A DNA stretch of 59,907 nucleotides from Bacteroidota bacterium (GCA_026391845.1 JAPLDG010000338.1:1-59907); one strand, 5' to 3'; counted from the first letter of the stretch, positions 1 through 59,907 are shown. Translations and numbers: made by a program. Notes: generated by a model from the letters alone, not told the origin.

Positions 1-77
1 AGGCAAACCGATTTATTGAATGGTTTACATACAGTGATGAAAGCATAGACGGGAAAAGCAAAACAAAAGCGTATGCA

Positions 78-575
78 ATGTTTGAAAGTACTTTTATCAA
101 CAGCATAAAAGTTGGTACCACAAATGGTTTGCAACAAATACACGCATATTTGTTTGGCGGATTGTATGATTTTGCGGGACAAATCAGACAAAAAAATATT
201 TCAAAAGGGGGTTTTCAATTTGCCGTATCACGCTTTTTAGGCGACACATTAAAGCAAATAGAAGTAATGCCCGAAACTACATTTGACGAAATCCTAAACA
301 AATATGTAGAAATGAACATTGCACACCCTTTTATGGAAGGTAATGGCAGAAGCGCTAGAATATGGTTGGATTTGATACTAAAAAGACGTCTCAAAAAATG
401 CGTCGATTGGAGTAAAATAAGCAAGCGAGATTACATGAACGCAATGATGGTAAGTCCAACCAAAAGTAGTGTTCTAAAAACACTTTTGGGAAAAGCGCTC
501 ACCCCAAAAATAAACGACCGCGAAATGTTTATGAAACGGATTGACTATTCATATTACTACGAAGAAAATGAGTAA
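78..575 (+). CDS. fic: Fic-family AMP-transferase, class III (single Fic domain with C-terminal inhibitory helix)
   Basis: [14 protein letters not shown] matches the Fic core motif HxFx(D/E)GNGRxxR. The protein is small and single-domain and ends ...[11 protein letters not shown], the class III inhibitory-helix position. The reading frame stays open back to nt 3, and the true start is probably the ATG at 37 (see finding). Confidence 0.85.
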
Positions 576-662
576 TGGAGAAAGTCAAAAAAAGGGGGCA
601 GAGCTCAAAGGAAAAATGAAAAGCTAAACGGCAAAATCGAAAACAACGAACCGCCAACACGC

Positions 663-1478
663 TTATGGCAGCTTGATAATCTCCACACGCCTGTTCTTTG
701 CTTTTCCCTGCTCATTGCGGTTATCGGCAACCGGCTTTTCCTGTCCCCAGCCAACATATGCCAGCCTTGATTTATCAACCCCCTTGGCAATCAGTGCGTC
801 AACAACTGATTTAGCTCTGTCATTGGAAAGTTTTTTATTGCTTTCTGCATTACCAACGTTGTCAGTATGACCTTCGATGCTGATTTTTAAAGTTTTATCA
901 AGATCCATTAACTGATAAACCTGATCAATGATTGGCAGCGATTCCGGCTGAATGATCGATTTTCCTGTTTCAAACAGAATATTGAGGGTAATGAATCCAT
1001 CCTTGTTTAGTGCGTCAAGCATTTCATTTACAGCAATATCTTGTTTCATAGCCTCCAACTCAAGCACATTCAGCAAAATATCACTGTTATTGGTACAAGC
1101 AACTTTTATCCGGTACTCTTTACCGTTTTTTTTCAGTTCATAGCAACCCAACCCATCCTCTTCATAAATTTTAACGCCCCCGATTTTAGTGATGGCATTG
1201 GCATAATTTTTTATGATCTGAAAACGGCTTGGTTCTGTTTTTCCTGATTCCAGATAAAACACATACCAAGCGTAGGTAAGAGTTCCTTCCAGTTTTACAT
1301 CCTGACCACCTTTGTCATAAAAATCGAGCTGGTTATAGTTCTGGGTACATTCTAAAATATAGTATCCAGGCATGCGCGTAAACAGCGGATGGTCTTTGCA
1401 TCCTTCTAGGTCTTCCTGGGCAAAACCACCTTGCATGAAGGTCAAAACGAGTACAATGGAAAAAATCAGTTTTTTCAT
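663..1478 (-). CDS. OmpA-family outer-membrane/peptidoglycan-associated protein
   Basis: Signal peptide MKKLIFSIVLVLTFMQGGFAQ. The C-terminal OmpA-like domain carries GHTDNVGNAESNKKLSNDRAKSVVDALI...KAKNRRVEI. Confidence 0.85.
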   Translation of the reverse strand: MKKLIFSIVLVLTFMQGGFAQEDLEGCKDHPLFTRMPGYYILECTQNYNQLDFYDKGGQDVKLEGTLTYAWYVFYLESGKTEPSRFQIIKNYANAITKIGGVKIYEEDGLGCYELKKNGKEYRIKVACTNNSDILLNVLELEAMKQDIAVNEMLDALNKDGFITLNILFETGKSIIQPESLPIIDQVYQLMDLDKTLKISIEGHTDNVGNAESNKKLSNDRAKSVVDALIAKGVDKSRLAYVGWGQEKPVADNRNEQGKAKNRRVEIIKLP

Positions 1479-1512
1479 CTTTTTTAAATTAGGAATGTCT
1501 GTTAATATTGTT

Positions 1513-2380
1513 TCATTTAATAAAAGTTCCGGTCCTGAACTCCCTGAAAGCGATGTCCAGCTCCTCTTGGGAGTTCATGACAATCGGCCCCCTCCAGGCG
1601 ATGGGTTCCCGGATGGGTTTACCGGAGATCAGGATGAAACGGGCACCCAGACTTCCTGCCTTCGATTTGATCTGCTGGCCTTTGCTGAACAAGGCACCTT
1701 CCCCGTTTTGCAATGGACTTGTGCGTTTTTCATCCATCATAGCTTCGCCTTCATATACATATGCAAATACCGTATGATCCTGATTGACTGTAAGGATGAA
1801 TTCAGTATTTCCGGGCATATCCACATCCAGGTATTCCGGGTCGGCAATGATATCCTGTGCGGGGCCCTGCACACCCCTAAAAATCCCGGCAATGACCTTC
1901 ACCCTGATGTTATTTTCAAGAACTACCTCAGGAACATTTTTCGGGAATATCCTGGTATCGCGGGGCGATCATTTTTTGGGACGCCGGAAGGTTGACCCAA
2001 AGCTGAAAACCAAACATCCGGCCGCCATCCGATTTTGGCATCTCCTGGTGAATAATTCCGCTGCCCGCGGTCATCCATTGAATATCGCCTTTGCCGATAA
2101 CACCGCTATTGCCCATGCTGTCGCCATGTTCCACGCGTCCGTCGAGCATATAGGTAACCGTTTCCATCCCCCGGTGGGGATGCCATGGAAACCCGGCCAT
2201 AAAATCGGCAGGATTATCGGATCCAAAGAAGTCGAGCAATAAAAAAGGATCGAGCAAACCCTCTTCATAAAACCCGAAAATCCTTGTCAACCGAACCCCG
2301 GCGCCATCATGGGTAGGTTTTCCACGTATTATTTTCTCAATTCTTCTGTATTCAGGCATGGTGTTTTCTATACTGGTCAT
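1513..2380 (-). pseudogene. Pirin-family protein split into two ORFs (1928..2380 N-terminal half, 1513..1902 C-terminal half) by a 1-nt frameshift
   Basis: The N-terminal ORF has the pirin cupin motif FPWHPHRGMETVTYMLDGRVEHGDSMGN. The second ORF continues a pirin C-terminal cupin. Removing one A from the A5 run (plus-strand T5 at 1937-1941) joins them as ...PRYQDIPENVPEVVLENNIRVKVIAGIF..., about 288 aa. Confidence 0.8.
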
Positions 2381-2391
2381 GATGATTATTC

Positions 2392-5040
2392 TTATTTTTT
2401 CATCGGCAATCGTTTCCTCCGGATGCCATCGAATTGAAATAACGCGTTGGCCACTGCTGCTGCAGTAGGTACCAATCCGATTTCGCCGATACCTTTGGCG
2501 CCATAGGGGCCGACCGGATCAGCCTCTTCGATGCCGATCACAATGATTTCAGGGGTTTGTAAGGCATTCAGCACACCACAGTCAGACAACTTCAAACTCT
2601 CCAGCCTGCCCTCCTTCATTGGCAGGTCTTCAGAAAGGGCATAGCCCAGTCCCATGTGCACGGCTCCCTGGATCTGACCTTCAAAGAGCATGGGATTCAT
2701 GATCTTTCCGGCATCGTGGGCCGCATAAACCTTGTCAACCTCCCCTGTTTCATTCAGCACAACAAGTTGGGCGGCATACCCGTAGGAATAATGTGTGATG
2801 ATCTTGTCAACATCGGCGCCAGGTTTGGTAGTCCAGTCGCAATAGTACTTGCCGGGATAGGTATTGCCTGCAAGATTGAGAAGTGCATGTTGCATCGCAT
2901 TACCAGCGATATCAAGGCATCCCGGAGTGAACTGGTCAAGGTCCTGGCGGAGGGCTGCTGAGGCATCGATGATGGCATTTCCCAAAAGGGCAGTTGCCCG
3001 CGAAGAGGTTGTCATCCCGGTAGGCAGGCAGGCTGATGTATCAACAACAACATCGATCATGGAGGCATTGATTCCTGTCTCCTGGTGAAGGGTCTGGATC
3101 GCGATATTCTGAACCCCCTGCCCCATCTCCGTCCAGCCGTGCTCGATGGATATCCGACCGGAAGCCAGCACGTTGATCCTGACGTCGCAAAAATCAGTCA
3201 TTCCGTTTCCTACACCCGAGTTTTTTATTCCGCAGGCGAGTCCGGCATATTTTGCTGCATAGAATTGATCTTTCAATGCGAGCAGACAGGCTTTGATTCC
3301 GACACCTTCGCCCAGAATCTGCCCGGTAGCGGTCATTTTCCCCTTTTCCAGGGCATTATCGTACCGGAACTTCCATCGGTCGAAACCACCTTTTGCACAT
3401 AGATCATCGATGCAGCTCTCCAGGGCAAAAGCCGCCTGATTTGCGCCAAATCCACGCATGGCGCCCGAAGGGATGTTATTGGTGTAAACCGTCAGAGATT
3501 CAATATCCACCGAAGGAAAGTGGTATCCTCCGCCTGCATGGCCTGCCACGCGTTCCATCACTTTCGCTCCAACCGAAGCATAGGCGCCGGTGTCGCCAAT
3601 TGCCTTCAGACGCAATGCGGTGAGTTTGCCAGCTTTGTCACAACCCAAGGCAATATCCATCCATACCGGATGCCGCTTGGGATGCATGATGATGGATTCC
3701 TCTCTGGACAGGTGCAATTTAACCGGTTGTTGCAGCAAAAAAGCAAACAGCGCAGCATGTCCCTGAACGGTCATATCCTCGCGCCCGCCAAAACCTCCGC
3801 CACAGGGGACAAGCGTTACATGAACCTGATCTTCGCCCAGTCCAAGCAGCGAAGCCACTTGCCGCTGATCCACGTAGATGCCCTGTCCCTGGCTGAAAAG
3901 ATGAATTCCATCTCCTTCGGGGAGCGCTACCGCCGCTTCTGTTTCCAGAAAGGCATGCTCGATGCGCTGGGTTTCGTAGATTCCGGATGATTGAAATGCA
4001 GATTTTAACAACAGTGGATCAACCGGATCACCTCTTCGGACGAGGCATTTTTCAAGGAGGTTGGGCTTTTCAGGATGCACCCGCGGGGAGTCCGGCTCAA
4101 GGGCCTTTTGTGGATCGGCTACCGGCTCAAGCACCTCATATTCAACCTGAATCAGCTGCGCAGCCCGACGGGCGGTAATTTCATCAACGGCGACGACTCC
4201 CGCAATCACATCGCCGATATATCTTGTTATTTCACCAGGCGCGATCATCAGAGGCCAATCGCTGACGATCAATCCGGTAAAACGCTCACCGGGAATATCT
4301 GATGCAGTGAATACCCTGATCACACCCTCGGTTTGTCTGGCTTCTGTCGTATCTATCGCTATCACACGGGCCCTGGGATGGTCACTGAGCCGAAGGGCGC
4401 TGTGGAGCAGACCTTTAACCCGCATATCATCGACGAACAACCGTTTGCCAATAGCCGTTGCGTACGCCTCGTATTTGGGAAGGGATTCACCGATACCGGC
4501 TGACAATCCTGACAAAATGGTATCCTCGTTATAAAATCTCTTTTCCTGGCCGGATGGGGCATCAAAGCCCGGTGATGGAGATTCGCGGAGATTTTTCAAT
4601 GCCGCTTCAATGGCATCAATAATCTTCACATATCCTGTGCACCTGCACAAATTCAGGTTGATGGCTTTTTTGATCTGGTCCCGGTCGGGAGTTGGATTTT
4701 CAGCGAAAAGGACTTTGGTTCGCATGATCAGGCCCGGAGTGCAAAATCCGCATTGAACCGCACCCTTCTCCACATAAGCCCTGGCAATTACATCCCGAAC
4801 GACTTCCGGAATACCCTCCATGGTAAATACCTGCGAACCTTCCAGGAACTTCATCTTCCGGGTGCAGGATAATCTTGCCTTGCCATCAATCTCCACCATG
4901 CAGGCGCCACATGCGGCCTGGCCTGAACAGCCGTCTTTTACCGAGGTAATTCCTGCGATTTCCCTCAGATAATGCAACAGGGAGCGATTTTCGTCTCCGA
5001 TGTACTCTGTTTTCAGGTGGTTCAGATAAAATGTGATCAT
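2392..5040 (-). CDS. Molybdopterin-dependent hydroxylase with fused N-terminal [2Fe-2S] domains and no FAD domain (XdhD/YgfN- or Mop-like aldehyde/purine oxidoreductase)
   Basis: The N-terminus has plant-type and second [2Fe-2S] motifs (CSGQAACGACMV...C; QCGFCTPG...CRCTGY). It runs directly into xanthine-dehydrogenase-family a/b-hammerhead and MoCo-binding domains. At 882 aa it matches the fused architecture. Confidence 0.8.
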   Translation of the reverse strand: MITFYLNHLKTEYIGDENRSLLHYLREIAGITSVKDGCSGQAACGACMVEIDGKARLSCTRKMKFLEGSQVFTMEGIPEVVRDVIARAYVEKGAVQCGFCTPGLIMRTKVLFAENPTPDRDQIKKAINLNLCRCTGYVKIIDAIEAALKNLRESPSPGFDAPSGQEKRFYNEDTILSGLSAGIGESLPKYEAYATAIGKRLFVDDMRVKGLLHSALRLSDHPRARVIAIDTTEARQTEGVIRVFTASDIPGERFTGLIVSDWPLMIAPGEITRYIGDVIAGVVAVDEITARRAAQLIQVEYEVLEPVADPQKALEPDSPRVHPEKPNLLEKCLVRRGDPVDPLLLKSAFQSSGIYETQRIEHAFLETEAAVALPEGDGIHLFSQGQGIYVDQRQVASLLGLGEDQVHVTLVPCGGGFGGREDMTVQGHAALFAFLLQQPVKLHLSREESIIMHPKRHPVWMDIALGCDKAGKLTALRLKAIGDTGAYASVGAKVMERVAGHAGGGYHFPSVDIESLTVYTNNIPSGAMRGFGANQAAFALESCIDDLCAKGGFDRWKFRYDNALEKGKMTATGQILGEGVGIKACLLALKDQFYAAKYAGLACGIKNSGVGNGMTDFCDVRINVLASGRISIEHGWTEMGQGVQNIAIQTLHQETGINASMIDVVVDTSACLPTGMTTSSRATALLGNAIIDASAALRQDLDQFTPGCLDIAGNAMQHALLNLAGNTYPGKYYCDWTTKPGADVDKIITHYSYGYAAQLVVLNETGEVDKVYAAHDAGKIMNPMLFEGQIQGAVHMGLGYALSEDLPMKEGRLESLKLSDCGVLNALQTPEIIVIGIEEADPVGPYGAKGIGEIGLVPTAAAVANALFQFDGIRRKRLPMKK

Positions 5041-5088
5041 TTCACAACAAGTTTGATTTTTGAGGATGTATAACGCTATGGGTGAACA

Positions 5089-6351
5089 TCATACCATCAT
5101 ACGTTCGAAGGATACCAAATCAGGTTCAACGGGTGCGGGCATGTGAATGGACGATTGAACCGCAGATAAATCCTTCAACCCGCTGCCAGTGAGTAAAACT
5201 ACATTTTTTGATCGGGCAGGGATCAACCCTTGTTCCCGGTACTTCAGCATGCCGGCGTAGGCAGCAACTGCGGCAGGTTCGGAGAATATTCCTGTTGAGT
5301 GCGAAAGTTGGAGTGCAGCCTCCAGAATTTCCTGATCCGAGACCATTACCGATTCGCCCTGGTATTTTTCCATATATGCGGCCGTCATGTGAAAGCACCG
5401 TGGTACATCTACCGAAATAGAATCGGCAATGGTTTTTGAAGGTTTGGCTTCAAATACAGTCCTTTTCAGATTATTGATAAGGTTGCTGCTACCGTTCGCC
5501 TGAACCGCAACCAGGACCGGCATCCGGTCAATCAGCCCAAGGTTCAGAAGGTCTTCGAATCCTTTGCACACACCCGAATAGATGACCCCATCGCCCACAG
5601 GGATAAAAATCCTGTCGGGTATCTGCTGATGCAGCTGCCGGTAAATTTCAAAGGAAACGCTCTTTTTCCCTTCGATGGTTAAGGGGTTATAGGCTGTATT
5701 CCGGTTATAATAACCATGTTTTCCTGAAATCTGTACGCTGAGATCAAAGGCATCATCATAGGTGCCCTTAACCGGAACCAGGACTGCGCCGTACATGAGG
5801 ATCTGGGTGAGTTTAGCCAGGGGTGCTGCTGCCGGCACAATAATGATCGCCCGCTGCCCCTGTGATGCGCAAATTCCGGCAAGAGATGATCCCGCATTGC
5901 CCGTGGAAGCCGCAATCAGGGTAAGGATACCATTTTCCCGAGCCCATGCGGAAACCAGGGCTGAGGCCCGATCCTTGAAGGAAAATGTAGGGTTTTGAGA
6001 ATCATCTTTCAGATATAGCTCAAAATCATCGCTTCCAGGCTTTTCAGATTGTTCCCGGGCCACATTCTCAACTTTGTATAAAGGTGTATCCCCTACGCGC
6101 AATATTGGCCAGGAATCTATCCCCTTCAATGGCAGCAACGGAAGAAAATGATGCTGTTCCAACTGTTCAAAAAGTTTATCGGGAGGAGATAAACCGCGAA
6201 TTCGTTCGTACTGATAAACTGTTTTCAGCACCCCCCTCGGAGGCAGTCCAGCACTGTTCAATGCTTCGCATGCCGGGCAAAGATAGATGATTGCATCCCC
6301 CGGATAGGCTGCGTTGCAATCGATGCATTCAAAGTGAAACTTTTCAGGCAT
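5089..6351 (-). CDS. Threonine-synthase-family PLP enzyme with N-terminal zinc ribbon
   Basis: CIDC...CPAC zinc ribbon, PLP-lysine motif NPTFSFKDRAS, and STGNAG. These are typical of short-form threonine synthase-like proteins. The physiological reaction is not inferable here. Confidence 0.7.
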   Translation of the reverse strand: MPEKFHFECIDCNAAYPGDAIIYLCPACEALNSAGLPPRGVLKTVYQYERIRGLSPPDKLFEQLEQHHFLPLLPLKGIDSWPILRVGDTPLYKVENVAREQSEKPGSDDFELYLKDDSQNPTFSFKDRASALVSAWARENGILTLIAASTGNAGSSLAGICASQGQRAIIIVPAAAPLAKLTQILMYGAVLVPVKGTYDDAFDLSVQISGKHGYYNRNTAYNPLTIEGKKSVSFEIYRQLHQQIPDRIFIPVGDGVIYSGVCKGFEDLLNLGLIDRMPVLVAVQANGSSNLINNLKRTVFEAKPSKTIADSISVDVPRCFHMTAAYMEKYQGESVMVSDQEILEAALQLSHSTGIFSEPAAVAAYAGMLKYREQGLIPARSKNVVLLTGSGLKDLSAVQSSIHMPAPVEPDLVSFERMMV

Positions 6352-6358
6352 ATTTTTT

Positions 6359-7825
6359 CTATAGCCCTGTTTGTTCGTTGAATTCGTTGATCAGTTCATC
6401 CCAGCGGGCAGGCTGGTTGAAAATCTGTCGCCAGATCTGACGATCTTCCCATAACTGTCGGAGATCCTCCACCTCTTTGCCCTGTTGTTCGATCCAGGTG
6501 AAATACTTCAGGTTGTGGATGGCTTTCCGGTCGTTGTAACCGAGTTCCTTCATGGTCGAGGGAGCCGTTCCCAGCATGCATTTTTCGTGGTCGCGGGCAG
6601 CCTGTAAAAATGAATATGAACCTCGCTCAGCGGTAAGTTCCACCAACCGTGAACCATACATTTCGGCAGAGTCGGTGGCAATGGTCATCATGACATCTTC
6701 ACCGGTAAATTCAAAGTGCTTTGCGGTCTTGATGGCAGAAAGAATATTTCCGATTCCGGAGATGCCAATCGTGTCAAGCATGGCGATCAGACTCTTGTCA
6801 ACTCCGTTGGCCGCCAGATATTCGTGGCCCTCTTTTTCGTTAAACAGTCGCAGCAGCCTCATGCAATCCTCATCATCAATGGCGGTCACCACATCTGTAT
6901 TGAGTACATTGTGAATCCACGGGACATGTTTGTCGCCGATTCCCTCAATCCGATGGCCGCCAAAACCATTCTGCAGCAGTGTAGGGCATTGTAACGCCTC
7001 TGAAGCCACAACCTTCAGATGCGGGAATTTAGTGCGCAGGTAATCGCCGGCAGCGATCGTTCCGGCCGACCCGGTGGCAGAAATATAGGCTGCAAACTGC
7101 GTATCAGGTCCGGCAACCATCCGGAAAGTCTCCTCGAGTGCATTGCCTGTGACTTCATAGTGCCAGCAGGAATTTCCAAACTCCTCAAACTGATTGAAGA
7201 TCATGCAATCCTTCCTTGTGCGTTTGATTTCCCAGCATTTGTCGTAAATTTCCTTTACGTTCGACTCGCATCCGGGAGTTGCGATCACTTCGGCGCCGAT
7301 CTCTTCAAGCCAGGCGAATCGCTCGCGGCTCATCTCCTCAGGGAGAATGGCTACAGCCGTGACATCCATGAGGTAAGAGTCAAACGCGCCCCCTCGGCAA
7401 TAATTCCCGGTTGACGGCCAAACGGCTTTATGATAGGTGGGATCAAACCCTCCGGTAATGATCCGCGGCGCCAGGCATCCATAGGCTGCGCCCACCTTGT
7501 GTGCCCCGGTCGGGAACCATTTGCCAAGCATGACAACGATTCGGGCATCAATACCGGTTAGCGCTTTGGGCAGTTCAATGAAGTTGGGCGCTCCGAACAA
7601 GCCGCCGGATATCTTTGGTTCATTTTTCCAGGTAATCCGGAATAAATTCAGCGGATGAAGATCCCACAACCCTATGTTTTTCAATTTGTCTTTGATGCTG
7701 CCAGGTATCAGTTCCGGGTTTTGCATCTGTGCGAAAGTGGGAAGGATGATCCCCTTTTCACGGTAATGCCTGATGGCTTTTTGCAATACTGTTTGATCAA
7801 CAACACTGGTTGTAATTGGTATCAT
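6359..7825 (-). CDS. Fold-type-II PLP-dependent enzyme (CysK/CBS/TrpB superfamily) with long N- and C-terminal extensions
   Basis: Candidate PLP-lysine context FPTGAHKVGAAYG, and glycine loop ISATGSAGTIAAG. At 488 aa it is about 150 aa longer than a cysteine synthase. No specific subfamily recognised. Confidence 0.55.
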   Translation of the reverse strand: MIPITTSVVDQTVLQKAIRHYREKGIILPTFAQMQNPELIPGSIKDKLKNIGLWDLHPLNLFRITWKNEPKISGGLFGAPNFIELPKALTGIDARIVVMLGKWFPTGAHKVGAAYGCLAPRIITGGFDPTYHKAVWPSTGNYCRGGAFDSYLMDVTAVAILPEEMSRERFAWLEEIGAEVIATPGCESNVKEIYDKCWEIKRTRKDCMIFNQFEEFGNSCWHYEVTGNALEETFRMVAGPDTQFAAYISATGSAGTIAAGDYLRTKFPHLKVVASEALQCPTLLQNGFGGHRIEGIGDKHVPWIHNVLNTDVVTAIDDEDCMRLLRLFNEKEGHEYLAANGVDKSLIAMLDTIGISGIGNILSAIKTAKHFEFTGEDVMMTIATDSAEMYGSRLVELTAERGSYSFLQAARDHEKCMLGTAPSTMKELGYNDRKAIHNLKYFTWIEQQGKEVEDLRQLWEDRQIWRQIFNQPARWDELINEFNEQTGL

Positions 7826-7857
7826 AATTATTCACTTTTAATATTAATTGTTCGTTC

Positions 7858-10800
7858 TTAATCTCTGGCGGCTATTTGCATGGCCCCTTTGAGGATGATG
7901 CTCATCCCGGCAGCAAATTCAAAATGGAATTCCCTGACACAAGGTGTCAGGAATTTCACGCTGAGCAAGGTAAAATTATCAGGATTAATGATCGCTCTGA
8001 CCTGATTGGTCTCATAAATATATTGCCCCCCGGCCAAACTCAGGGTTCTGATATTATCCTGATCCTTATAGACCAGCATGATCTTTTCAGGCAATCGGCT
8101 GATTAAAAAGCCTGCCGCTTCCTGATTCAGTGATTTTGCAGAGAGCGAAATCCCCGGTTTATCGGCAAAGGGGCGGCCACTGCTGGGGCAGAAAGTTGTG
8201 CAGTTACCGCATTCGTTGCAGAGGTCGCGGATATTCAGAATTTGAAATTGCTGACCAACCCTGAATATCTTATCCGCTTCAATGGCAATGGTGCCATCAT
8301 CCTTTAAAACCGCCTTTTGAAGGGAATAGCTGACTGGTTCAATCTGGTATCCGAAGTTGGCCAGGTTTGGGCAAACTGAAACGCATACATTGCAGATTTC
8401 ATCACATTGCAGGCATCGCGACGCTTCTTTGCGCGCCTCTTCTGCAGTCAGAGAAGCGATGACCATTTCAAAATTCTGACGATTATCCAGGGCGGTTTCC
8501 ATCGGGTGAAAGCCATATTCTCGAGTGGCCTTGCGATGCAGCAGAGACTGAAGGGTTGAGGCCCCTTCCCCTGCCACTCTCGCGAAAAGAGAGGGGAGGA
8601 CCCCACCCCCGACCCCTCCCCTTGCAGGGGCGGGGAGAAAGTGCTCCATATCTGTGAGAATCTCCAGCGCCGCTTTTCGGCCATCGGCAATGGCATTGAT
8701 GGCTGTAGATGCGCCACGCAGGGCATCACCACCGATGTAAAGCTTGGGGATTCTTGTTTTATACTCTCCCCTGACGGTCTTAAGATCCTCAGGATCAATA
8801 AAATTGATATCCAACTGCTGTCCGATGGCAGGAATAATGGTGTCGCATGAAATTTCAAAGTCCGAACCGGGGATGGCGACTGGGGAAGATCTTCCATCCG
8901 GGCCCTTCAAAGTCAGCATATTGCGTGTACAGATAAGCCCGGTAACCCTGCCGTCAACCGCTTGAACACTGGTCGGATTGGTGAGTTCCAGGATTTTGAT
9001 GCCCTCCTCCAGTACTGCTTTGATTTCACCCTGATCGGCCGGCATTTCTTTGATGGTGCGACGGTAAATAATGGTCACACTCCCCTCCTTCCCGACCATG
9101 CGGCTTGCGGTTCGGGCGGCATCCATGGCAGTGTTCCCGCCACCGATGATGACTACCTGGCTACCCAGTTGAGTTGTACGGTACAACCTGACATCAAATA
9201 AAAACTCCAGAGGGTCAATCACTCCGTCTGATTCCACACCATCGATCTTCAGTTTCACCGACTTTTGCGCTCCGGCAGCGAGGAAAATCGCATCATAATC
9301 ATCCCGGAGAGCCTCAAACCGATCGACATCAATGCAATGGTTATCCTGCAAGTGAATTCCCGATGCCAGGATCCGGTCAATATCCGTTTCAATTGCCTGT
9401 GAAGTGAGCCGGAAAGAGGGGATTGCCGCTGAAACCATGCCCCCGGCCAGATTTTTCTGTTCAAAAATATCAACTTCAAAACCAGCTTTGCGCAAGAACC
9501 AGCCACACGATAAACCGGCAGGTCCCGCCCCGATGATGGCAGCCTTTCTCCCCTCTTCTCCGGGGGGAAGTGCCTGAGGTGGGGTCATTTCCACCATCTC
9601 TGGTGCCGAAAGTGTTGTCATTTCCGCGACAAATCGTTTGATCTCCCTGATTTGCAATGGTTCATCATAATTAAGCCGTGTACATTTCAACTGGCACAAA
9701 TGATCGCACACCATTCCTGTCACGGATGGAAAGGGATTGGTTCTGAAAATGGCTTCAAATGCCGCAGGAATATCGCCAGCGGAAGTGTGATGCATGTATT
9801 CGGGAATATCCTGATTGGTTGGACAGGTATCGGTACAAGGTGCATGGATGCAATCAAACCAACCGAGTTCCCGTGAAGTCTTGATGGATGGTTCAGTCAG
9901 AGAATGTTTGTGATAAGCAGGATTACCGGCGACCCGATCGGCATACTGGTTCAAATTGTATAGGGCCGGATGGGTAACATCACCGGCGGAACCTGCGACA
10001 TTTAAAATATAATCATCGATGCTGTCAGCCTGTTTTAAGGCAAATTCATCACGAAGGTTTTCGATGTACTGATGCAACCGTCCGTATCCGCCGGGTTTGA
10101 GCAAGTCACTGCACACGGTCACAGGTTTCATTCCGCAGGATAACACATCAGCAATGTTGAAACAATCTACTCCGGCTGAAAACGAGACATCCAATGCCCC
10201 ATCCAGGTCATTTTGCAGTTTTCGGGCCAACCTGATGCTGATGGGATGAAGCGCCCTGCCGCTCATGTACATCATGGGTTCCGATGACCCGAAAACATCT
10301 TTGTTATTTACACTTTCCAGTGTATTGGTGAGTTTCACACCAAACTGCAGTCCGTTTTCTCCGGAAGCCACACCGAGAGATTCCAATATTTTAAGTGCAT
10401 CGGGATATTTCAGGTCGTGTTCAAAGGCCATGTCGGGCACTTCGGCAGTAAAACCAAGCGTTTTGTTGAGTAATTGGCGCAAATCTTTCGCTCCAAGCAA
10501 GGTTGGATTTAACTTGATGGTTGTATGTAATTTCTTCTCGCGGATCAGGTACAGTCCTATCTTTTCTATCTCATCCGGGGGACAGCCATGCATGGTACTC
10601 AGGGTGACATGATCAGAAATCCTGGCCGGGATATCGATCAGATCAATGGCGGGATAAATCGAACGGATGGAATTTTTCGCAGTGGCCAGCTCTTCACTGC
10701 AATCCAGCATGCGGTTGAAGAACCATTGGACATTGGTGTTCATGATTCCTTCCAGATTATACCCCACACTCATATTAAACATCGTTCCGCATGGTCCGGC

Positions 10801-11217
10801 GAAACCAAGTTCCCGGCGCAGGACATGAATGAGGATCCAGGCATTCAGGTACTCTGCAAATGATTCATGCACTTTTAGTTCCTGCGACCACTCACAGTTG
10901 TAACCTTCGTCCTGCATGTCGATACAGGGTTTGGAAACCTCGAGTTCGTCCAATGTCTGGATGGTCTTCAATTCGATATAGCGGGCGCCGCAAAGCCATC
11001 CTGCAACAATGTTGAGTGCAAGTTGAGTATGCGGGCCGGCGGCCACTCCGACTGGTGTTTCCAGATACTGTCCATATCTTACCAATCCGAAGCGGTCGGT
11101 AGACTGCGGCCGGTAAAACAAACTGCCGGGAATACCCATAAACCTGTTTTGCCGGATTTCGGCCAGGGTGAGTTGAAGTAGGTCTGGAAGTGATACTGTG
11201 CAAAAATTTCCGGTCAC
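7858..11217 (-). CDS. ygfK: YgfK-family Fe-S flavoprotein (annotated elsewhere as 'putative selenate reductase subunit YgfK'), GltD/DPD-like
   Basis: Two Rossmann motifs (AAIIGAGPAGLSCG and VVIIGGGNTAMDAA) as in GltD and DPD. C-terminal ferredoxin-type clusters CLQCDEICNVCVSVCP and CNECGNCTTFCP, plus further Cys clusters upstream. At 1119 aa, with an XdhD-like gene and guaD nearby, it resembles the E. coli ygfK-xdhD-guaD region. Confidence 0.7.
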   Translation of the reverse strand: MTGNFCTVSLPDLLQLTLAEIRQNRFMGIPGSLFYRPQSTDRFGLVRYGQYLETPVGVAAGPHTQLALNIVAGWLCGARYIELKTIQTLDELEVSKPCIDMQDEGYNCEWSQELKVHESFAEYLNAWILIHVLRRELGFAGPCGTMFNMSVGYNLEGIMNTNVQWFFNRMLDCSEELATAKNSIRSIYPAIDLIDIPARISDHVTLSTMHGCPPDEIEKIGLYLIREKKLHTTIKLNPTLLGAKDLRQLLNKTLGFTAEVPDMAFEHDLKYPDALKILESLGVASGENGLQFGVKLTNTLESVNNKDVFGSSEPMMYMSGRALHPISIRLARKLQNDLDGALDVSFSAGVDCFNIADVLSCGMKPVTVCSDLLKPGGYGRLHQYIENLRDEFALKQADSIDDYILNVAGSAGDVTHPALYNLNQYADRVAGNPAYHKHSLTEPSIKTSRELGWFDCIHAPCTDTCPTNQDIPEYMHHTSAGDIPAAFEAIFRTNPFPSVTGMVCDHLCQLKCTRLNYDEPLQIREIKRFVAEMTTLSAPEMVEMTPPQALPPGEEGRKAAIIGAGPAGLSCGWFLRKAGFEVDIFEQKNLAGGMVSAAIPSFRLTSQAIETDIDRILASGIHLQDNHCIDVDRFEALRDDYDAIFLAAGAQKSVKLKIDGVESDGVIDPLEFLFDVRLYRTTQLGSQVVIIGGGNTAMDAARTASRMVGKEGSVTIIYRRTIKEMPADQGEIKAVLEEGIKILELTNPTSVQAVDGRVTGLICTRNMLTLKGPDGRSSPVAIPGSDFEISCDTIIPAIGQQLDINFIDPEDLKTVRGEYKTRIPKLYIGGDALRGASTAINAIADGRKAALEILTDMEHFLPAPARGGVGGGVLPSLFARVAGEGASTLQSLLHRKATREYGFHPMETALDNRQNFEMVIASLTAEEARKEASRCLQCDEICNVCVSVCPNLANFGYQIEPVSYSLQKAVLKDDGTIAIEADKIFRVGQQFQILNIRDLCNECGNCTTFCPSSGRPFADKPGISLSAKSLNQEAAGFLISRLPEKIMLVYKDQDNIRTLSLAGGQYIYETNQVRAIINPDNFTLLSVKFLTPCVREFHFEFAAGMSIILKGAMQIAARD
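8560..8637. repeat. G/C-tract hairpin element lying in frame inside ygfK
   Basis: It shares exact 11-mers with intergenic elements: GGACCCCACCC (8598-8608 = 20781-20791) and CCCTCCCCTTG (8614-8624 = 52088-52098). It encodes LPAPARGGVGGGVLPSLFARVAGEGA. The sense strand carries GGGGAGGGGTCGGGGGTGGGG. Confidence 0.7.
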
Positions 11218-11345
11218 TGTTCCTTGATTTGTTTCTGTTGGATGAGTAGGCCCAAAATTAGAGATAATGCATGAGATTTGGCGTTGAAAAATGAAAAAAT
11301 CAGGAAGATCGTTATCCGGAATGTATTTTGAGTCATTTTAGCTGT

Positions 11346-11353
11346 TAAATTTG
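11346..11353 (+). promoter_or_regulatory. Candidate Bacteroidota -7 promoter box (TAAATTTG) for guaD
   Basis: Matches TAnnTTTG and lies 27 nt upstream of the ATG at 11381. Confidence 0.3.
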
Positions 11354-11380
11354 TCACGATAAAAAAAACCGGATATTCCT

Positions 11381-11854
11381 ATGCAAGCTATTGAACCATA
11401 CATGAATGAGGCTTTTACTGAAGCATTTAATTCTGTCAGAAATAATGTTGGGGGACCTTTTGGCGCTGTTGTCGTAATGAATGGAAAAGTGATCGGAAAA
11501 GGCGGGAACATGGTAAGTTCACAAAATGATCCGACAGCCCATGCGGAGATCGTTGCCATCCGGGATGCCTGCCATAACATCAAAAACTTCGATCTTACCG
11601 GCGCAGTTCTCTACGCAACTTGTGAACCTTGCCCGATGTGCCTTTCTGCGATTTACTGGGCCAATATCCAGTCGGTTTTATATTGCTCGACACGCCTTGA
11701 TGCTGAATCCATCGGATTTAAAGACAACCATATTTATGAAGAGCTAAACCTGCTTCCTGAAGAGCGAAAAATCGAATTCCTGCATATCGGACACCCCAAG
11801 GCGGCTGATCTTTTCAGGGAATGGACTGAAAAAAACGATAAAATTCCCTATTAA
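11381..11854 (+). CDS. guaD: Guanine deaminase, small CDA-fold (Bacillus GuaD type)
   Basis: GGPFGAVVV...NDPTAHAEIVAIRDAC...CEPCPMCLSAIYWA...GF.D..IY.E. Its length (157 aa) and C-terminal tail match the B. subtilis GuaD pattern rather than TadA. Confidence 0.85.
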   Translation: MQAIEPYMNEAFTEAFNSVRNNVGGPFGAVVVMNGKVIGKGGNMVSSQNDPTAHAEIVAIRDACHNIKNFDLTGAVLYATCEPCPMCLSAIYWANIQSVLYCSTRLDAESIGFKDNHIYEELNLLPEERKIEFLHIGHPKAADLFREWTEKNDKIPY

Positions 11855-11878
11855 CAGTCAGGTTGTAATCATCAAGAA

Positions 11879-11911
11879 AATAGCCGGAACGATCTTGTCC
11901 CGGCTATTTTT
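11879..11911. terminator. Bidirectional intrinsic terminator between the convergent guaD and the 1191-aa gene
   Basis: Stem TAGCCGG / CCGGCTA, flanked by AAAA upstream and TTTTT downstream. Confidence 0.6.
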
Positions 11912-11956
11912 GATTTACAACAACTCACAGGAGCTGTTCCCGTGCAACACCGAAAA

Positions 11957-14900
11957 TTACTGCTTGAGTATTTTTTTTGTCAAGCCATTTTTTCCGTTCA
12001 CAACCCGGATGAAATAAAAACCAGTCGGTTTTCCTGAGAGTGAAAATTCCTTCTTAGATTCGCCGGTCATTTCATCCTCGAGGATCTTCTCTCCGCAGGT
12101 TCCAAATAACGCAACGTATACCTGACCAGATAAATTTTCATCCGATAGTTCGAGTGTGAACCGGCCTGTAGTCGGGTTGGGATAAACCTTGAAAAAAGAT
12201 TCATCCTGCGAAGATGGAAGAATTTCCTCCACTGCAGAAGCGACCATCGGGGCGAGCAATGTGTTGCAATACTGTCCCGAGGTCGTAATATATCCGTGCA
12301 GGTTACCTCCCAGATACACCTTTGTCCCGTTCAGATAGCTGATCTTCTGCCCGGCGATCATGGTTACGCTGCCCGTGGCCTGAACAATGTAGGTCGTTCC
12401 TCCTCCGGCAACCGTTATGGTTTGCAGGGCATTGCTGCAATTGCCCGAATTCGAAATCGTAATGCCCTGCAGGGTAAGGTCCGATGTAATTACACCAACC
12501 ACAACATCCATCACGTCGCTGCCCGCACAACCATTTTTATCAGTGGCAGTAAGGGTATAGCTCGTTGTAGATGCAGGTGAGGCCAAAGGGTTGGATAAAG
12601 TCGGGTTGGATAATGACCCGGCTGGTGACCATAGCCAGGTGTAAGGCGCCGTTCCGCCGGTTGCAGAACCGTTGAGTTGTACCGAACTGGTTTGCATATT
12701 GATGTCGGGTCCTGCATTCACGATCAGGGCATTTGCAGCAACCGAGATGTTTGCGTTTGCATAGAACGAGGTGATGATGGCTCCGGCCGGATCGCTGTAT
12801 TCACAAGCGCCGGATGTCGGCGTATCCCAGGTTAGGGTTGTGGAAATTCCTGCATTGGCCTTGAAACGGTATTGAACCAACGTTCCTGTCCCGATGCTGG
12901 CCGATGTTGCCGATGCCCATGAAAAAATCACCTTGTTGCCGGTGTGGTTTACAACAAGCAATCCGCCGGTAAGTGAAGCGTTGACAGAATGGTATCCTTC
13001 ATAGGTCATCTTGGTGGTGTCATAAATCATGGTCAGGGAAATGCTCCCGACATTGGTACAATTGGTCACGTTGACCGGGATGCTCAAATTACCTGTGCAG
13101 GAACCTGAAACGGCCCCCGGGGTGGTAGTGATGGCTGCCTGGGTCACGGTGAGCTGTGCAGGGTCAGACTGTGGTGGCTGCATCGGGCAGTAACCTCCCG
13201 AAGTCGTGATGGAACCATGAAGATAGCCTCCCTGGCTAACCTTCGTTCCGGCGAGATAGCTGATCTTCTGTCCGGCAATCATCGAGGCGTTGCCTCCCGT
13301 TTGTATAATGAAGGTGGTTCCGCCTCCAGCAACCGTAATGGTCTGTGTGGCATTGTAACATGTCGTTTGTCCGCTGCCAACAGTGTTATACTGAAGTGTC
13401 AGTGCATTGCTGAGAGATTGTGTGCATGACCCTGAAACAACACAACGGTAAAGATATCCATTCATCCCCGCAGAAGCAGGGTTGATTGTCAGGGTAGGCG
13501 TTGTTACTCCGGTGTAAGGGGAAACATTGGTGAGATTCGTCCAGGTTGTTCCGCCATTGGTACTTACCTGCCACAGATATCCCACGCCTGTTCCGGTTGC
13601 TGAAACCGAAAATGAGGTGCTCCCGGCGGCGTAAATGGTCTTGTTTACCGGCTGCACCGTTATCAGGGGCGCTGTATTGATCGTTGCACTGCCGTTGGTC
13701 CATGTTGAGAAGATTACCTGACCGCTGAGGTCGCTGAATTCGCAGTTGCCAGCTGTCTGGGTATCCCAGTTAAGGGAACTGGTACCTGACACTCCATCGA
13801 ATTTCAGCTCAACAAGCACAGATCCGCCAGCGATTGTTGCAGATGTTATGTTCGACCAACTCAGCAATACCTTGCCCCCGGAGGCGCTGGCACTGAAAAT
13901 TCCGCCTGAAACTGCCGGATTCAAATTTCCATAACCGGCATAAGTTAAGACGGATGAATTGTAACTCAGCGCCAGTGAAAACGAGGCAACTCCGATAAAA
14001 TCCGTTACATTTACCGGGATGACGATCTGGCCCGGGCAGGCAGTTGCACTGCCACTGGTGGTGAGCACATTGGGCAAAACAGTCAGTATCGCCGGGTTTG
14101 AGAAGACAACCGGCAAACAACTTCCACTTATTTTGCAACGAAACTGGTAACCGGAGAGTTCAAGCTGGGCACCGGTGACAGACATGGTGGGGGTGGTAAC
14201 CCCGGAATAGTATCCGGTATTGGTCATATCCGTGAAACTGCTCCCTCCGTTGGTGCTGATCTGCCACAGATATGACAATCCCGAACCGGTGGCTGTTGCA
14301 CCGAATGTGGTATTCTGGCCTTTGGCGATGATCCTGTTCGACGGGTGTCCGGTAACCGTGGGCAACGCAAAAATGGTTTCGTTTCCATCGACAAAAACGG
14401 AAGTGATCCTTGAACCACTGAGAACCGTGTACTCACAATTCCCTTCAGTGGCGACATCCCACGTCAGCGGGCTGGTTCCGGTGGCCGAGGTAAACTGGAG
14501 TTCTACCAGTGTGCCGCTGCCTATGGTGGCTGCCGCAGCATTCGACCAGGTCATATAAACCTTCCCACCTGTTGCATTGACCACGAAGATACTTCCAACT
14601 GCTGTAAGCGCACCGTTGAGGTTTTGATACCCTGTATAGGTCAGGCAGGAGGCGTTGTAAGAAAAGGTCAGAGAGAAGGCTGCAACATCCGTGAAATTCG
14701 TTACTGTTACAGGAACAAGGAGACTCCCCGGACAGGAACCGTTTACAGGTGTGGGTAAGGTGGTGGTGATCGGATTGATGACCGTCAGGGTAACATCATT
14801 GGTGAACACTACCGGGGTGCAGGTACCGGTAAGCCGGCAATGGTATTTGTACCCGTTGTAGGTGAGCTGGGCATTGGTGAGGCTTAGCGTTGGGGTGGTC

Positions 14901-15532
14901 ACACCCGAATAAGGCGCAACGTTTGTCAGGTTTGTCCATGTGCCGCCACCATTCGTACTCACTTGCCACAGGTAGGAGATTCCCGTACCCGCCGCAGAAA
15001 CACTAAATGAAGTATTCTGCCCCACCAGCGCAGTTCTGTCAACCGGCTGGGTATTGATTACAGGTGGCTGATTGATGGTTAAGATTCCGTTTGTATAGGT
15101 AGCCGCCAGCGTATTGCCGCTTACATCGCTGTATTCGCAGTTCCCCGATGTCTGGGTATCCCAGGTCAGGCTCGTCGTGCTGGTCTCCGTGTGAAACCTC
15201 AGTTCCACCAGGGTAGTGTTTCCAAAATTTGCTGCAGACGTGTTGGCCCAACTGATAACCACCTTGTTACCGGTTGAATTGATGATCAGAAATCCGGTGG
15301 TTAGCGAAGGGTGAAGGTTCTTGTAACCCAGATAGGTTAGTTTGGTGTTGTCAAAATTCAGCACCAGTGAAATTGCCCCGACACCATTGCAGTTGGTCAC
15401 TGTGATGGGTACCGCCGTGTCGCCGGGACAACTTGTCAGCGTCCCGGCCGTGGTGCCTATCTGGGACCGGACGATCCCGGCCCAGATCACCATCATGAAT
15501 AGTGGTAGTATTTTTAAAATCATTGTCTTCAT
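11957..15532 (-). CDS. T9SS-secreted surface protein with alternating cohesin-like and Ig-like modules
   Basis: Signal peptide. Four cohesin-like modules (...CPG..(V/I)P(I/V).VT(N/D)...(A/G)(I/F)SL.(L/F).(F/Y)(D/N)...LTY.GY.NL...). Three Ig-like modules (QPV..T...G..TSFSVSA.GTG..YLWQVSTNGG.TWTNL). Two copies of the ...TITVAGGGTT(F/Y)I(I/V)Q..G...MIAGQKISYL.GTKV... module. C-terminal T9SS sorting domain (FKVYPNPTTGRFTLEL...GFYFIRVVNG). Confidence 0.8.
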   Translation of the reverse strand: MKTMILKILPLFMMVIWAGIVRSQIGTTAGTLTSCPGDTAVPITVTNCNGVGAISLVLNFDNTKLTYLGYKNLHPSLTTGFLIINSTGNKVVISWANTSAANFGNTTLVELRFHTETSTTSLTWDTQTSGNCEYSDVSGNTLAATYTNGILTINQPPVINTQPVDRTALVGQNTSFSVSAAGTGISYLWQVSTNGGGTWTNLTNVAPYSGVTTPTLSLTNAQLTYNGYKYHCRLTGTCTPVVFTNDVTLTVINPITTTLPTPVNGSCPGSLLVPVTVTNFTDVAAFSLTFSYNASCLTYTGYQNLNGALTAVGSIFVVNATGGKVYMTWSNAAAATIGSGTLVELQFTSATGTSPLTWDVATEGNCEYTVLSGSRITSVFVDGNETIFALPTVTGHPSNRIIAKGQNTTFGATATGSGLSYLWQISTNGGSSFTDMTNTGYYSGVTTPTMSVTGAQLELSGYQFRCKISGSCLPVVFSNPAILTVLPNVLTTSGSATACPGQIVIPVNVTDFIGVASFSLALSYNSSVLTYAGYGNLNPAVSGGIFSASASGGKVLLSWSNITSATIAGGSVLVELKFDGVSGTSSLNWDTQTAGNCEFSDLSGQVIFSTWTNGSATINTAPLITVQPVNKTIYAAGSTSFSVSATGTGVGYLWQVSTNGGTTWTNLTNVSPYTGVTTPTLTINPASAGMNGYLYRCVVSGSCTQSLSNALTLQYNTVGSGQTTCYNATQTITVAGGGTTFIIQTGGNASMIAGQKISYLAGTKVSQGGYLHGSITTSGGYCPMQPPQSDPAQLTVTQAAITTTPGAVSGSCTGNLSIPVNVTNCTNVGSISLTMIYDTTKMTYEGYHSVNASLTGGLLVVNHTGNKVIFSWASATSASIGTGTLVQYRFKANAGISTTLTWDTPTSGACEYSDPAGAIITSFYANANISVAANALIVNAGPDINMQTSSVQLNGSATGGTAPYTWLWSPAGSLSNPTLSNPLASPASTTSYTLTATDKNGCAGSDVMDVVVGVITSDLTLQGITISNSGNCSNALQTITVAGGGTTYIVQATGSVTMIAGQKISYLNGTKVYLGGNLHGYITTSGQYCNTLLAPMVASAVEEILPSSQDESFFKVYPNPTTGRFTLELSDENLSGQVYVALFGTCGEKILEDEMTGESKKEFSLSGKPTGFYFIRVVNGKNGLTKKILKQ

Positions 15533-15545
15533 GGCGCACCGATTT

Positions 15546-18500
15546 TTAGTAAGATACCACTAACTTGATCATCTCGGAGAGGTTTTTGCCGCCACTGGTT
15601 TGTTCTATTTTTAATAAATAAATGCCTGGTTTAACGCTTGAAGCCCTTAAGGCAACTTTATGGGCGCCGGAGGAAAAATCACCAGTGGCAACATCCATCA
15701 CGTGAGCCCCTAAGATATTCAGCAATGAAATATGCACTTTCCCCGGATTTTCTACCGAAAACTCAACCATTGAATTTTCTGTAACCGGATTCGGATAAAC
15801 CGTCAAACCTGAGAACCCTTTTTCAGATTCGATACCGGTGAGGGTTGTGTTGATGGTCGGAATAGAGACAACCGCCCCCGGGTTTGGCGTGGCCAGTGCA
15901 TCTGCAAATTCACATTCCTCAAAAAGATCCAATGAGATGCCTGAAGAAAGGCCAGAAAGGTCTCTGGCTTTCATTTTCAGGATTACAACCACCTCATCAT
16001 TGCCGATATTCAAGGCATTCATGTCGCACCATCCCATTCTGAACAACCCGTCAACGGCCGTCCATGCGAATCCGCTCACACCATTGGCCAGACCGGCGCC
16101 GGTGATTTCCAGATACTGCTCAGGATAATAGAAGCCAAGCGAAATGGCGCCTGCCTGCATCCCTGTTTTCAGCTTCACCGGAAAATCGAATTCGCTGAAT
16201 GACTCCACCAGTTGCGAACCTTCATGAACCAATCCGACAGACGAGTTGCTTTTTTTCGCCGGACCATAGCTGGCGTTTACGTCGCCGAAACACAGCATGG
16301 TGATGTTGTTGGTCACATTGCTTCCGTTCACGGTCAGGGTACTGGTGTTATAGAGGTAATCCCCGGCAGGAAATGAAGAAATAAGGGTTGAATAACGTTT
16401 CATCACCAGCATGGCATCCGTGCCGTTGATCGTGTGGCTGTAGTTGACATCGGCTGCCGCATAGTTTATCCCGGTAAGTGGGATGATTTGGGCAAAATGG
16501 TTCAGAATGGCCAGGGCATCCGTTGAGTTTACTCCTCCCCAAACAGCCGAAGGAGTGATGGTCATTTTGTAATTTCCGGATACAAAAGAAGGGAACGTAT
16601 AAACACCCGATGCGTTTGTGGTGGTGGTTGCAATCGTTGCATTGCTGAAATTTTTAACTGTCATGGCCGCGGTCTTCATCGGGTTCGCACCTGCGTTTGC
16701 ATATTTTACCGTTCCGGTCATTACCGTATTCGTGGTGGCTAATGACGGCACCTGTGCAATAGGATAGAAATAAACCCTGCCTTTGGCTGAATTATCTGAT
16801 TTGTCGTATATCCTGTAAGTCGTCATGGTTGAATCGCCGGTTCCCCAGTAGTTATACCTTGCATTGACATCGGCTGTGGAATTGTTATAAAGTTCGTAAG
16901 TCCCATTGCTGTACAAGTTACAAGTTAACAAATCGGTGTTGCCCAGGGTATTGGTTGACGTTCCGTCAATGTAAATTCCATTTGTTGTGTTCAAGGTAAA
17001 GTCAGAGTTTTTAATGGTCAGACCGGAATTGTAACAACTTAACCCGTTGCCAACCGCCTGTGTCAGCACACAATGATCGAGGGTGGGTTGTGTGGTATTT
17101 TCGGTGCGCACATTGTAACCATTCGCTTTGCTGATATTACAATATTTCAGTGAACTGGTTGCGCCGGACCAATCGCTCCGGTCTTCGAAATAAATGCCAT
17201 TCCAATCTCCGGCAACACTACTGTAAGGTTTAAAGGTTATGATGCTGTCTACCTTGCCAACTGCATACAATTCTGCTCCGTAATTAATATTCCAGCTGCT
17301 ATATCCAAGCTGAATATTTTTTCCGGATGAAAAATTCAAGGTAATTCCCGGTTCAATAGTAAGCCGCGTGATGTCACCATATTTCCCAATCAGAATATTA
17401 TCCAGAACCACGTATTCGGTATTGTCTTTATAAATAGTCCTGTTATCAGTATAAGATCCGCCGGATAGCGCCATCAAATTGATGGTATTGGCCAGGAAAG
17501 TATTGTTTCTATGAACAGGCGCCGAGGTCCAGTCCAGGAAATTGACCGGATACCGGCCATTGTTGTTAAAAGCACAGTAGGTAAATGATCCATACCCTGC
17601 ATTGTACCTAAGGCCATCAGTTAATGCATCGGATAATGTACAATGGTCGATGGTTACACTGCCGGTGTTTTCACAAAGGACGTTGTAAGCATTTCCTTTA
17701 CTTATCGTACAGTATTTCAATTGGTTGGTCGCTCCGCTCCAATCGCTCCTATCTTCAAAATAGATGCCATTCCAATCTCCTTTAACATCACTGTACGGTT
17801 TAAAAACAATGGCACTATCGGCTTTACCAACAGCATACAATTCCCCTCCGTAATTAATATTCCAGCTGGTATATCCAATCTGAATGTTTTTTCCGGATGC
17901 AAAATTCAAAGTCAAACCAGGTTCAATGGTAAGACGCCTGACTTCGCCATATCTCCCAATCAGAATATTATCCAAAATATAGTATCCGATACCATCATTC
18001 TGAAAGGTCCGGTGTTCAGTGAGGGAGCCACCAGAATAGGCGATCAGGTTAATGGCATTTCCCGTATACGTGTTCCCGTTCAGTGTCGGGAAGGTAAGAG
18101 GTTCGGTAAAATTAAGAGGATACCTGCCATTCGATTGGATTGTCGAATTCGTAATGGTATTATAAGCGCCATAAAATTTGATTCCATCCTGAGCAGCATT
18201 TCTGACAATGGTATGGTTTAGACTGGGTTGATACGTATTTTCAAAATATAAATTATATGCATTCGCTTTTTCCACAATACAGTAATCCATCACGGATGTC
18301 GCACCACTCCAATCGCTTCTGTCCTCAAAGTAGATACCTTCCCATCCACCGGCCAGGCCATTGATGGAGGTAAAGGTTATTAAACTGTCATGAGCGCCTA
18401 TCGCATACAATTCCCCTCCATGGTTAACATTCCAGGACGAATATCCGACCTGAATATTTTTACCTGCAACCATTTTTATCGTATTTCCGGGTTCAATAGT

Positions 18501-20726
18501 CAAACGATTAACAGCACCATATTTCCCGATAGCCACGTTATCCATGATAAATATAGGAAACGGAAGGGAATTCCAGCGATAGTTTTCAGTCATAGTCCCA
18601 CCCGGTAAAACAACCCCGTTATAGGTGTTATTTGTTAAAGTAACTGTTCCGAGGGGATTTTCAATCGTAAGGCTAATCGTTGGATAATAAAAGGCATACA
18701 GATTATTGCTGATGCTAGTGGCGGTGTAATTTGGCAATGATACCGTCGATGTCATATACACTCCTGCTCCACCGTTGTATGATATGGCACAGGTGATCAG
18801 CGATGGGTTTGAATTATACAGATAAAATCCAGCTTCCGTATTGCCGCGGATCGTTGAGTTCTGGACGATCAGATTTGACGTTTCAAGTCGCAGGCCGTGC
18901 CCGTCTGCATTCCGGATATTACACCGCGATAAAAGTGGTTCATTTGTCTGATTGCAAAAAAGATTTGCATTGTTGGCTCCAAAGCCCGCGTTGGCAATTA
19001 CGGTGTAATTAAATTGTGAAGATACGCCGGCATCGCTCTCCGGCGCAAAGTATATGCCATCCCACTTGCCAGTTTCACTGTTATAGGAGAGGAATTTCAC
19101 AGAGTCGGCGACGGTCCCGTTGCAAATCACGTTGGCCTGGCCAATGCTCAATCCGGTCTCAGGCAGGAACAGAATGGTAGTTCCCGCCTGGAAAGTATGC
19201 GTTCCTGTTGTAAATGAAATATCCGATGTGGCCCAGTATGGACTTGCAGCTGCTGTAAATGTGGTAGTGGCATTAAGATTCCCTGTCAGCTGGGTGCCAG
19301 GGGTGACTAATCGCATCTCATTCAACGTTGAATTTAAGGTTGCCGATCCGGTCATGACCGTTGCATATTGCAGGTACTGTTTGGTTTGATTGATGACAAT
19401 CGGGGAAGCAGTTGCCAGCGCAGTCCAATTGCTCCAAATACCGTCACTGCCGGCAAGGCGATAGGTTACCTGCAGGTTTGCCGGCCCGGTATAAGATTTG
19501 GTGAAACAGAGTGAATCGATGTCCCTTGCCGCGCCAAGTTCATAAAACGGATTTGAAACGAACACCCCATGGGCGACGAAATTGGCTGTTAAAACCATAT
19601 TGGCAAAGCGGCTGTTAATGATAGGAGTACCCGAGGTGTTGGTTCCTCCTGTGTAGTAAACCTGACCATTCCCCGTAAATGCGGATCCATCTTTGGTATT
19701 GTCATACATTACATTCAGCGACTGAGTCCAAACCAGTGGTGATGCATCGGCATTGGCATAATAGACTACATTGCTCGGCGTAGAGCCAATCACACCTGCC
19801 ATGACGGTAATAACGCCGTTGGTAACAACCGATGAATGGTTGCTGATAGTCTGCAGCATCGAGGGTCCGGTGGGCCATGCTGTAATAGAGCCATCTGTTG
19901 CCACTGGGGTTGCAACATATAAAGTGCTTGATTTGAAACCTGTGTTGTCATACCCTCCGATGACATATATTTTGTTGTTGTAGGTCACAGTGCTATGTCT
20001 GTTGCGGGCTGCCGGCAGTACGGTACCTGTTGTAAATGCTGAAAGTGTGTTCAATGCATTGACCTTGGTAATGTAAACAGTATTTAATGCTGTTGTTTCA
20101 ACTGTAGCGCTGGCTGATCCCCCGATCACATAGATGTAGCCCATCATATAGGTAGCAGTGTGGCCCCAGCGGTTGGCCGGGAGGGTGACGGCTGAGGTCT
20201 GCCATGCGCCGATCGTTCCATCCGTGTTTATGGCTGCATAATAAATGGTGTTATAAACCTGGGAATCATCGCGGCCGCCCATGACATATATCGTGTTGGT
20301 GCCGATTACCACGGCCGGATCTCGCAAAGCCACCGGCAATGGGTTCAGGGTCGTCCATCCGCTGATACCGCCTGATGAGATGGTTGCAACATAAACAGTA
20401 TTTACACAGTTCACATTATTGTACCCCCCAACCAGATAAACATATCTGTCGTTCCATGAAACAGTTTTATGACCGGCAAGTGTTTGTGGAAGAACGGTGG
20501 TAGTAAGCCATGTGCCTACATCGCTTGCGGCATATTGAAGAGAAACATTGTTGCTGCCGACAATTACGTTGTTCAAAACCCCTTTGTTGAAGTCGGCATC
20601 GGTGGTTTGATAAAATTTAACCTGGGCGGTCAATGTTCCAATGCCCGTCAGCATAAAAGAAATAACTCCCAGGAACAAAACTTTAACTAAAAGTCTGTTT
20701 GTCTGAAAAAGTAATTGATTTTTCAT
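15546..20726 (-). CDS. Giant T9SS-secreted protein: Kelch-type beta-propeller, three right-handed beta-helix modules, dockerin-like and cohesin-like modules
   Basis: Signal/anchor segment. N-terminal Kelch-like repeats (...YV(I/M)GG...). Three 190-aa beta-helix repeats. An EF-hand-like pair, GGVNSTDALAILNHF and ADVNYSHTINGTDAMLVMKRY (dockerin-like). A cohesin-like segment. T9SS CTD (LTVYPNPVTENSMVEFSV...GIYLLKIEQTSGG). It lies 13 nt upstream of the 1191-aa gene, so the two are probably co-transcribed. Confidence 0.8.
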   Translation of the reverse strand: MKNQLLFQTNRLLVKVLFLGVISFMLTGIGTLTAQVKFYQTTDADFNKGVLNNVIVGSNNVSLQYAASDVGTWLTTTVLPQTLAGHKTVSWNDRYVYLVGGYNNVNCVNTVYVATISSGGISGWTTLNPLPVALRDPAVVIGTNTIYVMGGRDDSQVYNTIYYAAINTDGTIGAWQTSAVTLPANRWGHTATYMMGYIYVIGGSASATVETTALNTVYITKVNALNTLSAFTTGTVLPAARNRHSTVTYNNKIYVIGGYDNTGFKSSTLYVATPVATDGSITAWPTGPSMLQTISNHSSVVTNGVITVMAGVIGSTPSNVVYYANADASPLVWTQSLNVMYDNTKDGSAFTGNGQVYYTGGTNTSGTPIINSRFANMVLTANFVAHGVFVSNPFYELGAARDIDSLCFTKSYTGPANLQVTYRLAGSDGIWSNWTALATASPIVINQTKQYLQYATVMTGSATLNSTLNEMRLVTPGTQLTGNLNATTTFTAAASPYWATSDISFTTGTHTFQAGTTILFLPETGLSIGQANVICNGTVADSVKFLSYNSETGKWDGIYFAPESDAGVSSQFNYTVIANAGFGANNANLFCNQTNEPLLSRCNIRNADGHGLRLETSNLIVQNSTIRGNTEAGFYLYNSNPSLITCAISYNGGAGVYMTSTVSLPNYTATSISNNLYAFYYPTISLTIENPLGTVTLTNNTYNGVVLPGGTMTENYRWNSLPFPIFIMDNVAIGKYGAVNRLTIEPGNTIKMVAGKNIQVGYSSWNVNHGGELYAIGAHDSLITFTSINGLAGGWEGIYFEDRSDWSGATSVMDYCIVEKANAYNLYFENTYQPSLNHTIVRNAAQDGIKFYGAYNTITNSTIQSNGRYPLNFTEPLTFPTLNGNTYTGNAINLIAYSGGSLTEHRTFQNDGIGYYILDNILIGRYGEVRRLTIEPGLTLNFASGKNIQIGYTSWNINYGGELYAVGKADSAIVFKPYSDVKGDWNGIYFEDRSDWSGATNQLKYCTISKGNAYNVLCENTGSVTIDHCTLSDALTDGLRYNAGYGSFTYCAFNNNGRYPVNFLDWTSAPVHRNNTFLANTINLMALSGGSYTDNRTIYKDNTEYVVLDNILIGKYGDITRLTIEPGITLNFSSGKNIQLGYSSWNINYGAELYAVGKVDSIITFKPYSSVAGDWNGIYFEDRSDWSGATSSLKYCNISKANGYNVRTENTTQPTLDHCVLTQAVGNGLSCYNSGLTIKNSDFTLNTTNGIYIDGTSTNTLGNTDLLTCNLYSNGTYELYNNSTADVNARYNYWGTGDSTMTTYRIYDKSDNSAKGRVYFYPIAQVPSLATTNTVMTGTVKYANAGANPMKTAAMTVKNFSNATIATTTTNASGVYTFPSFVSGNYKMTITPSAVWGGVNSTDALAILNHFAQIIPLTGINYAAADVNYSHTINGTDAMLVMKRYSTLISSFPAGDYLYNTSTLTVNGSNVTNNITMLCFGDVNASYGPAKKSNSSVGLVHEGSQLVESFSEFDFPVKLKTGMQAGAISLGFYYPEQYLEITGAGLANGVSGFAWTAVDGLFRMGWCDMNALNIGNDEVVVILKMKARDLSGLSSGISLDLFEECEFADALATPNPGAVVSIPTINTTLTGIESEKGFSGLTVYPNPVTENSMVEFSVENPGKVHISLLNILGAHVMDVATGDFSSGAHKVALRASSVKPGIYLLKIEQTSGGKNLSEMIKLVVSY
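16980..18740 (-). repeat. About 3 x 570-bp tandem repeat inside the 1726-aa CDS (190-aa beta-helix modules); boundaries approximate
   Basis: The landmark CCAATCGCT(C/T)C... recurs at 17169, 17739 and 18309, exactly 570 bp apart. Long flanking stretches look roughly 80 percent identical by eye. Confidence 0.75.
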
Positions 20727-20780
20727 AATGAACTGTTTTTAAATTTAGGGTTGGTATTTCATCGATTTAATTTCTTTTCA

Positions 20781-20865
20781 GGACCCCACCCTAAATCCCT
20801 CCCCAAACAGGGAGGGATTTGCTCCCCCTTCCCTTTTTGGGGAAGGGGGTCGGGGGGATGGGGTT
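20781..20865. repeat. Intergenic G/C-tract multi-hairpin element
   Basis: Perfect stems AAATCCCTCCC/GGGAGGGATTT and CCCCCTTCCC/GGGAAGGGGG. Followed by GGGGAAGGGGGTCGGGGGGATGGGG (four G-tracts). Shares motifs with the elements at 8560, 52076 and 55611. Confidence 0.75.
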
Positions 20866-20925
20866 GATCAACAAAATTGCACCTTATTAAAAAAACGCAC
20901 AATGGCCTGTTTGGGTCATTTTCAA

Positions 20926-21555
20926 TCACACGATTTTTTCCTTCAGCGCTTTTGCTACGGCATGAGCTTTAGAATGGACTTGAAGTTTTTCGTAAATATT
21001 CTTCACATGGTTTCTTACGGTTTTCTGTCTGATTAAAAGTGTTTCAGCAATCGCTACGTTGGTCATTCCCTGCGTGATGAGGTTTAAAATTTCCTTTTCA
21101 CGGGGAGTAAGATTTGTTGGAGGAGCCACAATAGCCTTTTGCGGTTGAAACATGGCAAGCACCTGTTTTGCAACCATTGGAGTGAGGGCTGCTCCCCCTT
21201 CATAAACCTGGTGAATGGCTTCGAGGATTTTCTGGGGACTGGTTTTTTTCAGGATATAGCCGTCTGCACCTGCCTTTATCGCGCTCAGAATGCTCTCCTC
21301 ATCATCCTGGATAGTGAGCATGATGATCTTCTGGGCGGGGAATTTTTCCTTGAAAAATGGAATCGCTTCAACTCCTGAAAGTTCCGGAAGATTGATGTCA
21401 AGTAAAATGATATCGGCAGGCTCCTGATTATCGAGCGCTTCTTCTGCCGAGCCCATTGCCCATAAAACCTGATAATCTGTAAAAGAGGAAATGAGGAACA
21501 CAAGACTTTGCCTGAATTCAGAATGATCCTCCACAATTCCGATGGTTATTTTCAT
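20926..21555 (-). CDS. NarL/LuxR-family response regulator
   Basis: Receiver domain (MKITIGIVEDH...DIILLDINLP...) plus a C-terminal LuxR-type HTH (LTPREKEILNLITQGMTNVAIAETLLIRQKTVRNHVKNIYEKL). I place the start at the MKITIG methionine rather than the ORF-track 21588. Confidence 0.9.
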   Translation of the reverse strand: MKITIGIVEDHSEFRQSLVFLISSFTDYQVLWAMGSAEEALDNQEPADIILLDINLPELSGVEAIPFFKEKFPAQKIIMLTIQDDEESILSAIKAGADGYILKKTSPQKILEAIHQVYEGGAALTPMVAKQVLAMFQPQKAIVAPPTNLTPREKEILNLITQGMTNVAIAETLLIRQKTVRNHVKNIYEKLQVHSKAHAVAKALKEKIV

Positions 21556-21613
21556 GTAAAAAATTTGACGCAAATTAAGTAGTAACAACGTATGAAACTA
21601 TAGCCCGTTTGGG

Positions 21614-24600
21614 TCAAATCTTAAAGAAAATTTCTATCCTGCTCCCCGAACCAATCGTTGATTGCACCTTGAGGTCAATTCCCGACTCTGAGGCTCTCCG
21701 GTGCATGTTGATCAGGCCATTCCCATGCGAACCCAGCCGTGGCAGCTCGTTCACGTTGAAGCCCTTACCATCATCTGTTAACTGAATAAAAAAAGTATTG
21801 TCATGATACCAGGTGCGAAGTGTAACATGCCTGGCTGATCCATGCCGGATGATATTGTTCAGCGCCTCTTTCAGGATAAGGAACGCATCATGGCGCAATT
21901 TGTCGCGGAGAATGATCTCGTGGTCGGGGAGTTCAACTTTTTCTTCGAACCGAATCCCATTATCGGTTAATAAATCGAATGTCATGGCGCTCACTTTTGA
22001 GATCAGACTTCGCACGGAATCATTTCGCGGCGCGGTCATCCAGATGATATCAGTAATGGATTGCAAGGCGGTTTGGGTCAGCTCGGAAATTTTGTCAGAC
22101 AACTTTTGGAAATTTAACGGCGACACATTGTTTATTCCTTTCAGCGTACTCGAATAGATGGAAATACTTCCAAGGGTAGAGGCCAGGTCATCATGTAGAT
22201 CACGTGAAATTTTCTCTCTGAGCTCCACCTTTTCCTGTTCGGCTTCTCGTTTCAGGATCATCCTTTCAGTGATCAGATGCAAGATGATCAATCCGATGAT
22301 GGCTACCACCGGTGATATGAAAAATAAGAGAATGGAGGAGCTGAAAAGAAAAACCTGGTCAACCAGGGCGAATACAATGAATATCACCAAACTCATCATC
22401 CATCTGATAACACCGATTCGTGCCGGTCCCTTACGGAGAAAATACAAATAGGCCATCAGAATCAAGAAAACCGCGGCATATTTGGCCATTTCAAGCTGAA
22501 CCTCCGGATCTGTAAAAAACCGGATCACCGCCTTTTTTGAAAATGTATAGTATGCAGCAAATCCCGACTCCTCTTTAACCCGGATGACGGCTCCGGCTTT
22601 GACATCATTGATTCTGACCACTGAGCCGGATGCAGGAAATCTGACTACCGCATAATAATCCTTCCCCGGATTCAGCGCAAAAATCGCCTCCTTAGCCGAA
22701 ATAGAGGCATACCCGCCACCCCCGCTAATTTCCCTGACACCCATGAGGCAGTCTGTTGGTTCATCTGTTTGTGTTGAATATAAGTATATTTTAGCGCCAA
22801 TTGCATTCCGATTCGAGCGTGTACCTGAAAGCTTGAAAGTAACCGCATTTTTTTTCTCCATTTTATTCAGGAACAGGATGCTGCTGCCATTGATAAAATT
22901 TGCTGAATAGAGATCAACATCTCCGTCATTGTCAATATCACCGGCGGCACTTCCTGTGCAATAACCACTTAATTCAGCTCCGAAGTTACCGGTCACCTCC
23001 GTAAAATACTTTCCGTTGATGTTCCGGTACATTACATTTTCGCCAACATTGGTGATATACAAATCCTGAAACCCGTCAAGATCGAAATCGGCAAACACAG
23101 CTCCATTGGTCAGATACACCTTGTTTTCAAAATATTCGGATGTTGCATCTCTGAAGATCCCTTTCCCGTTATTCAAATATAGTTTGTTGGCTACATGCCG
23201 GTTTGCAATAAACAGATCAGAATGGCCATCATTGTTGACATCGGCAAATACCACCCCATTGCTTTTTGCGGGTTCTGATTTCGCAAGGTCAGTTATCCTG
23301 GTAATATCGCGGAATTTTACTTTCCCGTTTCGTGTTTCATTGAGATAGACCTTATTTGAAGGGTACCAGAAAGTAGCGCACAGATCCGGATAACCATCTT
23401 CGTTTACATCACAAAAAGAGACACACATACCTCCTCCGGGGGATGCAACACCAGCGCTATCAGTCACATCGGTAAAGTAACCATTCCCGTCGTTGAGATA
23501 CAACCTGTTGGAACCCTGTTCACTGGTGACAAACAAGTCAACATCCCCATCCAGGTCAACATCTGCAAATGCCGCAGCGTTTGAACGGTGCATGTCCTCA
23601 CAGGCGCGATGATGCTGCTCTGTAACATTTCTGAAATAACCTTTGCCATTGTTCAGCAATAACTTGTTCTTCCCATTCAGCGAACAGAGGTAGATGTCTT
23701 CATCCCCGTCGTTGTCAACATCGGCAACCGCAACGCCCAATTTCAACTCTGATAATACCTGAGACTGCTTATCTCTTGTTGCTCCTGTTGCTCCGCGTTT
23801 TATCCCATCCTCGCTGAACCAAGGGGTCGACAGCAACGGTTTATCCGGATCTGTACTGTTGATATACAATCTGTTGGGATCAGAAATGCAAACTGCGTAA
23901 ATATCATTTTTATCATCGCCGTTAAAATCAGCAAAAGCCACACCGTATTCATTATCCACTTCAATGCCATATACAATTAGTTTTTGGGCAGAAAATCCCG
24001 GATACCTTTCGTTATAAACGGGGAAATTCCGGATCCCGCTGTATAACAGCAAACCATTATCCCCGGCGATCCAGATGTCATTTTTTCCATTAAATGCAAT
24101 GGAGTTGAGCTTTTCTTTTCCCTCATACTTGATCTGCCGTAGAATACCGTTTTGCAGAACCAGGATGAGCCCACCTTCTCCAATAACCCAAAGTTCATTG
24201 TCACGTACACAAATCTTCTTTGCATTTCTGAAGAGGGAATTCTGATATTGCCTGACAATGCTCAACCCATTCAACTCAATAATCGCATCATCACATAAAA
24301 TAAATCCGTGTTCAGGAGTGATGAACTCAAAATCCGTGATCTTCTTATCCGCAAACACCCTCAGAAAACTCCCATTATCAAAGACAAATAATTCATTATA
24401 CTGGCTGAACGCCCAAACCTTATCCGTGGAAAACCCGATAATCTTTGTGATATATCCGCTTGCGCTAACCGGTTTGACTTTTTGGAAAACACCCTTATGA
24501 TATATCACAGCATCTGAATAACTTGCAAAAAAGCCCAGATTTTCTGCAGTAAAAAAGATATCTGTAATATTGTTTCCAAAAGGGGAATGAATATTTTCAG

Positions 24601-25063
24601 TAATCCCGTCATGATGGTGGTATAACATGGAAGTACTGGTTTCCAGCAAGGTGCTGAACCAAAGTTCATCATTTGACAAGGCATAAAATGAGGTGATGGT
24701 ACCTGAAACCGGCAAATCAACCTTTTTCCACGCATCTCCCTCAATGTGGAATATTTTATCCGTCAGAAAGTACCCCTTCCCATCGCGGGTCATCATAATC
24801 TTATGTATTTCCGACTTGGTTCCTGAATTCACCCTGATGAACGATTGAGTCAATCCGGTCCAGGGATTAAAAAAACATGCAATGATCGTCAAAAAGAGCC
24901 ATCTGATCCCGATTGCGGGAAAACCTTGCAGCGAAAAGCGAACGAAAATAACGAAGTGACCCATTGCCGGAAAGTTGACCCGTAAAGGTAAAAAATTAAC
25001 CGGCCGTATTTGGAAATTATCCTGGAAAATTGCCTTCCCCGCTGCCAGTCCACATTTCAGCAA
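21614..25063 (-). CDS. NarL-type sensor histidine kinase with a large extracytoplasmic beta-propeller + FG-GAP/VCBS + ASPIC/UnbV-like region
   Basis: At least seven FG-GAP-type Ca-binding loops (FADFNGDDKNDIY, VADVDNDGDEDIY, FADVDLDGDVDLF, FADVNNDGHSDLF, FADFDLDGFQDLY, AGDIDNDGDVDLY ...). An UnbV/ASPIC-like segment (NRNAIGAKIYLY...GGGGYAS). Several TM helices. HisKA_3 H-box (SRDLHDDLASTL) and HATPase_c (NNIIRH...DDGKGF...GNGLINM). The start is uncertain and may be the M at 24964. Confidence 0.8.
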   Translation of the reverse strand: MLKCGLAAGKAIFQDNFQIRPVNFLPLRVNFPAMGHFVIFVRFSLQGFPAIGIRWLFLTIIACFFNPWTGLTQSFIRVNSGTKSEIHKIMMTRDGKGYFLTDKIFHIEGDAWKKVDLPVSGTITSFYALSNDELWFSTLLETSTSMLYHHHDGITENIHSPFGNNITDIFFTAENLGFFASYSDAVIYHKGVFQKVKPVSASGYITKIIGFSTDKVWAFSQYNELFVFDNGSFLRVFADKKITDFEFITPEHGFILCDDAIIELNGLSIVRQYQNSLFRNAKKICVRDNELWVIGEGGLILVLQNGILRQIKYEGKEKLNSIAFNGKNDIWIAGDNGLLLYSGIRNFPVYNERYPGFSAQKLIVYGIEVDNEYGVAFADFNGDDKNDIYAVCISDPNRLYINSTDPDKPLLSTPWFSEDGIKRGATGATRDKQSQVLSELKLGVAVADVDNDGDEDIYLCSLNGKNKLLLNNGKGYFRNVTEQHHRACEDMHRSNAAAFADVDLDGDVDLFVTSEQGSNRLYLNDGNGYFTDVTDSAGVASPGGGMCVSFCDVNEDGYPDLCATFWYPSNKVYLNETRNGKVKFRDITRITDLAKSEPAKSNGVVFADVNNDGHSDLFIANRHVANKLYLNNGKGIFRDATSEYFENKVYLTNGAVFADFDLDGFQDLYITNVGENVMYRNINGKYFTEVTGNFGAELSGYCTGSAAGDIDNDGDVDLYSANFINGSSILFLNKMEKKNAVTFKLSGTRSNRNAIGAKIYLYSTQTDEPTDCLMGVREISGGGGYASISAKEAIFALNPGKDYYAVVRFPASGSVVRINDVKAGAVIRVKEESGFAAYYTFSKKAVIRFFTDPEVQLEMAKYAAVFLILMAYLYFLRKGPARIGVIRWMMSLVIFIVFALVDQVFLFSSSILLFFISPVVAIIGLIILHLITERMILKREAEQEKVELREKISRDLHDDLASTLGSISIYSSTLKGINNVSPLNFQKLSDKISELTQTALQSITDIIWMTAPRNDSVRSLISKVSAMTFDLLTDNGIRFEEKVELPDHEIILRDKLRHDAFLILKEALNNIIRHGSARHVTLRTWYHDNTFFIQLTDDGKGFNVNELPRLGSHGNGLINMHRRASESGIDLKVQSTIGSGSRIEIFFKI

Positions 25064-25110
25064 AATAAAATTCAGATTTATTATGTAAATTTGTAGAATA
25101 GTTCAGATCG

Positions 25111-25497
25111 ATGAGACCCCGAATCCTTTTCATGGTATTAATTATGGGTTGTTTCTCCGCATTAACGGCGCAGGAGAGCGCTCCAAAAGTTGCAACGACC
25201 GAAGACCGGGCGAAGAACTTCGTGGCCCACATGGCTCCGAAACTCAATCTCAATAAAACCCAAAAAGATTCGCTGACCACGATATACATACAATACATAG
25301 ATGACCTGGAGAAATACCATGCGGGGAACAATGCAAAGGTTATCACCTACATGATGAAAATCAGGGATGATAAGGTGAAGAACCTGCTTCACGATGACCA
25401 GAAATTCGAAAAGTATTTGCGCTTTCTGGAGGACATCAAAAATCAACGGGAACCTTCGACCCCAACCCCGATGCAGCAAAAACAACCACTGCAGTAA
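25111..25497 (+). CDS. Small secreted hypothetical protein (helical, Pro/Gln-rich tail)
   Basis: Signal peptide MRPRILFMVLIMGCFSALTAQ. No recognisable catalytic motif. Confidence 0.5.
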   Translation: MRPRILFMVLIMGCFSALTAQESAPKVATTEDRAKNFVAHMAPKLNLNKTQKDSLTTIYIQYIDDLEKYHAGNNAKVITYMMKIRDDKVKNLLHDDQKFEKYLRFLEDIKNQREPSTPTPMQQKQPLQ

Positions 25498-25550
25498 CCT
25501 CAAAAATGAAGATAATAATAAACAATGCCTGATCATCACAACAAAAAGCG

Positions 25551-25970
25551 ATGCCAAAATACGCTGGCGGGAGCGAAGCTTTCAGGGAATTTATTGCCGC
25601 TAACCTGCACTATCCGGAAGATGCCCTTGAGTCGGGGGTGGAGGGAACGGTTATCATTGAATATGATGTTCACGACAATGGCCTGGTTCAGCATCCGAGA
25701 ATATTGAAAGGGATCGGCCATGGCTGCGACGAAGAGGCCATGCGGCTGGTTGCCATGCTCCGCTTCGAAAAAGTAAAAAACAGGGGTTTGAGAGTGAAAA
25801 TGACGACCAAAACAACCATCCATTTCAAATTACCGGCAGGGGTCAGGATCAGTTATTCCGTTTCCGGCAAAGATGAGCCTGCAAAAAAAAGTGATCCGGA
25901 TCCGGACAAACCTGCACCGGTAACCTATGAATACACCATCACCATCGGTCAATCACCTCAGGATCAATAA
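25551..25970 (+). CDS. TonB C-terminal-domain protein with no anchor or linker
   Basis: GGSEAFREFIAANLHYPEDALESGVEGTVIIEYDVHDNGLV fits the TonB_C pattern (GG..A...F...N..YP..A...G..G.V.V.F.V...G.V). An in-frame TGA at 25530 precludes an N-terminal extension as the sequence stands. Confidence 0.65.
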   Translation: MPKYAGGSEAFREFIAANLHYPEDALESGVEGTVIIEYDVHDNGLVQHPRILKGIGHGCDEEAMRLVAMLRFEKVKNRGLRVKMTTKTTIHFKLPAGVRISYSVSGKDEPAKKSDPDPDKPAPVTYEYTITIGQSPQDQ

Positions 25971-28615
25971 TTTTCTATCGTTAACACTCCTTCCACGGTT
26001 AGGTATTTCAAAGCCTCAATCGTTAATGATGCATCCGGGCCGATGGTCAGGTCGTGGCAGATGGCCGGGCTCTCCGATGATACTACGGGCATATGGATTA
26101 CCCCTGAAGGAATCATTACATTGTTTGTTGCAACCGGCACCCCGCTGATGAGCGAATGATTCAGCATTTGCCAGTTTGCATGATTATTCCAATCACTATT
26201 TTCCGCACCGGTCCATACCCAGGTCAGATCAGCCGGGCCGAACATAAAATTCCCTTTGCCGTTAAAAACAACTTCAGTCAGATGAAGCGCTGAGTCGTAC
26301 GAAACAGCAGATACCCGTCCATCAAGCAATTGCAGCGGACCTGAGGAATAAAGCTTAACCGTGCCAAAGTCGGAGACATATCCGCCCGACAATTCCGAAT
26401 CAATCTTCATCCATGCAATATCAAGCTTTTTGCCGGTCCGGATCATGGTTTGAGTTCCAGCTATAATGCTGTCGCCGGATTGAAGAAAAGCAGCAGAGAA
26501 CAAACCATCGGCCGATTTCGACAGAAAGCTGATTTTTCCATTGCCCTTTACCGGCTCTTCCATGCCGGAAGAATCGGCAGAAACGGTAAACAAACCTCCG
26601 TTTTGCGAACAGAAAACAAGATCCCGGTGGTTATCCTCCTGAATCCTGACCGAAGTTACCGCATTGCTTTGACTTGCAGGTAAAACCAGCGGAGAAACCG
26701 TTGTATATGGAAACAGGGTGGAAAGGAACAAAGTACTTGCAACGGAGTTCTTCTGTACCAACATCTTCGAATACCTCCGGAAACCTCCGCTGATCACCAT
26801 GCTGTCCTGTTCATAGGAATACCCCGATGCATTTCCGGGAGTAGTGACGCGTGCAAGCAATGAAACGGAATTCCGCAAATAAAACCCCTGCGCATGGGCA
26901 AAGTCCGGAACAAAGGCACCGGTTGAGGCGGTTGATGTACTCCCGTATAAACCGTTCCCGTGCAGCTGAAATGTGTAATTTTTCGCTGAGGTTGAAGACA
27001 CGAAGTCGCTGAGCAGAAAGTACTTATTCCGAACAAACAGGGTTTTCCGAATGATGTCGGCGCCCTGATAGGTAACCCGAACCTCTCCATAATCGAGCAG
27101 CGGCGTATCAAACCCATGTTCGATATACGCTGTATTGGTGGCAGTATTCACAAGTTCTCCGTTTGGAGTTAAGGGCCCTGCTCCGTTGACAAGGATCAAA
27201 CTGTGATCAATGGCTTTATTTTCAAGCGCAGCGAGCGATGCGCCTGGGTATCCGGGGTCAACCGCAAGAAGTTCGCCATAGGCGGCCAGTGAAAAACTCG
27301 AGGCATCTGCCTGATGGTGCGATTTTGCTCCGGTCAGCGCAACTCCATGCTTGCCGATCAGGTGCATGTAAACCGCGGAAGTTTCCCAGGATGATCGAAA
27401 AACCAGGCTTCCGGCTGCAGGCAATGACTGGAAAAGACTATCCTCCATGGGGCCGTGTGCCACATTCTCTGCGATATATTGTGTCCGGATCATGGGATCA
27501 TCCGGTGTAAAACCGGGGTTGAGCCAGTTAAATTGCGGTTTTCCCGACAATGCCATGATAACGGTGCCAAACCCAAGATAACTGTCATGAATGTCGGGGC
27601 TGCTGCCATCCGGCATCCTGATCTTGTTCATCCAGTCGTAAAGCCGGTCGTATCGCAGGTCAAACCAGGGGTTCCTGATGCTTCGGGTGGTGCTGTTAAA
27701 GGTTGCAGGATAATTTCCATCCGGCAGGAAATTTCCCATGGCGCGGATAAAGGGAAAGGCATTTTCAAAAGCATACTTGAAGTAGCTTGGTCCTTCGGCA
27801 TAACCTGCCAGCGTATCGGGTTCAGAAACACGCGGATAAGAGCCATTTTCCATCCACAGCGTATTGTCGAGGTTATAAAGTCCGGCATTGATCCAGTTCT
27901 GCGGCTGATAATTTACATTGGTACTGGTATGATCATTAAAAACCACTGCAGCTAATCCCAACGCTGAAGCGGTCATGATGCTGTGGTTATTGAACTGGTA
28001 AGCAAAAAACTTCATGGTCACGAACGGGAAAACGGTATAGGATGCCATGGCCCGCTGGTACAGGTTGGCCGTAAATGTAAGCAGCTTCGTTTTTGATGCT
28101 TCCAGCAGTGGCTGAGCGGTACCTGCGCCCTTCAGGAGATCATAGGCTATGATATATGAAATGAGTTCTTTTGAGCGGTTCTGCCAGGGATTGTAAAAAG
28201 TCCAGGATGTTCCGATATCCACGTCGGTATTTATTTGCTCAAGGAGCCACAGACAACGGGTTAATAATGAATCCCGTTCTATCTGAGGCAGCGGGACAAT
28301 GACGCCGGCAGAATACTTTTTGTCCATCAGGTAAGCAAATGCCGTTTCACGTGCGATGAGCGACCTCAGAAACCGGTCATTGTTGGTTGAATTGCCCGGT
28401 GGAATAACCGCATTGTAAGCTGTTGACCAGATGCTACCGTATAAAAAGAGATGATCAGGATCGGATAATGACGCCCTGACAACCGGAATCGCAGCGCTAT
28501 CGAGCAATGTTCTCGGAAATGCAGGATCAGATCCAGGCGGATTCCAACTTCCCTGGGAATAAATATGGCAAGGGAGCAAAGCCAGTAAAAGGTAGAAAAT
28601 CAAGCGGTTTTTCAT
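25964..28615 (-). CDS. Heparinase II/III-like (polysaccharide lyase-like) secreted protein
   Basis: Signal peptide MKNRLIFYLLLALLPCHIYSQ at the internal Met (28615). The HHQADASSFSLAAYGELLAVDPGYPG segment matches the heparinase II/III H.H.D.gsF.l...G..l..D.G pattern. The upstream 56 codons of the ORF-track call run through a repeat hairpin and are probably not translated. Confidence 0.6.
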   Translation of the reverse strand: MKNRLIFYLLLALLPCHIYSQGSWNPPGSDPAFPRTLLDSAAIPVVRASLSDPDHLFLYGSIWSTAYNAVIPPGNSTNNDRFLRSLIARETAFAYLMDKKYSAGVIVPLPQIERDSLLTRCLWLLEQINTDVDIGTSWTFYNPWQNRSKELISYIIAYDLLKGAGTAQPLLEASKTKLLTFTANLYQRAMASYTVFPFVTMKFFAYQFNNHSIMTASALGLAAVVFNDHTSTNVNYQPQNWINAGLYNLDNTLWMENGSYPRVSEPDTLAGYAEGPSYFKYAFENAFPFIRAMGNFLPDGNYPATFNSTTRSIRNPWFDLRYDRLYDWMNKIRMPDGSSPDIHDSYLGFGTVIMALSGKPQFNWLNPGFTPDDPMIRTQYIAENVAHGPMEDSLFQSLPAAGSLVFRSSWETSAVYMHLIGKHGVALTGAKSHHQADASSFSLAAYGELLAVDPGYPGASLAALENKAIDHSLILVNGAGPLTPNGELVNTATNTAYIEHGFDTPLLDYGEVRVTYQGADIIRKTLFVRNKYFLLSDFVSSTSAKNYTFQLHGNGLYGSTSTASTGAFVPDFAHAQGFYLRNSVSLLARVTTPGNASGYSYEQDSMVISGGFRRYSKMLVQKNSVASTLFLSTLFPYTTVSPLVLPASQSNAVTSVRIQEDNHRDLVFCSQNGGLFTVSADSSGMEEPVKGNGKISFLSKSADGLFSAAFLQSGDSIIAGTQTMIRTGKKLDIAWMKIDSELSGGYVSDFGTVKLYSSGPLQLLDGRVSAVSYDSALHLTEVVFNGKGNFMFGPADLTWVWTGAENSDWNNHANWQMLNHSLISGVPVATNNVMIPSGVIHMPVVSSESPAICHDLTIGPDASLTIEALKYLTVEGVLTIENY

Positions 28616-28645
28616 ATTTCGATCCGGTTCATAGTGAAAAATAAC

Positions 28646-28776
28646 CACATTAGGCACAATAGGGCACAATAGGGCACAATAGAGCACAGTAGGAAGTCGC
28701 AGCAGGAAACCACGGCACGACAAGAAACAAATTTCCTGTTGTGCCCCGCTATTGTGCCCTATTGTGCCTATTGTGT
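28646..28776. repeat. Inverted arrays of a 10-bp tandem repeat (GGCACAATAG) forming a ~130-nt imperfect hairpin in a divergent intergenic region
   Basis: Left arm: GGCACAATAG x3 (28653-28682) plus a degenerate fourth copy AGCACAGTAG. Right arm: CTATTGTGCC x2 plus TATTGTG (28749-28775). Inner complementary pair CAGGAAA (28703-28709) / TTTCCTG (28732-28738). Confidence 0.85.
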
Positions 28777-28904
28777 TAATCAAAACTCATCTATAAAGGT
28801 AATCATTTTACTATTCATCCAGGATGTCAATGCAGGCATTATAACAAAATCGGTGTAACTTCGTTAACTTGTATAAACCAGCAGGAACATCCAAATCTCA
28901 AATC

Positions 28905-29618
28905 ATGAACAAACGAATTTTATTGCCGTTATTTATATTTCTCATTGGGATCTGTGCCGCCAATGCCCAATTCCCGGTATCCATCAAGCAAATCATCGAT
29001 CCGGCAAAAGGAGGACTGACCGAAAAAAATGCCGCCGATGGCATCCGTGAGGCACTGATAAAGAGTACCGGGGAGAGTGTGAAAATTGTATCGATGGTGA
29101 ATGGTTACTTCGCCAATCCTGAAATTAAAATCCCATTTCCTCAGGAGGCCAGGGAAGTGGAGACAAAACTTCGCGCCATCGGCCTTGGGTCGGAGGTTGA
29201 CAATGTGGTTGCTGCCATCAACCGCGCAGCTGAAGATGCGGCAAAAAGCGCAGAACCGGTTTTTGTTTCAGCCATCAAGGGAATGAGCATTACCGATGCC
29301 ATCAATATCGTAAAAGGCAGCAACAACGCGGCAACAAGCTATCTGCAAAAAACAACATCCCCGGAATTGAAGACAAAATTCAGCCCCATCATCAAAACAT
29401 CGCTTGACAAAGTGGATGCAACGCGGCTTTGGGCAGATGTGATCAAACAATACAACCAGATCCCTTTTGTCAAAAAGCAGAATCCTGATCTGGTTGGTTA
29501 TGTTACCGATAAAGCAATTGCCGGATTATTTGTGGTTGTGGCAAAAGAAGAGACAAAAATCCGGCAAAACCCGGCTGCACGAACCACAGAACTGCTGAAA
29601 CAGGTGTTTGGAAAGTAA
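28905..29618 (+). CDS. Secreted DUF4197-like protein
   Basis: Signal peptide MNKRILLPLFIFLIGICAANAQ. The GLTEKNAADGIREALIKS... opening is as I recall for DUF4197-family periplasmic proteins, but the family call is from memory only. Confidence 0.55.
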   Translation: MNKRILLPLFIFLIGICAANAQFPVSIKQIIDPAKGGLTEKNAADGIREALIKSTGESVKIVSMVNGYFANPEIKIPFPQEAREVETKLRAIGLGSEVDNVVAAINRAAEDAAKSAEPVFVSAIKGMSITDAINIVKGSNNAATSYLQKTTSPELKTKFSPIIKTSLDKVDATRLWADVIKQYNQIPFVKKQNPDLVGYVTDKAIAGLFVVVAKEETKIRQNPAARTTELLKQVFGK

Positions 29619-29681
29619 TCATGGCGGGTAATTCATAAAACAGAGATCATCAAAACACTTCAGATCATAGTCACCGGCCTG

Positions 29682-31922
29682 GTGCAGGGTGTCGGGTTTC
29701 GCCCGTTCGTTTACCGCATGGCATTGAAGCACGAACTGAACGGCTGGGTGCAGAACACCAATGAAAATGTCCGCATCCGGGTAACCGGTCAGCCTGAAAA
29801 AATCTCCGGCTTCCTGATTTCTCTTGAATCAGAAGCTCCTCCTGCAGCCTTGATCGAAAAGATTGTGACAGAGGTAATTCAGGAGGAAGAGTTTACGAAA
29901 TTTCAGATCCTGCAAAGCCACGATATTTCTGAAGAAATTACGGAAATCAGTCCCGATATTGCGGTTTGTGACGATTGTCTTGAAGATTTGAACCGGCAGG
30001 GAAACCGCCTGGATTACGCTTTTGTGAACTGTACCAATTGCGGGCCACGGTTTACCATCATCCGCGATCTCCCTTACGACAGGGCCAAAACAACCATGCA
30101 GGTTTTTCCGATGTGCGGGGAATGTCAAAAGGAATATGAAAACATCAACGACCGCAGATTCCATGCACAACCTACTGCGTGTAAACAATGCGGACCCTGG
30201 TATGAACTTTTTGTCAAGGGGAAAAACGTCAGTGATGAAATCGGGGAGATCATCAGCCTTGTTTCACGAAGCATCCAAAACGGCCGGATTTTACTCATGA
30301 AGGGGCTTGGGGGCATGCACCTGGCCTGCGATGCATTCAATGAAACTGCTGTTGAAAACCTGAGAAATATTAAAATGAGGGAAGGCAAACCTTTTGCCAT
30401 GATGTTCCGTGACATGGAGGCGCTGAAGAAACACGCGTCGGCAGATTTTACAGAAGAACAATCATTGCAATCCTGGAGGCGCCCCATCGTTTTACTGGAA
30501 ATGAAACGCAATGAAGAACAATGGCTTGCAAGAACAGTCAACTCCGGGCTGAACCTGATCGGGGCGATGCTCCCTTATCTGCCGTTTCATCATTTGCTCT
30601 TTCAGCAACTCAAAACATCTGCCATCGTCCTCACCAGCGCGAATTTCAGCAATGAACCGATCCTCATAGATAATGAAGGGGCTTTGTCTCATTTTTCAGA
30701 TCATGTGGACGCCTTGGTTTTGCACAACCGCGATATTTATAACCGGGCTGATGATTCTGTCGTAAGGATCATGGGAGGAAAGGAACGGGTTTTCCGGCGT
30801 TCACGCGGGTATGTACCCACCCCTGTGCGAACCGCCCTGAACACGGAAGGTATTCTAGCTTTCGGCGCAGAGCTGACCAATTGTATTTGCATTGGTAAAG
30901 GTCAGAAAGCCTTTCTTAGCCAGCACATCGGGGATCTTCAAGGAATTGAAACCATCCGGTTTTATGAACAAACCATCGCACAATTTCTTCGGCTGTTCCG
31001 GGTAAAACCAGCCTTGCTGGCGGTGGATATGCACCCCGGCTATCAATCCACGATAACCGGCCGGAATTTCGGAACTGTTCCAATTGTCGCTGTACAGCAT
31101 CATCATGCCCACATCGCCTCATGTATGGCAGAACACCAACTTGATGAAATGGTGATTGGAGTTGCCTTTGATGGCACCGGTTATGGCGACGACGGCAACA
31201 TCTGGGGTTCTGAATTCCTGGTATGCGATCTGATGAATTACAGGAGGATCACCCATTTTGAATATCTCCCGATGCCCGGAGGAGACATGGCTGCCGAAGA
31301 GCCCTGGAGAATGGCGGTGTCATTGCTTTATAAGGTCTATGGGAAGGATTTCACAGACCTGAATTTATCTTTTTTCAGGGATATTGAATCTGAAAAAATT
31401 GAAATCCTGACCAGGATGATCGACCGGCACATCAACTGCCCGCTTACCTCCGGCGCCGGCCGGCTGTTTGACGCCGTTGCCTCGATGCTCGGTTTGTGCC
31501 AGATCGCAACATTCCAGGCAGAAGGGCCGATGCGTCTTGAATCTCTGGCTCAAAAAAATTGTCCCGGTTCCTATCCGGTTGAAATGAATGATACCATCTG
31601 CTTCAATGCCACTGTGCGGGGAATCGTGGATGATCTGATCCGCTGCATCGACATCACAATCATTGCCTCAAAGTTCCACAATACGATAATTTCGGTTATC
31701 TTTGAGGCTGCAAATGCCATCCGGAAGAAAGAAGGAATTAATAAAGTAGTACTTTCAGGGGGTGTTTTCCAGAATAAATATCTCCTGGAAGGAGCCATAA
31801 CTTTGCTGGAGAAGAACAATTTTGAAGTTTACACGCATGCTGCAGTACCCGCCAACGACGGGGGAATCGCACTGGGACAACTTGCTGTCGCATCAAAAAG
31901 GAGGAAAAATAAATGTGTTTAG
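29682..31922 (+). CDS. hypF: [NiFe]-hydrogenase maturation carbamoyltransferase HypF
   Basis: Acylphosphatase motif VQGVGFRPFV, two Zn-finger pairs (CDDC...CTNCGPRF; CGEC...CKQCGP), a YrdC-like domain and a Kae1-like domain. The real start is probably upstream of the GTG at 29682 (see finding). Confidence 0.9.
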   Translation: MQGVGFRPFVYRMALKHELNGWVQNTNENVRIRVTGQPEKISGFLISLESEAPPAALIEKIVTEVIQEEEFTKFQILQSHDISEEITEISPDIAVCDDCLEDLNRQGNRLDYAFVNCTNCGPRFTIIRDLPYDRAKTTMQVFPMCGECQKEYENINDRRFHAQPTACKQCGPWYELFVKGKNVSDEIGEIISLVSRSIQNGRILLMKGLGGMHLACDAFNETAVENLRNIKMREGKPFAMMFRDMEALKKHASADFTEEQSLQSWRRPIVLLEMKRNEEQWLARTVNSGLNLIGAMLPYLPFHHLLFQQLKTSAIVLTSANFSNEPILIDNEGALSHFSDHVDALVLHNRDIYNRADDSVVRIMGGKERVFRRSRGYVPTPVRTALNTEGILAFGAELTNCICIGKGQKAFLSQHIGDLQGIETIRFYEQTIAQFLRLFRVKPALLAVDMHPGYQSTITGRNFGTVPIVAVQHHHAHIASCMAEHQLDEMVIGVAFDGTGYGDDGNIWGSEFLVCDLMNYRRITHFEYLPMPGGDMAAEEPWRMAVSLLYKVYGKDFTDLNLSFFRDIESEKIEILTRMIDRHINCPLTSGAGRLFDAVASMLGLCQIATFQAEGPMRLESLAQKNCPGSYPVEMNDTICFNATVRGIVDDLIRCIDITIIASKFHNTIISVIFEAANAIRKKEGINKVVLSGGVFQNKYLLEGAITLLEKNNFEVYTHAAVPANDGGIALGQLAVASKRRKNKCV

Positions 31923-32137
31923 CCATACCTGCAAAAGTGATCAGTGTCACAGGGTCAAACGCCCTAGTAACCATTGAAGATATTGAATATCAGGCAAGTT
32001 TGCTACTACTGGACGATGTTCATCCGGGCGATTTTGTGATGCTGCATGCAGGTTTTGCCATCGGGAAAGTGGATCGTGAAGAAGCGGCAGAAACGTTGCG
32101 GCTTTTAAACGAAATTGCCAACAACAGCCCCGCCTGA
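31913..32137 (+). CDS. hypC: Hydrogenase assembly chaperone HypC
   Basis: MCLAIPAKV N-terminus with the essential Cys2; 74 aa; overlaps the hypF end and the hypD start. Confidence 0.9.
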   Translation: MCLAIPAKVISVTGSNALVTIEDIEYQASLLLLDDVHPGDFVMLHAGFAIGKVDREEAAETLRLLNEIANNSPA

Positions 32138-33216
32138 TGCAATACATCGACGAATACCGGACAAAAACGTTAATTCTTTCCATTTCAGAGGAGCTGAAAA
32201 AGAGGTCAAAAAAAGAGATCACACTGATGGAGGTCTGCGGCGGACATACCATGGCGATTCATCGGTTTGGGCTTCATGCTTTGCTGCCCTCCAACATTCA
32301 CCTGTTGTCCGGTCCCGGCTGCCCGGTTTGCGTGTCCAGCCAGCATTTCATTGATACTGCCATCGCTTACAGTCAGCTTCCCGATGCCATCATCACGACA
32401 TACGGCGATTTGATACGAGTACCCGGTTCAACCGGCTCACTGGAAAAAGAGAAAGCGAACGGCCGCGATATCCGGATCATCTATTCAGTGCTGGATGCGT
32501 TGGAAATTGCAAAGAACAACCCCGAACGGCCTCTGTTTTTCCCGGGCATCGGGTTTGAAACCACTGCTCCGGCAACGGCAGCGGCCATCATGGAGGCGAA
32601 AAAGGAAAAAATAGCCAATTTTTTTGTGCTGAGTGCGCACAAAGTCATGCCCCCGGTGATGGAGGCGCTGGTGAAAGAAGGTGTTAAAATCGACGGCTTC
32701 ATCGCACCCGGCCATGTGAGCGCCATAACAGGCACTGAAATCTACCATGATCTGGCAACAATTTACGGACTTGGCGTTGTCGTAGCCGGGTTTGAACCGG
32801 CCGACATGATGCAGGCCATCCTCATGCTCGTAGTGCAACTTGAAGAAGAGACACCCAAAGTTGAAATCCAGTATAAACGCATCGTTCATCCCGAAGGGAA
32901 CAGGATTGCCCGGGAGTTGCTGTCGAAAGTTTTTGAACTGAAAGATGACAATTGGCGCGGACTTGGGATAATTCGCAACAGCGGCCTCAAAATCAGGGAA
33001 GATTATTCGGATTTTGATGCCGAAAAAAGATATCCGATCACCATACCCGAACCAAATGAACCCAAAGGGTGCATTTGCGGTTCGATTCTGAAGGGGCTGA
33101 AATCGCCCGGCCAGTGCCCGCTGTTTGGCAAAACATGCACACCTTCCGACCCTGTTGGAGCATGCATGGTATCGGGAGAAGGAACTTGTGCCACCTATTA
33201 TAAATACCGCTCATGA
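32137..33216 (+). CDS. hypD: Hydrogenase maturation Fe-S protein HypD
   Basis: Motifs CGGHT, GPGCPVCV and FETTAP, plus the C-terminal Cys cluster. 359 aa. Confidence 0.95.
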   Translation: MQYIDEYRTKTLILSISEELKKRSKKEITLMEVCGGHTMAIHRFGLHALLPSNIHLLSGPGCPVCVSSQHFIDTAIAYSQLPDAIITTYGDLIRVPGSTGSLEKEKANGRDIRIIYSVLDALEIAKNNPERPLFFPGIGFETTAPATAAAIMEAKKEKIANFFVLSAHKVMPPVMEALVKEGVKIDGFIAPGHVSAITGTEIYHDLATIYGLGVVVAGFEPADMMQAILMLVVQLEEETPKVEIQYKRIVHPEGNRIARELLSKVFELKDDNWRGLGIIRNSGLKIREDYSDFDAEKRYPITIPEPNEPKGCICGSILKGLKSPGQCPLFGKTCTPSDPVGACMVSGEGTCATYYKYRS

Positions 33217-34235
33217 TCAACGGGGAGGAAAAAATATTGCTAAGCCATGGGAATGGTGGCCGGATGATGCACAAACTGATTGAGAATTTGTTCCTGCGGC
33301 ATTTTGGGAACAAAATCCTCGATGAACAAACAGATGCAGCCATTCTGCCGGTCGATGGTGCTGAGATCGCCTTTACAACAGACTCCTTTGTAATCGATCC
33401 GCTCTTCTTCCCCGGCGGGAATATCGGAAAACTTGCTGTTTGCGGTACTGTAAATGACCTTGCCGTTTCGGGCGCGGTGCCGCGCTATATCAGTGTTTCT
33501 TTTATCCTGGAAGAGGGTTTTCCGATATCCGAACTTGAAGTGATCGTTAAATCTCTTGCCGAGGAGGCGCAGTGCGCGCAGGTGACCATCGTTACCGGTG
33601 ATACCAAGGTTGTAAACAAAGGAAAATGCGACAAGTTGTTTATCAATACCGCCGGGATCGGAATGGTGCGGAAAGAGGACAAACTGGTTGGAAAGGCGCG
33701 GAATATCAACCCGGGAGATGTGATTCTGATCAACGGGACGATCGGGGATCATGGCATGGCCGTTATGAATGCCCGTGAATCATTCAATTTCAAATCGCCG
33801 GTGAAATCGGATTGTGCATCGCTCAACCATCTGATACGCGAAGTGCTGGATCATTCACCGGGAGTAAAATTCATGCGGGATCCCACACGAGGAGGCGTGG
33901 CAACGGTTCTCAACGAACTGGCCGCAAAAATAAACCAGGGAATTGAGATCAGGGAACAAGCAATCCCGGTTACGAAAGGGGTCAGCGCCATGTGCGAAAT
34001 TCTCGGCTTCGACCCCCTCCATATTGCCAACGAAGGGAAGGTTCTGATAGTGGCATCCGAAGAGGAAAGCCTGAATATCCTGGAAATAATGAAGAAACAC
34101 CCGTTGGGAGCTCAAAGCGCCATGATCGGACGTGTCGTGAATGACCATCCGGGGAAAGTGGTGTTAAAAACCGAAACAGGTGGCAAACGGATCATCGATT
34201 CATTGGTTGGCGATCCACTGCCACGAATTTGCTGA
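33213..34235 (+). CDS. hypE: Hydrogenase maturation carbamoyl dehydratase HypE
   Basis: PurM-like fold motifs and the diagnostic C-terminal ...PRIC. Confidence 0.95.
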   Translation: MINGEEKILLSHGNGGRMMHKLIENLFLRHFGNKILDEQTDAAILPVDGAEIAFTTDSFVIDPLFFPGGNIGKLAVCGTVNDLAVSGAVPRYISVSFILEEGFPISELEVIVKSLAEEAQCAQVTIVTGDTKVVNKGKCDKLFINTAGIGMVRKEDKLVGKARNINPGDVILINGTIGDHGMAVMNARESFNFKSPVKSDCASLNHLIREVLDHSPGVKFMRDPTRGGVATVLNELAAKINQGIEIREQAIPVTKGVSAMCEILGFDPLHIANEGKVLIVASEEESLNILEIMKKHPLGAQSAMIGRVVNDHPGKVVLKTETGGKRIIDSLVGDPLPRIC

Positions 34236-34247
34236 AACAAAACATGC

Positions 34248-34589
34248 ATGCACGAATTATCACTGGCCCTGGAAGTAATTGAACTGGTGCAACGAGAGGC
34301 AGGTAAACAAGGGTTATCTGCCATTCAGGAGATCCTGATTGAAGTCGGCGACCTGAGTGGTGTTGAAGCGGACGCTTTTCAATCGGCGCTGGAACTGCTG
34401 GTAAAAAACACCATCCTGAATGATGCAGTGGTGAAGATTATCCAGACTCACGGGAAAGGCATATGTGCTGCATGCAACAAGGAATTTGAAATGAAAAACC
34501 GGCTCGATACATGCCCCGGATGCCTGTGTTTTCCTTCGGAAATCACAGGCGGAAAAGAGTTCAGGGTGTTGTCGCTGCTTGCGGAATAA
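34248..34589 (+). CDS. hypA: Nickel insertion metallochaperone HypA
   Basis: MHELS N-terminal Ni site. Zn site CAAC...CPGC. 113 aa. Confidence 0.9.
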   Translation: MHELSLALEVIELVQREAGKQGLSAIQEILIEVGDLSGVEADAFQSALELLVKNTILNDAVVKIIQTHGKGICAACNKEFEMKNRLDTCPGCLCFPSEITGGKEFRVLSLLAE

Positions 34590-34608
34590 ACCAGATAATT
34601 TAACGACT

Positions 34609-35403
34609 ATGTGCGAAACATGCGGATGCGGAAACCCAGACGAATTTAAAATTCATGATCATCTTCACGACCATGATCATCTTCACGACCACGATCATCC
34701 CCACGACCACGATCACGACCATCATGGGCACAGTCACTCGCACGCGCATGAACACGGGCAAAAAAAGACGATCAGTCTCAATATGGACATTCTTTCGGAA
34801 AACAATCGTCAGGCTGAGCGCAACCGTGGCTATTTTGAGGGCAACCATATTCTTTGTCTGAACATGGTGAGCTCTCCGGGTTCCGGCAAAACCACCATTC
34901 TTGAAAAGACCATCCAATCTTTGATCTCCACACATAAAATTTTTGTCATTGAGGGTGATCAGCAAACAACCAGGGACGCAGAGCGGATTGAGAAATCCGG
35001 CGCCCCGGCGATCCAGATAAACACAGGATCGGGATGCCACCTCGATGCAAAGATGATCCAGCTGGCATTGAAAAAAATGGAGGTTGACAAACAATCGATC
35101 CTGTTCATTGAAAATGTGGGCAACCTCGTTTGCCCGGCCATGTTTGACCTTGGAGAACGGAAGCGGGTCGTGGTGATCAGCGTGACGGAGGGTGATGACA
35201 AGCCTTTGAAGTATCCCTACATGTTCCAGACCTCAAACCTCTGCATCATCAATAAAACCGACCTGTTGCCTTATGTCGATTTCAACGTGGAAACAGCCAT
35301 GAGTAACGCCCGGCAACTGAAGCCTGACCTTGAGTTCATCCTGGTGTCGGCAAAAACCGGGGAAGGACTGGATAAATGGTACAAATGGCTTGAAATTCAG
35401 TAA
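34609..35403 (+). CDS. hypB: Nickel-binding GTPase HypB with a His-rich tract
   Basis: MCETCGCG N-terminal high-affinity Ni motif, His-rich stretch HDHLHDHDHLHDHDHPHDHDHDHHGHSHSHAHEHG, P-loop GSPGSGKTT, and ENVGNLVCP. Confidence 0.9.
   Translation: MCETCGCGNPDEFKIHDHLHDHDHLHDHDHPHDHDHDHHGHSHSHAHEHGQKKTISLNMDILSENNRQAERNRGYFEGNHILCLNMVSSPGSGKTTILEKTIQSLISTHKIFVIEGDQQTTRDAERIEKSGAPAIQINTGSGCHLDAKMIQLALKKMEVDKQSILFIENVGNLVCPAMFDLGERKRVVVISVTEGDDKPLKYPYMFQTSNLCIINKTDLLPYVDFNVETAMSNARQLKPDLEFILVSAKTGEGLDKWYKWLEIQ
34654..34725 (+). repeat. 18-bp tandem repeat encoding the HypB His-rich tract
   Basis: CATGATCATCTTCACGAC occurs twice exactly (34654-34671 and 34672-34689), followed by two degenerate copies. 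Confidence 0.8.
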
Positions 35404-35415
35404 CCCGCAAGAGAG

Positions 35416-35880
35416 CTACCTGATTTTTTCAACCAACTGCCTTACTCTTTCGATTGCCTCAGGAATCGCTCCAGCTACTTCCGGTGAAAGATCCATGCCC
35501 ATATCCTGAAAATCCTTTACGGAGATAGCAATGAGATAAAGCTTTGGCATATTGCCCAGCAGAATGGCAGAGTCGATCAGGTCTTTCAGGCCGATTTCAT
35601 GGGCGCTGAGTTGCCTTGGAAAATCCTTCGCAAACCTTGGCTGCAGCACCCTCACATGGCCGGGCGGGTGCTGGTCAAGAGAGGCATCCACGATGATGAT
35701 GGTTTTATAGGACTGTATAAATCCAAGCAGATGAAACCCGCCTGTACCTCCATCCATTACATCGGCGCCCATGATTCCATCCTTTTCGAGCTCGTTGACG
35801 ACATGAATGCCAACGCCTTCATCGTTCATCAATAAATTACCGATCCCGAGAACCAGGATGTTGTTAACAAATTCAGGCAA
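35416..35880 (-). CDS. hyaD: [NiFe] hydrogenase maturation endopeptidase (HyaD/HupD family)
   Basis: (V/L)LG(I/V)GN.L..D(D/E)G.G motif (ILVLGIGNLLMNDEGVGIHV). 154 aa. Last gene of the hydrogenase operon. Confidence 0.85.
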   Translation of the reverse strand: MPEFVNNILVLGIGNLLMNDEGVGIHVVNELEKDGIMGADVMDGGTGGFHLLGFIQSYKTIIIVDASLDQHPPGHVRVLQPRFAKDFPRQLSAHEIGLKDLIDSAILLGNMPKLYLIAISVKDFQDMGMDLSPEVAGAIPEAIERVRQLVEKIR

Positions 35881-35900
35881 CCTTTCGGGTTATTAAGTAG

Positions 35901-36623
35901 TTAGATGTCTTTTGGACAATCCTCGGTTCTGTTATCGTGGCGCTCGATCACATCTTCTTCAATGAATTTCCAGCCACCAATCATCGAGGAAGTTACCCCC
36001 CGGCGTTCAATATAATCGTGATAGAATACAAGGTAAACATGGATCATGGCAAAAAGGATAAATCCCCACATCAGGACATGATGGATCTGCCTGACCTGCA
36101 TATCTCCCCCGAGAAAAGGGACTATCCAGGAAAAAAGTTTGGGCAGGAAAGCATTGCTCATAGCAGCATACATCCCAAACCCGGTAAGGCATTGCAACAA
36201 AAAGATCAGAAATGTGATGAAATAAATGAAACTGGCCAGGGAATTATGGCCGATCGAATCGATGTTTTTGTTGGTAACCTGGAGGATGTCAACCTTGATC
36301 ACTTCAAGCATCTCTTTCCACTGGCAGCGTTTTAGCGGGATGAAATTATACCACCGCGAAAATTCGTTCCCGGTGAATCCCCAGTAAATCCTGAAAATAA
36401 AATTAAAGAAAAACAGGAAAGCGCTGATAAAATGGATGAAACGTACGGTTCCAAACCAATAATTGAAAGATGCTTCGGTGCCTTTCATAAAAGCAGGAGG
36501 GTCGCCGATAACATAACCGGTGACACACAGCACGGTGATACACAGTGCATTAATCCAATGGTAGAGACGAACAGGCATCTCCCAGACATGCACTTCACGC
36601 AGAGGGACAGATCGGTTTCTCAT
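35901..36623 (-). CDS. hyaC: Ni/Fe-hydrogenase b-type cytochrome subunit
   Basis: Four predicted TM helices with conserved His (VRLYHW..., FIHF, HHVLMW). 240 aa. Immediately downstream of the large subunit. Confidence 0.85.
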   Translation of the reverse strand: MRNRSVPLREVHVWEMPVRLYHWINALCITVLCVTGYVIGDPPAFMKGTEASFNYWFGTVRFIHFISAFLFFFNFIFRIYWGFTGNEFSRWYNFIPLKRCQWKEMLEVIKVDILQVTNKNIDSIGHNSLASFIYFITFLIFLLQCLTGFGMYAAMSNAFLPKLFSWIVPFLGGDMQVRQIHHVLMWGFILFAMIHVYLVFYHDYIERRGVTSSMIGGWKFIEEDVIERHDNRTEDCPKDI

Positions 36624-36626
36624 GGC

Positions 36627-38345
36627 TCAATAGGTTTTCAGGTCATGAATGGTAGTTCCGTTTTCGTCGTACAAATGAACGGCACAGGCCAGGCAAGGGT
36701 CGAAAGAGTGAATGGTACGGAGTACCTCCAATGGGATTTTGGCATCGGCAACCGGGGTTCCGATCAGGGATTCCTCGTAAGCCGAGCGTTGCCCCTTGAG
36801 ATCACGTGGTGAGGCATTCCAGGTGGTTGGCACCACCAGCTGATAATTAGCGATCTTTTTATCTTCAATCACGATGAAATGAGAAAGCGCTCCACGAGGG
36901 GCTTCGACCATGCCGATGCCTTTTGCCTGTTTAGGCCATGATTCAGGTTCCCATTTGGCATTATTTTGTGTGCGTGAATCGCCATTTTTGATATTTGCCA
37001 GAAGTTGCTGATAAAACTCCAGCGCCCATCCGCATACAAGTTTGGTCTCCAGCCCCCTGGCCGCAGTGCGTCCCAATGTTGAGAACAGAGCAGCTACCGG
37101 AACATCCAAAGCTTTTAATGTACTCTCTATCACCTCTTTATAATCGGCCCGGCCGGATGCATAACCAACAAGCATGCGCGATAACGGTCCGACTTCCATC
37201 GGGTTTCCTTTCCAGCGAGGAGTCTTCACCCAACTGTATTTCTGTGTAAAATCGAGATGCTCGTAAGGCGGTTTGGGTCCTGTATAATCGAATTTGGTCT
37301 CACCTTCCCAGGGATGCAAACCGGTTTTATCACCCTTGGAATATTGATACCATGAATTGTTTATATATTCCTGGATCTGTTCCGGATCCTCTGCTTTAAC
37401 CTCATGAATCTTGCTCAGGTCCCGTCCCAATATTGCGCCCCGGGGCATTTTAAAACTCTCGGGATTGTTGTAGCCGTTGGTTGGGAAATCGCCAAAGGCC
37501 AGATAATTTGTCAACCCGCCGCCAATGGCTCCCCAATCTTTATAAAACGATGCAATGGCCAGTAAATCCGGAATATACACCTGGTCAACAAATACCTTGG
37601 CATCTTCAAAAAGCTGCCCCACAAAGGCAAGCCGTTCTGCATTGATGGCGTTTGCCTCATCAATGTTAATGGAACAGGGAACGCCTCCGACCAGATAATT
37701 GGGATGAGGGTTTTTCCCGCCAAAAACGGTGTGAACCTTTACAAGTTCCTTTTGCCATTCCAGCGCTTCAAGATAATGTGCAACGGCAATCAGATTCACT
37801 TCGGGTGGAAGTTTGTAGGCTTTATGCCCCCAATATCCACCAGCGAAAATACCCAGCTGGCCGCTCTCCACGAAATTTTTAAACTTTTTCTGAATATCTG
37901 TAAAATAACCGACCGAACTTTTTGGCCAGGCAGAGATGCTTTGTGCAATCCGGGATGCTTCAGCAGGATTGGCTTTCAGCGCCGAAACCACATCGACCCA
38001 GTCGAGAGCATGCAGCTGATAAAAATGAACCACGTGATCCTGGATATACAAAGCGTTTGCCATCAGGTTCCGGATGAGTTCAGCATTGGGCGGAACAGAG
38101 ATACCCAGCGCATTTTCGACGGTTCTGACGGAAGTGAGCGAATGTGTTGAAGTACAAACACCACAAACGCGTCCGACAAAAGCCCATGCATCGCGGGGAT
38201 CCCTGCCCTTCAAAATGGTCTCAATGCCCCTCACCATCGTGCCTGCACTCCAGGCATCCGTGATTTTGCCATCGGTAACTTCAATTTCAACCCGCAGATG
38301 ACCTTCTATACGGGTGATCGGATCTATTACGATTCTTTCTGCCAT
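36627..38345 (-). CDS. hyaB: [NiFe] hydrogenase large subunit (group 1, membrane-bound uptake type)
   Basis: N-terminal RIEGH and RVCGVCTSTH motifs. C-terminal DPCLACAVH Ni-Fe ligands, using Cys rather than Sec. Confidence 0.95.
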   Translation of the reverse strand: MAERIVIDPITRIEGHLRVEIEVTDGKITDAWSAGTMVRGIETILKGRDPRDAWAFVGRVCGVCTSTHSLTSVRTVENALGISVPPNAELIRNLMANALYIQDHVVHFYQLHALDWVDVVSALKANPAEASRIAQSISAWPKSSVGYFTDIQKKFKNFVESGQLGIFAGGYWGHKAYKLPPEVNLIAVAHYLEALEWQKELVKVHTVFGGKNPHPNYLVGGVPCSINIDEANAINAERLAFVGQLFEDAKVFVDQVYIPDLLAIASFYKDWGAIGGGLTNYLAFGDFPTNGYNNPESFKMPRGAILGRDLSKIHEVKAEDPEQIQEYINNSWYQYSKGDKTGLHPWEGETKFDYTGPKPPYEHLDFTQKYSWVKTPRWKGNPMEVGPLSRMLVGYASGRADYKEVIESTLKALDVPVAALFSTLGRTAARGLETKLVCGWALEFYQQLLANIKNGDSRTQNNAKWEPESWPKQAKGIGMVEAPRGALSHFIVIEDKKIANYQLVVPTTWNASPRDLKGQRSAYEESLIGTPVADAKIPLEVLRTIHSFDPCLACAVHLYDENGTTIHDLKTY

Positions 38346-38347
38346 GA

Positions 38348-39463
38348 CTATGATTGTTTCGTGGTTTCAACTTTGGAACCTGCTACAGGCTCTTCATTTT
38401 TTATCTCTTTATTCTTGCGGATATTGGTCACAATGGCATGTCCGGCAATACCGACAGCTGTTGCAACACCAAGTCCCAGCCCGATTTTATCGGCGGTAGT
38501 TTCGATGCCGAAACCGGCTACCTCAGGCAAATGCTGATAAAATGGGCCATTGTCCCAGAAACCGGCTTCCGCACAACCGATGCACGGGTGCCCCGATTGA
38601 ATGGGATAACTCACACTATCGTTCCACTTGATGATTCCACAGGAGTTGTAGGTAACAGGTCCTTTGCATCCCATTTTATAGAGACAATAGCCGCGCTTTG
38701 CTCCTTCGTCGTCGAAGGACTCAACAAACAAACCGGCATCAAAATTGGCCCTGCGATAACAGGTATCATGCACTCTGCGGGAATAAAATGCCTGGGGCCG
38801 GCCCAATCCGTCGAGTTGCGGAATCCGGTCGAAGGTAAGCAGATGAACTACAACGCCTGCCATAACATCAGCGATGGGCGGACAGCCCTGTACGTTGATA
38901 ACCGGTTTGCCACTTATAACTTTATGAACAGGTTGTGCTCCGGTCGGATTGGGACTCGCAGCCTGAACACATCCTGCTGATGCACAATTGCCCCATGCAA
39001 CAACGGCTTTGCAGTTCTTTACAGCCTCCTGAAGAATCTGAAGGGCACTGCGGCCTCCGATGCAACAATACGCTTCGTTTTCGGTAGGAATAGATCCCTC
39101 CACCATCACGATGTACTCGCCCGGATATTTCGCCATTACCGCTTTGTATGCTTCTTCGGCCTGGAATCCCGAAGCAGCCATCAGGGTTTCCTGATAATCA
39201 AGGGAGATCTTGTTCAACACTATGTCTGCGACAAGCGGATGGGATGCCCTGATGAATGACTCGCTGCAGCAGGTACATTCCTGGAAATGAAACCAGATGA
39301 CCGGAAGCCTTGGCTTTGTCTCCAGCGCTTTGACAATTTGGCCTATCCCACTGGCTTCCAACCCGAGGAAAGCAGCCATGGTGGCGCAAAATTTAAGGAA
39401 ATCCCGTCGGGACACTCCGTTCCCTCTGGCTTCCTCGTAAAATGAAGGTCTCTGATTCTCCAT
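38348..39463 (-). CDS. hyaA: [NiFe] hydrogenase small subunit with Tat signal
   Basis: Twin-arginine signal VSRRDFLKFCATMAAFLG. Fe-S cluster cysteines (ECTCCSES, GCPP, CIGC). Start placed at MENQRP (39463). Confidence 0.95.
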   Translation of the reverse strand: MENQRPSFYEEARGNGVSRRDFLKFCATMAAFLGLEASGIGQIVKALETKPRLPVIWFHFQECTCCSESFIRASHPLVADIVLNKISLDYQETLMAASGFQAEEAYKAVMAKYPGEYIVMVEGSIPTENEAYCCIGGRSALQILQEAVKNCKAVVAWGNCASAGCVQAASPNPTGAQPVHKVISGKPVINVQGCPPIADVMAGVVVHLLTFDRIPQLDGLGRPQAFYSRRVHDTCYRRANFDAGLFVESFDDEGAKRGYCLYKMGCKGPVTYNSCGIIKWNDSVSYPIQSGHPCIGCAEAGFWDNGPFYQHLPEVAGFGIETTADKIGLGLGVATAVGIAGHAIVTNIRKNKEIKNEEPVAGSKVETTKQS

Positions 39464-39654
39464 AAAGCGATTGATTTTAGATATGATTACGGGTCCGAAA
39501 TATATGAAAGAAATGTCATATGTCAATCATCGGGACTTAATTTATACAAAGTCTCAATAAGCAAAACTGCACCTTTGTACTTCCCACTTTCGTTTGTCCT
39601 TAAAATGGGCGTTAGTTGGATAAGCTTATTATATGTTCATGTTAAATTTCTGAA

Positions 39655-39662
39655 TACTTTTG
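39655..39662 (+). promoter_or_regulatory. Candidate -7 promoter box (TACTTTTG) for the tandem paralogue array
   Basis: Matches TAnnTTTG and lies 81 nt upstream of the ATG at 39744. Confidence 0.3.
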
Positions 39663-39743
39663 CTATAATTGTCATTTAATATTATAACTTTACCCTCAAA
39701 TTAAACCCAATGGTTCCATCATCTTAACCCTAAAGAAATCCAA

Positions 39744-41108
39744 ATGAAAAAAGTTCTACTCTTTGCAATTTTTGCACTCTCCATCGGCGCGATTGCGCAA
39801 AACAAACGGCCAAACATTCAAACTCCACCTCCATCACGACATTCGCTGCATGATGTTCAGGGGATTCAGGAGGATGACGGATTGAAAAAAACCGGCGTCT
39901 ATTCCGAAATGAATTCAACACATTTCACTGACAATCAAATGCTTAACCATCGTGAATTGATGCAGATATGGGACAGCATTTTCAGCTTTCAATGGGACAC
40001 CCTGACCGACGGATGGCAACTCGGATATAAATACATTGACATGGTCTATAATGCCAAACACTATCTGACAAATTACCTGTGGCAAGCCTGGAACGGCACC
40101 GCCTGGGAGAATTCCGTCAAAGTCACCTATACCTATAACGCCTACAACCTTCAAACCAGCTTCCTGGGCCAAAGGTGGGACGCCGCCGCCTGGGTAAATG
40201 CAAGTCAATACCTCTACACCTATGATGCAAGCAACAATATGACAAGCCGGTTATACCAGCTATGGACCAGCGGTGCGTGGGCAAATGTAAATCAATATAT
40301 TTACACCTATGATGCGGACAATAATCTGACGAGCCAAATGAGGCAAACATGGAGCAGCGGCGCTTGGGTCAATAATTATCAGACTATTTTCACCTATGAT
40401 GCGGCCAACAATCAAACCAATTCTCTGAACCAGAACTGGATCAACGACGCATGGGTGAGTGTCTATCAAACCATCCATACTTACAACGCAAATAATTATA
40501 AGACAAATTCCTTATCCCAAACATGGAACGGTGTTGCCTGGGTTGATTCCTTCAGCGGCGTTTATACCTATGATGTGAACAATAATCAGACAAATTACGA
40601 TGAGCAACGGTGGAATGGCAATACCTGGGAGAATAACTATCAATATTCTTGTACCTACGATGCCAACAATAATAGGACAAAAGAAACAGAACAATATTGG
40701 ATTGGCAACACCTGGGTCAATTCCTCTCAATTTAATTACGCGTATGATGTCAACAATTTCATGATAAGTGATGCATACAGATATTGGAATGACGCAGGCA
40801 ATCTGACCTACGGCGATAGTACCTACTACTTTTCCCATGCCGTAATGGGAACAGACGACCTGCCTGCGCAGGAAGGAAGCATTTCGGTTTACCCCAATCC
40901 CAGCCAGGGTAAATTTACCATAAACTGCAGTAAAACAATAAGTTCAATCGAAATTTTCAACACACTCGGAGAGCAGGTCTGCAACGATCAAAAATTCCAT
41001 CTGCCAACATCGAAGGAAATCGACTTATCGGGTTGTGATAAAGGAATTTACCTGGTGAAAATTTTAATTGGAGAGACAAGATACAACAAAAAGATTGTGA
41101 TCCGGTAA
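39744..41108 (+). CDS. T9SS-secreted 29-residue-repeat protein, paralogue 1 of 3
   Basis: Signal peptide MKKVLLFAIFALSIGAIAQ. About 9.5 repeats of W..(G/A).W.N.....Y.Y(D/N)..NN.T. T9SS CTD ISVYPNPSQGKFTINCSKTISSIEIFN...GIYLVKILIG. Confidence 0.75.
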   Translation: MKKVLLFAIFALSIGAIAQNKRPNIQTPPPSRHSLHDVQGIQEDDGLKKTGVYSEMNSTHFTDNQMLNHRELMQIWDSIFSFQWDTLTDGWQLGYKYIDMVYNAKHYLTNYLWQAWNGTAWENSVKVTYTYNAYNLQTSFLGQRWDAAAWVNASQYLYTYDASNNMTSRLYQLWTSGAWANVNQYIYTYDADNNLTSQMRQTWSSGAWVNNYQTIFTYDAANNQTNSLNQNWINDAWVSVYQTIHTYNANNYKTNSLSQTWNGVAWVDSFSGVYTYDVNNNQTNYDEQRWNGNTWENNYQYSCTYDANNNRTKETEQYWIGNTWVNSSQFNYAYDVNNFMISDAYRYWNDAGNLTYGDSTYYFSHAVMGTDDLPAQEGSISVYPNPSQGKFTINCSKTISSIEIFNTLGEQVCNDQKFHLPTSKEIDLSGCDKGIYLVKILIGETRYNKKIVIR

Positions 41109-41128
41109 ACGCGCTAAAAGAGATCCCT

Positions 41129-42493
41129 ATGAAAAAACTACTACTCCTGGCGATTCTTGCATTGTCAATCAGTGTTTTTGCACAAAGCAAACGGCCAGAC
41201 AATCATATTCAACCTCCATCACGACATTCACTGCATGACAATCAGCGGATTAATGAAGATCATGGATTGAAACTAACCGGTGTTTGTTCGAAAATGAACC
41301 CGCTGCAACCCATCAGCCATCAAACGCCTGACCCGCGGGAATTAGTGCAGATATGGGACAGCATTTACAACTTTCAATGGGATACACTCACCAACGGTTG
41401 GCAACCCGAATACAAATATGCTGACCTGGTCTATAATACCAACAATTATCTGACAAGTTACCTGGGTCTGTTTTGGAATGGCAACGCCTGGGTGAATGCC
41501 TCAAAAGCCAGCTATACCTATAATGAATACAACCTTGAGACAAGTTTCCTCAGCCAAAGCTGGGATGGTACCGCCTGGGTAAATGCAAATCAATACCTCT
41601 ATACCTATGATGCGCACAATAATCTGACAAACAGGATTTTTCAGCATTGGACCAGCGGTGCATGGATAAATAACGACCAGTATGTTTCCACATTTGATGC
41701 GTCCAATAATCTGACAAGCCAGCTAAGGCAAACATGGAGCAGCGGCGTGTGGACAAATGCCTATCAAAACCTTAATACCTACGATGCAAATAACAACAGG
41801 ACGGGTTCCCTGTCTCAAAACTGGACCGGCAGCGTCTGGCTGAATTCGTACCAGATCTTATATACGTTCAATGCAGACAATTTTTTGACAAACAAATTAA
41901 CCCAAAACTGGAACGGCATCGCCTGGGTTGATGCCAATGATGGTGTATACAACTACGATGCAAACAATAATCTGATGAGTTACTTTGAGCAATACTGGAA
42001 TGGAAGTGTCTGGGAGAATTCGCTTCAATATTTTTGCACCTATGATGTGTTCTATAATCTGACCAGGCAAACGGGACAATATTGGATTGGCAACACCTGG
42101 GTAAATTCCTATCAAAACGGATATACTTACGATGCCAACAATTTTATAAAAAGCGAGACATCCAGATATTGGAATGACGCGGGTAATCTGACCTATGGCG
42201 ATAGTACCTACTACTTTTCCCATGCCGTGATGGGAACAAACGACCGGCCTGCGCAGGAAGGAAACATTTCGGTTTATCCCAATCCAACACATGGAAAATT
42301 TACCATCAACTGCAGTAAAACAATAAGTTCAATCGAGATTTTCAACACACCCGGAGAGCGGATCTGCGACGATCAAAAGTTCAATCTGCAAACATCGAAG
42401 GAAATCGACTTATCGGGTTGTGATAGAGGTATTTATCTGGTGAAAATTGTAATTGGAGACAAAAGATACATCAAAAAGATTGTCATTCAGTAA
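41129..42493 (+). CDS. T9SS-secreted 29-residue-repeat protein, paralogue 2 of 3
   Basis: Same length (454 aa) and architecture as paralogue 1. Aligns without gaps by eye. Confidence 0.75.
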   Translation: MKKLLLLAILALSISVFAQSKRPDNHIQPPSRHSLHDNQRINEDHGLKLTGVCSKMNPLQPISHQTPDPRELVQIWDSIYNFQWDTLTNGWQPEYKYADLVYNTNNYLTSYLGLFWNGNAWVNASKASYTYNEYNLETSFLSQSWDGTAWVNANQYLYTYDAHNNLTNRIFQHWTSGAWINNDQYVSTFDASNNLTSQLRQTWSSGVWTNAYQNLNTYDANNNRTGSLSQNWTGSVWLNSYQILYTFNADNFLTNKLTQNWNGIAWVDANDGVYNYDANNNLMSYFEQYWNGSVWENSLQYFCTYDVFYNLTRQTGQYWIGNTWVNSYQNGYTYDANNFIKSETSRYWNDAGNLTYGDSTYYFSHAVMGTNDRPAQEGNISVYPNPTHGKFTINCSKTISSIEIFNTPGERICDDQKFNLQTSKEIDLSGCDRGIYLVKIVIGDKRYIKKIVIQ

Positions 42494-42513
42494 CCGTGCT
42501 AAAATAGATACAC

Positions 42514-43878
42514 ATGAAAAGAATTCTACTCTTTGCAATTTTCGCACTATCCATCGGCGCTATTGCACAAAACAAACGGCCAGACATTCAGACTCCACCT
42601 CCATCACGATATTCACAACATGATGTTCAGGGGATTCAGGAGGATGACGGATTGATAACAACCGGCTTCTGTTCCGAACCAAATTCATCACTATTTGCTG
42701 ATAATCTGACGTTTAATGAACGGGAATTGATGCAGATAATTGACAGCATGTATCGTTGGCGATGGGACACACTCGGCAATGGATGGCAGCTGGGAAACAA
42801 GTACATTGACCTTGTTTACAATGCCAAAAATTATCTGACAAGCTACATTGGGCAAACCTGGAATGGCAGCGCATGGCGGAATGTCTCTAAAGCCCTGATC
42901 ACCTACGATGCATACAACAATCAAACGAGCAATATAGATCTAAGCTGGGATGGCGCCACCTGGGTGAATTCAAATCAGTACCTCTACACCTATGATGCAG
43001 GCAATAATCTGACAAATGAGATACTCCAGCATTGGATCACCGGGGAATGGGTAAATATCAACCAGTACACGAACACCTATGATGGAAGCAATAAACTGAT
43101 AAACCAGATATACCAGCGTTGGCTTGGCGGCGCCTGGGAGAATAGGACTCTGTACCTTCATACCTATGATGCGGCCAACAATCTGACAAGTTCCCTGACC
43201 CAAAACTGGATCAACGACACATGGGTGGACACCTATCAAACCCTCAGCACTTACAACGCAAATAATAATAGAACAAATTCCTTACTGCAAAAATGGAACG
43301 GTGCTGACTGGGTTAATTTCCAAAACATTACTTATACCCATGATGCCAATAATAACATGACTGGTTACATCATGCTAAAGTGGAATGGAAGCGCATGGGA
43401 GAATAACAATCAATATTTCCACACCTATGATGCCTCCAATAATCTGATAAAAGAATTAAGTCAATATTGGACTGGCAACACATGGGTAAACTACTATAAG
43501 TACAATTACGCTTACGATGCCAACAATTTCCCCCAAAGCCAATCCCATATATATTATGATGACGCAGGCAATATAACCTTTGGCGATAGCACCTACTACT
43601 TTTTCCATACCGTGATGGGGACAGACGACCTGCCTGAGCAGGAAGAAAGCATTTCGGTTTATCCCAATCCAACCCCTGGAAAATTTACCATAAACTGCAG
43701 TAAAACAATAAGTTCAATTGAGGTTTTCAACACACCCGGAGATCGGATTTATGCTGATCAAAAATTCACCCGGCAAAAATCCAACGATATCGATTTATCA
43801 GGCTACGAAAAAGGAATCTACCTGATAAAAATTTCTGCCGGAACAGCAAATTACAAGAGAAAGATTGTGATTCGGTAA
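42514..43878 (+). CDS. T9SS-secreted 29-residue-repeat protein, paralogue 3 of 3
   Basis: Same length (454 aa) and architecture. The N-terminal 40 aa are nearly identical to paralogue 1. Confidence 0.75.
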   Translation: MKRILLFAIFALSIGAIAQNKRPDIQTPPPSRYSQHDVQGIQEDDGLITTGFCSEPNSSLFADNLTFNERELMQIIDSMYRWRWDTLGNGWQLGNKYIDLVYNAKNYLTSYIGQTWNGSAWRNVSKALITYDAYNNQTSNIDLSWDGATWVNSNQYLYTYDAGNNLTNEILQHWITGEWVNINQYTNTYDGSNKLINQIYQRWLGGAWENRTLYLHTYDAANNLTSSLTQNWINDTWVDTYQTLSTYNANNNRTNSLLQKWNGADWVNFQNITYTHDANNNMTGYIMLKWNGSAWENNNQYFHTYDASNNLIKELSQYWTGNTWVNYYKYNYAYDANNFPQSQSHIYYDDAGNITFGDSTYYFFHTVMGTDDLPEQEESISVYPNPTPGKFTINCSKTISSIEVFNTPGDRIYADQKFTRQKSNDIDLSGYEKGIYLIKISAGTANYKRKIVIR

Positions 43879-43946
43879 CCTTGATACAACAGTGAAACCG
43901 AAAACCAGATAGCTTCAACCACTGAAATAACATAAATTGTAACCCC

Positions 43947-44582
43947 ATGAAAGTAATAGCTATAAACGGGAGTCCAAAAAAAGAAGGAAACACCTTTCAC
44001 GCACTGAAAATGGTTGGCAATGAACTTCTTGCCGGTGGTATTGAATTCGAGATTCTGCATGTCGGACATAAACTGATTCATGGTTGTCTGGCCTGTGGTA
44101 AATGTGCGGAAAACAGGGATGAACAATGCAGCATTAAAACCGATGATTTAAACCAATGGATACAAATGATCAAAGTAGCCGATGGTATTATCATCGGTTC
44201 ACCAGTTCATTATTCAGGGATTGGTGGTGCGATGAAATGCTTTTTAGACAGGTTGTTTTATGTCTCAGGATCAAATGGAAACCTGTTTCGCCATAAAGTT
44301 GCAGCAGCTGTGGTTGCGGTTAGACGAACCGGTGGTTCGGCCACCCTGGATGGCTTATACCATTATCTGACCTACGCTGAAATGATCGTTGCAACTTCCG
44401 GGTATTGGAATGTTATTCATGGCAGAAAACCCGACGAGGTTTTACAAGACAGTGAAGGCGTGCAAGTTATGCGTGTTTTGGGAAAAAACATGGCCTGGTT
44501 GCTGAAAATGAAAGAGGCTGCATCAGGCTCGGTTGAACCGCCAATGTCCGAAAAAAAGGTTGTTACAAATTTTATCAGATAA
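43947..44582 (+). CDS. Flavodoxin-like NAD(P)H-dependent FMN reductase / iron-sulfur flavoprotein-like protein
   Basis: MKVIAINGSPKKEGNT opening, CLACGKC cluster motif, and (I/V)IGSPVY/H..(I/M)(S/G) flavin-binding pattern. Confidence 0.7.
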   Translation: MKVIAINGSPKKEGNTFHALKMVGNELLAGGIEFEILHVGHKLIHGCLACGKCAENRDEQCSIKTDDLNQWIQMIKVADGIIIGSPVHYSGIGGAMKCFLDRLFYVSGSNGNLFRHKVAAAVVAVRRTGGSATLDGLYHYLTYAEMIVATSGYWNVIHGRKPDEVLQDSEGVQVMRVLGKNMAWLLKMKEAASGSVEPPMSEKKVVTNFIR

Positions 44583-44664
44583 CCGGGTTTAAATCACTTT
44601 TTGACCCGGAAAAAAATTTTAACACCATAGAAATCAAACCATTATTAAACCAATTCGCATTCAT

Positions 44665-44943
44665 ATGAAAAAAGTAATCCAAGCAAGAATCATTGTCAGA
44701 CCAGAAGCAATTGTTACCTTTCTTGCCTGTGCAAAAACAATGGTTGTGAAAAGCAATGCAGAACAGGGATGTTTAATTTACAAGCTGTACCAGGAGGTTG
44801 GAAATCCGCAAAGTTTTATATTCTATGAAGAATATGAAAACCAGGATGCCCTGAGCATCCATAACTCCTCTTTGTACTTGAAAACTTTCCTTGAACAACT
44901 TACTGAGCTGGCAGCAGATAAGCCACAGGTGAACGTTTTCTAA
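44665..44943 (+). CDS. ABM-domain (antibiotic biosynthesis monooxygenase / quinol monooxygenase-like) protein
   Basis: 92 aa ferredoxin-like pattern ...GCLIYKLYQEVGNPQSFIFYEEYENQDALSIHNSS. Confidence 0.65.
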   Translation: MKKVIQARIIVRPEAIVTFLACAKTMVVKSNAEQGCLIYKLYQEVGNPQSFIFYEEYENQDALSIHNSSLYLKTFLEQLTELAADKPQVNVF

Positions 44944-45101
44944 CCTCCGTAATGAAGCAGAAATTGTTAATTTTGGCAGAAAATCAACAAATTAGCTCCA
45001 TAATTTCAGAAATAAAGACCAGGGTGAAAGTGAAGCGATTATCAACCCTGTCGAACCAACTCATTCACGACATTGTCAAAAGCCATCTTAATGTTATAAA
45101 T

Positions 45102-45407
45102 ATGAAAACGTTAATCCCATTCAATGGAATCCTGATCATTCTCATCCTGTTTGCCACGCTCCTGATCCTGCCGGGATGCTCCAACAGGGAAGTTGTCACC
45201 GAATGCCTCAAAGGCCATACCTATGGATTCTGGGGTGGCCTTTGGCATGGGATCATTGCCCCCATCGACCTGATTGCGATGCTTTGGCGGGATGATGTCT
45301 CGGTCTTTGCCCCGAATAATAATGGAATCTGGTACGCCTTTGGATTTGTTTTAGGCAGTGGTGGATGGGGATTTCTCGGAGGTCACGGAGCTTCAAAGAG
45401 CCACTGA
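45102..45407 (+). CDS. Small lipoprotein with a glycine-zipper C-terminus
   Basis: Lipobox LLILPGC after a hydrophobic segment when started at the M at 45102. GFVLGSGGWGFLGGHG tail. The 50-codon upstream extension in the ORF track has no supporting features. Confidence 0.5.
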   Translation: MKTLIPFNGILIILILFATLLILPGCSNREVVTECLKGHTYGFWGGLWHGIIAPIDLIAMLWRDDVSVFAPNNNGIWYAFGFVLGSGGWGFLGGHGASKSH

Positions 45408-45590
45408 TTAACAGACTGCATGACCGATCCGACCAATTCAAATGTCAAGTATTATGAGAACCAGAATGGAGGGTTAGCAAGAACCAAAGAGACTTAAAAG
45501 CCTCAATTTCCTTCCTTTCGGCAAATTCCAGCGTTCATGTTATTTGGTTCAATTTCGTGCCTATATTAGCGACCTCATTCAAAAAACAAT

Positions 45591-45812
45591 ATGAATAAAC
45601 GATCTTTAAAAGTTACTGATCTCGATTTCTCAGTACGATGTTTGAATACATTGAAAGTGAATAACATTGAATATCTGGGCGAATTGACACAATATTCACT
45701 CTTAGATCTGGCTAACTTCAAAGGTATGAGCAGGACGACTATCTATAAGATCATTAAAATGCTCGAAGACAACGATTTATCATTACATGAAGAGGCATCT
45801 GGTACTTCGTAA
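45591..45812 (+). CDS. Stand-alone RNA polymerase alpha-subunit C-terminal-domain (alpha-CTD)-like protein
   Basis: LDFSVRCLNTLKVNNIEYLGELTQYSLLDLANFKGMSRTTIYKIIKMLEDNDLSL follows the alpha-CTD double helix-hairpin-helix pattern (L.LSVR..N.L......(Y/T).G.L.......L.....(G/F)G.KS..EI...L...GL.L). The protein is only 73 aa. Confidence 0.65.
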   Translation: MNKRSLKVTDLDFSVRCLNTLKVNNIEYLGELTQYSLLDLANFKGMSRTTIYKIIKMLEDNDLSLHEEASGTS

Positions 45813-45870
45813 CTCTTTTTTAAATTTCAAACTATTACGAACCTCTCATTAATCCTGAACAAATTCCAAT

Positions 45871-45908
45871 AAAAAAACCCCTGTAAGGTAGTATTTACAG
45901 GGGTTTTA
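45871..45908. terminator. Bidirectional intrinsic terminator
   Basis: AAAAAAA-CCCCTGTAA-(loop)-TTACAGGGG-TTTT. It sits between the alpha-CTD-like gene (+) and tRNA-Arg (-). Confidence 0.75.
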
Positions 45909-45921
45909 ACGATTTGATCCG

Positions 45922-45995
45922 TGACTCCGAAGGGATTCGAACCCCCAACCAACAGAACCGGAATCTGCCATTCTATCCAATTGAACTACGGAGCC
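45922..45995 (-). tRNA. tRNA-Arg (anticodon CCG)
   Basis: The minus strand reads GGCTCCGTAGTTCAATTGGATAGAATGGCAGATTCCGGTTCTGTTGGTTGGGGGTTCGAATCCCTTCGGAGTCA. It folds as a cloverleaf: 7-bp acceptor stem, D arm GTTC/GAAT, anticodon stem GCAGA/TCTGT with loop TTCCGGT, and T loop TTCGAAT. No CCA is encoded. Confidence 0.9.
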
Positions 45996-46065
45996 ATTCA
46001 GGCTGCGAAGATACAAAATTTCCGCATTAATTTTTGGCTTTTGGCTTTTGAAGTTTGAGTTTTCT

Positions 46066-46073
46066 TACCTTTG
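46066..46073 (+). promoter_or_regulatory. Candidate -7 promoter box (TACCTTTG) for fbaA
   Basis: Matches TAnnTTTG, lies 32 nt upstream of the ATG at 46106, and has TTTG repeats 15-25 nt further upstream. Confidence 0.35.
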
Positions 46074-46105
46074 ATCTTCCAAAAATTGTTAAAACCTAAT
46101 TAATC

Positions 46106-47185
46106 ATGTCAGAAAAGATAAAAGATAAAGTTGCTCCCGGTGTAGCAACAGGAAAGGCAGTACAGGAGATATTCCGCATTGCAAAGGATCAGAAATTTGC
46201 CCTCCCGGCGGTCAATGTGGTCGGATCGGATTCGGTGAATGCCGTACTGGAGGCAGCCAAAACAGTTAATTCTCCGGTGATCATTCAATTTTCCAATGGC
46301 GGGGGTGTTTTTTATGCAGGGAAATCCCTGAAGAACGAAAATGAGCGCATCGCCATCAAAGGAAGCATTGCCGGTGCTCAGCACATCCACGAAATTGCAG
46401 AGTTGTATGGCATCCCGGTGATCATCCACACGGACCATGCCGCAAAAAAGCTGCTCCCCTGGATCGACGGACTGCTGGATGCCGGGGAGAAGCATTTTGC
46501 AAAATACGGCAAACCGTTGTTCAGTTCGCACATGCTCGATCTTTCGGTTGAACCGCTGGAAGAAAATATCGAAATTTGCAAGCGCTACCTCGAGCGTATG
46601 AGCAAAATCGGGATGACCCTCGAAATTGAACTCGGAGTAACCGGCGGTGAAGAAGACGGCGTTGACAACTCAGACATCGACAGTTCGCGCCTGTATACCC
46701 AGCCCGAGCATGTGGCGCTTGCCTACGAAACCTTGTTGAGCGTGAGCCCCGACTTCACTATCGCAGCATCATTTGGCAATGTTCACGGGGTTTACAAACC
46801 CGGGAATGTCAGGCTTGAGCCGAAAATCCTGCACAACTCACAGGTTTATATCCAACAGAAATTCAATACCGCACAAAATCCTGTCAACTTTGTATTTCAC
46901 GGGGGGTCGGGTTCAGAGCCGGAAAAAATTGCTGAAGCACTGGGATATGGCGTAGTGAAAATGAACATCGATACGGATACCCAATGGGCTTTCTGGGAAG
47001 GAATTCTGAACTTCTACAAAAAAAATGAGGGATTTCTGCAAGGTCAGATCGGCAACCCGGAAGGAGACGACAAACCCAATAAAAAATTCTACGATCCACG
47101 AGTATGGCTTCGCGAAGGGCAAAAATCAATGGTTGACCGGCTGAAAATCGCCTTTGCCGACCTGAACTGTCTCGACCGGTATTAA
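46106..47185 (+). CDS. fbaA: Fructose-1,6-bisphosphate aldolase, class II
   Basis: 359 aa. Class IIA pattern: PA(V/I)NV...S.N..LEAA, HTDH, (F/H)GG(S)GS. Confidence 0.95.
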   Translation: MSEKIKDKVAPGVATGKAVQEIFRIAKDQKFALPAVNVVGSDSVNAVLEAAKTVNSPVIIQFSNGGGVFYAGKSLKNENERIAIKGSIAGAQHIHEIAELYGIPVIIHTDHAAKKLLPWIDGLLDAGEKHFAKYGKPLFSSHMLDLSVEPLEENIEICKRYLERMSKIGMTLEIELGVTGGEEDGVDNSDIDSSRLYTQPEHVALAYETLLSVSPDFTIAASFGNVHGVYKPGNVRLEPKILHNSQVYIQQKFNTAQNPVNFVFHGGSGSEPEKIAEALGYGVVKMNIDTDTQWAFWEGILNFYKKNEGFLQGQIGNPEGDDKPNKKFYDPRVWLREGQKSMVDRLKIAFADLNCLDRY

Positions 47186-48033
47186 AAACCGGTTCCCGAC
47201 ACAACGGTGTCCTGCGAATGAATACTGAGTACCGGAAACGGGGAGTGATTCACCATCTGGTGAGCATAAGGTCCAAGAAAAATGTTAGCCGTAGTGGTCT
47301 CCTGTTCGGTCATGATCGCGATCAGGTTTGCATCGATCTTTGCGGCATATTCAATGGTAGCGTCTGAAATATTTTCGCAAACGACCTGGTCTGTCTGATG
47401 TTTTATATTTTCTTCAACGAAATATTCAGCCACCTGAGCCGCGTAAATGTCCACCTTTTGCCTCATCGTCTTGAGTTTTGAGGTGTATAATTTCAGAATG
47501 AAAATCTCGGCATCATGCTTTTTGGCCATGTAGCCGGTAAAGGAAGATTTTTGCCGGGTCTCTTCCGCACTGTCAATGGGCAGTACAATCCTCTTCAGTG
47601 GCCGTTGAATGTTGATCCCTCCCCGGATGGTAATGACCGGACAGGTACTGGATGACACAATTTTGTTGGCATTGCTCCCGATCCAGAATTCTTCAAACCC
47701 TGCAGCTCCATGAGTTCCGGTAACAATCAGCATGGCTTTGACAGATTTAGCCTCCCCGGTAACCTCTTTGTAAATTTTCCCTTTTCTGATTTTCCACGAC
47801 ATGTTCACATCCGGGTGATCGGGTTGATATTTTGCGATCATATCCTCAAAGGCGTTTTGAACATCTTTTAAATGTTCAGGAGATTTGTTCTGATATTTCT
47901 CTTTCTCATTTGCCTCTTTTTCTACCCACAGCAAAATCAACTCGCCATTGCAATGCTGAGCAATGGACATTGAATGAAGAAAAGCATTGATTGAACATTC
48001 CGAAAAATCAATGGCAACAACTATTTTATTCAT
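47182..48033 (-). CDS. Universal stress protein, tandem USP domains
   Basis: Two USP modules (MNKIVVAIDFSE...VTGTHGAAGFEEFWIGSNANKIV; second ...LIAIMTEQET...GPYAHQMVNHSPFPVLSI). Confidence 0.8.
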   Translation of the reverse strand: MNKIVVAIDFSECSINAFLHSMSIAQHCNGELILLWVEKEANEKEKYQNKSPEHLKDVQNAFEDMIAKYQPDHPDVNMSWKIRKGKIYKEVTGEAKSVKAMLIVTGTHGAAGFEEFWIGSNANKIVSSSTCPVITIRGGINIQRPLKRIVLPIDSAEETRQKSSFTGYMAKKHDAEIFILKLYTSKLKTMRQKVDIYAAQVAEYFVEENIKHQTDQVVCENISDATIEYAAKIDANLIAIMTEQETTTANIFLGPYAHQMVNHSPFPVLSIHSQDTVVSGTGF

Positions 48034-48048
48034 AACGGCAGTTTTAAG

Positions 48049-48477
48049 TTAATCTGTGGTTGGTAAATTAATCTGGTCTGCAATAATAAATGCATTGGGA
48101 TAATCAGCTGCCAATTCTATCAGAAATCGCTGAGCGTTGAGTTTGGTCCTGAAATCGCCGATCCTGACTTTATAATTAGGCGATTTGAAGGTGAGATAAA
48201 CTCCCATCCCTGAAAACCTGGACTGAATTTCATCCCGGACCGTCTGAGCCTTGTTTTTAGAATTGTTTCCGGAATCGGAAAAAACCTGAATTCTGAATCC
48301 GTCAATGGTGTTGATAACCTGGTTGATTTGCACGTGTTTCTTCAGTAATTCATCAACTCTGGGGTCCTGAATAATTTCTATTGTACCGGTGTTCGTATTG
48401 CTTTCCTGGGCTGATACGGGATTGAGCCGGATTACCATGAAAAGCAGAAGAAAACAATATAAGCCGAGCGTTTTCAT
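48049..48477 (-). CDS. SPOR-domain (peptidoglycan-binding) protein
   Basis: Signal peptide. GFRIQVFSDSGNNSKNKAQTVRDEIQ...YKVRIGDFRTKLNAQRFL matches the SPOR pattern. Confidence 0.7.
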   Translation of the reverse strand: MKTLGLYCFLLLFMVIRLNPVSAQESNTNTGTIEIIQDPRVDELLKKHVQINQVINTIDGFRIQVFSDSGNNSKNKAQTVRDEIQSRFSGMGVYLTFKSPNYKVRIGDFRTKLNAQRFLIELAADYPNAFIIADQINLPTTD

Positions 48478-48483
48478 AATTGA

Positions 48484-49326
48484 TTATACCAAACTAAACT
48501 TTTCTTGCGGATGAATGCTTAGTACCGGGATGGGCGATTGATTGATGAGTTGCTGGGCCTGTGCCCCAAGCATGATATTCACCGGGGTTTCCTGCTCGGT
48601 CATGATGGCAATCAGATCAGCATCAACGCTTTCAGCGTATGTAAGTACTGCTTTTGTCAGGTCGTTTGCAATGATGCAGTCTTCGATCACAGTTACCTGA
48701 TGCTTCTGAAGATAAACCCGTGCTGTCTCGGCAATTTTGTCTGTAATCCGCTGAATGGATTTGAGATGGCTGTTATGCGTTATTAACAGGTGAACCTCTG
48801 AATGGAATAATGTAGCAAGTTTTACCACAAATGGTATCTTCTGCAATGTTTCGATGGATCCATCCATGGGAATAAGGATCCTCTCAATACTTTTCCGGAT
48901 GGGAAAGTCGTGCCGGACGGTGATGACAGGATTGGTTGCGCAGGTGACGATTTTGTAAGCGTTGCTGCCGATCCAGAATTCTTCATAGCCCGATATGCCG
49001 TGAGCGCCTGTCACAATCAATTCCGCCTCCGTAAGCCTGGCCATGTTATCAACTTCACGGTAAATCCTTCCCTTTTTCAGTTTAAAATCCATTGAAATCC
49101 CTTTGACAAGCTTGGCGCTGTAAGTTGCAATCAATTCTTCAAATCGCTTTTTCGCTTCATTTCTGTTTTCATTAGAGGTGTCAGGATATACAGATTCCTG
49201 AGAACTGAATTTATCAACCCAAATCAGATGAATATCCGATTTCATTTTATTGGCCACAGATATGGCATATTCCATCGCATGAATGGAGGTGTTCGAAAAA
49301 TCTACGGCGACAATAATGGGTTGCAT
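48484..49326 (-). CDS. Universal stress protein, tandem USP domains (paralogue of 47182..48033)
   Basis: MQPIIVAVDFSN...VTGAHGISGYEEFWIGSNAYKIV...LIAIMTEQETP...GAQAQQLINQSPIPVLSI. Confidence 0.8.
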   Translation of the reverse strand: MQPIIVAVDFSNTSIHAMEYAISVANKMKSDIHLIWVDKFSSQESVYPDTSNENRNEAKKRFEELIATYSAKLVKGISMDFKLKKGRIYREVDNMARLTEAELIVTGAHGISGYEEFWIGSNAYKIVTCATNPVITVRHDFPIRKSIERILIPMDGSIETLQKIPFVVKLATLFHSEVHLLITHNSHLKSIQRITDKIAETARVYLQKHQVTVIEDCIIANDLTKAVLTYAESVDADLIAIMTEQETPVNIMLGAQAQQLINQSPIPVLSIHPQEKFSLV

Positions 49327-49390
49327 GTTCTGAGAGTTAAATTAATAGCGTAAAAATAGGTAAAATTATTTACAAAAATAATTTACTTTT

Positions 49391-50422
49391 GTGAAGATGA
49401 ACGACAATCTTGACCCAACCGGTAAACTGTTAAACCCTGCTGAAAAAGAAATTGAAAGAACCTTGCGCCCCGGAGGCTTTATTGAATTTTCGGGGCAGGA
49501 AGCCATTGTTGAGAACCTTAAAATTTTCGTCCAGGCAGCCATCCGGCGCGGTGAGGCATTGGACCATGTATTGCTTCACGGCCCTCCCGGATTGGGAAAA
49601 ACAACCCTGGCACATATCATTGCAAATGAGCTGAATGTAAATATGCGTGTGACCTCAGGCCCTGTCCTTGACAAGCCGGGCGACCTGGCCGGGCTGCTCA
49701 CCGGTCTCGAACCCAATGATGTGTTGTTTATTGATGAAATCCACCGGTTATCGCCGGTTGTTGAAGAATATCTCTATTCGGCCATGGAAGATTATAAAAT
49801 CGACATCATGCTCGAAACCGGGCCGAATGCCCGCAGCATCCAGATTAAACTCAACCCTTTTACCCTTGTCGGCGCTACCACACGTTCGGGATTGCTCACA
49901 GCACCTCTTCGCTCCCGGTTTGGGATCAATTCGCGGCTTAACTACTATAAGGCGGAGATTCTCGACAAGATCATCCGTCGTTCGGCAGAAATTCTGGATG
50001 TGCCGATCAACCAGGCTGCCACGGCTGAAATTGCACGGAGGAGCCGCGGAACTCCCCGCATTGCCAACCTTTTATTGAGAAGGGTACGCGATTTCGCGCA
50101 GATCAAAGGCAACGGATCCATCGATATAGCCATCAGTCAGTACGCACTCGGAGCGCTGAATGTCGATAAAAACGGTCTGGATGAAATGGACAACAAAATT
50201 CTTGTCACCATCATCGACAAATTCAAAGGTGGTCCGGTCGGCCTGGGCACCATTGCCACGGCTGTGTCCGAAGATTCCGGCACCATTGAGGAGGTGTACG
50301 AGCCTTTCCTTATCCAGGAGGGCTATCTTATGCGAACGCCTCGCGGACGTGAAGTAACCGAGCTGGCCTACCGTCATCTCGGAAAAATAAAGACCGGTGA
50401 ACATCCCAGGTTGTTCGATTAA
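49391..50422 (+). CDS. ruvB: Holliday junction branch-migration ATPase RuvB
   Basis: LRP..(F/L).EF.GQ, Walker [10 protein letters not shown], Walker B DEIHRL, and sensor motifs. The start is either the GTG at 49391 or the ATG at 49397. A TACTTTTG box at 49384-49391 hints at a very short leader. Confidence 0.95.
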
Positions 50423-50434
50423 ACCATTCGGATC

Positions 50435-51340
50435 ATGAACAACCTGAAGCAGCGAATCAAGGAAGAAGCTCTTCGCCTTGGATTTTCATTTTGCGGGGTT
50501 GCACGGAACGATTCGCTCGACGAGCTGAGACCTTTCTATTCCGGCTTTATCCAAAGAAACGGTCACGCCGGCCTGAAATACCTGGAGACCAATTTTGAAA
50601 AGAGGCTGCATCCCGAACTTATCATGGAGGACGCCAAATCAGTAATTGCCCTGCTGCTGAATTACTTTCCACCGGAAATTATCCCGGAGGAGGATAACTT
50701 TATCATTTCCAAATATGCCTATGGCCGTGATTACCATGTGATTATGCGGAATCGGCTCAATGAACTCATCCAATTCATGAAACTTTCATTTGGAGACCAT
50801 TTGGCAAAAGGATTTGCAGACTCTGGCCAGGTACTTGAAAAAGCATGGGCCCAAAAATGCGGCGTCGGATGGCAGGGGAAAAATACGCTCATCATCAACC
50901 CAACAGCAGGTTCCTTCTATTTTATCGGCATTATTCTCACGGAACTGGAACTGGAGCCGGATCTGGCGGAAACCGACCATTGCGGCAACTGCACAAACTG
51001 TGTAAACGCCTGTCCCACAGGCGCACTCGACACTCCCTACCAACTCAACATTCCCCTTTGCATCTCCTACCTGACCATCGAAAGCAGGGCGGAAATCCCC
51101 GCTGATCTGAAAGGCAAACTGAATGACCGGATTTATGGATGCGATATTTGTCAGGATGTTTGTCCTTACAACCGCTTTGCCCGTCCACATCAAATTCCTG
51201 AATTTTCTCCTTCAGAACCGTTGAAAAATTTGCGAAAAAAGGAGTGGATTGACCTTACAGAACCCGATTTCAACCGGATTTTTGCAGATTCACCGGTTAA
51301 ACGAGTTGGATATCGAAGGTTTAAACGATGGATTCCTTAG
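50435..51340 (+). CDS. queG: Epoxyqueuosine reductase QueG
   Basis: Two ferredoxin-type motifs, CGNCTNCVNACP and CDICQDVCP, in the QueG arrangement. 301 aa. Confidence 0.85.
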   Translation: MNNLKQRIKEEALRLGFSFCGVARNDSLDELRPFYSGFIQRNGHAGLKYLETNFEKRLHPELIMEDAKSVIALLLNYFPPEIIPEEDNFIISKYAYGRDYHVIMRNRLNELIQFMKLSFGDHLAKGFADSGQVLEKAWAQKCGVGWQGKNTLIINPTAGSFYFIGIILTELELEPDLAETDHCGNCTNCVNACPTGALDTPYQLNIPLCISYLTIESRAEIPADLKGKLNDRIYGCDICQDVCPYNRFARPHQIPEFSPSEPLKNLRKKEWIDLTEPDFNRIFADSPVKRVGYRRFKRWIP

Positions 51341-51385
51341 AGACGCAATATATTGCGTCTCTATTGCGTCTGTTATATTGCGTTT
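51339..51385. terminator. 24-bp perfect palindrome plus direct repeats between the convergent queG and ubiX
   Basis: AGAGACGCAATA|TATTGCGTCTCT (51339-51362) overlaps the queG stop. TATTGCGT(C/T)T recurs at 51351, 51362 and 51376. Confidence 0.5.
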
Positions 51386-51399
51386 CGTATGTTGCATCT

Positions 51400-51987
51400 C
51401 TATGATGACGATCCCCAGGCAAAAGTTTCCACCTCAAATCCTGCCAGACCCAGCGCCCGGTCAACAACGGTCATGGCCAATTGTTCGATGGTTACCGGTT
51501 TGCTGTAAAAGAATGGCGATGCCGGGCAGATGATTGCGCCGGCTTCAGTAAGAAGTTTCATGTTGTTGAGATGGATGAGGCTGAAAGGGGCTTCACGGGG
51601 CACCAGGATGAGTTTTCTCCGCTCTTTCAGCATCACATCCGCGGCGCGGGTAAGCAGGTCAGAGGCTACCCCTCCTGCAATCCTGCCCAGTGTTCCCATG
51701 GTGCATGGACAAACGATCATCGCATCATATCCGGCTGAGCCGGAAGCCATGGGGGCAAAAAAGTTGTCGGGCTGGTATAATTTCATCTTCTCCAACCCAT
51801 CAGCTTTCCAAACCCCGGAAGGCTCTTCCCCAAGCTCAAACTTCCATACTGCCGTTGCGTTTTCTGAAAAAACAACGCCACAGGTCTCTATCTGATCCTG
51901 CATTGATTTCAACCTTTCCAGCAGCAATTTTCCGTAAATGGCGCCACTGGCGCCGGTAATGCCTATAATAAGCTTATGTTTTGACAT
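51400..51987 (-). CDS. ubiX: Flavin prenyltransferase UbiX
   Basis: KLIIGITGASGAIYG...CPCTMGTLGRIA.G. About 195 aa from MSKHK (51987). The ORF-track N-terminal extension translates a G/C-tract repeat element. Confidence 0.9.
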   Translation of the reverse strand: MSKHKLIIGITGASGAIYGKLLLERLKSMQDQIETCGVVFSENATAVWKFELGEEPSGVWKADGLEKMKLYQPDNFFAPMASGSAGYDAMIVCPCTMGTLGRIAGGVASDLLTRAADVMLKERRKLILVPREAPFSLIHLNNMKLLTEAGAIICPASPFFYSKPVTIEQLAMTVVDRALGLAGFEVETFAWGSSS

Positions 51988-52075
51988 TTCTTCTATTATA
52001 AAATACTGTTGAAATTTGTTTTTACATCCCTTTAGGGATTTTACATGTGTAGGAAGCAGAAACTTTTTTATAATG

Positions 52076-52125
52076 ACCTCTCCCCCTCCCTCCCCTTGAA
52101 GAAGAAGGGCCGGGGAGGGGCCATT
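52076..52125. repeat. G/C-tract hairpin element upstream of ubiX
   Basis: CCCTCCCCTT-GAAGAAGAAGGGCC-GGGGAGGGG. Shares the 11-mer CCCTCCCCTTG with 8614-8624. Confidence 0.7.
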
Positions 52126-52168
52126 CACAAACCCCCAATCGTAATTCGTAATTTATAATTCGTAATTA

Positions 52169-52789
52169 TCAGTAATCCCTGGGCTTAAAATACCAGCTCA
52201 ACGCCAGCGATAAAACATTGTTATACTGCCCGGATTCAAAAAAAATCTTTCTCTCTCCTGAAACGTGTCCATCCCTGATTGATATCAGCGAATAATTGAA
52301 CCGGAACCCGGCTTTGAGATGGTCGGTAATAAAGCAGGAAATGCCAATGATTCCAGATAAAGTTACGGATCTGTATGGTATGGTGAGATATGGAACCTCC
52401 AGCCCGTTTACTTCATCATATGTGCCAAGCAATACATCTGCCGCCGGCCCCACCTCTGCCTGAAGCCGTTTGGCGAATGTATATTGGTAAAGCAGGGGAA
52501 TTTCGAGGTAGTGCAACCGGGTGAGGTAGGTATTCCCGGTATTTGTTACCGTATCAGCGCCTTGTCTCATACCTTTCTGGATGTATTCCATCTCAAGCTG
52601 GAAAGAGGAATGGGGGGATAGCCTGAGACTGATAAAACCTCCGGCCAGGTAACCAAATTTATGGTATCCTTGCCAGGTATCTCCGTCAATCTGGCTCACG
52701 ACTCCACCTGCCAGAATCCCTCCGTTGAACACCTGGGTTAAACCGGCAAAGGGAATTGTGATCAGGATTAATAAAACAATCTTTTTCAT
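52169..52789 (-). CDS. Outer-membrane beta-barrel (porin-family/OMP_b-brl-like) protein
   Basis: Signal peptide MKKIVLLILITIPFAGLTQ. Alternating hydrophobic beta-strand pattern. C-terminal aromatic residues ...WYFKPRDY. Confidence 0.6.
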   Translation of the reverse strand: MKKIVLLILITIPFAGLTQVFNGGILAGGVVSQIDGDTWQGYHKFGYLAGGFISLRLSPHSSFQLEMEYIQKGMRQGADTVTNTGNTYLTRLHYLEIPLLYQYTFAKRLQAEVGPAADVLLGTYDEVNGLEVPYLTIPYRSVTLSGIIGISCFITDHLKAGFRFNYSLISIRDGHVSGERKIFFESGQYNNVLSLALSWYFKPRDY

Positions 52790-52888
52790 CAGGAAATTTT
52801 CAATAAAAGTACGGAAAATAGACAAGAACATAGCCGGCATGTAAAAGGATGAAGCATTGTTTTATACCTTTACACCTCCTAACAAAAC

Positions 52889-53578
52889 ATGATGGAGAAT
52901 TCAGGAATCACGATTCTGCTGGTTGACGATGAGCCCGATATCCTTGAATTTCTGGGATATAACCTCGAAAAAGAGGGTTACCGGGTGTTGAAAGCCAAAA
53001 ACGGACAAAAGGCGCTTAAACTTGCGAAAGAGCATAAGCCTCAGCTTGTTGTCCTTGATGTAATGATGCCGGTGATGGATGGCATGGAGGCCTGTACCGA
53101 AATGAGGAAGGTACCTGAACTGGCCGGCACGCTGATTGCCTTTTTAACCGCCCGGGGAGAAGATTATTCCCAGATCACCGGGTTTGAAGCCGGAGCTGAT
53201 GATTACATCACCAAACCCATTAAACCAAAATTGTTTATCAGCCGTATCCAGGCTTTGTTAAGAAGATACAAAGCGGTGCCGGAAGACAGCAACATCATTG
53301 CAGTCAAGGGATTTATCATTGATAAAAACCGTTATGTCGTGGTGAAAGACGATGTTGAGATCACCCTGGCCCGCAAGGAATTTGAATTGATTCAGTTCCT
53401 TGTATCGCGCACGGATAAAGTGGTAACACGTGAAGAAATTTTCACCCATGTATGGGGCGAAAATGTCGTCGTTGGAGACCGTACCATTGATGTCCACATC
53501 CGCCGCATCCGCGAAAAACTGGGAATCGACAGCATCAGGACCATCAAAGGAGTTGGATATAAATTCGAGGAGGGATGA
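52889..53578 (+). CDS. OmpR/PhoB-family response regulator
   Basis: Receiver domain (ILLVDDEPDI...VVLDVMMP...K) plus a winged-helix trans_reg_C domain (LARKEFELIQFL...TIDVHIRRIREKL...IRTIKGVGYKF). Confidence 0.9.
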   Translation: MMENSGITILLVDDEPDILEFLGYNLEKEGYRVLKAKNGQKALKLAKEHKPQLVVLDVMMPVMDGMEACTEMRKVPELAGTLIAFLTARGEDYSQITGFEAGADDYITKPIKPKLFISRIQALLRRYKAVPEDSNIIAVKGFIIDKNRYVVVKDDVEITLARKEFELIQFLVSRTDKVVTREEIFTHVWGENVVVGDRTIDVHIRRIREKLGIDSIRTIKGVGYKFEEG

Positions 53579-54585
53579 AATTTCACGAACCGAAAAATCT
53601 TGCCTTGCTGAATGCCGGGATCATCACAGGGGCATATGCCGTCCTGTTTTTGCTCTCTGTCAGCATCATCTTTGAAAACGCCTTCTCGCATCTTTATACT
53701 TTCCTGGCGCTGGGTTTAAGCGCTGCGGTTATTTTCATCCTTGCCTATTCAATTTTCCTCCTTACCCTCGAAAAATTTATTTACAGCAAGATCCGGTTGA
53801 TTTACAAATCGATCCATTCGGTGAAGGTGGGGAAAAAAGGCCAGCCCTACCTTCAATCGGCAAATAACCTAATTGACAATGTTCAGAAAGAAGTAGAAAA
53901 CTGGGAAACTGAGAAGCAGCTGGAGATTGAACAACTCAAACGGATGGAGCAATATCGCCGCGATTTCATCGGGAATGTGTCGCATGAACTGAAAACACCG
54001 CTGTTCAACATTCAGGGCTATGTTTCCACCTTGCTTGACGGCGGATTGGAAGATCCCTCTGTAAACCGGGAATACCTGAAGCGAACCGAAAAGAGCATTG
54101 AAAGACTGGTTAAAATCCTGGAAGACCTGGATGAGATTTCACAGCTTGAATCGGGCCAGCTGAAATTGAAAATTACCCGGTTCGATGTCGTGGGCCTTAC
54201 CCGTGAAGTGGTGGAACTTCTGGAGATGAAAGCCCATAAACATGAAGTAGTTATCGCCTTAAACGATCCCGGAAAACCAATCCTGGTCGAGGCGGACAAG
54301 GATAAAATCAGTGAAAATGGCAGGACCAAGATCACCTTTTTCGACATGGATGAAAATATACTGACAGAAATTACAGACAACGGAATTGGAATTGACCCGC
54401 CTGAGCTGGTACGTGTTTTCGAGCGTTTTTACCGTACCGACCGGGGCAGGGTTGCCACAAAAAAAGGAAAAGGACTGGGGCTGGCCATTGTCAAGCACAT
54501 CATGGAATCGCACAAACAAACAATCAACGTGCGCAGCACGACAGGGGTTGGTACAACATTTGGGTTTACCCTGAAGAAGGTCTGA
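53575..54585 (+). CDS. Sensor histidine kinase (HisKA / HATPase_c) with the N-box missing
   Basis: Two TM segments. H-box SHELKTPL, G1 DNGIGI, F FERFYR, G2 GKGLGLAIV. The expected ..QVL.NL..NA.KY.. N-box between ADKDKIS and ENGRTKITF is absent. Confidence 0.85.
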   Translation: MKFHEPKNLALLNAGIITGAYAVLFLLSVSIIFENAFSHLYTFLALGLSAAVIFILAYSIFLLTLEKFIYSKIRLIYKSIHSVKVGKKGQPYLQSANNLIDNVQKEVENWETEKQLEIEQLKRMEQYRRDFIGNVSHELKTPLFNIQGYVSTLLDGGLEDPSVNREYLKRTEKSIERLVKILEDLDEISQLESGQLKLKITRFDVVGLTREVVELLEMKAHKHEVVIALNDPGKPILVEADKDKISENGRTKITFFDMDENILTEITDNGIGIDPPELVRVFERFYRTDRGRVATKKGKGLGLAIVKHIMESHKQTINVRSTTGVGTTFGFTLKKV

Positions 54586-54587
54586 TC

Positions 54588-55562
54588 TCAGGTGGTTCTC
54601 TCCGTGGTGAAAAGCACGAGTTGTTCAAGTGATTTCCGATATTCGTTTTCAGGGAATGTCTGAAGGATATCCAACGATTTCCGGCGATACTCAAGCATCT
54701 TTTCCCGGGCATAACTAATTCCGCCTCGCTCAGCGACCTTGTCAATCAGCCTGGAGACTTTTGCCGCATCGTCGTGGTGATTTTTCACGGTATTGATGAT
54801 CCAGCGTTTTTCCATAAAATCGGAGTGGTTCAGCAGGTAAATCAGGGGAAGGGTCATTTTCTGATCGCGGATGTCTGTTCCATTCGGCTTTCCGGTGGCA
54901 CTGTTGCGTTCATAATCAAACAGGTCATCCTTGATCTGGAAGGCAATACCAACATGTTCGCCAAAATCCCACATGGATTGGATCTGTTCCTTGGAAACAT
55001 CGGCGGAGGAAGCACCGCAAGCGCAGCAGGAGGCGATCAGGGAGGCAGTCTTCTTACGGATGATCTCGAAATATATGCTCTCCCGGATGTCGAGTTTCCT
55101 GGCTTTTTCAATCTGAAGCAATTCCCCTTCACTCATTTCACGTACCGCATTCGACACAATTTTCAGCAGTTTGAACTCATCCTGTTCCAGAGCCAGCAGC
55201 AATCCGGTTGATAACAAGTAATCCCCGACCAGGACGGCTATTTTATTTTTCCAGAGGGCATTCAGGGAAAAAAGACCTCGGCGCAGGTTCGAATCATCCA
55301 CCACATCATCGTGCACGAGTGTGGCGGTATGTAAAAGCTCGATGAGGGAGGCTGCCCTGAAAGTGCTTTCATTTATGCCACCGCAGAGTCCGGCCGACAG
55401 AAAAACAAACATCGGCCGTATTTGCTTGCCCTTGCGTTTAATGATATAACGGGTGATGGTATCGAGCAAAGGTACAGAGCTCTTCATCGATGCCCTGAAT
55501 TTTTCTTCAAAAGCTTCGATGTGTTCCGAAATGGGCGCTTTTATTTCGTTCAGCGATATCAA
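54588..55562 (-). CDS. ispB: Polyprenyl (octaprenyl-type) diphosphate synthase
   Basis: FARM motif LVHDDVVDDS and SARM motif KDDLFD. 324 aa. Confidence 0.85.
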   Translation of the reverse strand: MISLNEIKAPISEHIEAFEEKFRASMKSSVPLLDTITRYIIKRKGKQIRPMFVFLSAGLCGGINESTFRAASLIELLHTATLVHDDVVDDSNLRRGLFSLNALWKNKIAVLVGDYLLSTGLLLALEQDEFKLLKIVSNAVREMSEGELLQIEKARKLDIRESIYFEIIRKKTASLIASCCACGASSADVSKEQIQSMWDFGEHVGIAFQIKDDLFDYERNSATGKPNGTDIRDQKMTLPLIYLLNHSDFMEKRWIINTVKNHHDDAAKVSRLIDKVAERGGISYAREKMLEYRRKSLDILQTFPENEYRKSLEQLVLFTTERTT

Positions 55563-55610
55563 TGCATACGTAGATTGAATGTGTAAAAGTAAACATTTTC
55601 AGGAAATCAT

Positions 55611-55693
55611 ACCCCATCCCAATGGCCCCGGACTCTAAATAGGCAAATGGGGAGTAAGTCCCTCCCCGATTGAGGGGATTGCGGGAGGGATTA
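55611..55693. repeat. G/C-tract hairpin element in the ispB / radical-SAM divergent region
   Basis: ...GTCCCTCCCCGATTGAGGGGATTGCGGGAGGGATT. The core GGGAGGGATT also occurs at 20810-20819. Confidence 0.65.
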
Positions 55694-55750
55694 CGGAAAT
55701 TTAGGATATCCCGCCGAAAATGCACAATTTTGCACTTATATTTGCAACAA

Positions 55751-56530
55751 ATGTCTGGATTCTTGTTCAACGACGTCATTTTTGGCCCTGTCCGGAGCAG
55801 GCGGCTGGGATTATCCCTGGGAATAAATTTGCTCCCGCTTCACTCGAAATATTGTTCCTTCAACTGCATTTATTGTGAATGTGGATGGACCCCGCCCAAC
55901 CAGGCTGATCATCCCGAATTTCCCTCCCGTGCTGAGGTTCGTTTTTTCCTGGAACAACGGCTGCAACAGCTGGTCGTTGAAAATTATCTGCCCGATGCCC
56001 TTACCTATGCCGGCAACGGAGAGCCTACCTTACACCCGGAGTTTGCAGCAATCGTGGATGATACCCTTGGCCTGCGGAATAAATTTGCTCCTGATGCAAA
56101 AGTGACGGTGTTGTCAAATTCGAGCATGATCCATGTTCCATCCATTTTCCAGGCACTTCAGAAACTGGATCATAACATCCTCAAACTCGACGCCGGATCC
56201 GAAAAAATGTTCAACCTGATCAACAATCCGGTGACGCCGGTTCAATTTGCCGGCTTGATCGAAAATTTAAAATTGTTCCGGGGAAATCTCATGATCCAAA
56301 GCATGTTTCTGCGAGGGAATTTCAAAGGTCAGACGGTTGACAACACGACCAAAGAAGAGGTTGATGCATGGATTGGACATTTGGTGGAAATAAATCCCAA
56401 ACTCGTGATGATCTATCCGATTGCACGCGCTACGCCGGTGCATAACCTTGAAAAGATCGACCTGCAGGAGCTGGAAGAGATTGGGGTTAAGGCACAGCAA
56501 GCGGGGATAAAAGTTCAGGTATATCAATAG
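55751..56530 (+). CDS. Radical SAM protein
   Basis: CSFNCIYCECG is a CxxxCxxC cluster motif, preceded by GPV.SRRLG.SLGINL. Start placed at MSGFLF (55751). The specific function is not recognisable. Confidence 0.75.
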   Translation: MSGFLFNDVIFGPVRSRRLGLSLGINLLPLHSKYCSFNCIYCECGWTPPNQADHPEFPSRAEVRFFLEQRLQQLVVENYLPDALTYAGNGEPTLHPEFAAIVDDTLGLRNKFAPDAKVTVLSNSSMIHVPSIFQALQKLDHNILKLDAGSEKMFNLINNPVTPVQFAGLIENLKLFRGNLMIQSMFLRGNFKGQTVDNTTKEEVDAWIGHLVEINPKLVMIYPIARATPVHNLEKIDLQELEEIGVKAQQAGIKVQVYQ

Positions 56531-56555
56531 CCATTAACACGTTACAATTTCAGAT

Positions 56556-56960
56556 TTGGAAAAGTTATATTATCCTGCAAAAATCTGGCTGGCTTTTGGC
56601 GAGGCGGTGAATGGCAACCAGGAGGTTACCGGATGGCTGATGAAAAACGGTTTTCCGGAAGTTGCTGCTTTGGCCCATGCGATCAGGGGCAGCGAGGAGG
56701 CAACCGCATGGCTCTTTAAGAATAAATTCTTTCATCTTGCCGCGCTGGATGCTGCCATTGATGAAAATGTGCAGGCATATCAGTGGTTAAACACAAACAA
56801 CCACTTGCTTCTGGTTGTATTTGCCGATGCATGCCGGGGGAAACAACCGGCCATCAACTGGTTTTATGAAAACCATATGGAGGCTTTCGTGCTGATCGCA
56901 AAAAGAATCAAGGATTTACGTGATAATACTACTTTTGATTATCACAAGAAGAAATTTTAG
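56556..56960 (+). CDS. Hypothetical helical-repeat protein (TTG start)
   Basis: Four roughly 24-aa repeats of the type (E/Q)(A/V)..WL.KN.F..LAAL..AI. No family recognised. Confidence 0.4.
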   Translation: MEKLYYPAKIWLAFGEAVNGNQEVTGWLMKNGFPEVAALAHAIRGSEEATAWLFKNKFFHLAALDAAIDENVQAYQWLNTNNHLLLVVFADACRGKQPAINWFYENHMEAFVLIAKRIKDLRDNTTFDYHKKKF

Positions 56961-56963
56961 CTG

Positions 56964-59639
56964 CTACCCACACTTGGAATAGCCGCAGCTTTTACAAACC
57001 AGGCAACCTTCCTGGTAAACCAGGCCATTTTGATCGCCGCATTTCGGGCAGGCATGTTCTGCCGCTTTGGTGCCATCGGGAATGAATTTCTTCAGTGCAC
57101 GCTCAATCCCGTTTTTCCAGGTGTTGATGGAGTCAACCTCAAAGTGCAGCTTGGAAATGATATTGACCACAAATGGCAGCGGCATGCCGTGGCGTAAAAT
57201 TCCCGAAATCAGTTTTGCATAGTTCCAGTACTCCTTGTTAAAAGACCGGGACAATCCTTCGATCGTGATTTTGTAACCCTGCCGATCTTCAAACTGGAAG
57301 TCATACCGCGATCCGACACCATCGGGTCTTGTTTTCACAATCCATCCCTTCTGAACCCAGGTTGGAATCCAGAAATCTTCTGCAACCCCCGTGAAAATTT
57401 CATATGGCCTGCCATTCAAAATGCCCACCACGGCAATCCATTTTTCGTGATCATTCTGAAAACGAACGATCTCGGATTCCAAACGGTCGGGACGATGCGG
57501 GGCAGTAGTTTCAACGAATTCATTGGCTTTGTCCTTCTTTTTCTTATCCTTGGAGTCGCTGTTTACCAATACACCGGAGCGGGATCCGTCGCGATACACG
57601 GTCATTCCCTTGCATCCTACTTTCCAGGCTGTTTCGTAAATGGTGCTGATCATCTCCTCTTTGGCATCATTCGGTACATTGACGGTAACACTGATGGAAT
57701 GGTCAACCCATTTCTGCACGGATCCCTGCATTTTCACCTTGGCAACCCAGTCCACATCATTGGCGGTGGCTTTGTAGAATGGTGATTGCTTGATAACTCC
57801 TTTCAGCTCTTTTTCAGGCATGTGCGACACTTCCTCAACATCGAACCCATTCACGGTCAGCCAGGTTATAAAATTGTGATGGAACACATGGTACTCTTCC
57901 CAGGTATCGCCCACTTCATCTTTAAAGGTGATCTTAACATTTTTATCATTGGGGTTTACCTTTCGGCGACGCTTGTAATTCACAGCAAAAACCGGTTCAA
58001 GTCCGGAAGTGGTTTGTGTCAGGATGCTCACTGAACCTGTCGGGGCGATGGTAAGCATAGCGATGTTGCGTCGCCCATGTATTGACATATCAGAATAGAC
58101 ATCAGGCGCTGCATCTTTCAACCGTTGGATGAAGGGGTTGCCCAGTTCACGCTGGGTATCATAAATCGGAAATGGTCCGCGTTCTTTGGCCATGGTAACG
58201 GAGGAGCGATATGCCTCAATTGCCAGAATTTTATGTACTTCAACCGAAAAATCCGTAGCATCGTCTGATCCATAGCGGGTACCCAGGGCAGCAAGCATAT
58301 CGCCTTCAGCAGTAATACCGAAACCTGTTCTGCGTCCCTGGATGGCTTTCTTCTTGATATTCAGCCACATATTTCTTTCCCTGACTTTGACCTCCTCCCC
58401 TTCCGGGTCCTTTTCAATTTTTGCCAGGATGCGATCGATTTTCTCGAGTTCAAGATCGATGATATCATCCATGATACGCTGGGCTTTGTGAACATGGGAA
58501 ATAAAAAGCCCGGAATCGAAACTTGCCTCAGGTGTAAATGGCTTGTCAACATAATTGTACAGGTTGATTGCCAGAAGCCGGCAACTGTCATAGGTACAAA
58601 GTGGAATTTCGCCGCAAGGATTGGTTGAGACCGTCCGGAAACCCAGATCGGAGTAACAATCGGGAATAGATTCGCGGATAATGGTATCCCAAAACAGGAT
58701 GCCGGGTTCAGCCGATTTCCATGCATTGTGAACAATCTTATTCCATAGTTCACGGGCTTTCATGGGTTTTTTAACCGCCGGAGTCATGGAATCGACCGGG
58801 AACCGTTGAATAAACTCCGTGTCATTTATCACGGCTTGCATGAACTCATCCGTAAGTTTCACGGAAATATTTGCCCCTGTTACTTTTCCTGCTTCAAGTT
58901 TTGCGTCGATGAAATGCTCTGCATCCGGATGATTCACTGAAATACTGAGCATCAATGCGCCCCTGCGGCCCTCCTGAGCTACCTCGCGTGTTGAATTTGA
59001 ATACCTCTCCATGAACGGAACGATCCCGGTTGATGTGAGTGCACTGTTTTTCACCTCGCTGTTTTTCGGGCGAATGTGCGACAGGTCATGACCCACTCCT
59101 CCCCTGCGTTTCATCAGCTGAACCTGTTCTTCATCCGTTTTCATGATGGCGCCATAGGACTCGGAAGCTCCATCATTGCCGATTACAAAGCAGTTTGACA
59201 GGGAGCCGATCTGAAAATCGTTTCCAATACCAGCCATGGGACTGCCTTGCGGAACGATGTATTTAAAATTCCGCATGAGATCGAAGAGTTCATCCTCGCT
59301 CATCGGATTGGGGTATTTCTTTTCGATGCGGGCAATTTCACGGGCAATCCGTCGGTGCATATCATCCGGAGTCAATTCAAAGAGGTGGCCTTCTGAATTT
59401 TTCAGGGCATATTTATTTGCCCAGACATTTGCGGCCAGACTGTCGCCCTTGAAATACTCCGTTGATTTTTCAATAACCTCGGTGAACGAATATATTTTTC
59501 GTGCACTTTCATCTGTTTTGACTTCTTTCATTTCCAATGCTTCAATCGTAATTTTCGGACGGATTCTTTTTGACAGTACTTCGTTGTAATAGTCTGTTTT
59601 ATGATCCGTTTCCGTGTTTACCGGCGTTATTTTTTCCAT
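56964..59639 (-). CDS. nrdJ: Class II (adenosylcobalamin-dependent) ribonucleotide reductase with a C-terminal zinc ribbon
   Basis: RNR barrel motifs (SNPCGEIPL with the catalytic Cys, TIAPTGS). 891 aa, with no adjacent beta subunit. C-terminal CPKCG...CLVCKSCGYSKCG. Confidence 0.85.
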   Translation of the reverse strand: MEKITPVNTETDHKTDYYNEVLSKRIRPKITIEALEMKEVKTDESARKIYSFTEVIEKSTEYFKGDSLAANVWANKYALKNSEGHLFELTPDDMHRRIAREIARIEKKYPNPMSEDELFDLMRNFKYIVPQGSPMAGIGNDFQIGSLSNCFVIGNDGASESYGAIMKTDEEQVQLMKRRGGVGHDLSHIRPKNSEVKNSALTSTGIVPFMERYSNSTREVAQEGRRGALMLSISVNHPDAEHFIDAKLEAGKVTGANISVKLTDEFMQAVINDTEFIQRFPVDSMTPAVKKPMKARELWNKIVHNAWKSAEPGILFWDTIIRESIPDCYSDLGFRTVSTNPCGEIPLCTYDSCRLLAINLYNYVDKPFTPEASFDSGLFISHVHKAQRIMDDIIDLELEKIDRILAKIEKDPEGEEVKVRERNMWLNIKKKAIQGRRTGFGITAEGDMLAALGTRYGSDDATDFSVEVHKILAIEAYRSSVTMAKERGPFPIYDTQRELGNPFIQRLKDAAPDVYSDMSIHGRRNIAMLTIAPTGSVSILTQTTSGLEPVFAVNYKRRRKVNPNDKNVKITFKDEVGDTWEEYHVFHHNFITWLTVNGFDVEEVSHMPEKELKGVIKQSPFYKATANDVDWVAKVKMQGSVQKWVDHSISVTVNVPNDAKEEMISTIYETAWKVGCKGMTVYRDGSRSGVLVNSDSKDKKKKDKANEFVETTAPHRPDRLESEIVRFQNDHEKWIAVVGILNGRPYEIFTGVAEDFWIPTWVQKGWIVKTRPDGVGSRYDFQFEDRQGYKITIEGLSRSFNKEYWNYAKLISGILRHGMPLPFVVNIISKLHFEVDSINTWKNGIERALKKFIPDGTKAAEHACPKCGDQNGLVYQEGCLVCKSCGYSKCG

Positions 59640-59907
59640 GCATGAACAGGATTAACTGCTATGTTCTGATTTTGTTAACTAATTGTTCTTACGAACGTTC
59701 CAATAAAAAGTCGGGAGAATAATTGATGCAGCAAGATACGACGAACAACCCGTTCAGGTAAATATAGTTATTAACACAAGGCTGGTTGAAAACAGTAACC
59801 TGCTGAATTCAAAAAACATATACTTTGATAATTCAGCAAAGGGTCATTTCAGGTGGATTTTTACGACCCCTCCGCCATCCAGATCAGTTTTTTTCCAAAA
59901 CCAAGCC

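Follow-up and report, generated by a model that had tools for sequence, protein, structure and literature searches.

The Rhs/YD shells chosen for comparison were Tse5 (8cp6) and Tse15 (8uy4) from the T6SS, Tc toxin BC (4igl and 4o9x), the teneurins, and mosquito SGS1. The canonical YD repeat (TIGR01643, PF05593) has a period of ~21 residues. Related hairpin structures come from DUF3836 (PF12930) proteins of Bacteroides and Parabacteroides: 3MSW (BF3112), 4R03 (BDI_3222), and 4R8O (BVU_1206). Our search found no literature on DUF3836, PF12930, or its three PDB entries, and nothing relevant that joins YD repeats with T9SS. Among T9SS proteins, PG1798 of P. gingivalis is a 405/423-aa CTD-bearing cargo annotated with RHS repeats (PMC7712824). 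Experiments identify it as a T9SS substrate (PMC5121618), and it is immunoreactive in vivo (PMC9722745); an A-LPS-modified form was not seen (PMC12773672).

Here, we analyzed a 59,907-nt stretch of DNA from a Bacteroidota bacterium (GCA_026391845.1 JAPLDG010000338.1:1-59907; hereafter, the window) that encodes three tandem paralogues with a YD-like repeat. On balance, we favor the explanation that these are T9SS-exported hairpin-sheet modules for binding or surface coating, encoded in a tandem-duplicated array. The features of the locus are as follows.

39527-39743, no strand: divergent intergenic region, bounded by copy 1 and the NiFe hydrogenase small-subunit gene
39655-39662, + strand: TACTTTTG, a candidate -7 promoter box of the Bacteroidota type (TAnnTTTG), lying 81 nt upstream of the first ATG
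39744-41108, + strand: copy 1, ORF of 454 aa, head-to-tail with copies 2 and 3
39744-39800, + strand: copy 1 signal peptide (aa 1-19)
39801-39956, + strand: copy 1 disordered linker (aa 20-71)
39957-40853, + strand: copy 1 YD-like hairpin-repeat passenger (aa 72-370)
40884-41105, + strand: copy 1 T9SS type A CTD (aa 381-454)
41109-41128, + strand: 20-nt spacer between copies 1 and 2, ACGCGCTAAAAGAGATCCCT
41129-42493, + strand: copy 2, 454 aa, architecture as copy 1
41342-42238, + strand: copy 2 repeat passenger
42269-42490, + strand: copy 2 CTD
42494-42513, + strand: 20-nt spacer between copies 2 and 3, CCGTGCTAAAATAGATACAC
42514-43878, + strand: copy 3, 454 aa, architecture as copy 1
42727-43623, + strand: copy 3 repeat passenger
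43654-43875, + strand: copy 3 CTD

An earlier note on this DNA had described three 454-aa ORFs with a start-to-start distance of 1385 bp, twice, that align without gaps. The coordinates are exact, and a MAFFT alignment has 454 columns and 0 gaps. The spacers, which the note took to be related, are identical at 14/20 positions (counted by hand). The likeness that it also saw in the 25 nt 5′ of copy 1 is more limited: by eye, those 20–25 nt share only a CTAAA..A.ATCC core with the spacers. A 20-nt spacer leaves no room for a promoter or terminator, implying co-transcription, and a terminator scan found no terminator-like site on the + strand of the array. Judging only from spacer length and the missing terminators, the three copies would be co-transcribed, with one promoter probably driving all of them. 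The TACTTTTG box is the sole TAnnTTTG ahead of the array, and the spacers contain none. Because this motif is not enriched across the window (29 found versus 41 expected), the box is a candidate whose presence is no evidence of function. Sigma-70-type promoter and terminator scans gave matches no better than those in shuffled sequence.

All three copies carry the hallmarks of T9SS cargo, as the note had proposed. Residues 382–454 match PF18962 (E 6e-15 to 2e-14, 54–56 bits, cut-off 27) and TIGR04183 (E 8e-14 to 7e-12, 45–51 bits, cut-off 23) above the curated cut-offs, and a profile comparison with CTDs solved within T9SS translocon complexes (8glk_D and 8glj_D) gave E about 1e-12. The N-terminus reads as a Sec signal peptide (MKK, a hydrophobic core, and A-x-A|Q), within which the AF2 model places a helix at residues 2–18. 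A18 and Q19 are nearly invariant among family members and likely form the signal-peptidase I site. Besides the array, the window holds two further CTD-bearing ORFs, which fits a T9SS-bearing organism. Following established T9SS biology, the Sec signal peptide would direct each protein to the periplasm, and the C-terminal type A sorting domain would then target it to the translocon, followed by release or by attachment to the cell surface or vesicles, surface anchoring being uncertain. Cohesin- and dockerin-bearing T9SS cargo is encoded in the same window.

The passenger contains eight canonical repeat units of 29 aa (starts 116 to 319), preceded by a degenerate one at 87 and followed by a partial one at 348, in agreement with an earlier count of ~9.5 repeats. 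The motif first given for them, W..W.N, is adequate as shorthand; the actual spacing is W-x4-W-x-N within a full motif of W-x4-W-x-N...T-Y-D-A-x-N-N-x-T....Q. In the three copies, W1 and W6 are invariant and N8, T15, Y16, D17, N20, and Q28 are strongly conserved, and family-wide conservation of W1, W6, and Y16 is 91–99%. TRF detected no 87-nt tandem repeat at the DNA level, suggesting that the internal repeats are old.

In the AF2 model (pLDDT 84–96 over the eight canonical repeats and 72–96 over the whole passenger, 72–370), each repeat contributes two ~10-residue strands to a sheet of ~20 strands over ~300 aa, and residues 15–70 are disordered. We rejected the propeller and beta-solenoid folds raised in the earlier note, as AF2 and Foldseek instead give an antiparallel sheet of hairpins. 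The passenger is thus predicted to consist of a ~50-residue disordered linker followed by one antiparallel beta-sheet of ~10 long hairpins. One 29-residue unit would correspond to one hairpin, with Y-D-A-N-N making one turn and W-N-G-S-A-W framing the other.

Together, the model, the fold search, and the profiles show the predicted passenger to be a long-hairpin form of the YD/Rhs repeat, as found in small Bacteroides DUF3836 proteins. Foldseek ranks Rhs/YD shells as its 16 best PDB matches (E 1.5e-10 to 6e-7, probability 0.97–1.0), with the DUF3836 structures next. At E <= 0.01, RHS_repeat (PF05593) matches 42/60 family members (best 1.4e-13), and so does PF12930 (42/60, best 2.2e-11). The YD/Rhs resemblance seen by eye therefore agrees with both the fold search and the family-wide Pfam matches. 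Within the window copies, PF05593 gives a sub-threshold E of 0.33 in copy 1 and no match in copies 2 and 3, TIGR01643 gives no match, and PF12930 gives 18.3 bits, 10.8 bits, and no match, all below its cut-off of 25. Foldseek target TM-scores for the DUF3836 structures are 0.72 for 3msw (rmsd 2.5), 0.66 for 4r8o, and 0.56 for 4r03 (rmsd range 2.5–3.3 Å), and the family profile matches 4r8o with E 5e-6 over ~three repeats. On these profile matches, we consider the array repeat homologous to DUF3836 and the window proteins no formal members. The note had seen no named family for this repeat; profile and fold searches place it in the RHS_repeat/DUF3836 class.

With Rhs shells at the top of the Foldseek list and RHS_repeat matches across the family, the array proteins might be read as a toxin-encapsulation and delivery system comparable to T6SS Rhs effectors and Tc toxin BC. 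However, the query TM-scores against Rhs shells are 0.1–0.3 with rmsd >20 Å, indicating a local match and no whole shell. The sheet spans only ~300 residues (~20 strands), and with only ~10 hairpins a closed cocoon is impossible. A search of the copies against Pfam and NCBIfam at E <= 1 matched no Rhs-associated core, enzyme, or toxin domain, and the C-terminus is occupied by a T9SS CTD. The genes 3′ of the copies are a paralogue and then FMN reductase, with no immunity gene. The toxin-capsule reading is therefore highly improbable and effectively refuted: the fold match is local, and the core, toxin, and immunity gene are lacking. Most likely, the array proteins are non-enzymatic exported modules for binding, adhesion, or surface coating and not an enzyme or toxin capsule, in line with long relatives in which the module is fused to non-catalytic extracellular modules only.

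Strand alternation, the only basis used here for assigning the two faces and for judging the overall shape (an open strip, a curled cup, or a closed form), would put a conserved aromatic ladder (W1, W6, Y12/14/16, L22/26) on face A and most hypervariable positions, rich in Tyr, Ser, and Asn, on face B. Positions on the inferred conserved face have a mean entropy of 1.79 bits, compared with 2.66 bits for those on the variable face, and Tyr (33/144) and Ser (23/144) dominate the hypervariable positions. With the faces assigned in this way, the variable face is likely an exposed interaction surface, and the conserved aromatic face could itself bind ligand.

The latter idea can be extended to a reading in which the Trp/Tyr ladder is a long, planar functional platform for binding polysaccharides or surfaces, akin to a type A CBM, and the variable face is incidental. 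The passenger composition (7% Trp, 11% Tyr, 15% Asn, few charged residues) and the near-invariance of W1, W6, and Y16 in the family would suit such a platform. Long relatives fuse the repeat module to non-catalytic extracellular modules only (CBM_4_9, PKD, cohesin, and dockerin), and these fusions, together with the cohesin/dockerin cargo of the window, point in the same direction. Yet the repeat matches no CBM family, a fused CBM suggests that the repeat module is no carbohydrate binder, and the conserved YD-type residues may simply keep the hairpins joined, the role usually ascribed to them in YD/Rhs and DUF3836 repeats. Invariant ligand faces are also rare, though possible, in such fast-evolving proteins. 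Overall, we consider a dedicated aromatic platform unlikely.

The three copies are each other's best matches, with pairwise aa identities of 59–67% (64–67% in the best-match search); they differ at 23–30% of nucleotides, with dS of 0.6–0.9. The claim that their ends are nearly identical at the nucleotide level was overstated. Only nt 1081–1260 are highly similar in all three pairs (81–91%), whereas the 5′ 180 nt reach 84–91% for copies 1 and 3 only, and the last 105 nt are 91% identical for copies 1 and 2 versus 64–70% for the other pairs. The center had been estimated as roughly two-thirds identical; aa identity over the repeats is somewhat lower (55–62%). The copies carry a mosaic signal (chi-square p = 4e-6), and dS between copies 1 and 2 is 0.2–0.3 in the C-cap and CTD versus 0.8–1.1 in the repeats. 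As the longest identical tracts between copies are 35–38 nt, there has been no recent gene conversion. We propose that tandem duplication of a 1385-bp unit (the gene plus a 20-nt leader) in this lineage generated the array, that the copies later swapped segments by gene conversion, and that their divergence, under relaxed and near-neutral constraint, has been concentrated at exposed positions.

A trivial origin of the triplication would be an assembly artefact in which strain variants were concatenated. The window probably represents a contig of metagenomic origin, and we found no second assembly of the array locus in genome contig and metagenome searches. The genome contig search for relatives was built on a 12-sequence alignment (a single-protein query gave no match), and the metagenome search returned only one locus, L081, 47% identical and without flank synteny. 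Against an artefact, the nucleotide differences and dS far exceed those expected between strains, the spacers differ within a regular register, the mosaic blocks are short, and comparable tandem arrays of the family occur in unrelated MAGs, including one with a 20-nt spacer (L037). On the strength of this divergence and recurrence, we rejected the artefact as exceedingly unlikely.

The triplication is specific to this lineage; a single-copy positional orthologue (P0004), 50% identical to the copies, lies on a contig that shares the downstream flank genes. Positional homologues are 36–44% identical, while flank genes are 77–96% identical (hydrogenase genes 95%). Nucleotide synteny with three related MAGs (81–82% identity) stops at about 39560, suggesting a variable islet made up of the cargo gene and its promoter. 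The adjacency to hydrogenase is seen in 4 loci, where it reflects synteny by descent, and does not extend across the family. A search with the repeat region alone recovered 6,416 representative clusters, which places the family among the larger uncharacterized T9SS cargo classes, in environmental Bacteroidota and Ignavibacteria. Members have 6–12 repeats and 367–550 aa, so the strict length conservation claimed earlier holds for the young triplication and not for the family. No conserved operon partner was found, the best neighbor cluster occurring in 10/80 loci.

The earlier note had interpreted the locus as a candidate for an undescribed, diversifying secreted or surface recognition system. 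In such a system, the variable face would be under positive selection, driven by phage, predators, or kin or ligand recognition, for instance, and the tandem cassettes would act as a recombining repertoire. The note's picture of a fixed scaffold with variable inter-scaffold positions is supported, as dN/dS is 0.13–0.25 at conserved repeat positions and 0.50–0.73 at hypervariable ones. The Tyr/Ser richness of the variable positions, which is also typical of known binding paratopes, would agree with diversification, as would segment exchange between copies, the extremely fast divergence of the locus relative to its flanks, and the recurrence of tandem duplication in the family. Nevertheless, no dN/dS value is above 1, including those at hypervariable sites that were chosen independently, and values of 0.5–0.7 at the Tyr/Ser-rich positions do not demonstrate positive selection. 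With dS near saturation this test is low-powered and could have missed episodic selection; dN/dS <1 fits plain relaxed constraint and alone is no sign of a binding surface. Further, the short identical tracts argue against recent conversion, 66/80 loci are single-copy, no inverted repeats around the promoter region mark an invertible promoter or switching element, and the 80 loci share no conserved partner gene. A diversifying recognition system thus seems improbable, and with thousands of database members the family is hardly undescribed in the sense intended.

More speculatively, the whole family might serve as a hypervariable YD-sheet scaffold that is widespread and displayed through T9SS; selection would tune its exposed Tyr/Ser-rich face, and tandem cassettes would swap segments to create new specificities. 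If true, the family would amount to a bacterial equivalent of the repeat-based variable binders, serving phage or predator evasion or ligand capture; we regard this as quite doubtful. Returning to our preferred explanation of exported hairpin-sheet modules in a duplicated array, membership of a very large, unstudied family makes the array a real and orderly case but no new kind of system. Its main value is as a clean natural experiment on recently duplicated tandem genes, and it reveals no new mechanism. The ligands of the family would inform the surface biology of anaerobic freshwater and sediment Bacteroidales, and protein engineers might find the scaffold attractive for its fixed Trp/Tyr ladder, variable Tyr/Ser face, and modular repeat number.

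Compared to the known systems, the array takes the YD/Rhs hairpin repeat into a secreted format that is short and has no shell. It shares with Rhs/YD shells an antiparallel beta-hairpin sheet and probably the Y-x-Y-D...N/G-x-L/T turn motif, but its repeat period is 29 residues instead of ~21, with strands of ~10 residues, and the extra W-x4-W motif is specific to its family. Where the shells close over many tens of strands and are exported by T6SS or Tc, the array proteins have ~10 hairpins, use T9SS, and lack an N-terminal plug, Rhs core, aspartyl autoprotease, toxin, or immunity gene. DUF3836 proteins share the long-hairpin repeat flavor (Y.YD.NN..T......W....W.N), with a Trp spacing of W-x6-W in 4r8o versus W-x4-W in the array repeat. 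They are stand-alone proteins of ~100–140 aa with 3–4 hairpins and no T9SS CTD, whereas the array proteins combine ~10 hairpins with a linker and CTD in 454 aa. By annotation alone, PG1798 resembles the array proteins in architecture and size class, although it is single-copy and belongs to a host-associated organism.

The array consists of three plus-strand ORFs, each encoding a putative T9SS cargo protein:

39744-41108, plus strand, copy 1, 454 aa
41129-42493, plus strand, copy 2, 454 aa
42514-43878, plus strand, copy 3, 454 aa

The geometry reported in the earlier note is real: the ORF coordinates give a start-to-start distance of 1385 bp for both intervals, and MAFFT aligns the three proteins over 454 columns with zero gaps. 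The spacers between copies are 20 nt each, ACGCGCTAAAAGAGATCCCT and CCGTGCTAAAATAGATACAC, and agree at 14 of 20 positions when counted by hand. Copies 2 and 3 share 67% and 64% aa identity with copy 1 and 58.6% with each other, with 55-62% in the repeat region and pairwise nucleotide identities of 77%, 75%, and 70%. The claim that both ends are nearly identical was overstated. The sole stretch at 81-91% identity in every pair is nt 1081-1260; elsewhere the resemblance depends on the pair, involving mainly copies 1 and 3 at the 5′ end and mainly copies 1 and 2 over the last 105 nt.

All three copies end in a type A T9SS sorting domain (CTD; residues 382-454), modeled by AlphaFold2 as a small beta-sandwich. 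PF18962 (54-56 bits, cut-off 27) and TIGR04183 (45-51 bits, cut-off 23) both score above their cut-offs in every copy, supporting the previous assignment as T9SS cargo. By established T9SS biology, the proteins would be exported through Sec, recognized at the CTD by the translocon, and then released or attached to the surface or to vesicles.

The passenger (residues 72-370) is built from the 29-residue repeat described earlier, seen in Trp residues at 116, 145, and so on up to 319, each followed five residues later by a second Trp. A further pair at 348 is found in copies 1 and 2 only. Each copy thus carries eight canonical units, one degenerate unit (at 87), and one partial unit (at 348). Using a 60-sequence family alignment as input, AlphaFold2 modeled the passenger as all-beta, with pLDDT of 72-96 across residues 72-370 as a whole and 84-96 within the eight canonical units; residues 15-70 are predicted to be disordered. 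Each unit contributes two strands of ~10 residues. The first runs from W6 to Y16 (repeat numbering) and is followed by a turn at D17-N21, and the second extends from L22 as far as W1 of the following unit, where a tight N-G-S-A turn comes next.

Every one of the top 16 Foldseek matches in the PDB is an Rhs/YD-repeat protein (E 1.5e-10 to 6e-7, probability 0.97-1.0), including T6SS Rhs cores, Tse5, Tse15, YenBC, TcdB2-TccC3, teneurins, and SGS1. The query TM-scores to these proteins are only 0.1-0.3, indicating that the match covers the hairpin sheet and not the whole shell. The three crystal structures of DUF3836 are also matched, and well when scaled to the targets, with target TM-scores of 0.72 (3msw, rmsd 2.5 Å), 0.66 (4r8o), and 0.56 (4r03). 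The copies themselves fall below the Pfam threshold, reaching at best 18.3 bits for DUF3836, whose cut-off is 25, and E 0.33 for RHS_repeat. Among 60 family members, RHS_repeat matches 42 (best E 1.4e-13) and DUF3836 likewise 42 (best E 2.2e-11), and the family profile matches the DUF3836 structure 4r8o across about three repeats (E 5e-6). On the basis of the fold, Pfam, and profile matches, the repeat is a YD-repeat variant with a long hairpin and a W-x4-W motif. The YD/Rhs resemblance suspected in the earlier note was therefore correct, and the repeat does have a named home, in the RHS_repeat/DUF3836 class.

The two folds previously proposed for the repeat, a beta-solenoid and a propeller, are both ruled out by the hairpin-sheet model and the Rhs/YD and DUF3836 matches. 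An Rhs capsule is ruled out as well: each copy has only ~20 strands and matches no model of an Rhs core or toxin in Pfam or NCBIfam, and what lies downstream is a paralogue, followed by genes for an FMN reductase and an ABM monooxygenase, not an immunity gene.

Strand alternation predicts two unlike faces for the YD-type sheet. One is conserved (W1, W6, N8, Y12/14/16, L22/26, and Q28; mean entropy 1.79 bits), and the opposite face holds most of the hypervariable positions (mean entropy 2.66 bits), at which Tyr and Ser are commonest. Whole-gene dN/dS among the copies is 0.31-0.38 (Nei-Gojobori). With repeat positions binned by family entropy, window copies left out, dN/dS climbed from 0.13-0.25 at the 12 best-conserved positions through 0.26-0.36 at intermediate positions to 0.50-0.73 at the six hypervariable positions (9, 10, 12, 25, 27, and 29). 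The variability between scaffold residues is thus borne out. The diversifying selection proposed for it is not, as no class of repeat positions exceeds a dN/dS of 1, with dS so near saturation that episodic positive selection could have escaped the test. Relaxed constraint on exposed positions is sufficient to account for the variability, and we consider it improbable that the copies are hypervariable YD-sheet binders shaped by selection. Asn makes up 15% of the passenger, Tyr 11%, and Thr 10%. The low GC content of the array (0.41-0.43 over 40001-44000, against a typical 0.45-0.52) and the strong A-over-T skew of its coding strand (0.17-0.19) match this composition and need not reflect a foreign origin.

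The copies belong to a very large, uncharacterized database family of T9SS cargo. A word-indexed search returned 572 homologues; every match listed carries a CTD, and the annotations of these go no further than 'T9SS type A sorting domain-containing protein' or 'hypothetical'. When the repeat region was searched exhaustively on its own, CTD excluded, it retrieved 6,416 representative clusters at E ≤ 1e-3, of which 3,409 remained at E ≤ 1e-10 and 596 at E ≤ 1e-30; members are mostly of 420-530 aa. Relatives are encoded on 179 stretches of GTDB species genomes. The 80 loci that we kept all come from environmental MAGs, of Bacteroidales, Lentimicrobiaceae, Saprospiraceae, Chitinophagales, Flavobacteriales, Sphingobacteriaceae, Prolixibacteraceae, and Ignavibacteriales. 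A period of 29 predominates (649 spacings of exactly 29), but members have 6-12 repeats and 367-550 aa, so the strict length conservation noted earlier holds within the three copies and belongs to the young triplication only. In rare long members the repeat module is joined with CBM_4_9, PKD, cohesin, and dockerin domains, with no enzyme or toxin fusions among them. No neighboring gene is conserved family-wide, the top neighbor cluster occurring in 10/80 loci, and nothing points to a multi-component system.

One family member within about 10 kb is the rule (66/80 loci), and 14/80 have two to four. The triplication is lineage-specific by sequence comparison, because the copies are mutual best matches (64-67%, against 50% for P0004, the best outside protein) and the syntenic P0004 contig has a single copy. 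On that contig, a 212-aa gene, FBP aldolase, and Usp come after the copy, the same order as in the window (211-aa FMN reductase, 359-aa aldolase, 283-aa Usp). Same-index repeats are 58% identical across copies compared to 41% for different-index repeats, and TRF found no 87-nt DNA tandem repeat in the copies, so the repeat array is much older than the gene duplication. Informative sites favor grouping copies 1 and 3 in the first 250 nt (47 vs 29) and copies 1 and 2 in the last 325 nt (49 vs 16; heterogeneity p = 4e-6). In the repeats dS is 0.8-1.1, but it drops to 0.2-0.3 in the C-cap for all pairs and in the CTD for copies 1 and 2. The mosaic sites and local drop in dS indicate that segments were exchanged between copies, though not recently, as the longest identical tracts are just 35-38 nt. 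Two MAG loci also carry tandem family members, far more diverged (37-44% identical):

L037, 85-1593 and 1614-3185, two members, 20-nt spacer
L010, 8413-9960, 10001-11311, and 11351-11821, three members, 39-40 nt spacers

These arrays suggest that tandem duplication has recurred, with the same short leader.

Three further MAG loci (L008, L015, and L042) have the same divergently transcribed NiFe-hydrogenase operon as the window, with flank proteins 77-96% identical. A single family member occupies the equivalent site in each, sharing only 36-44% identity with the copies and with the other two. At the nucleotide level, identity to these loci is 81-82% and stops sharply at ~39560, ~35 nt past the start of the hydrogenase small-subunit gene. 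Downstream of the cargo gene, synteny is absent from these three loci but present in the P0004 contig. The cargo gene and its promoter thus form a quickly evolving islet adjoining a conserved operon.

The hydrogenase operon itself (35901-39526, minus strand) is complete by Pfam, with small subunit, large subunit, and cytochrome b; the small subunit bears a Tat-type SRRDFLKF motif. Its proteins are 90-96% identical to those of three lake and sediment Bacteroidales MAGs. Hyp maturation genes likely lie upstream (~29619-35889), where a long, HypB-type His-rich stretch was read by eye in ORF 34495-35403.

Across 60 homologues, D77-S78 and D358-S359 are the sole invariant non-Trp residues of the passenger. 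The Bacteroidota O-glycosylation sequon is D-(S/T)-(A/I/L/V/M/T), which both pairs fit together with the next residue. Every copy has exactly three such sites, confined to the caps:

Residues 77-79 (copy 1, nt 39972-39980), D-S/T-x site
Residues 85-87, D-S/T-x site
Residues 358-360 (copy 1, nt 40815-40823), D-S/T-x site

The third residue is sequon-compatible in 154/168 family members at the N-cap and 89/113 at the C-cap; these caps span residues 72-85 and 354-368, respectively. These sites may be conserved glycosylation sites or just structural caps.

The window encodes two other large T9SS cargo genes, back to back:

11957-15559, minus strand, T9SS cargo gene
15546-20738, minus strand, T9SS cargo gene

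One has two cohesin domains, Ig_3, and a CTD; the other combines a Kelch propeller and a right-handed beta-helix with CarboxypepD_reg, a type I dockerin (scoring 29.7 bits, above the cut-off of 22.9), and a CTD. Together they may form a cohesin-dockerin assembly on the surface of a Bacteroidota cell, anchored through T9SS. P0220, a long member of the repeat family, likewise has dockerin and cohesin modules.

The three copies are probably co-transcribed, because the spacers are so short, the array has no terminator-like site on the plus strand, and a single TAnnTTTG box lies upstream, 81 nt before copy 1. This motif is not enriched across the window (29 found, 41 expected). Plus-strand boxes at 46066-46073 and 49384-49391, 13-40 nt ahead of the ORFs for FBP aldolase (46106) and at 49397, are compatible with Bacteroidota-type promoters.

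From its anatomy, the passenger would act as a non-catalytic binding or surface-coat module with its variable polar face exposed. The nearest experimentally handled analogue, by annotation only, is P. gingivalis PG1798/PGN_1767 ('PG99, RHS repeat protein', 405/423 aa).
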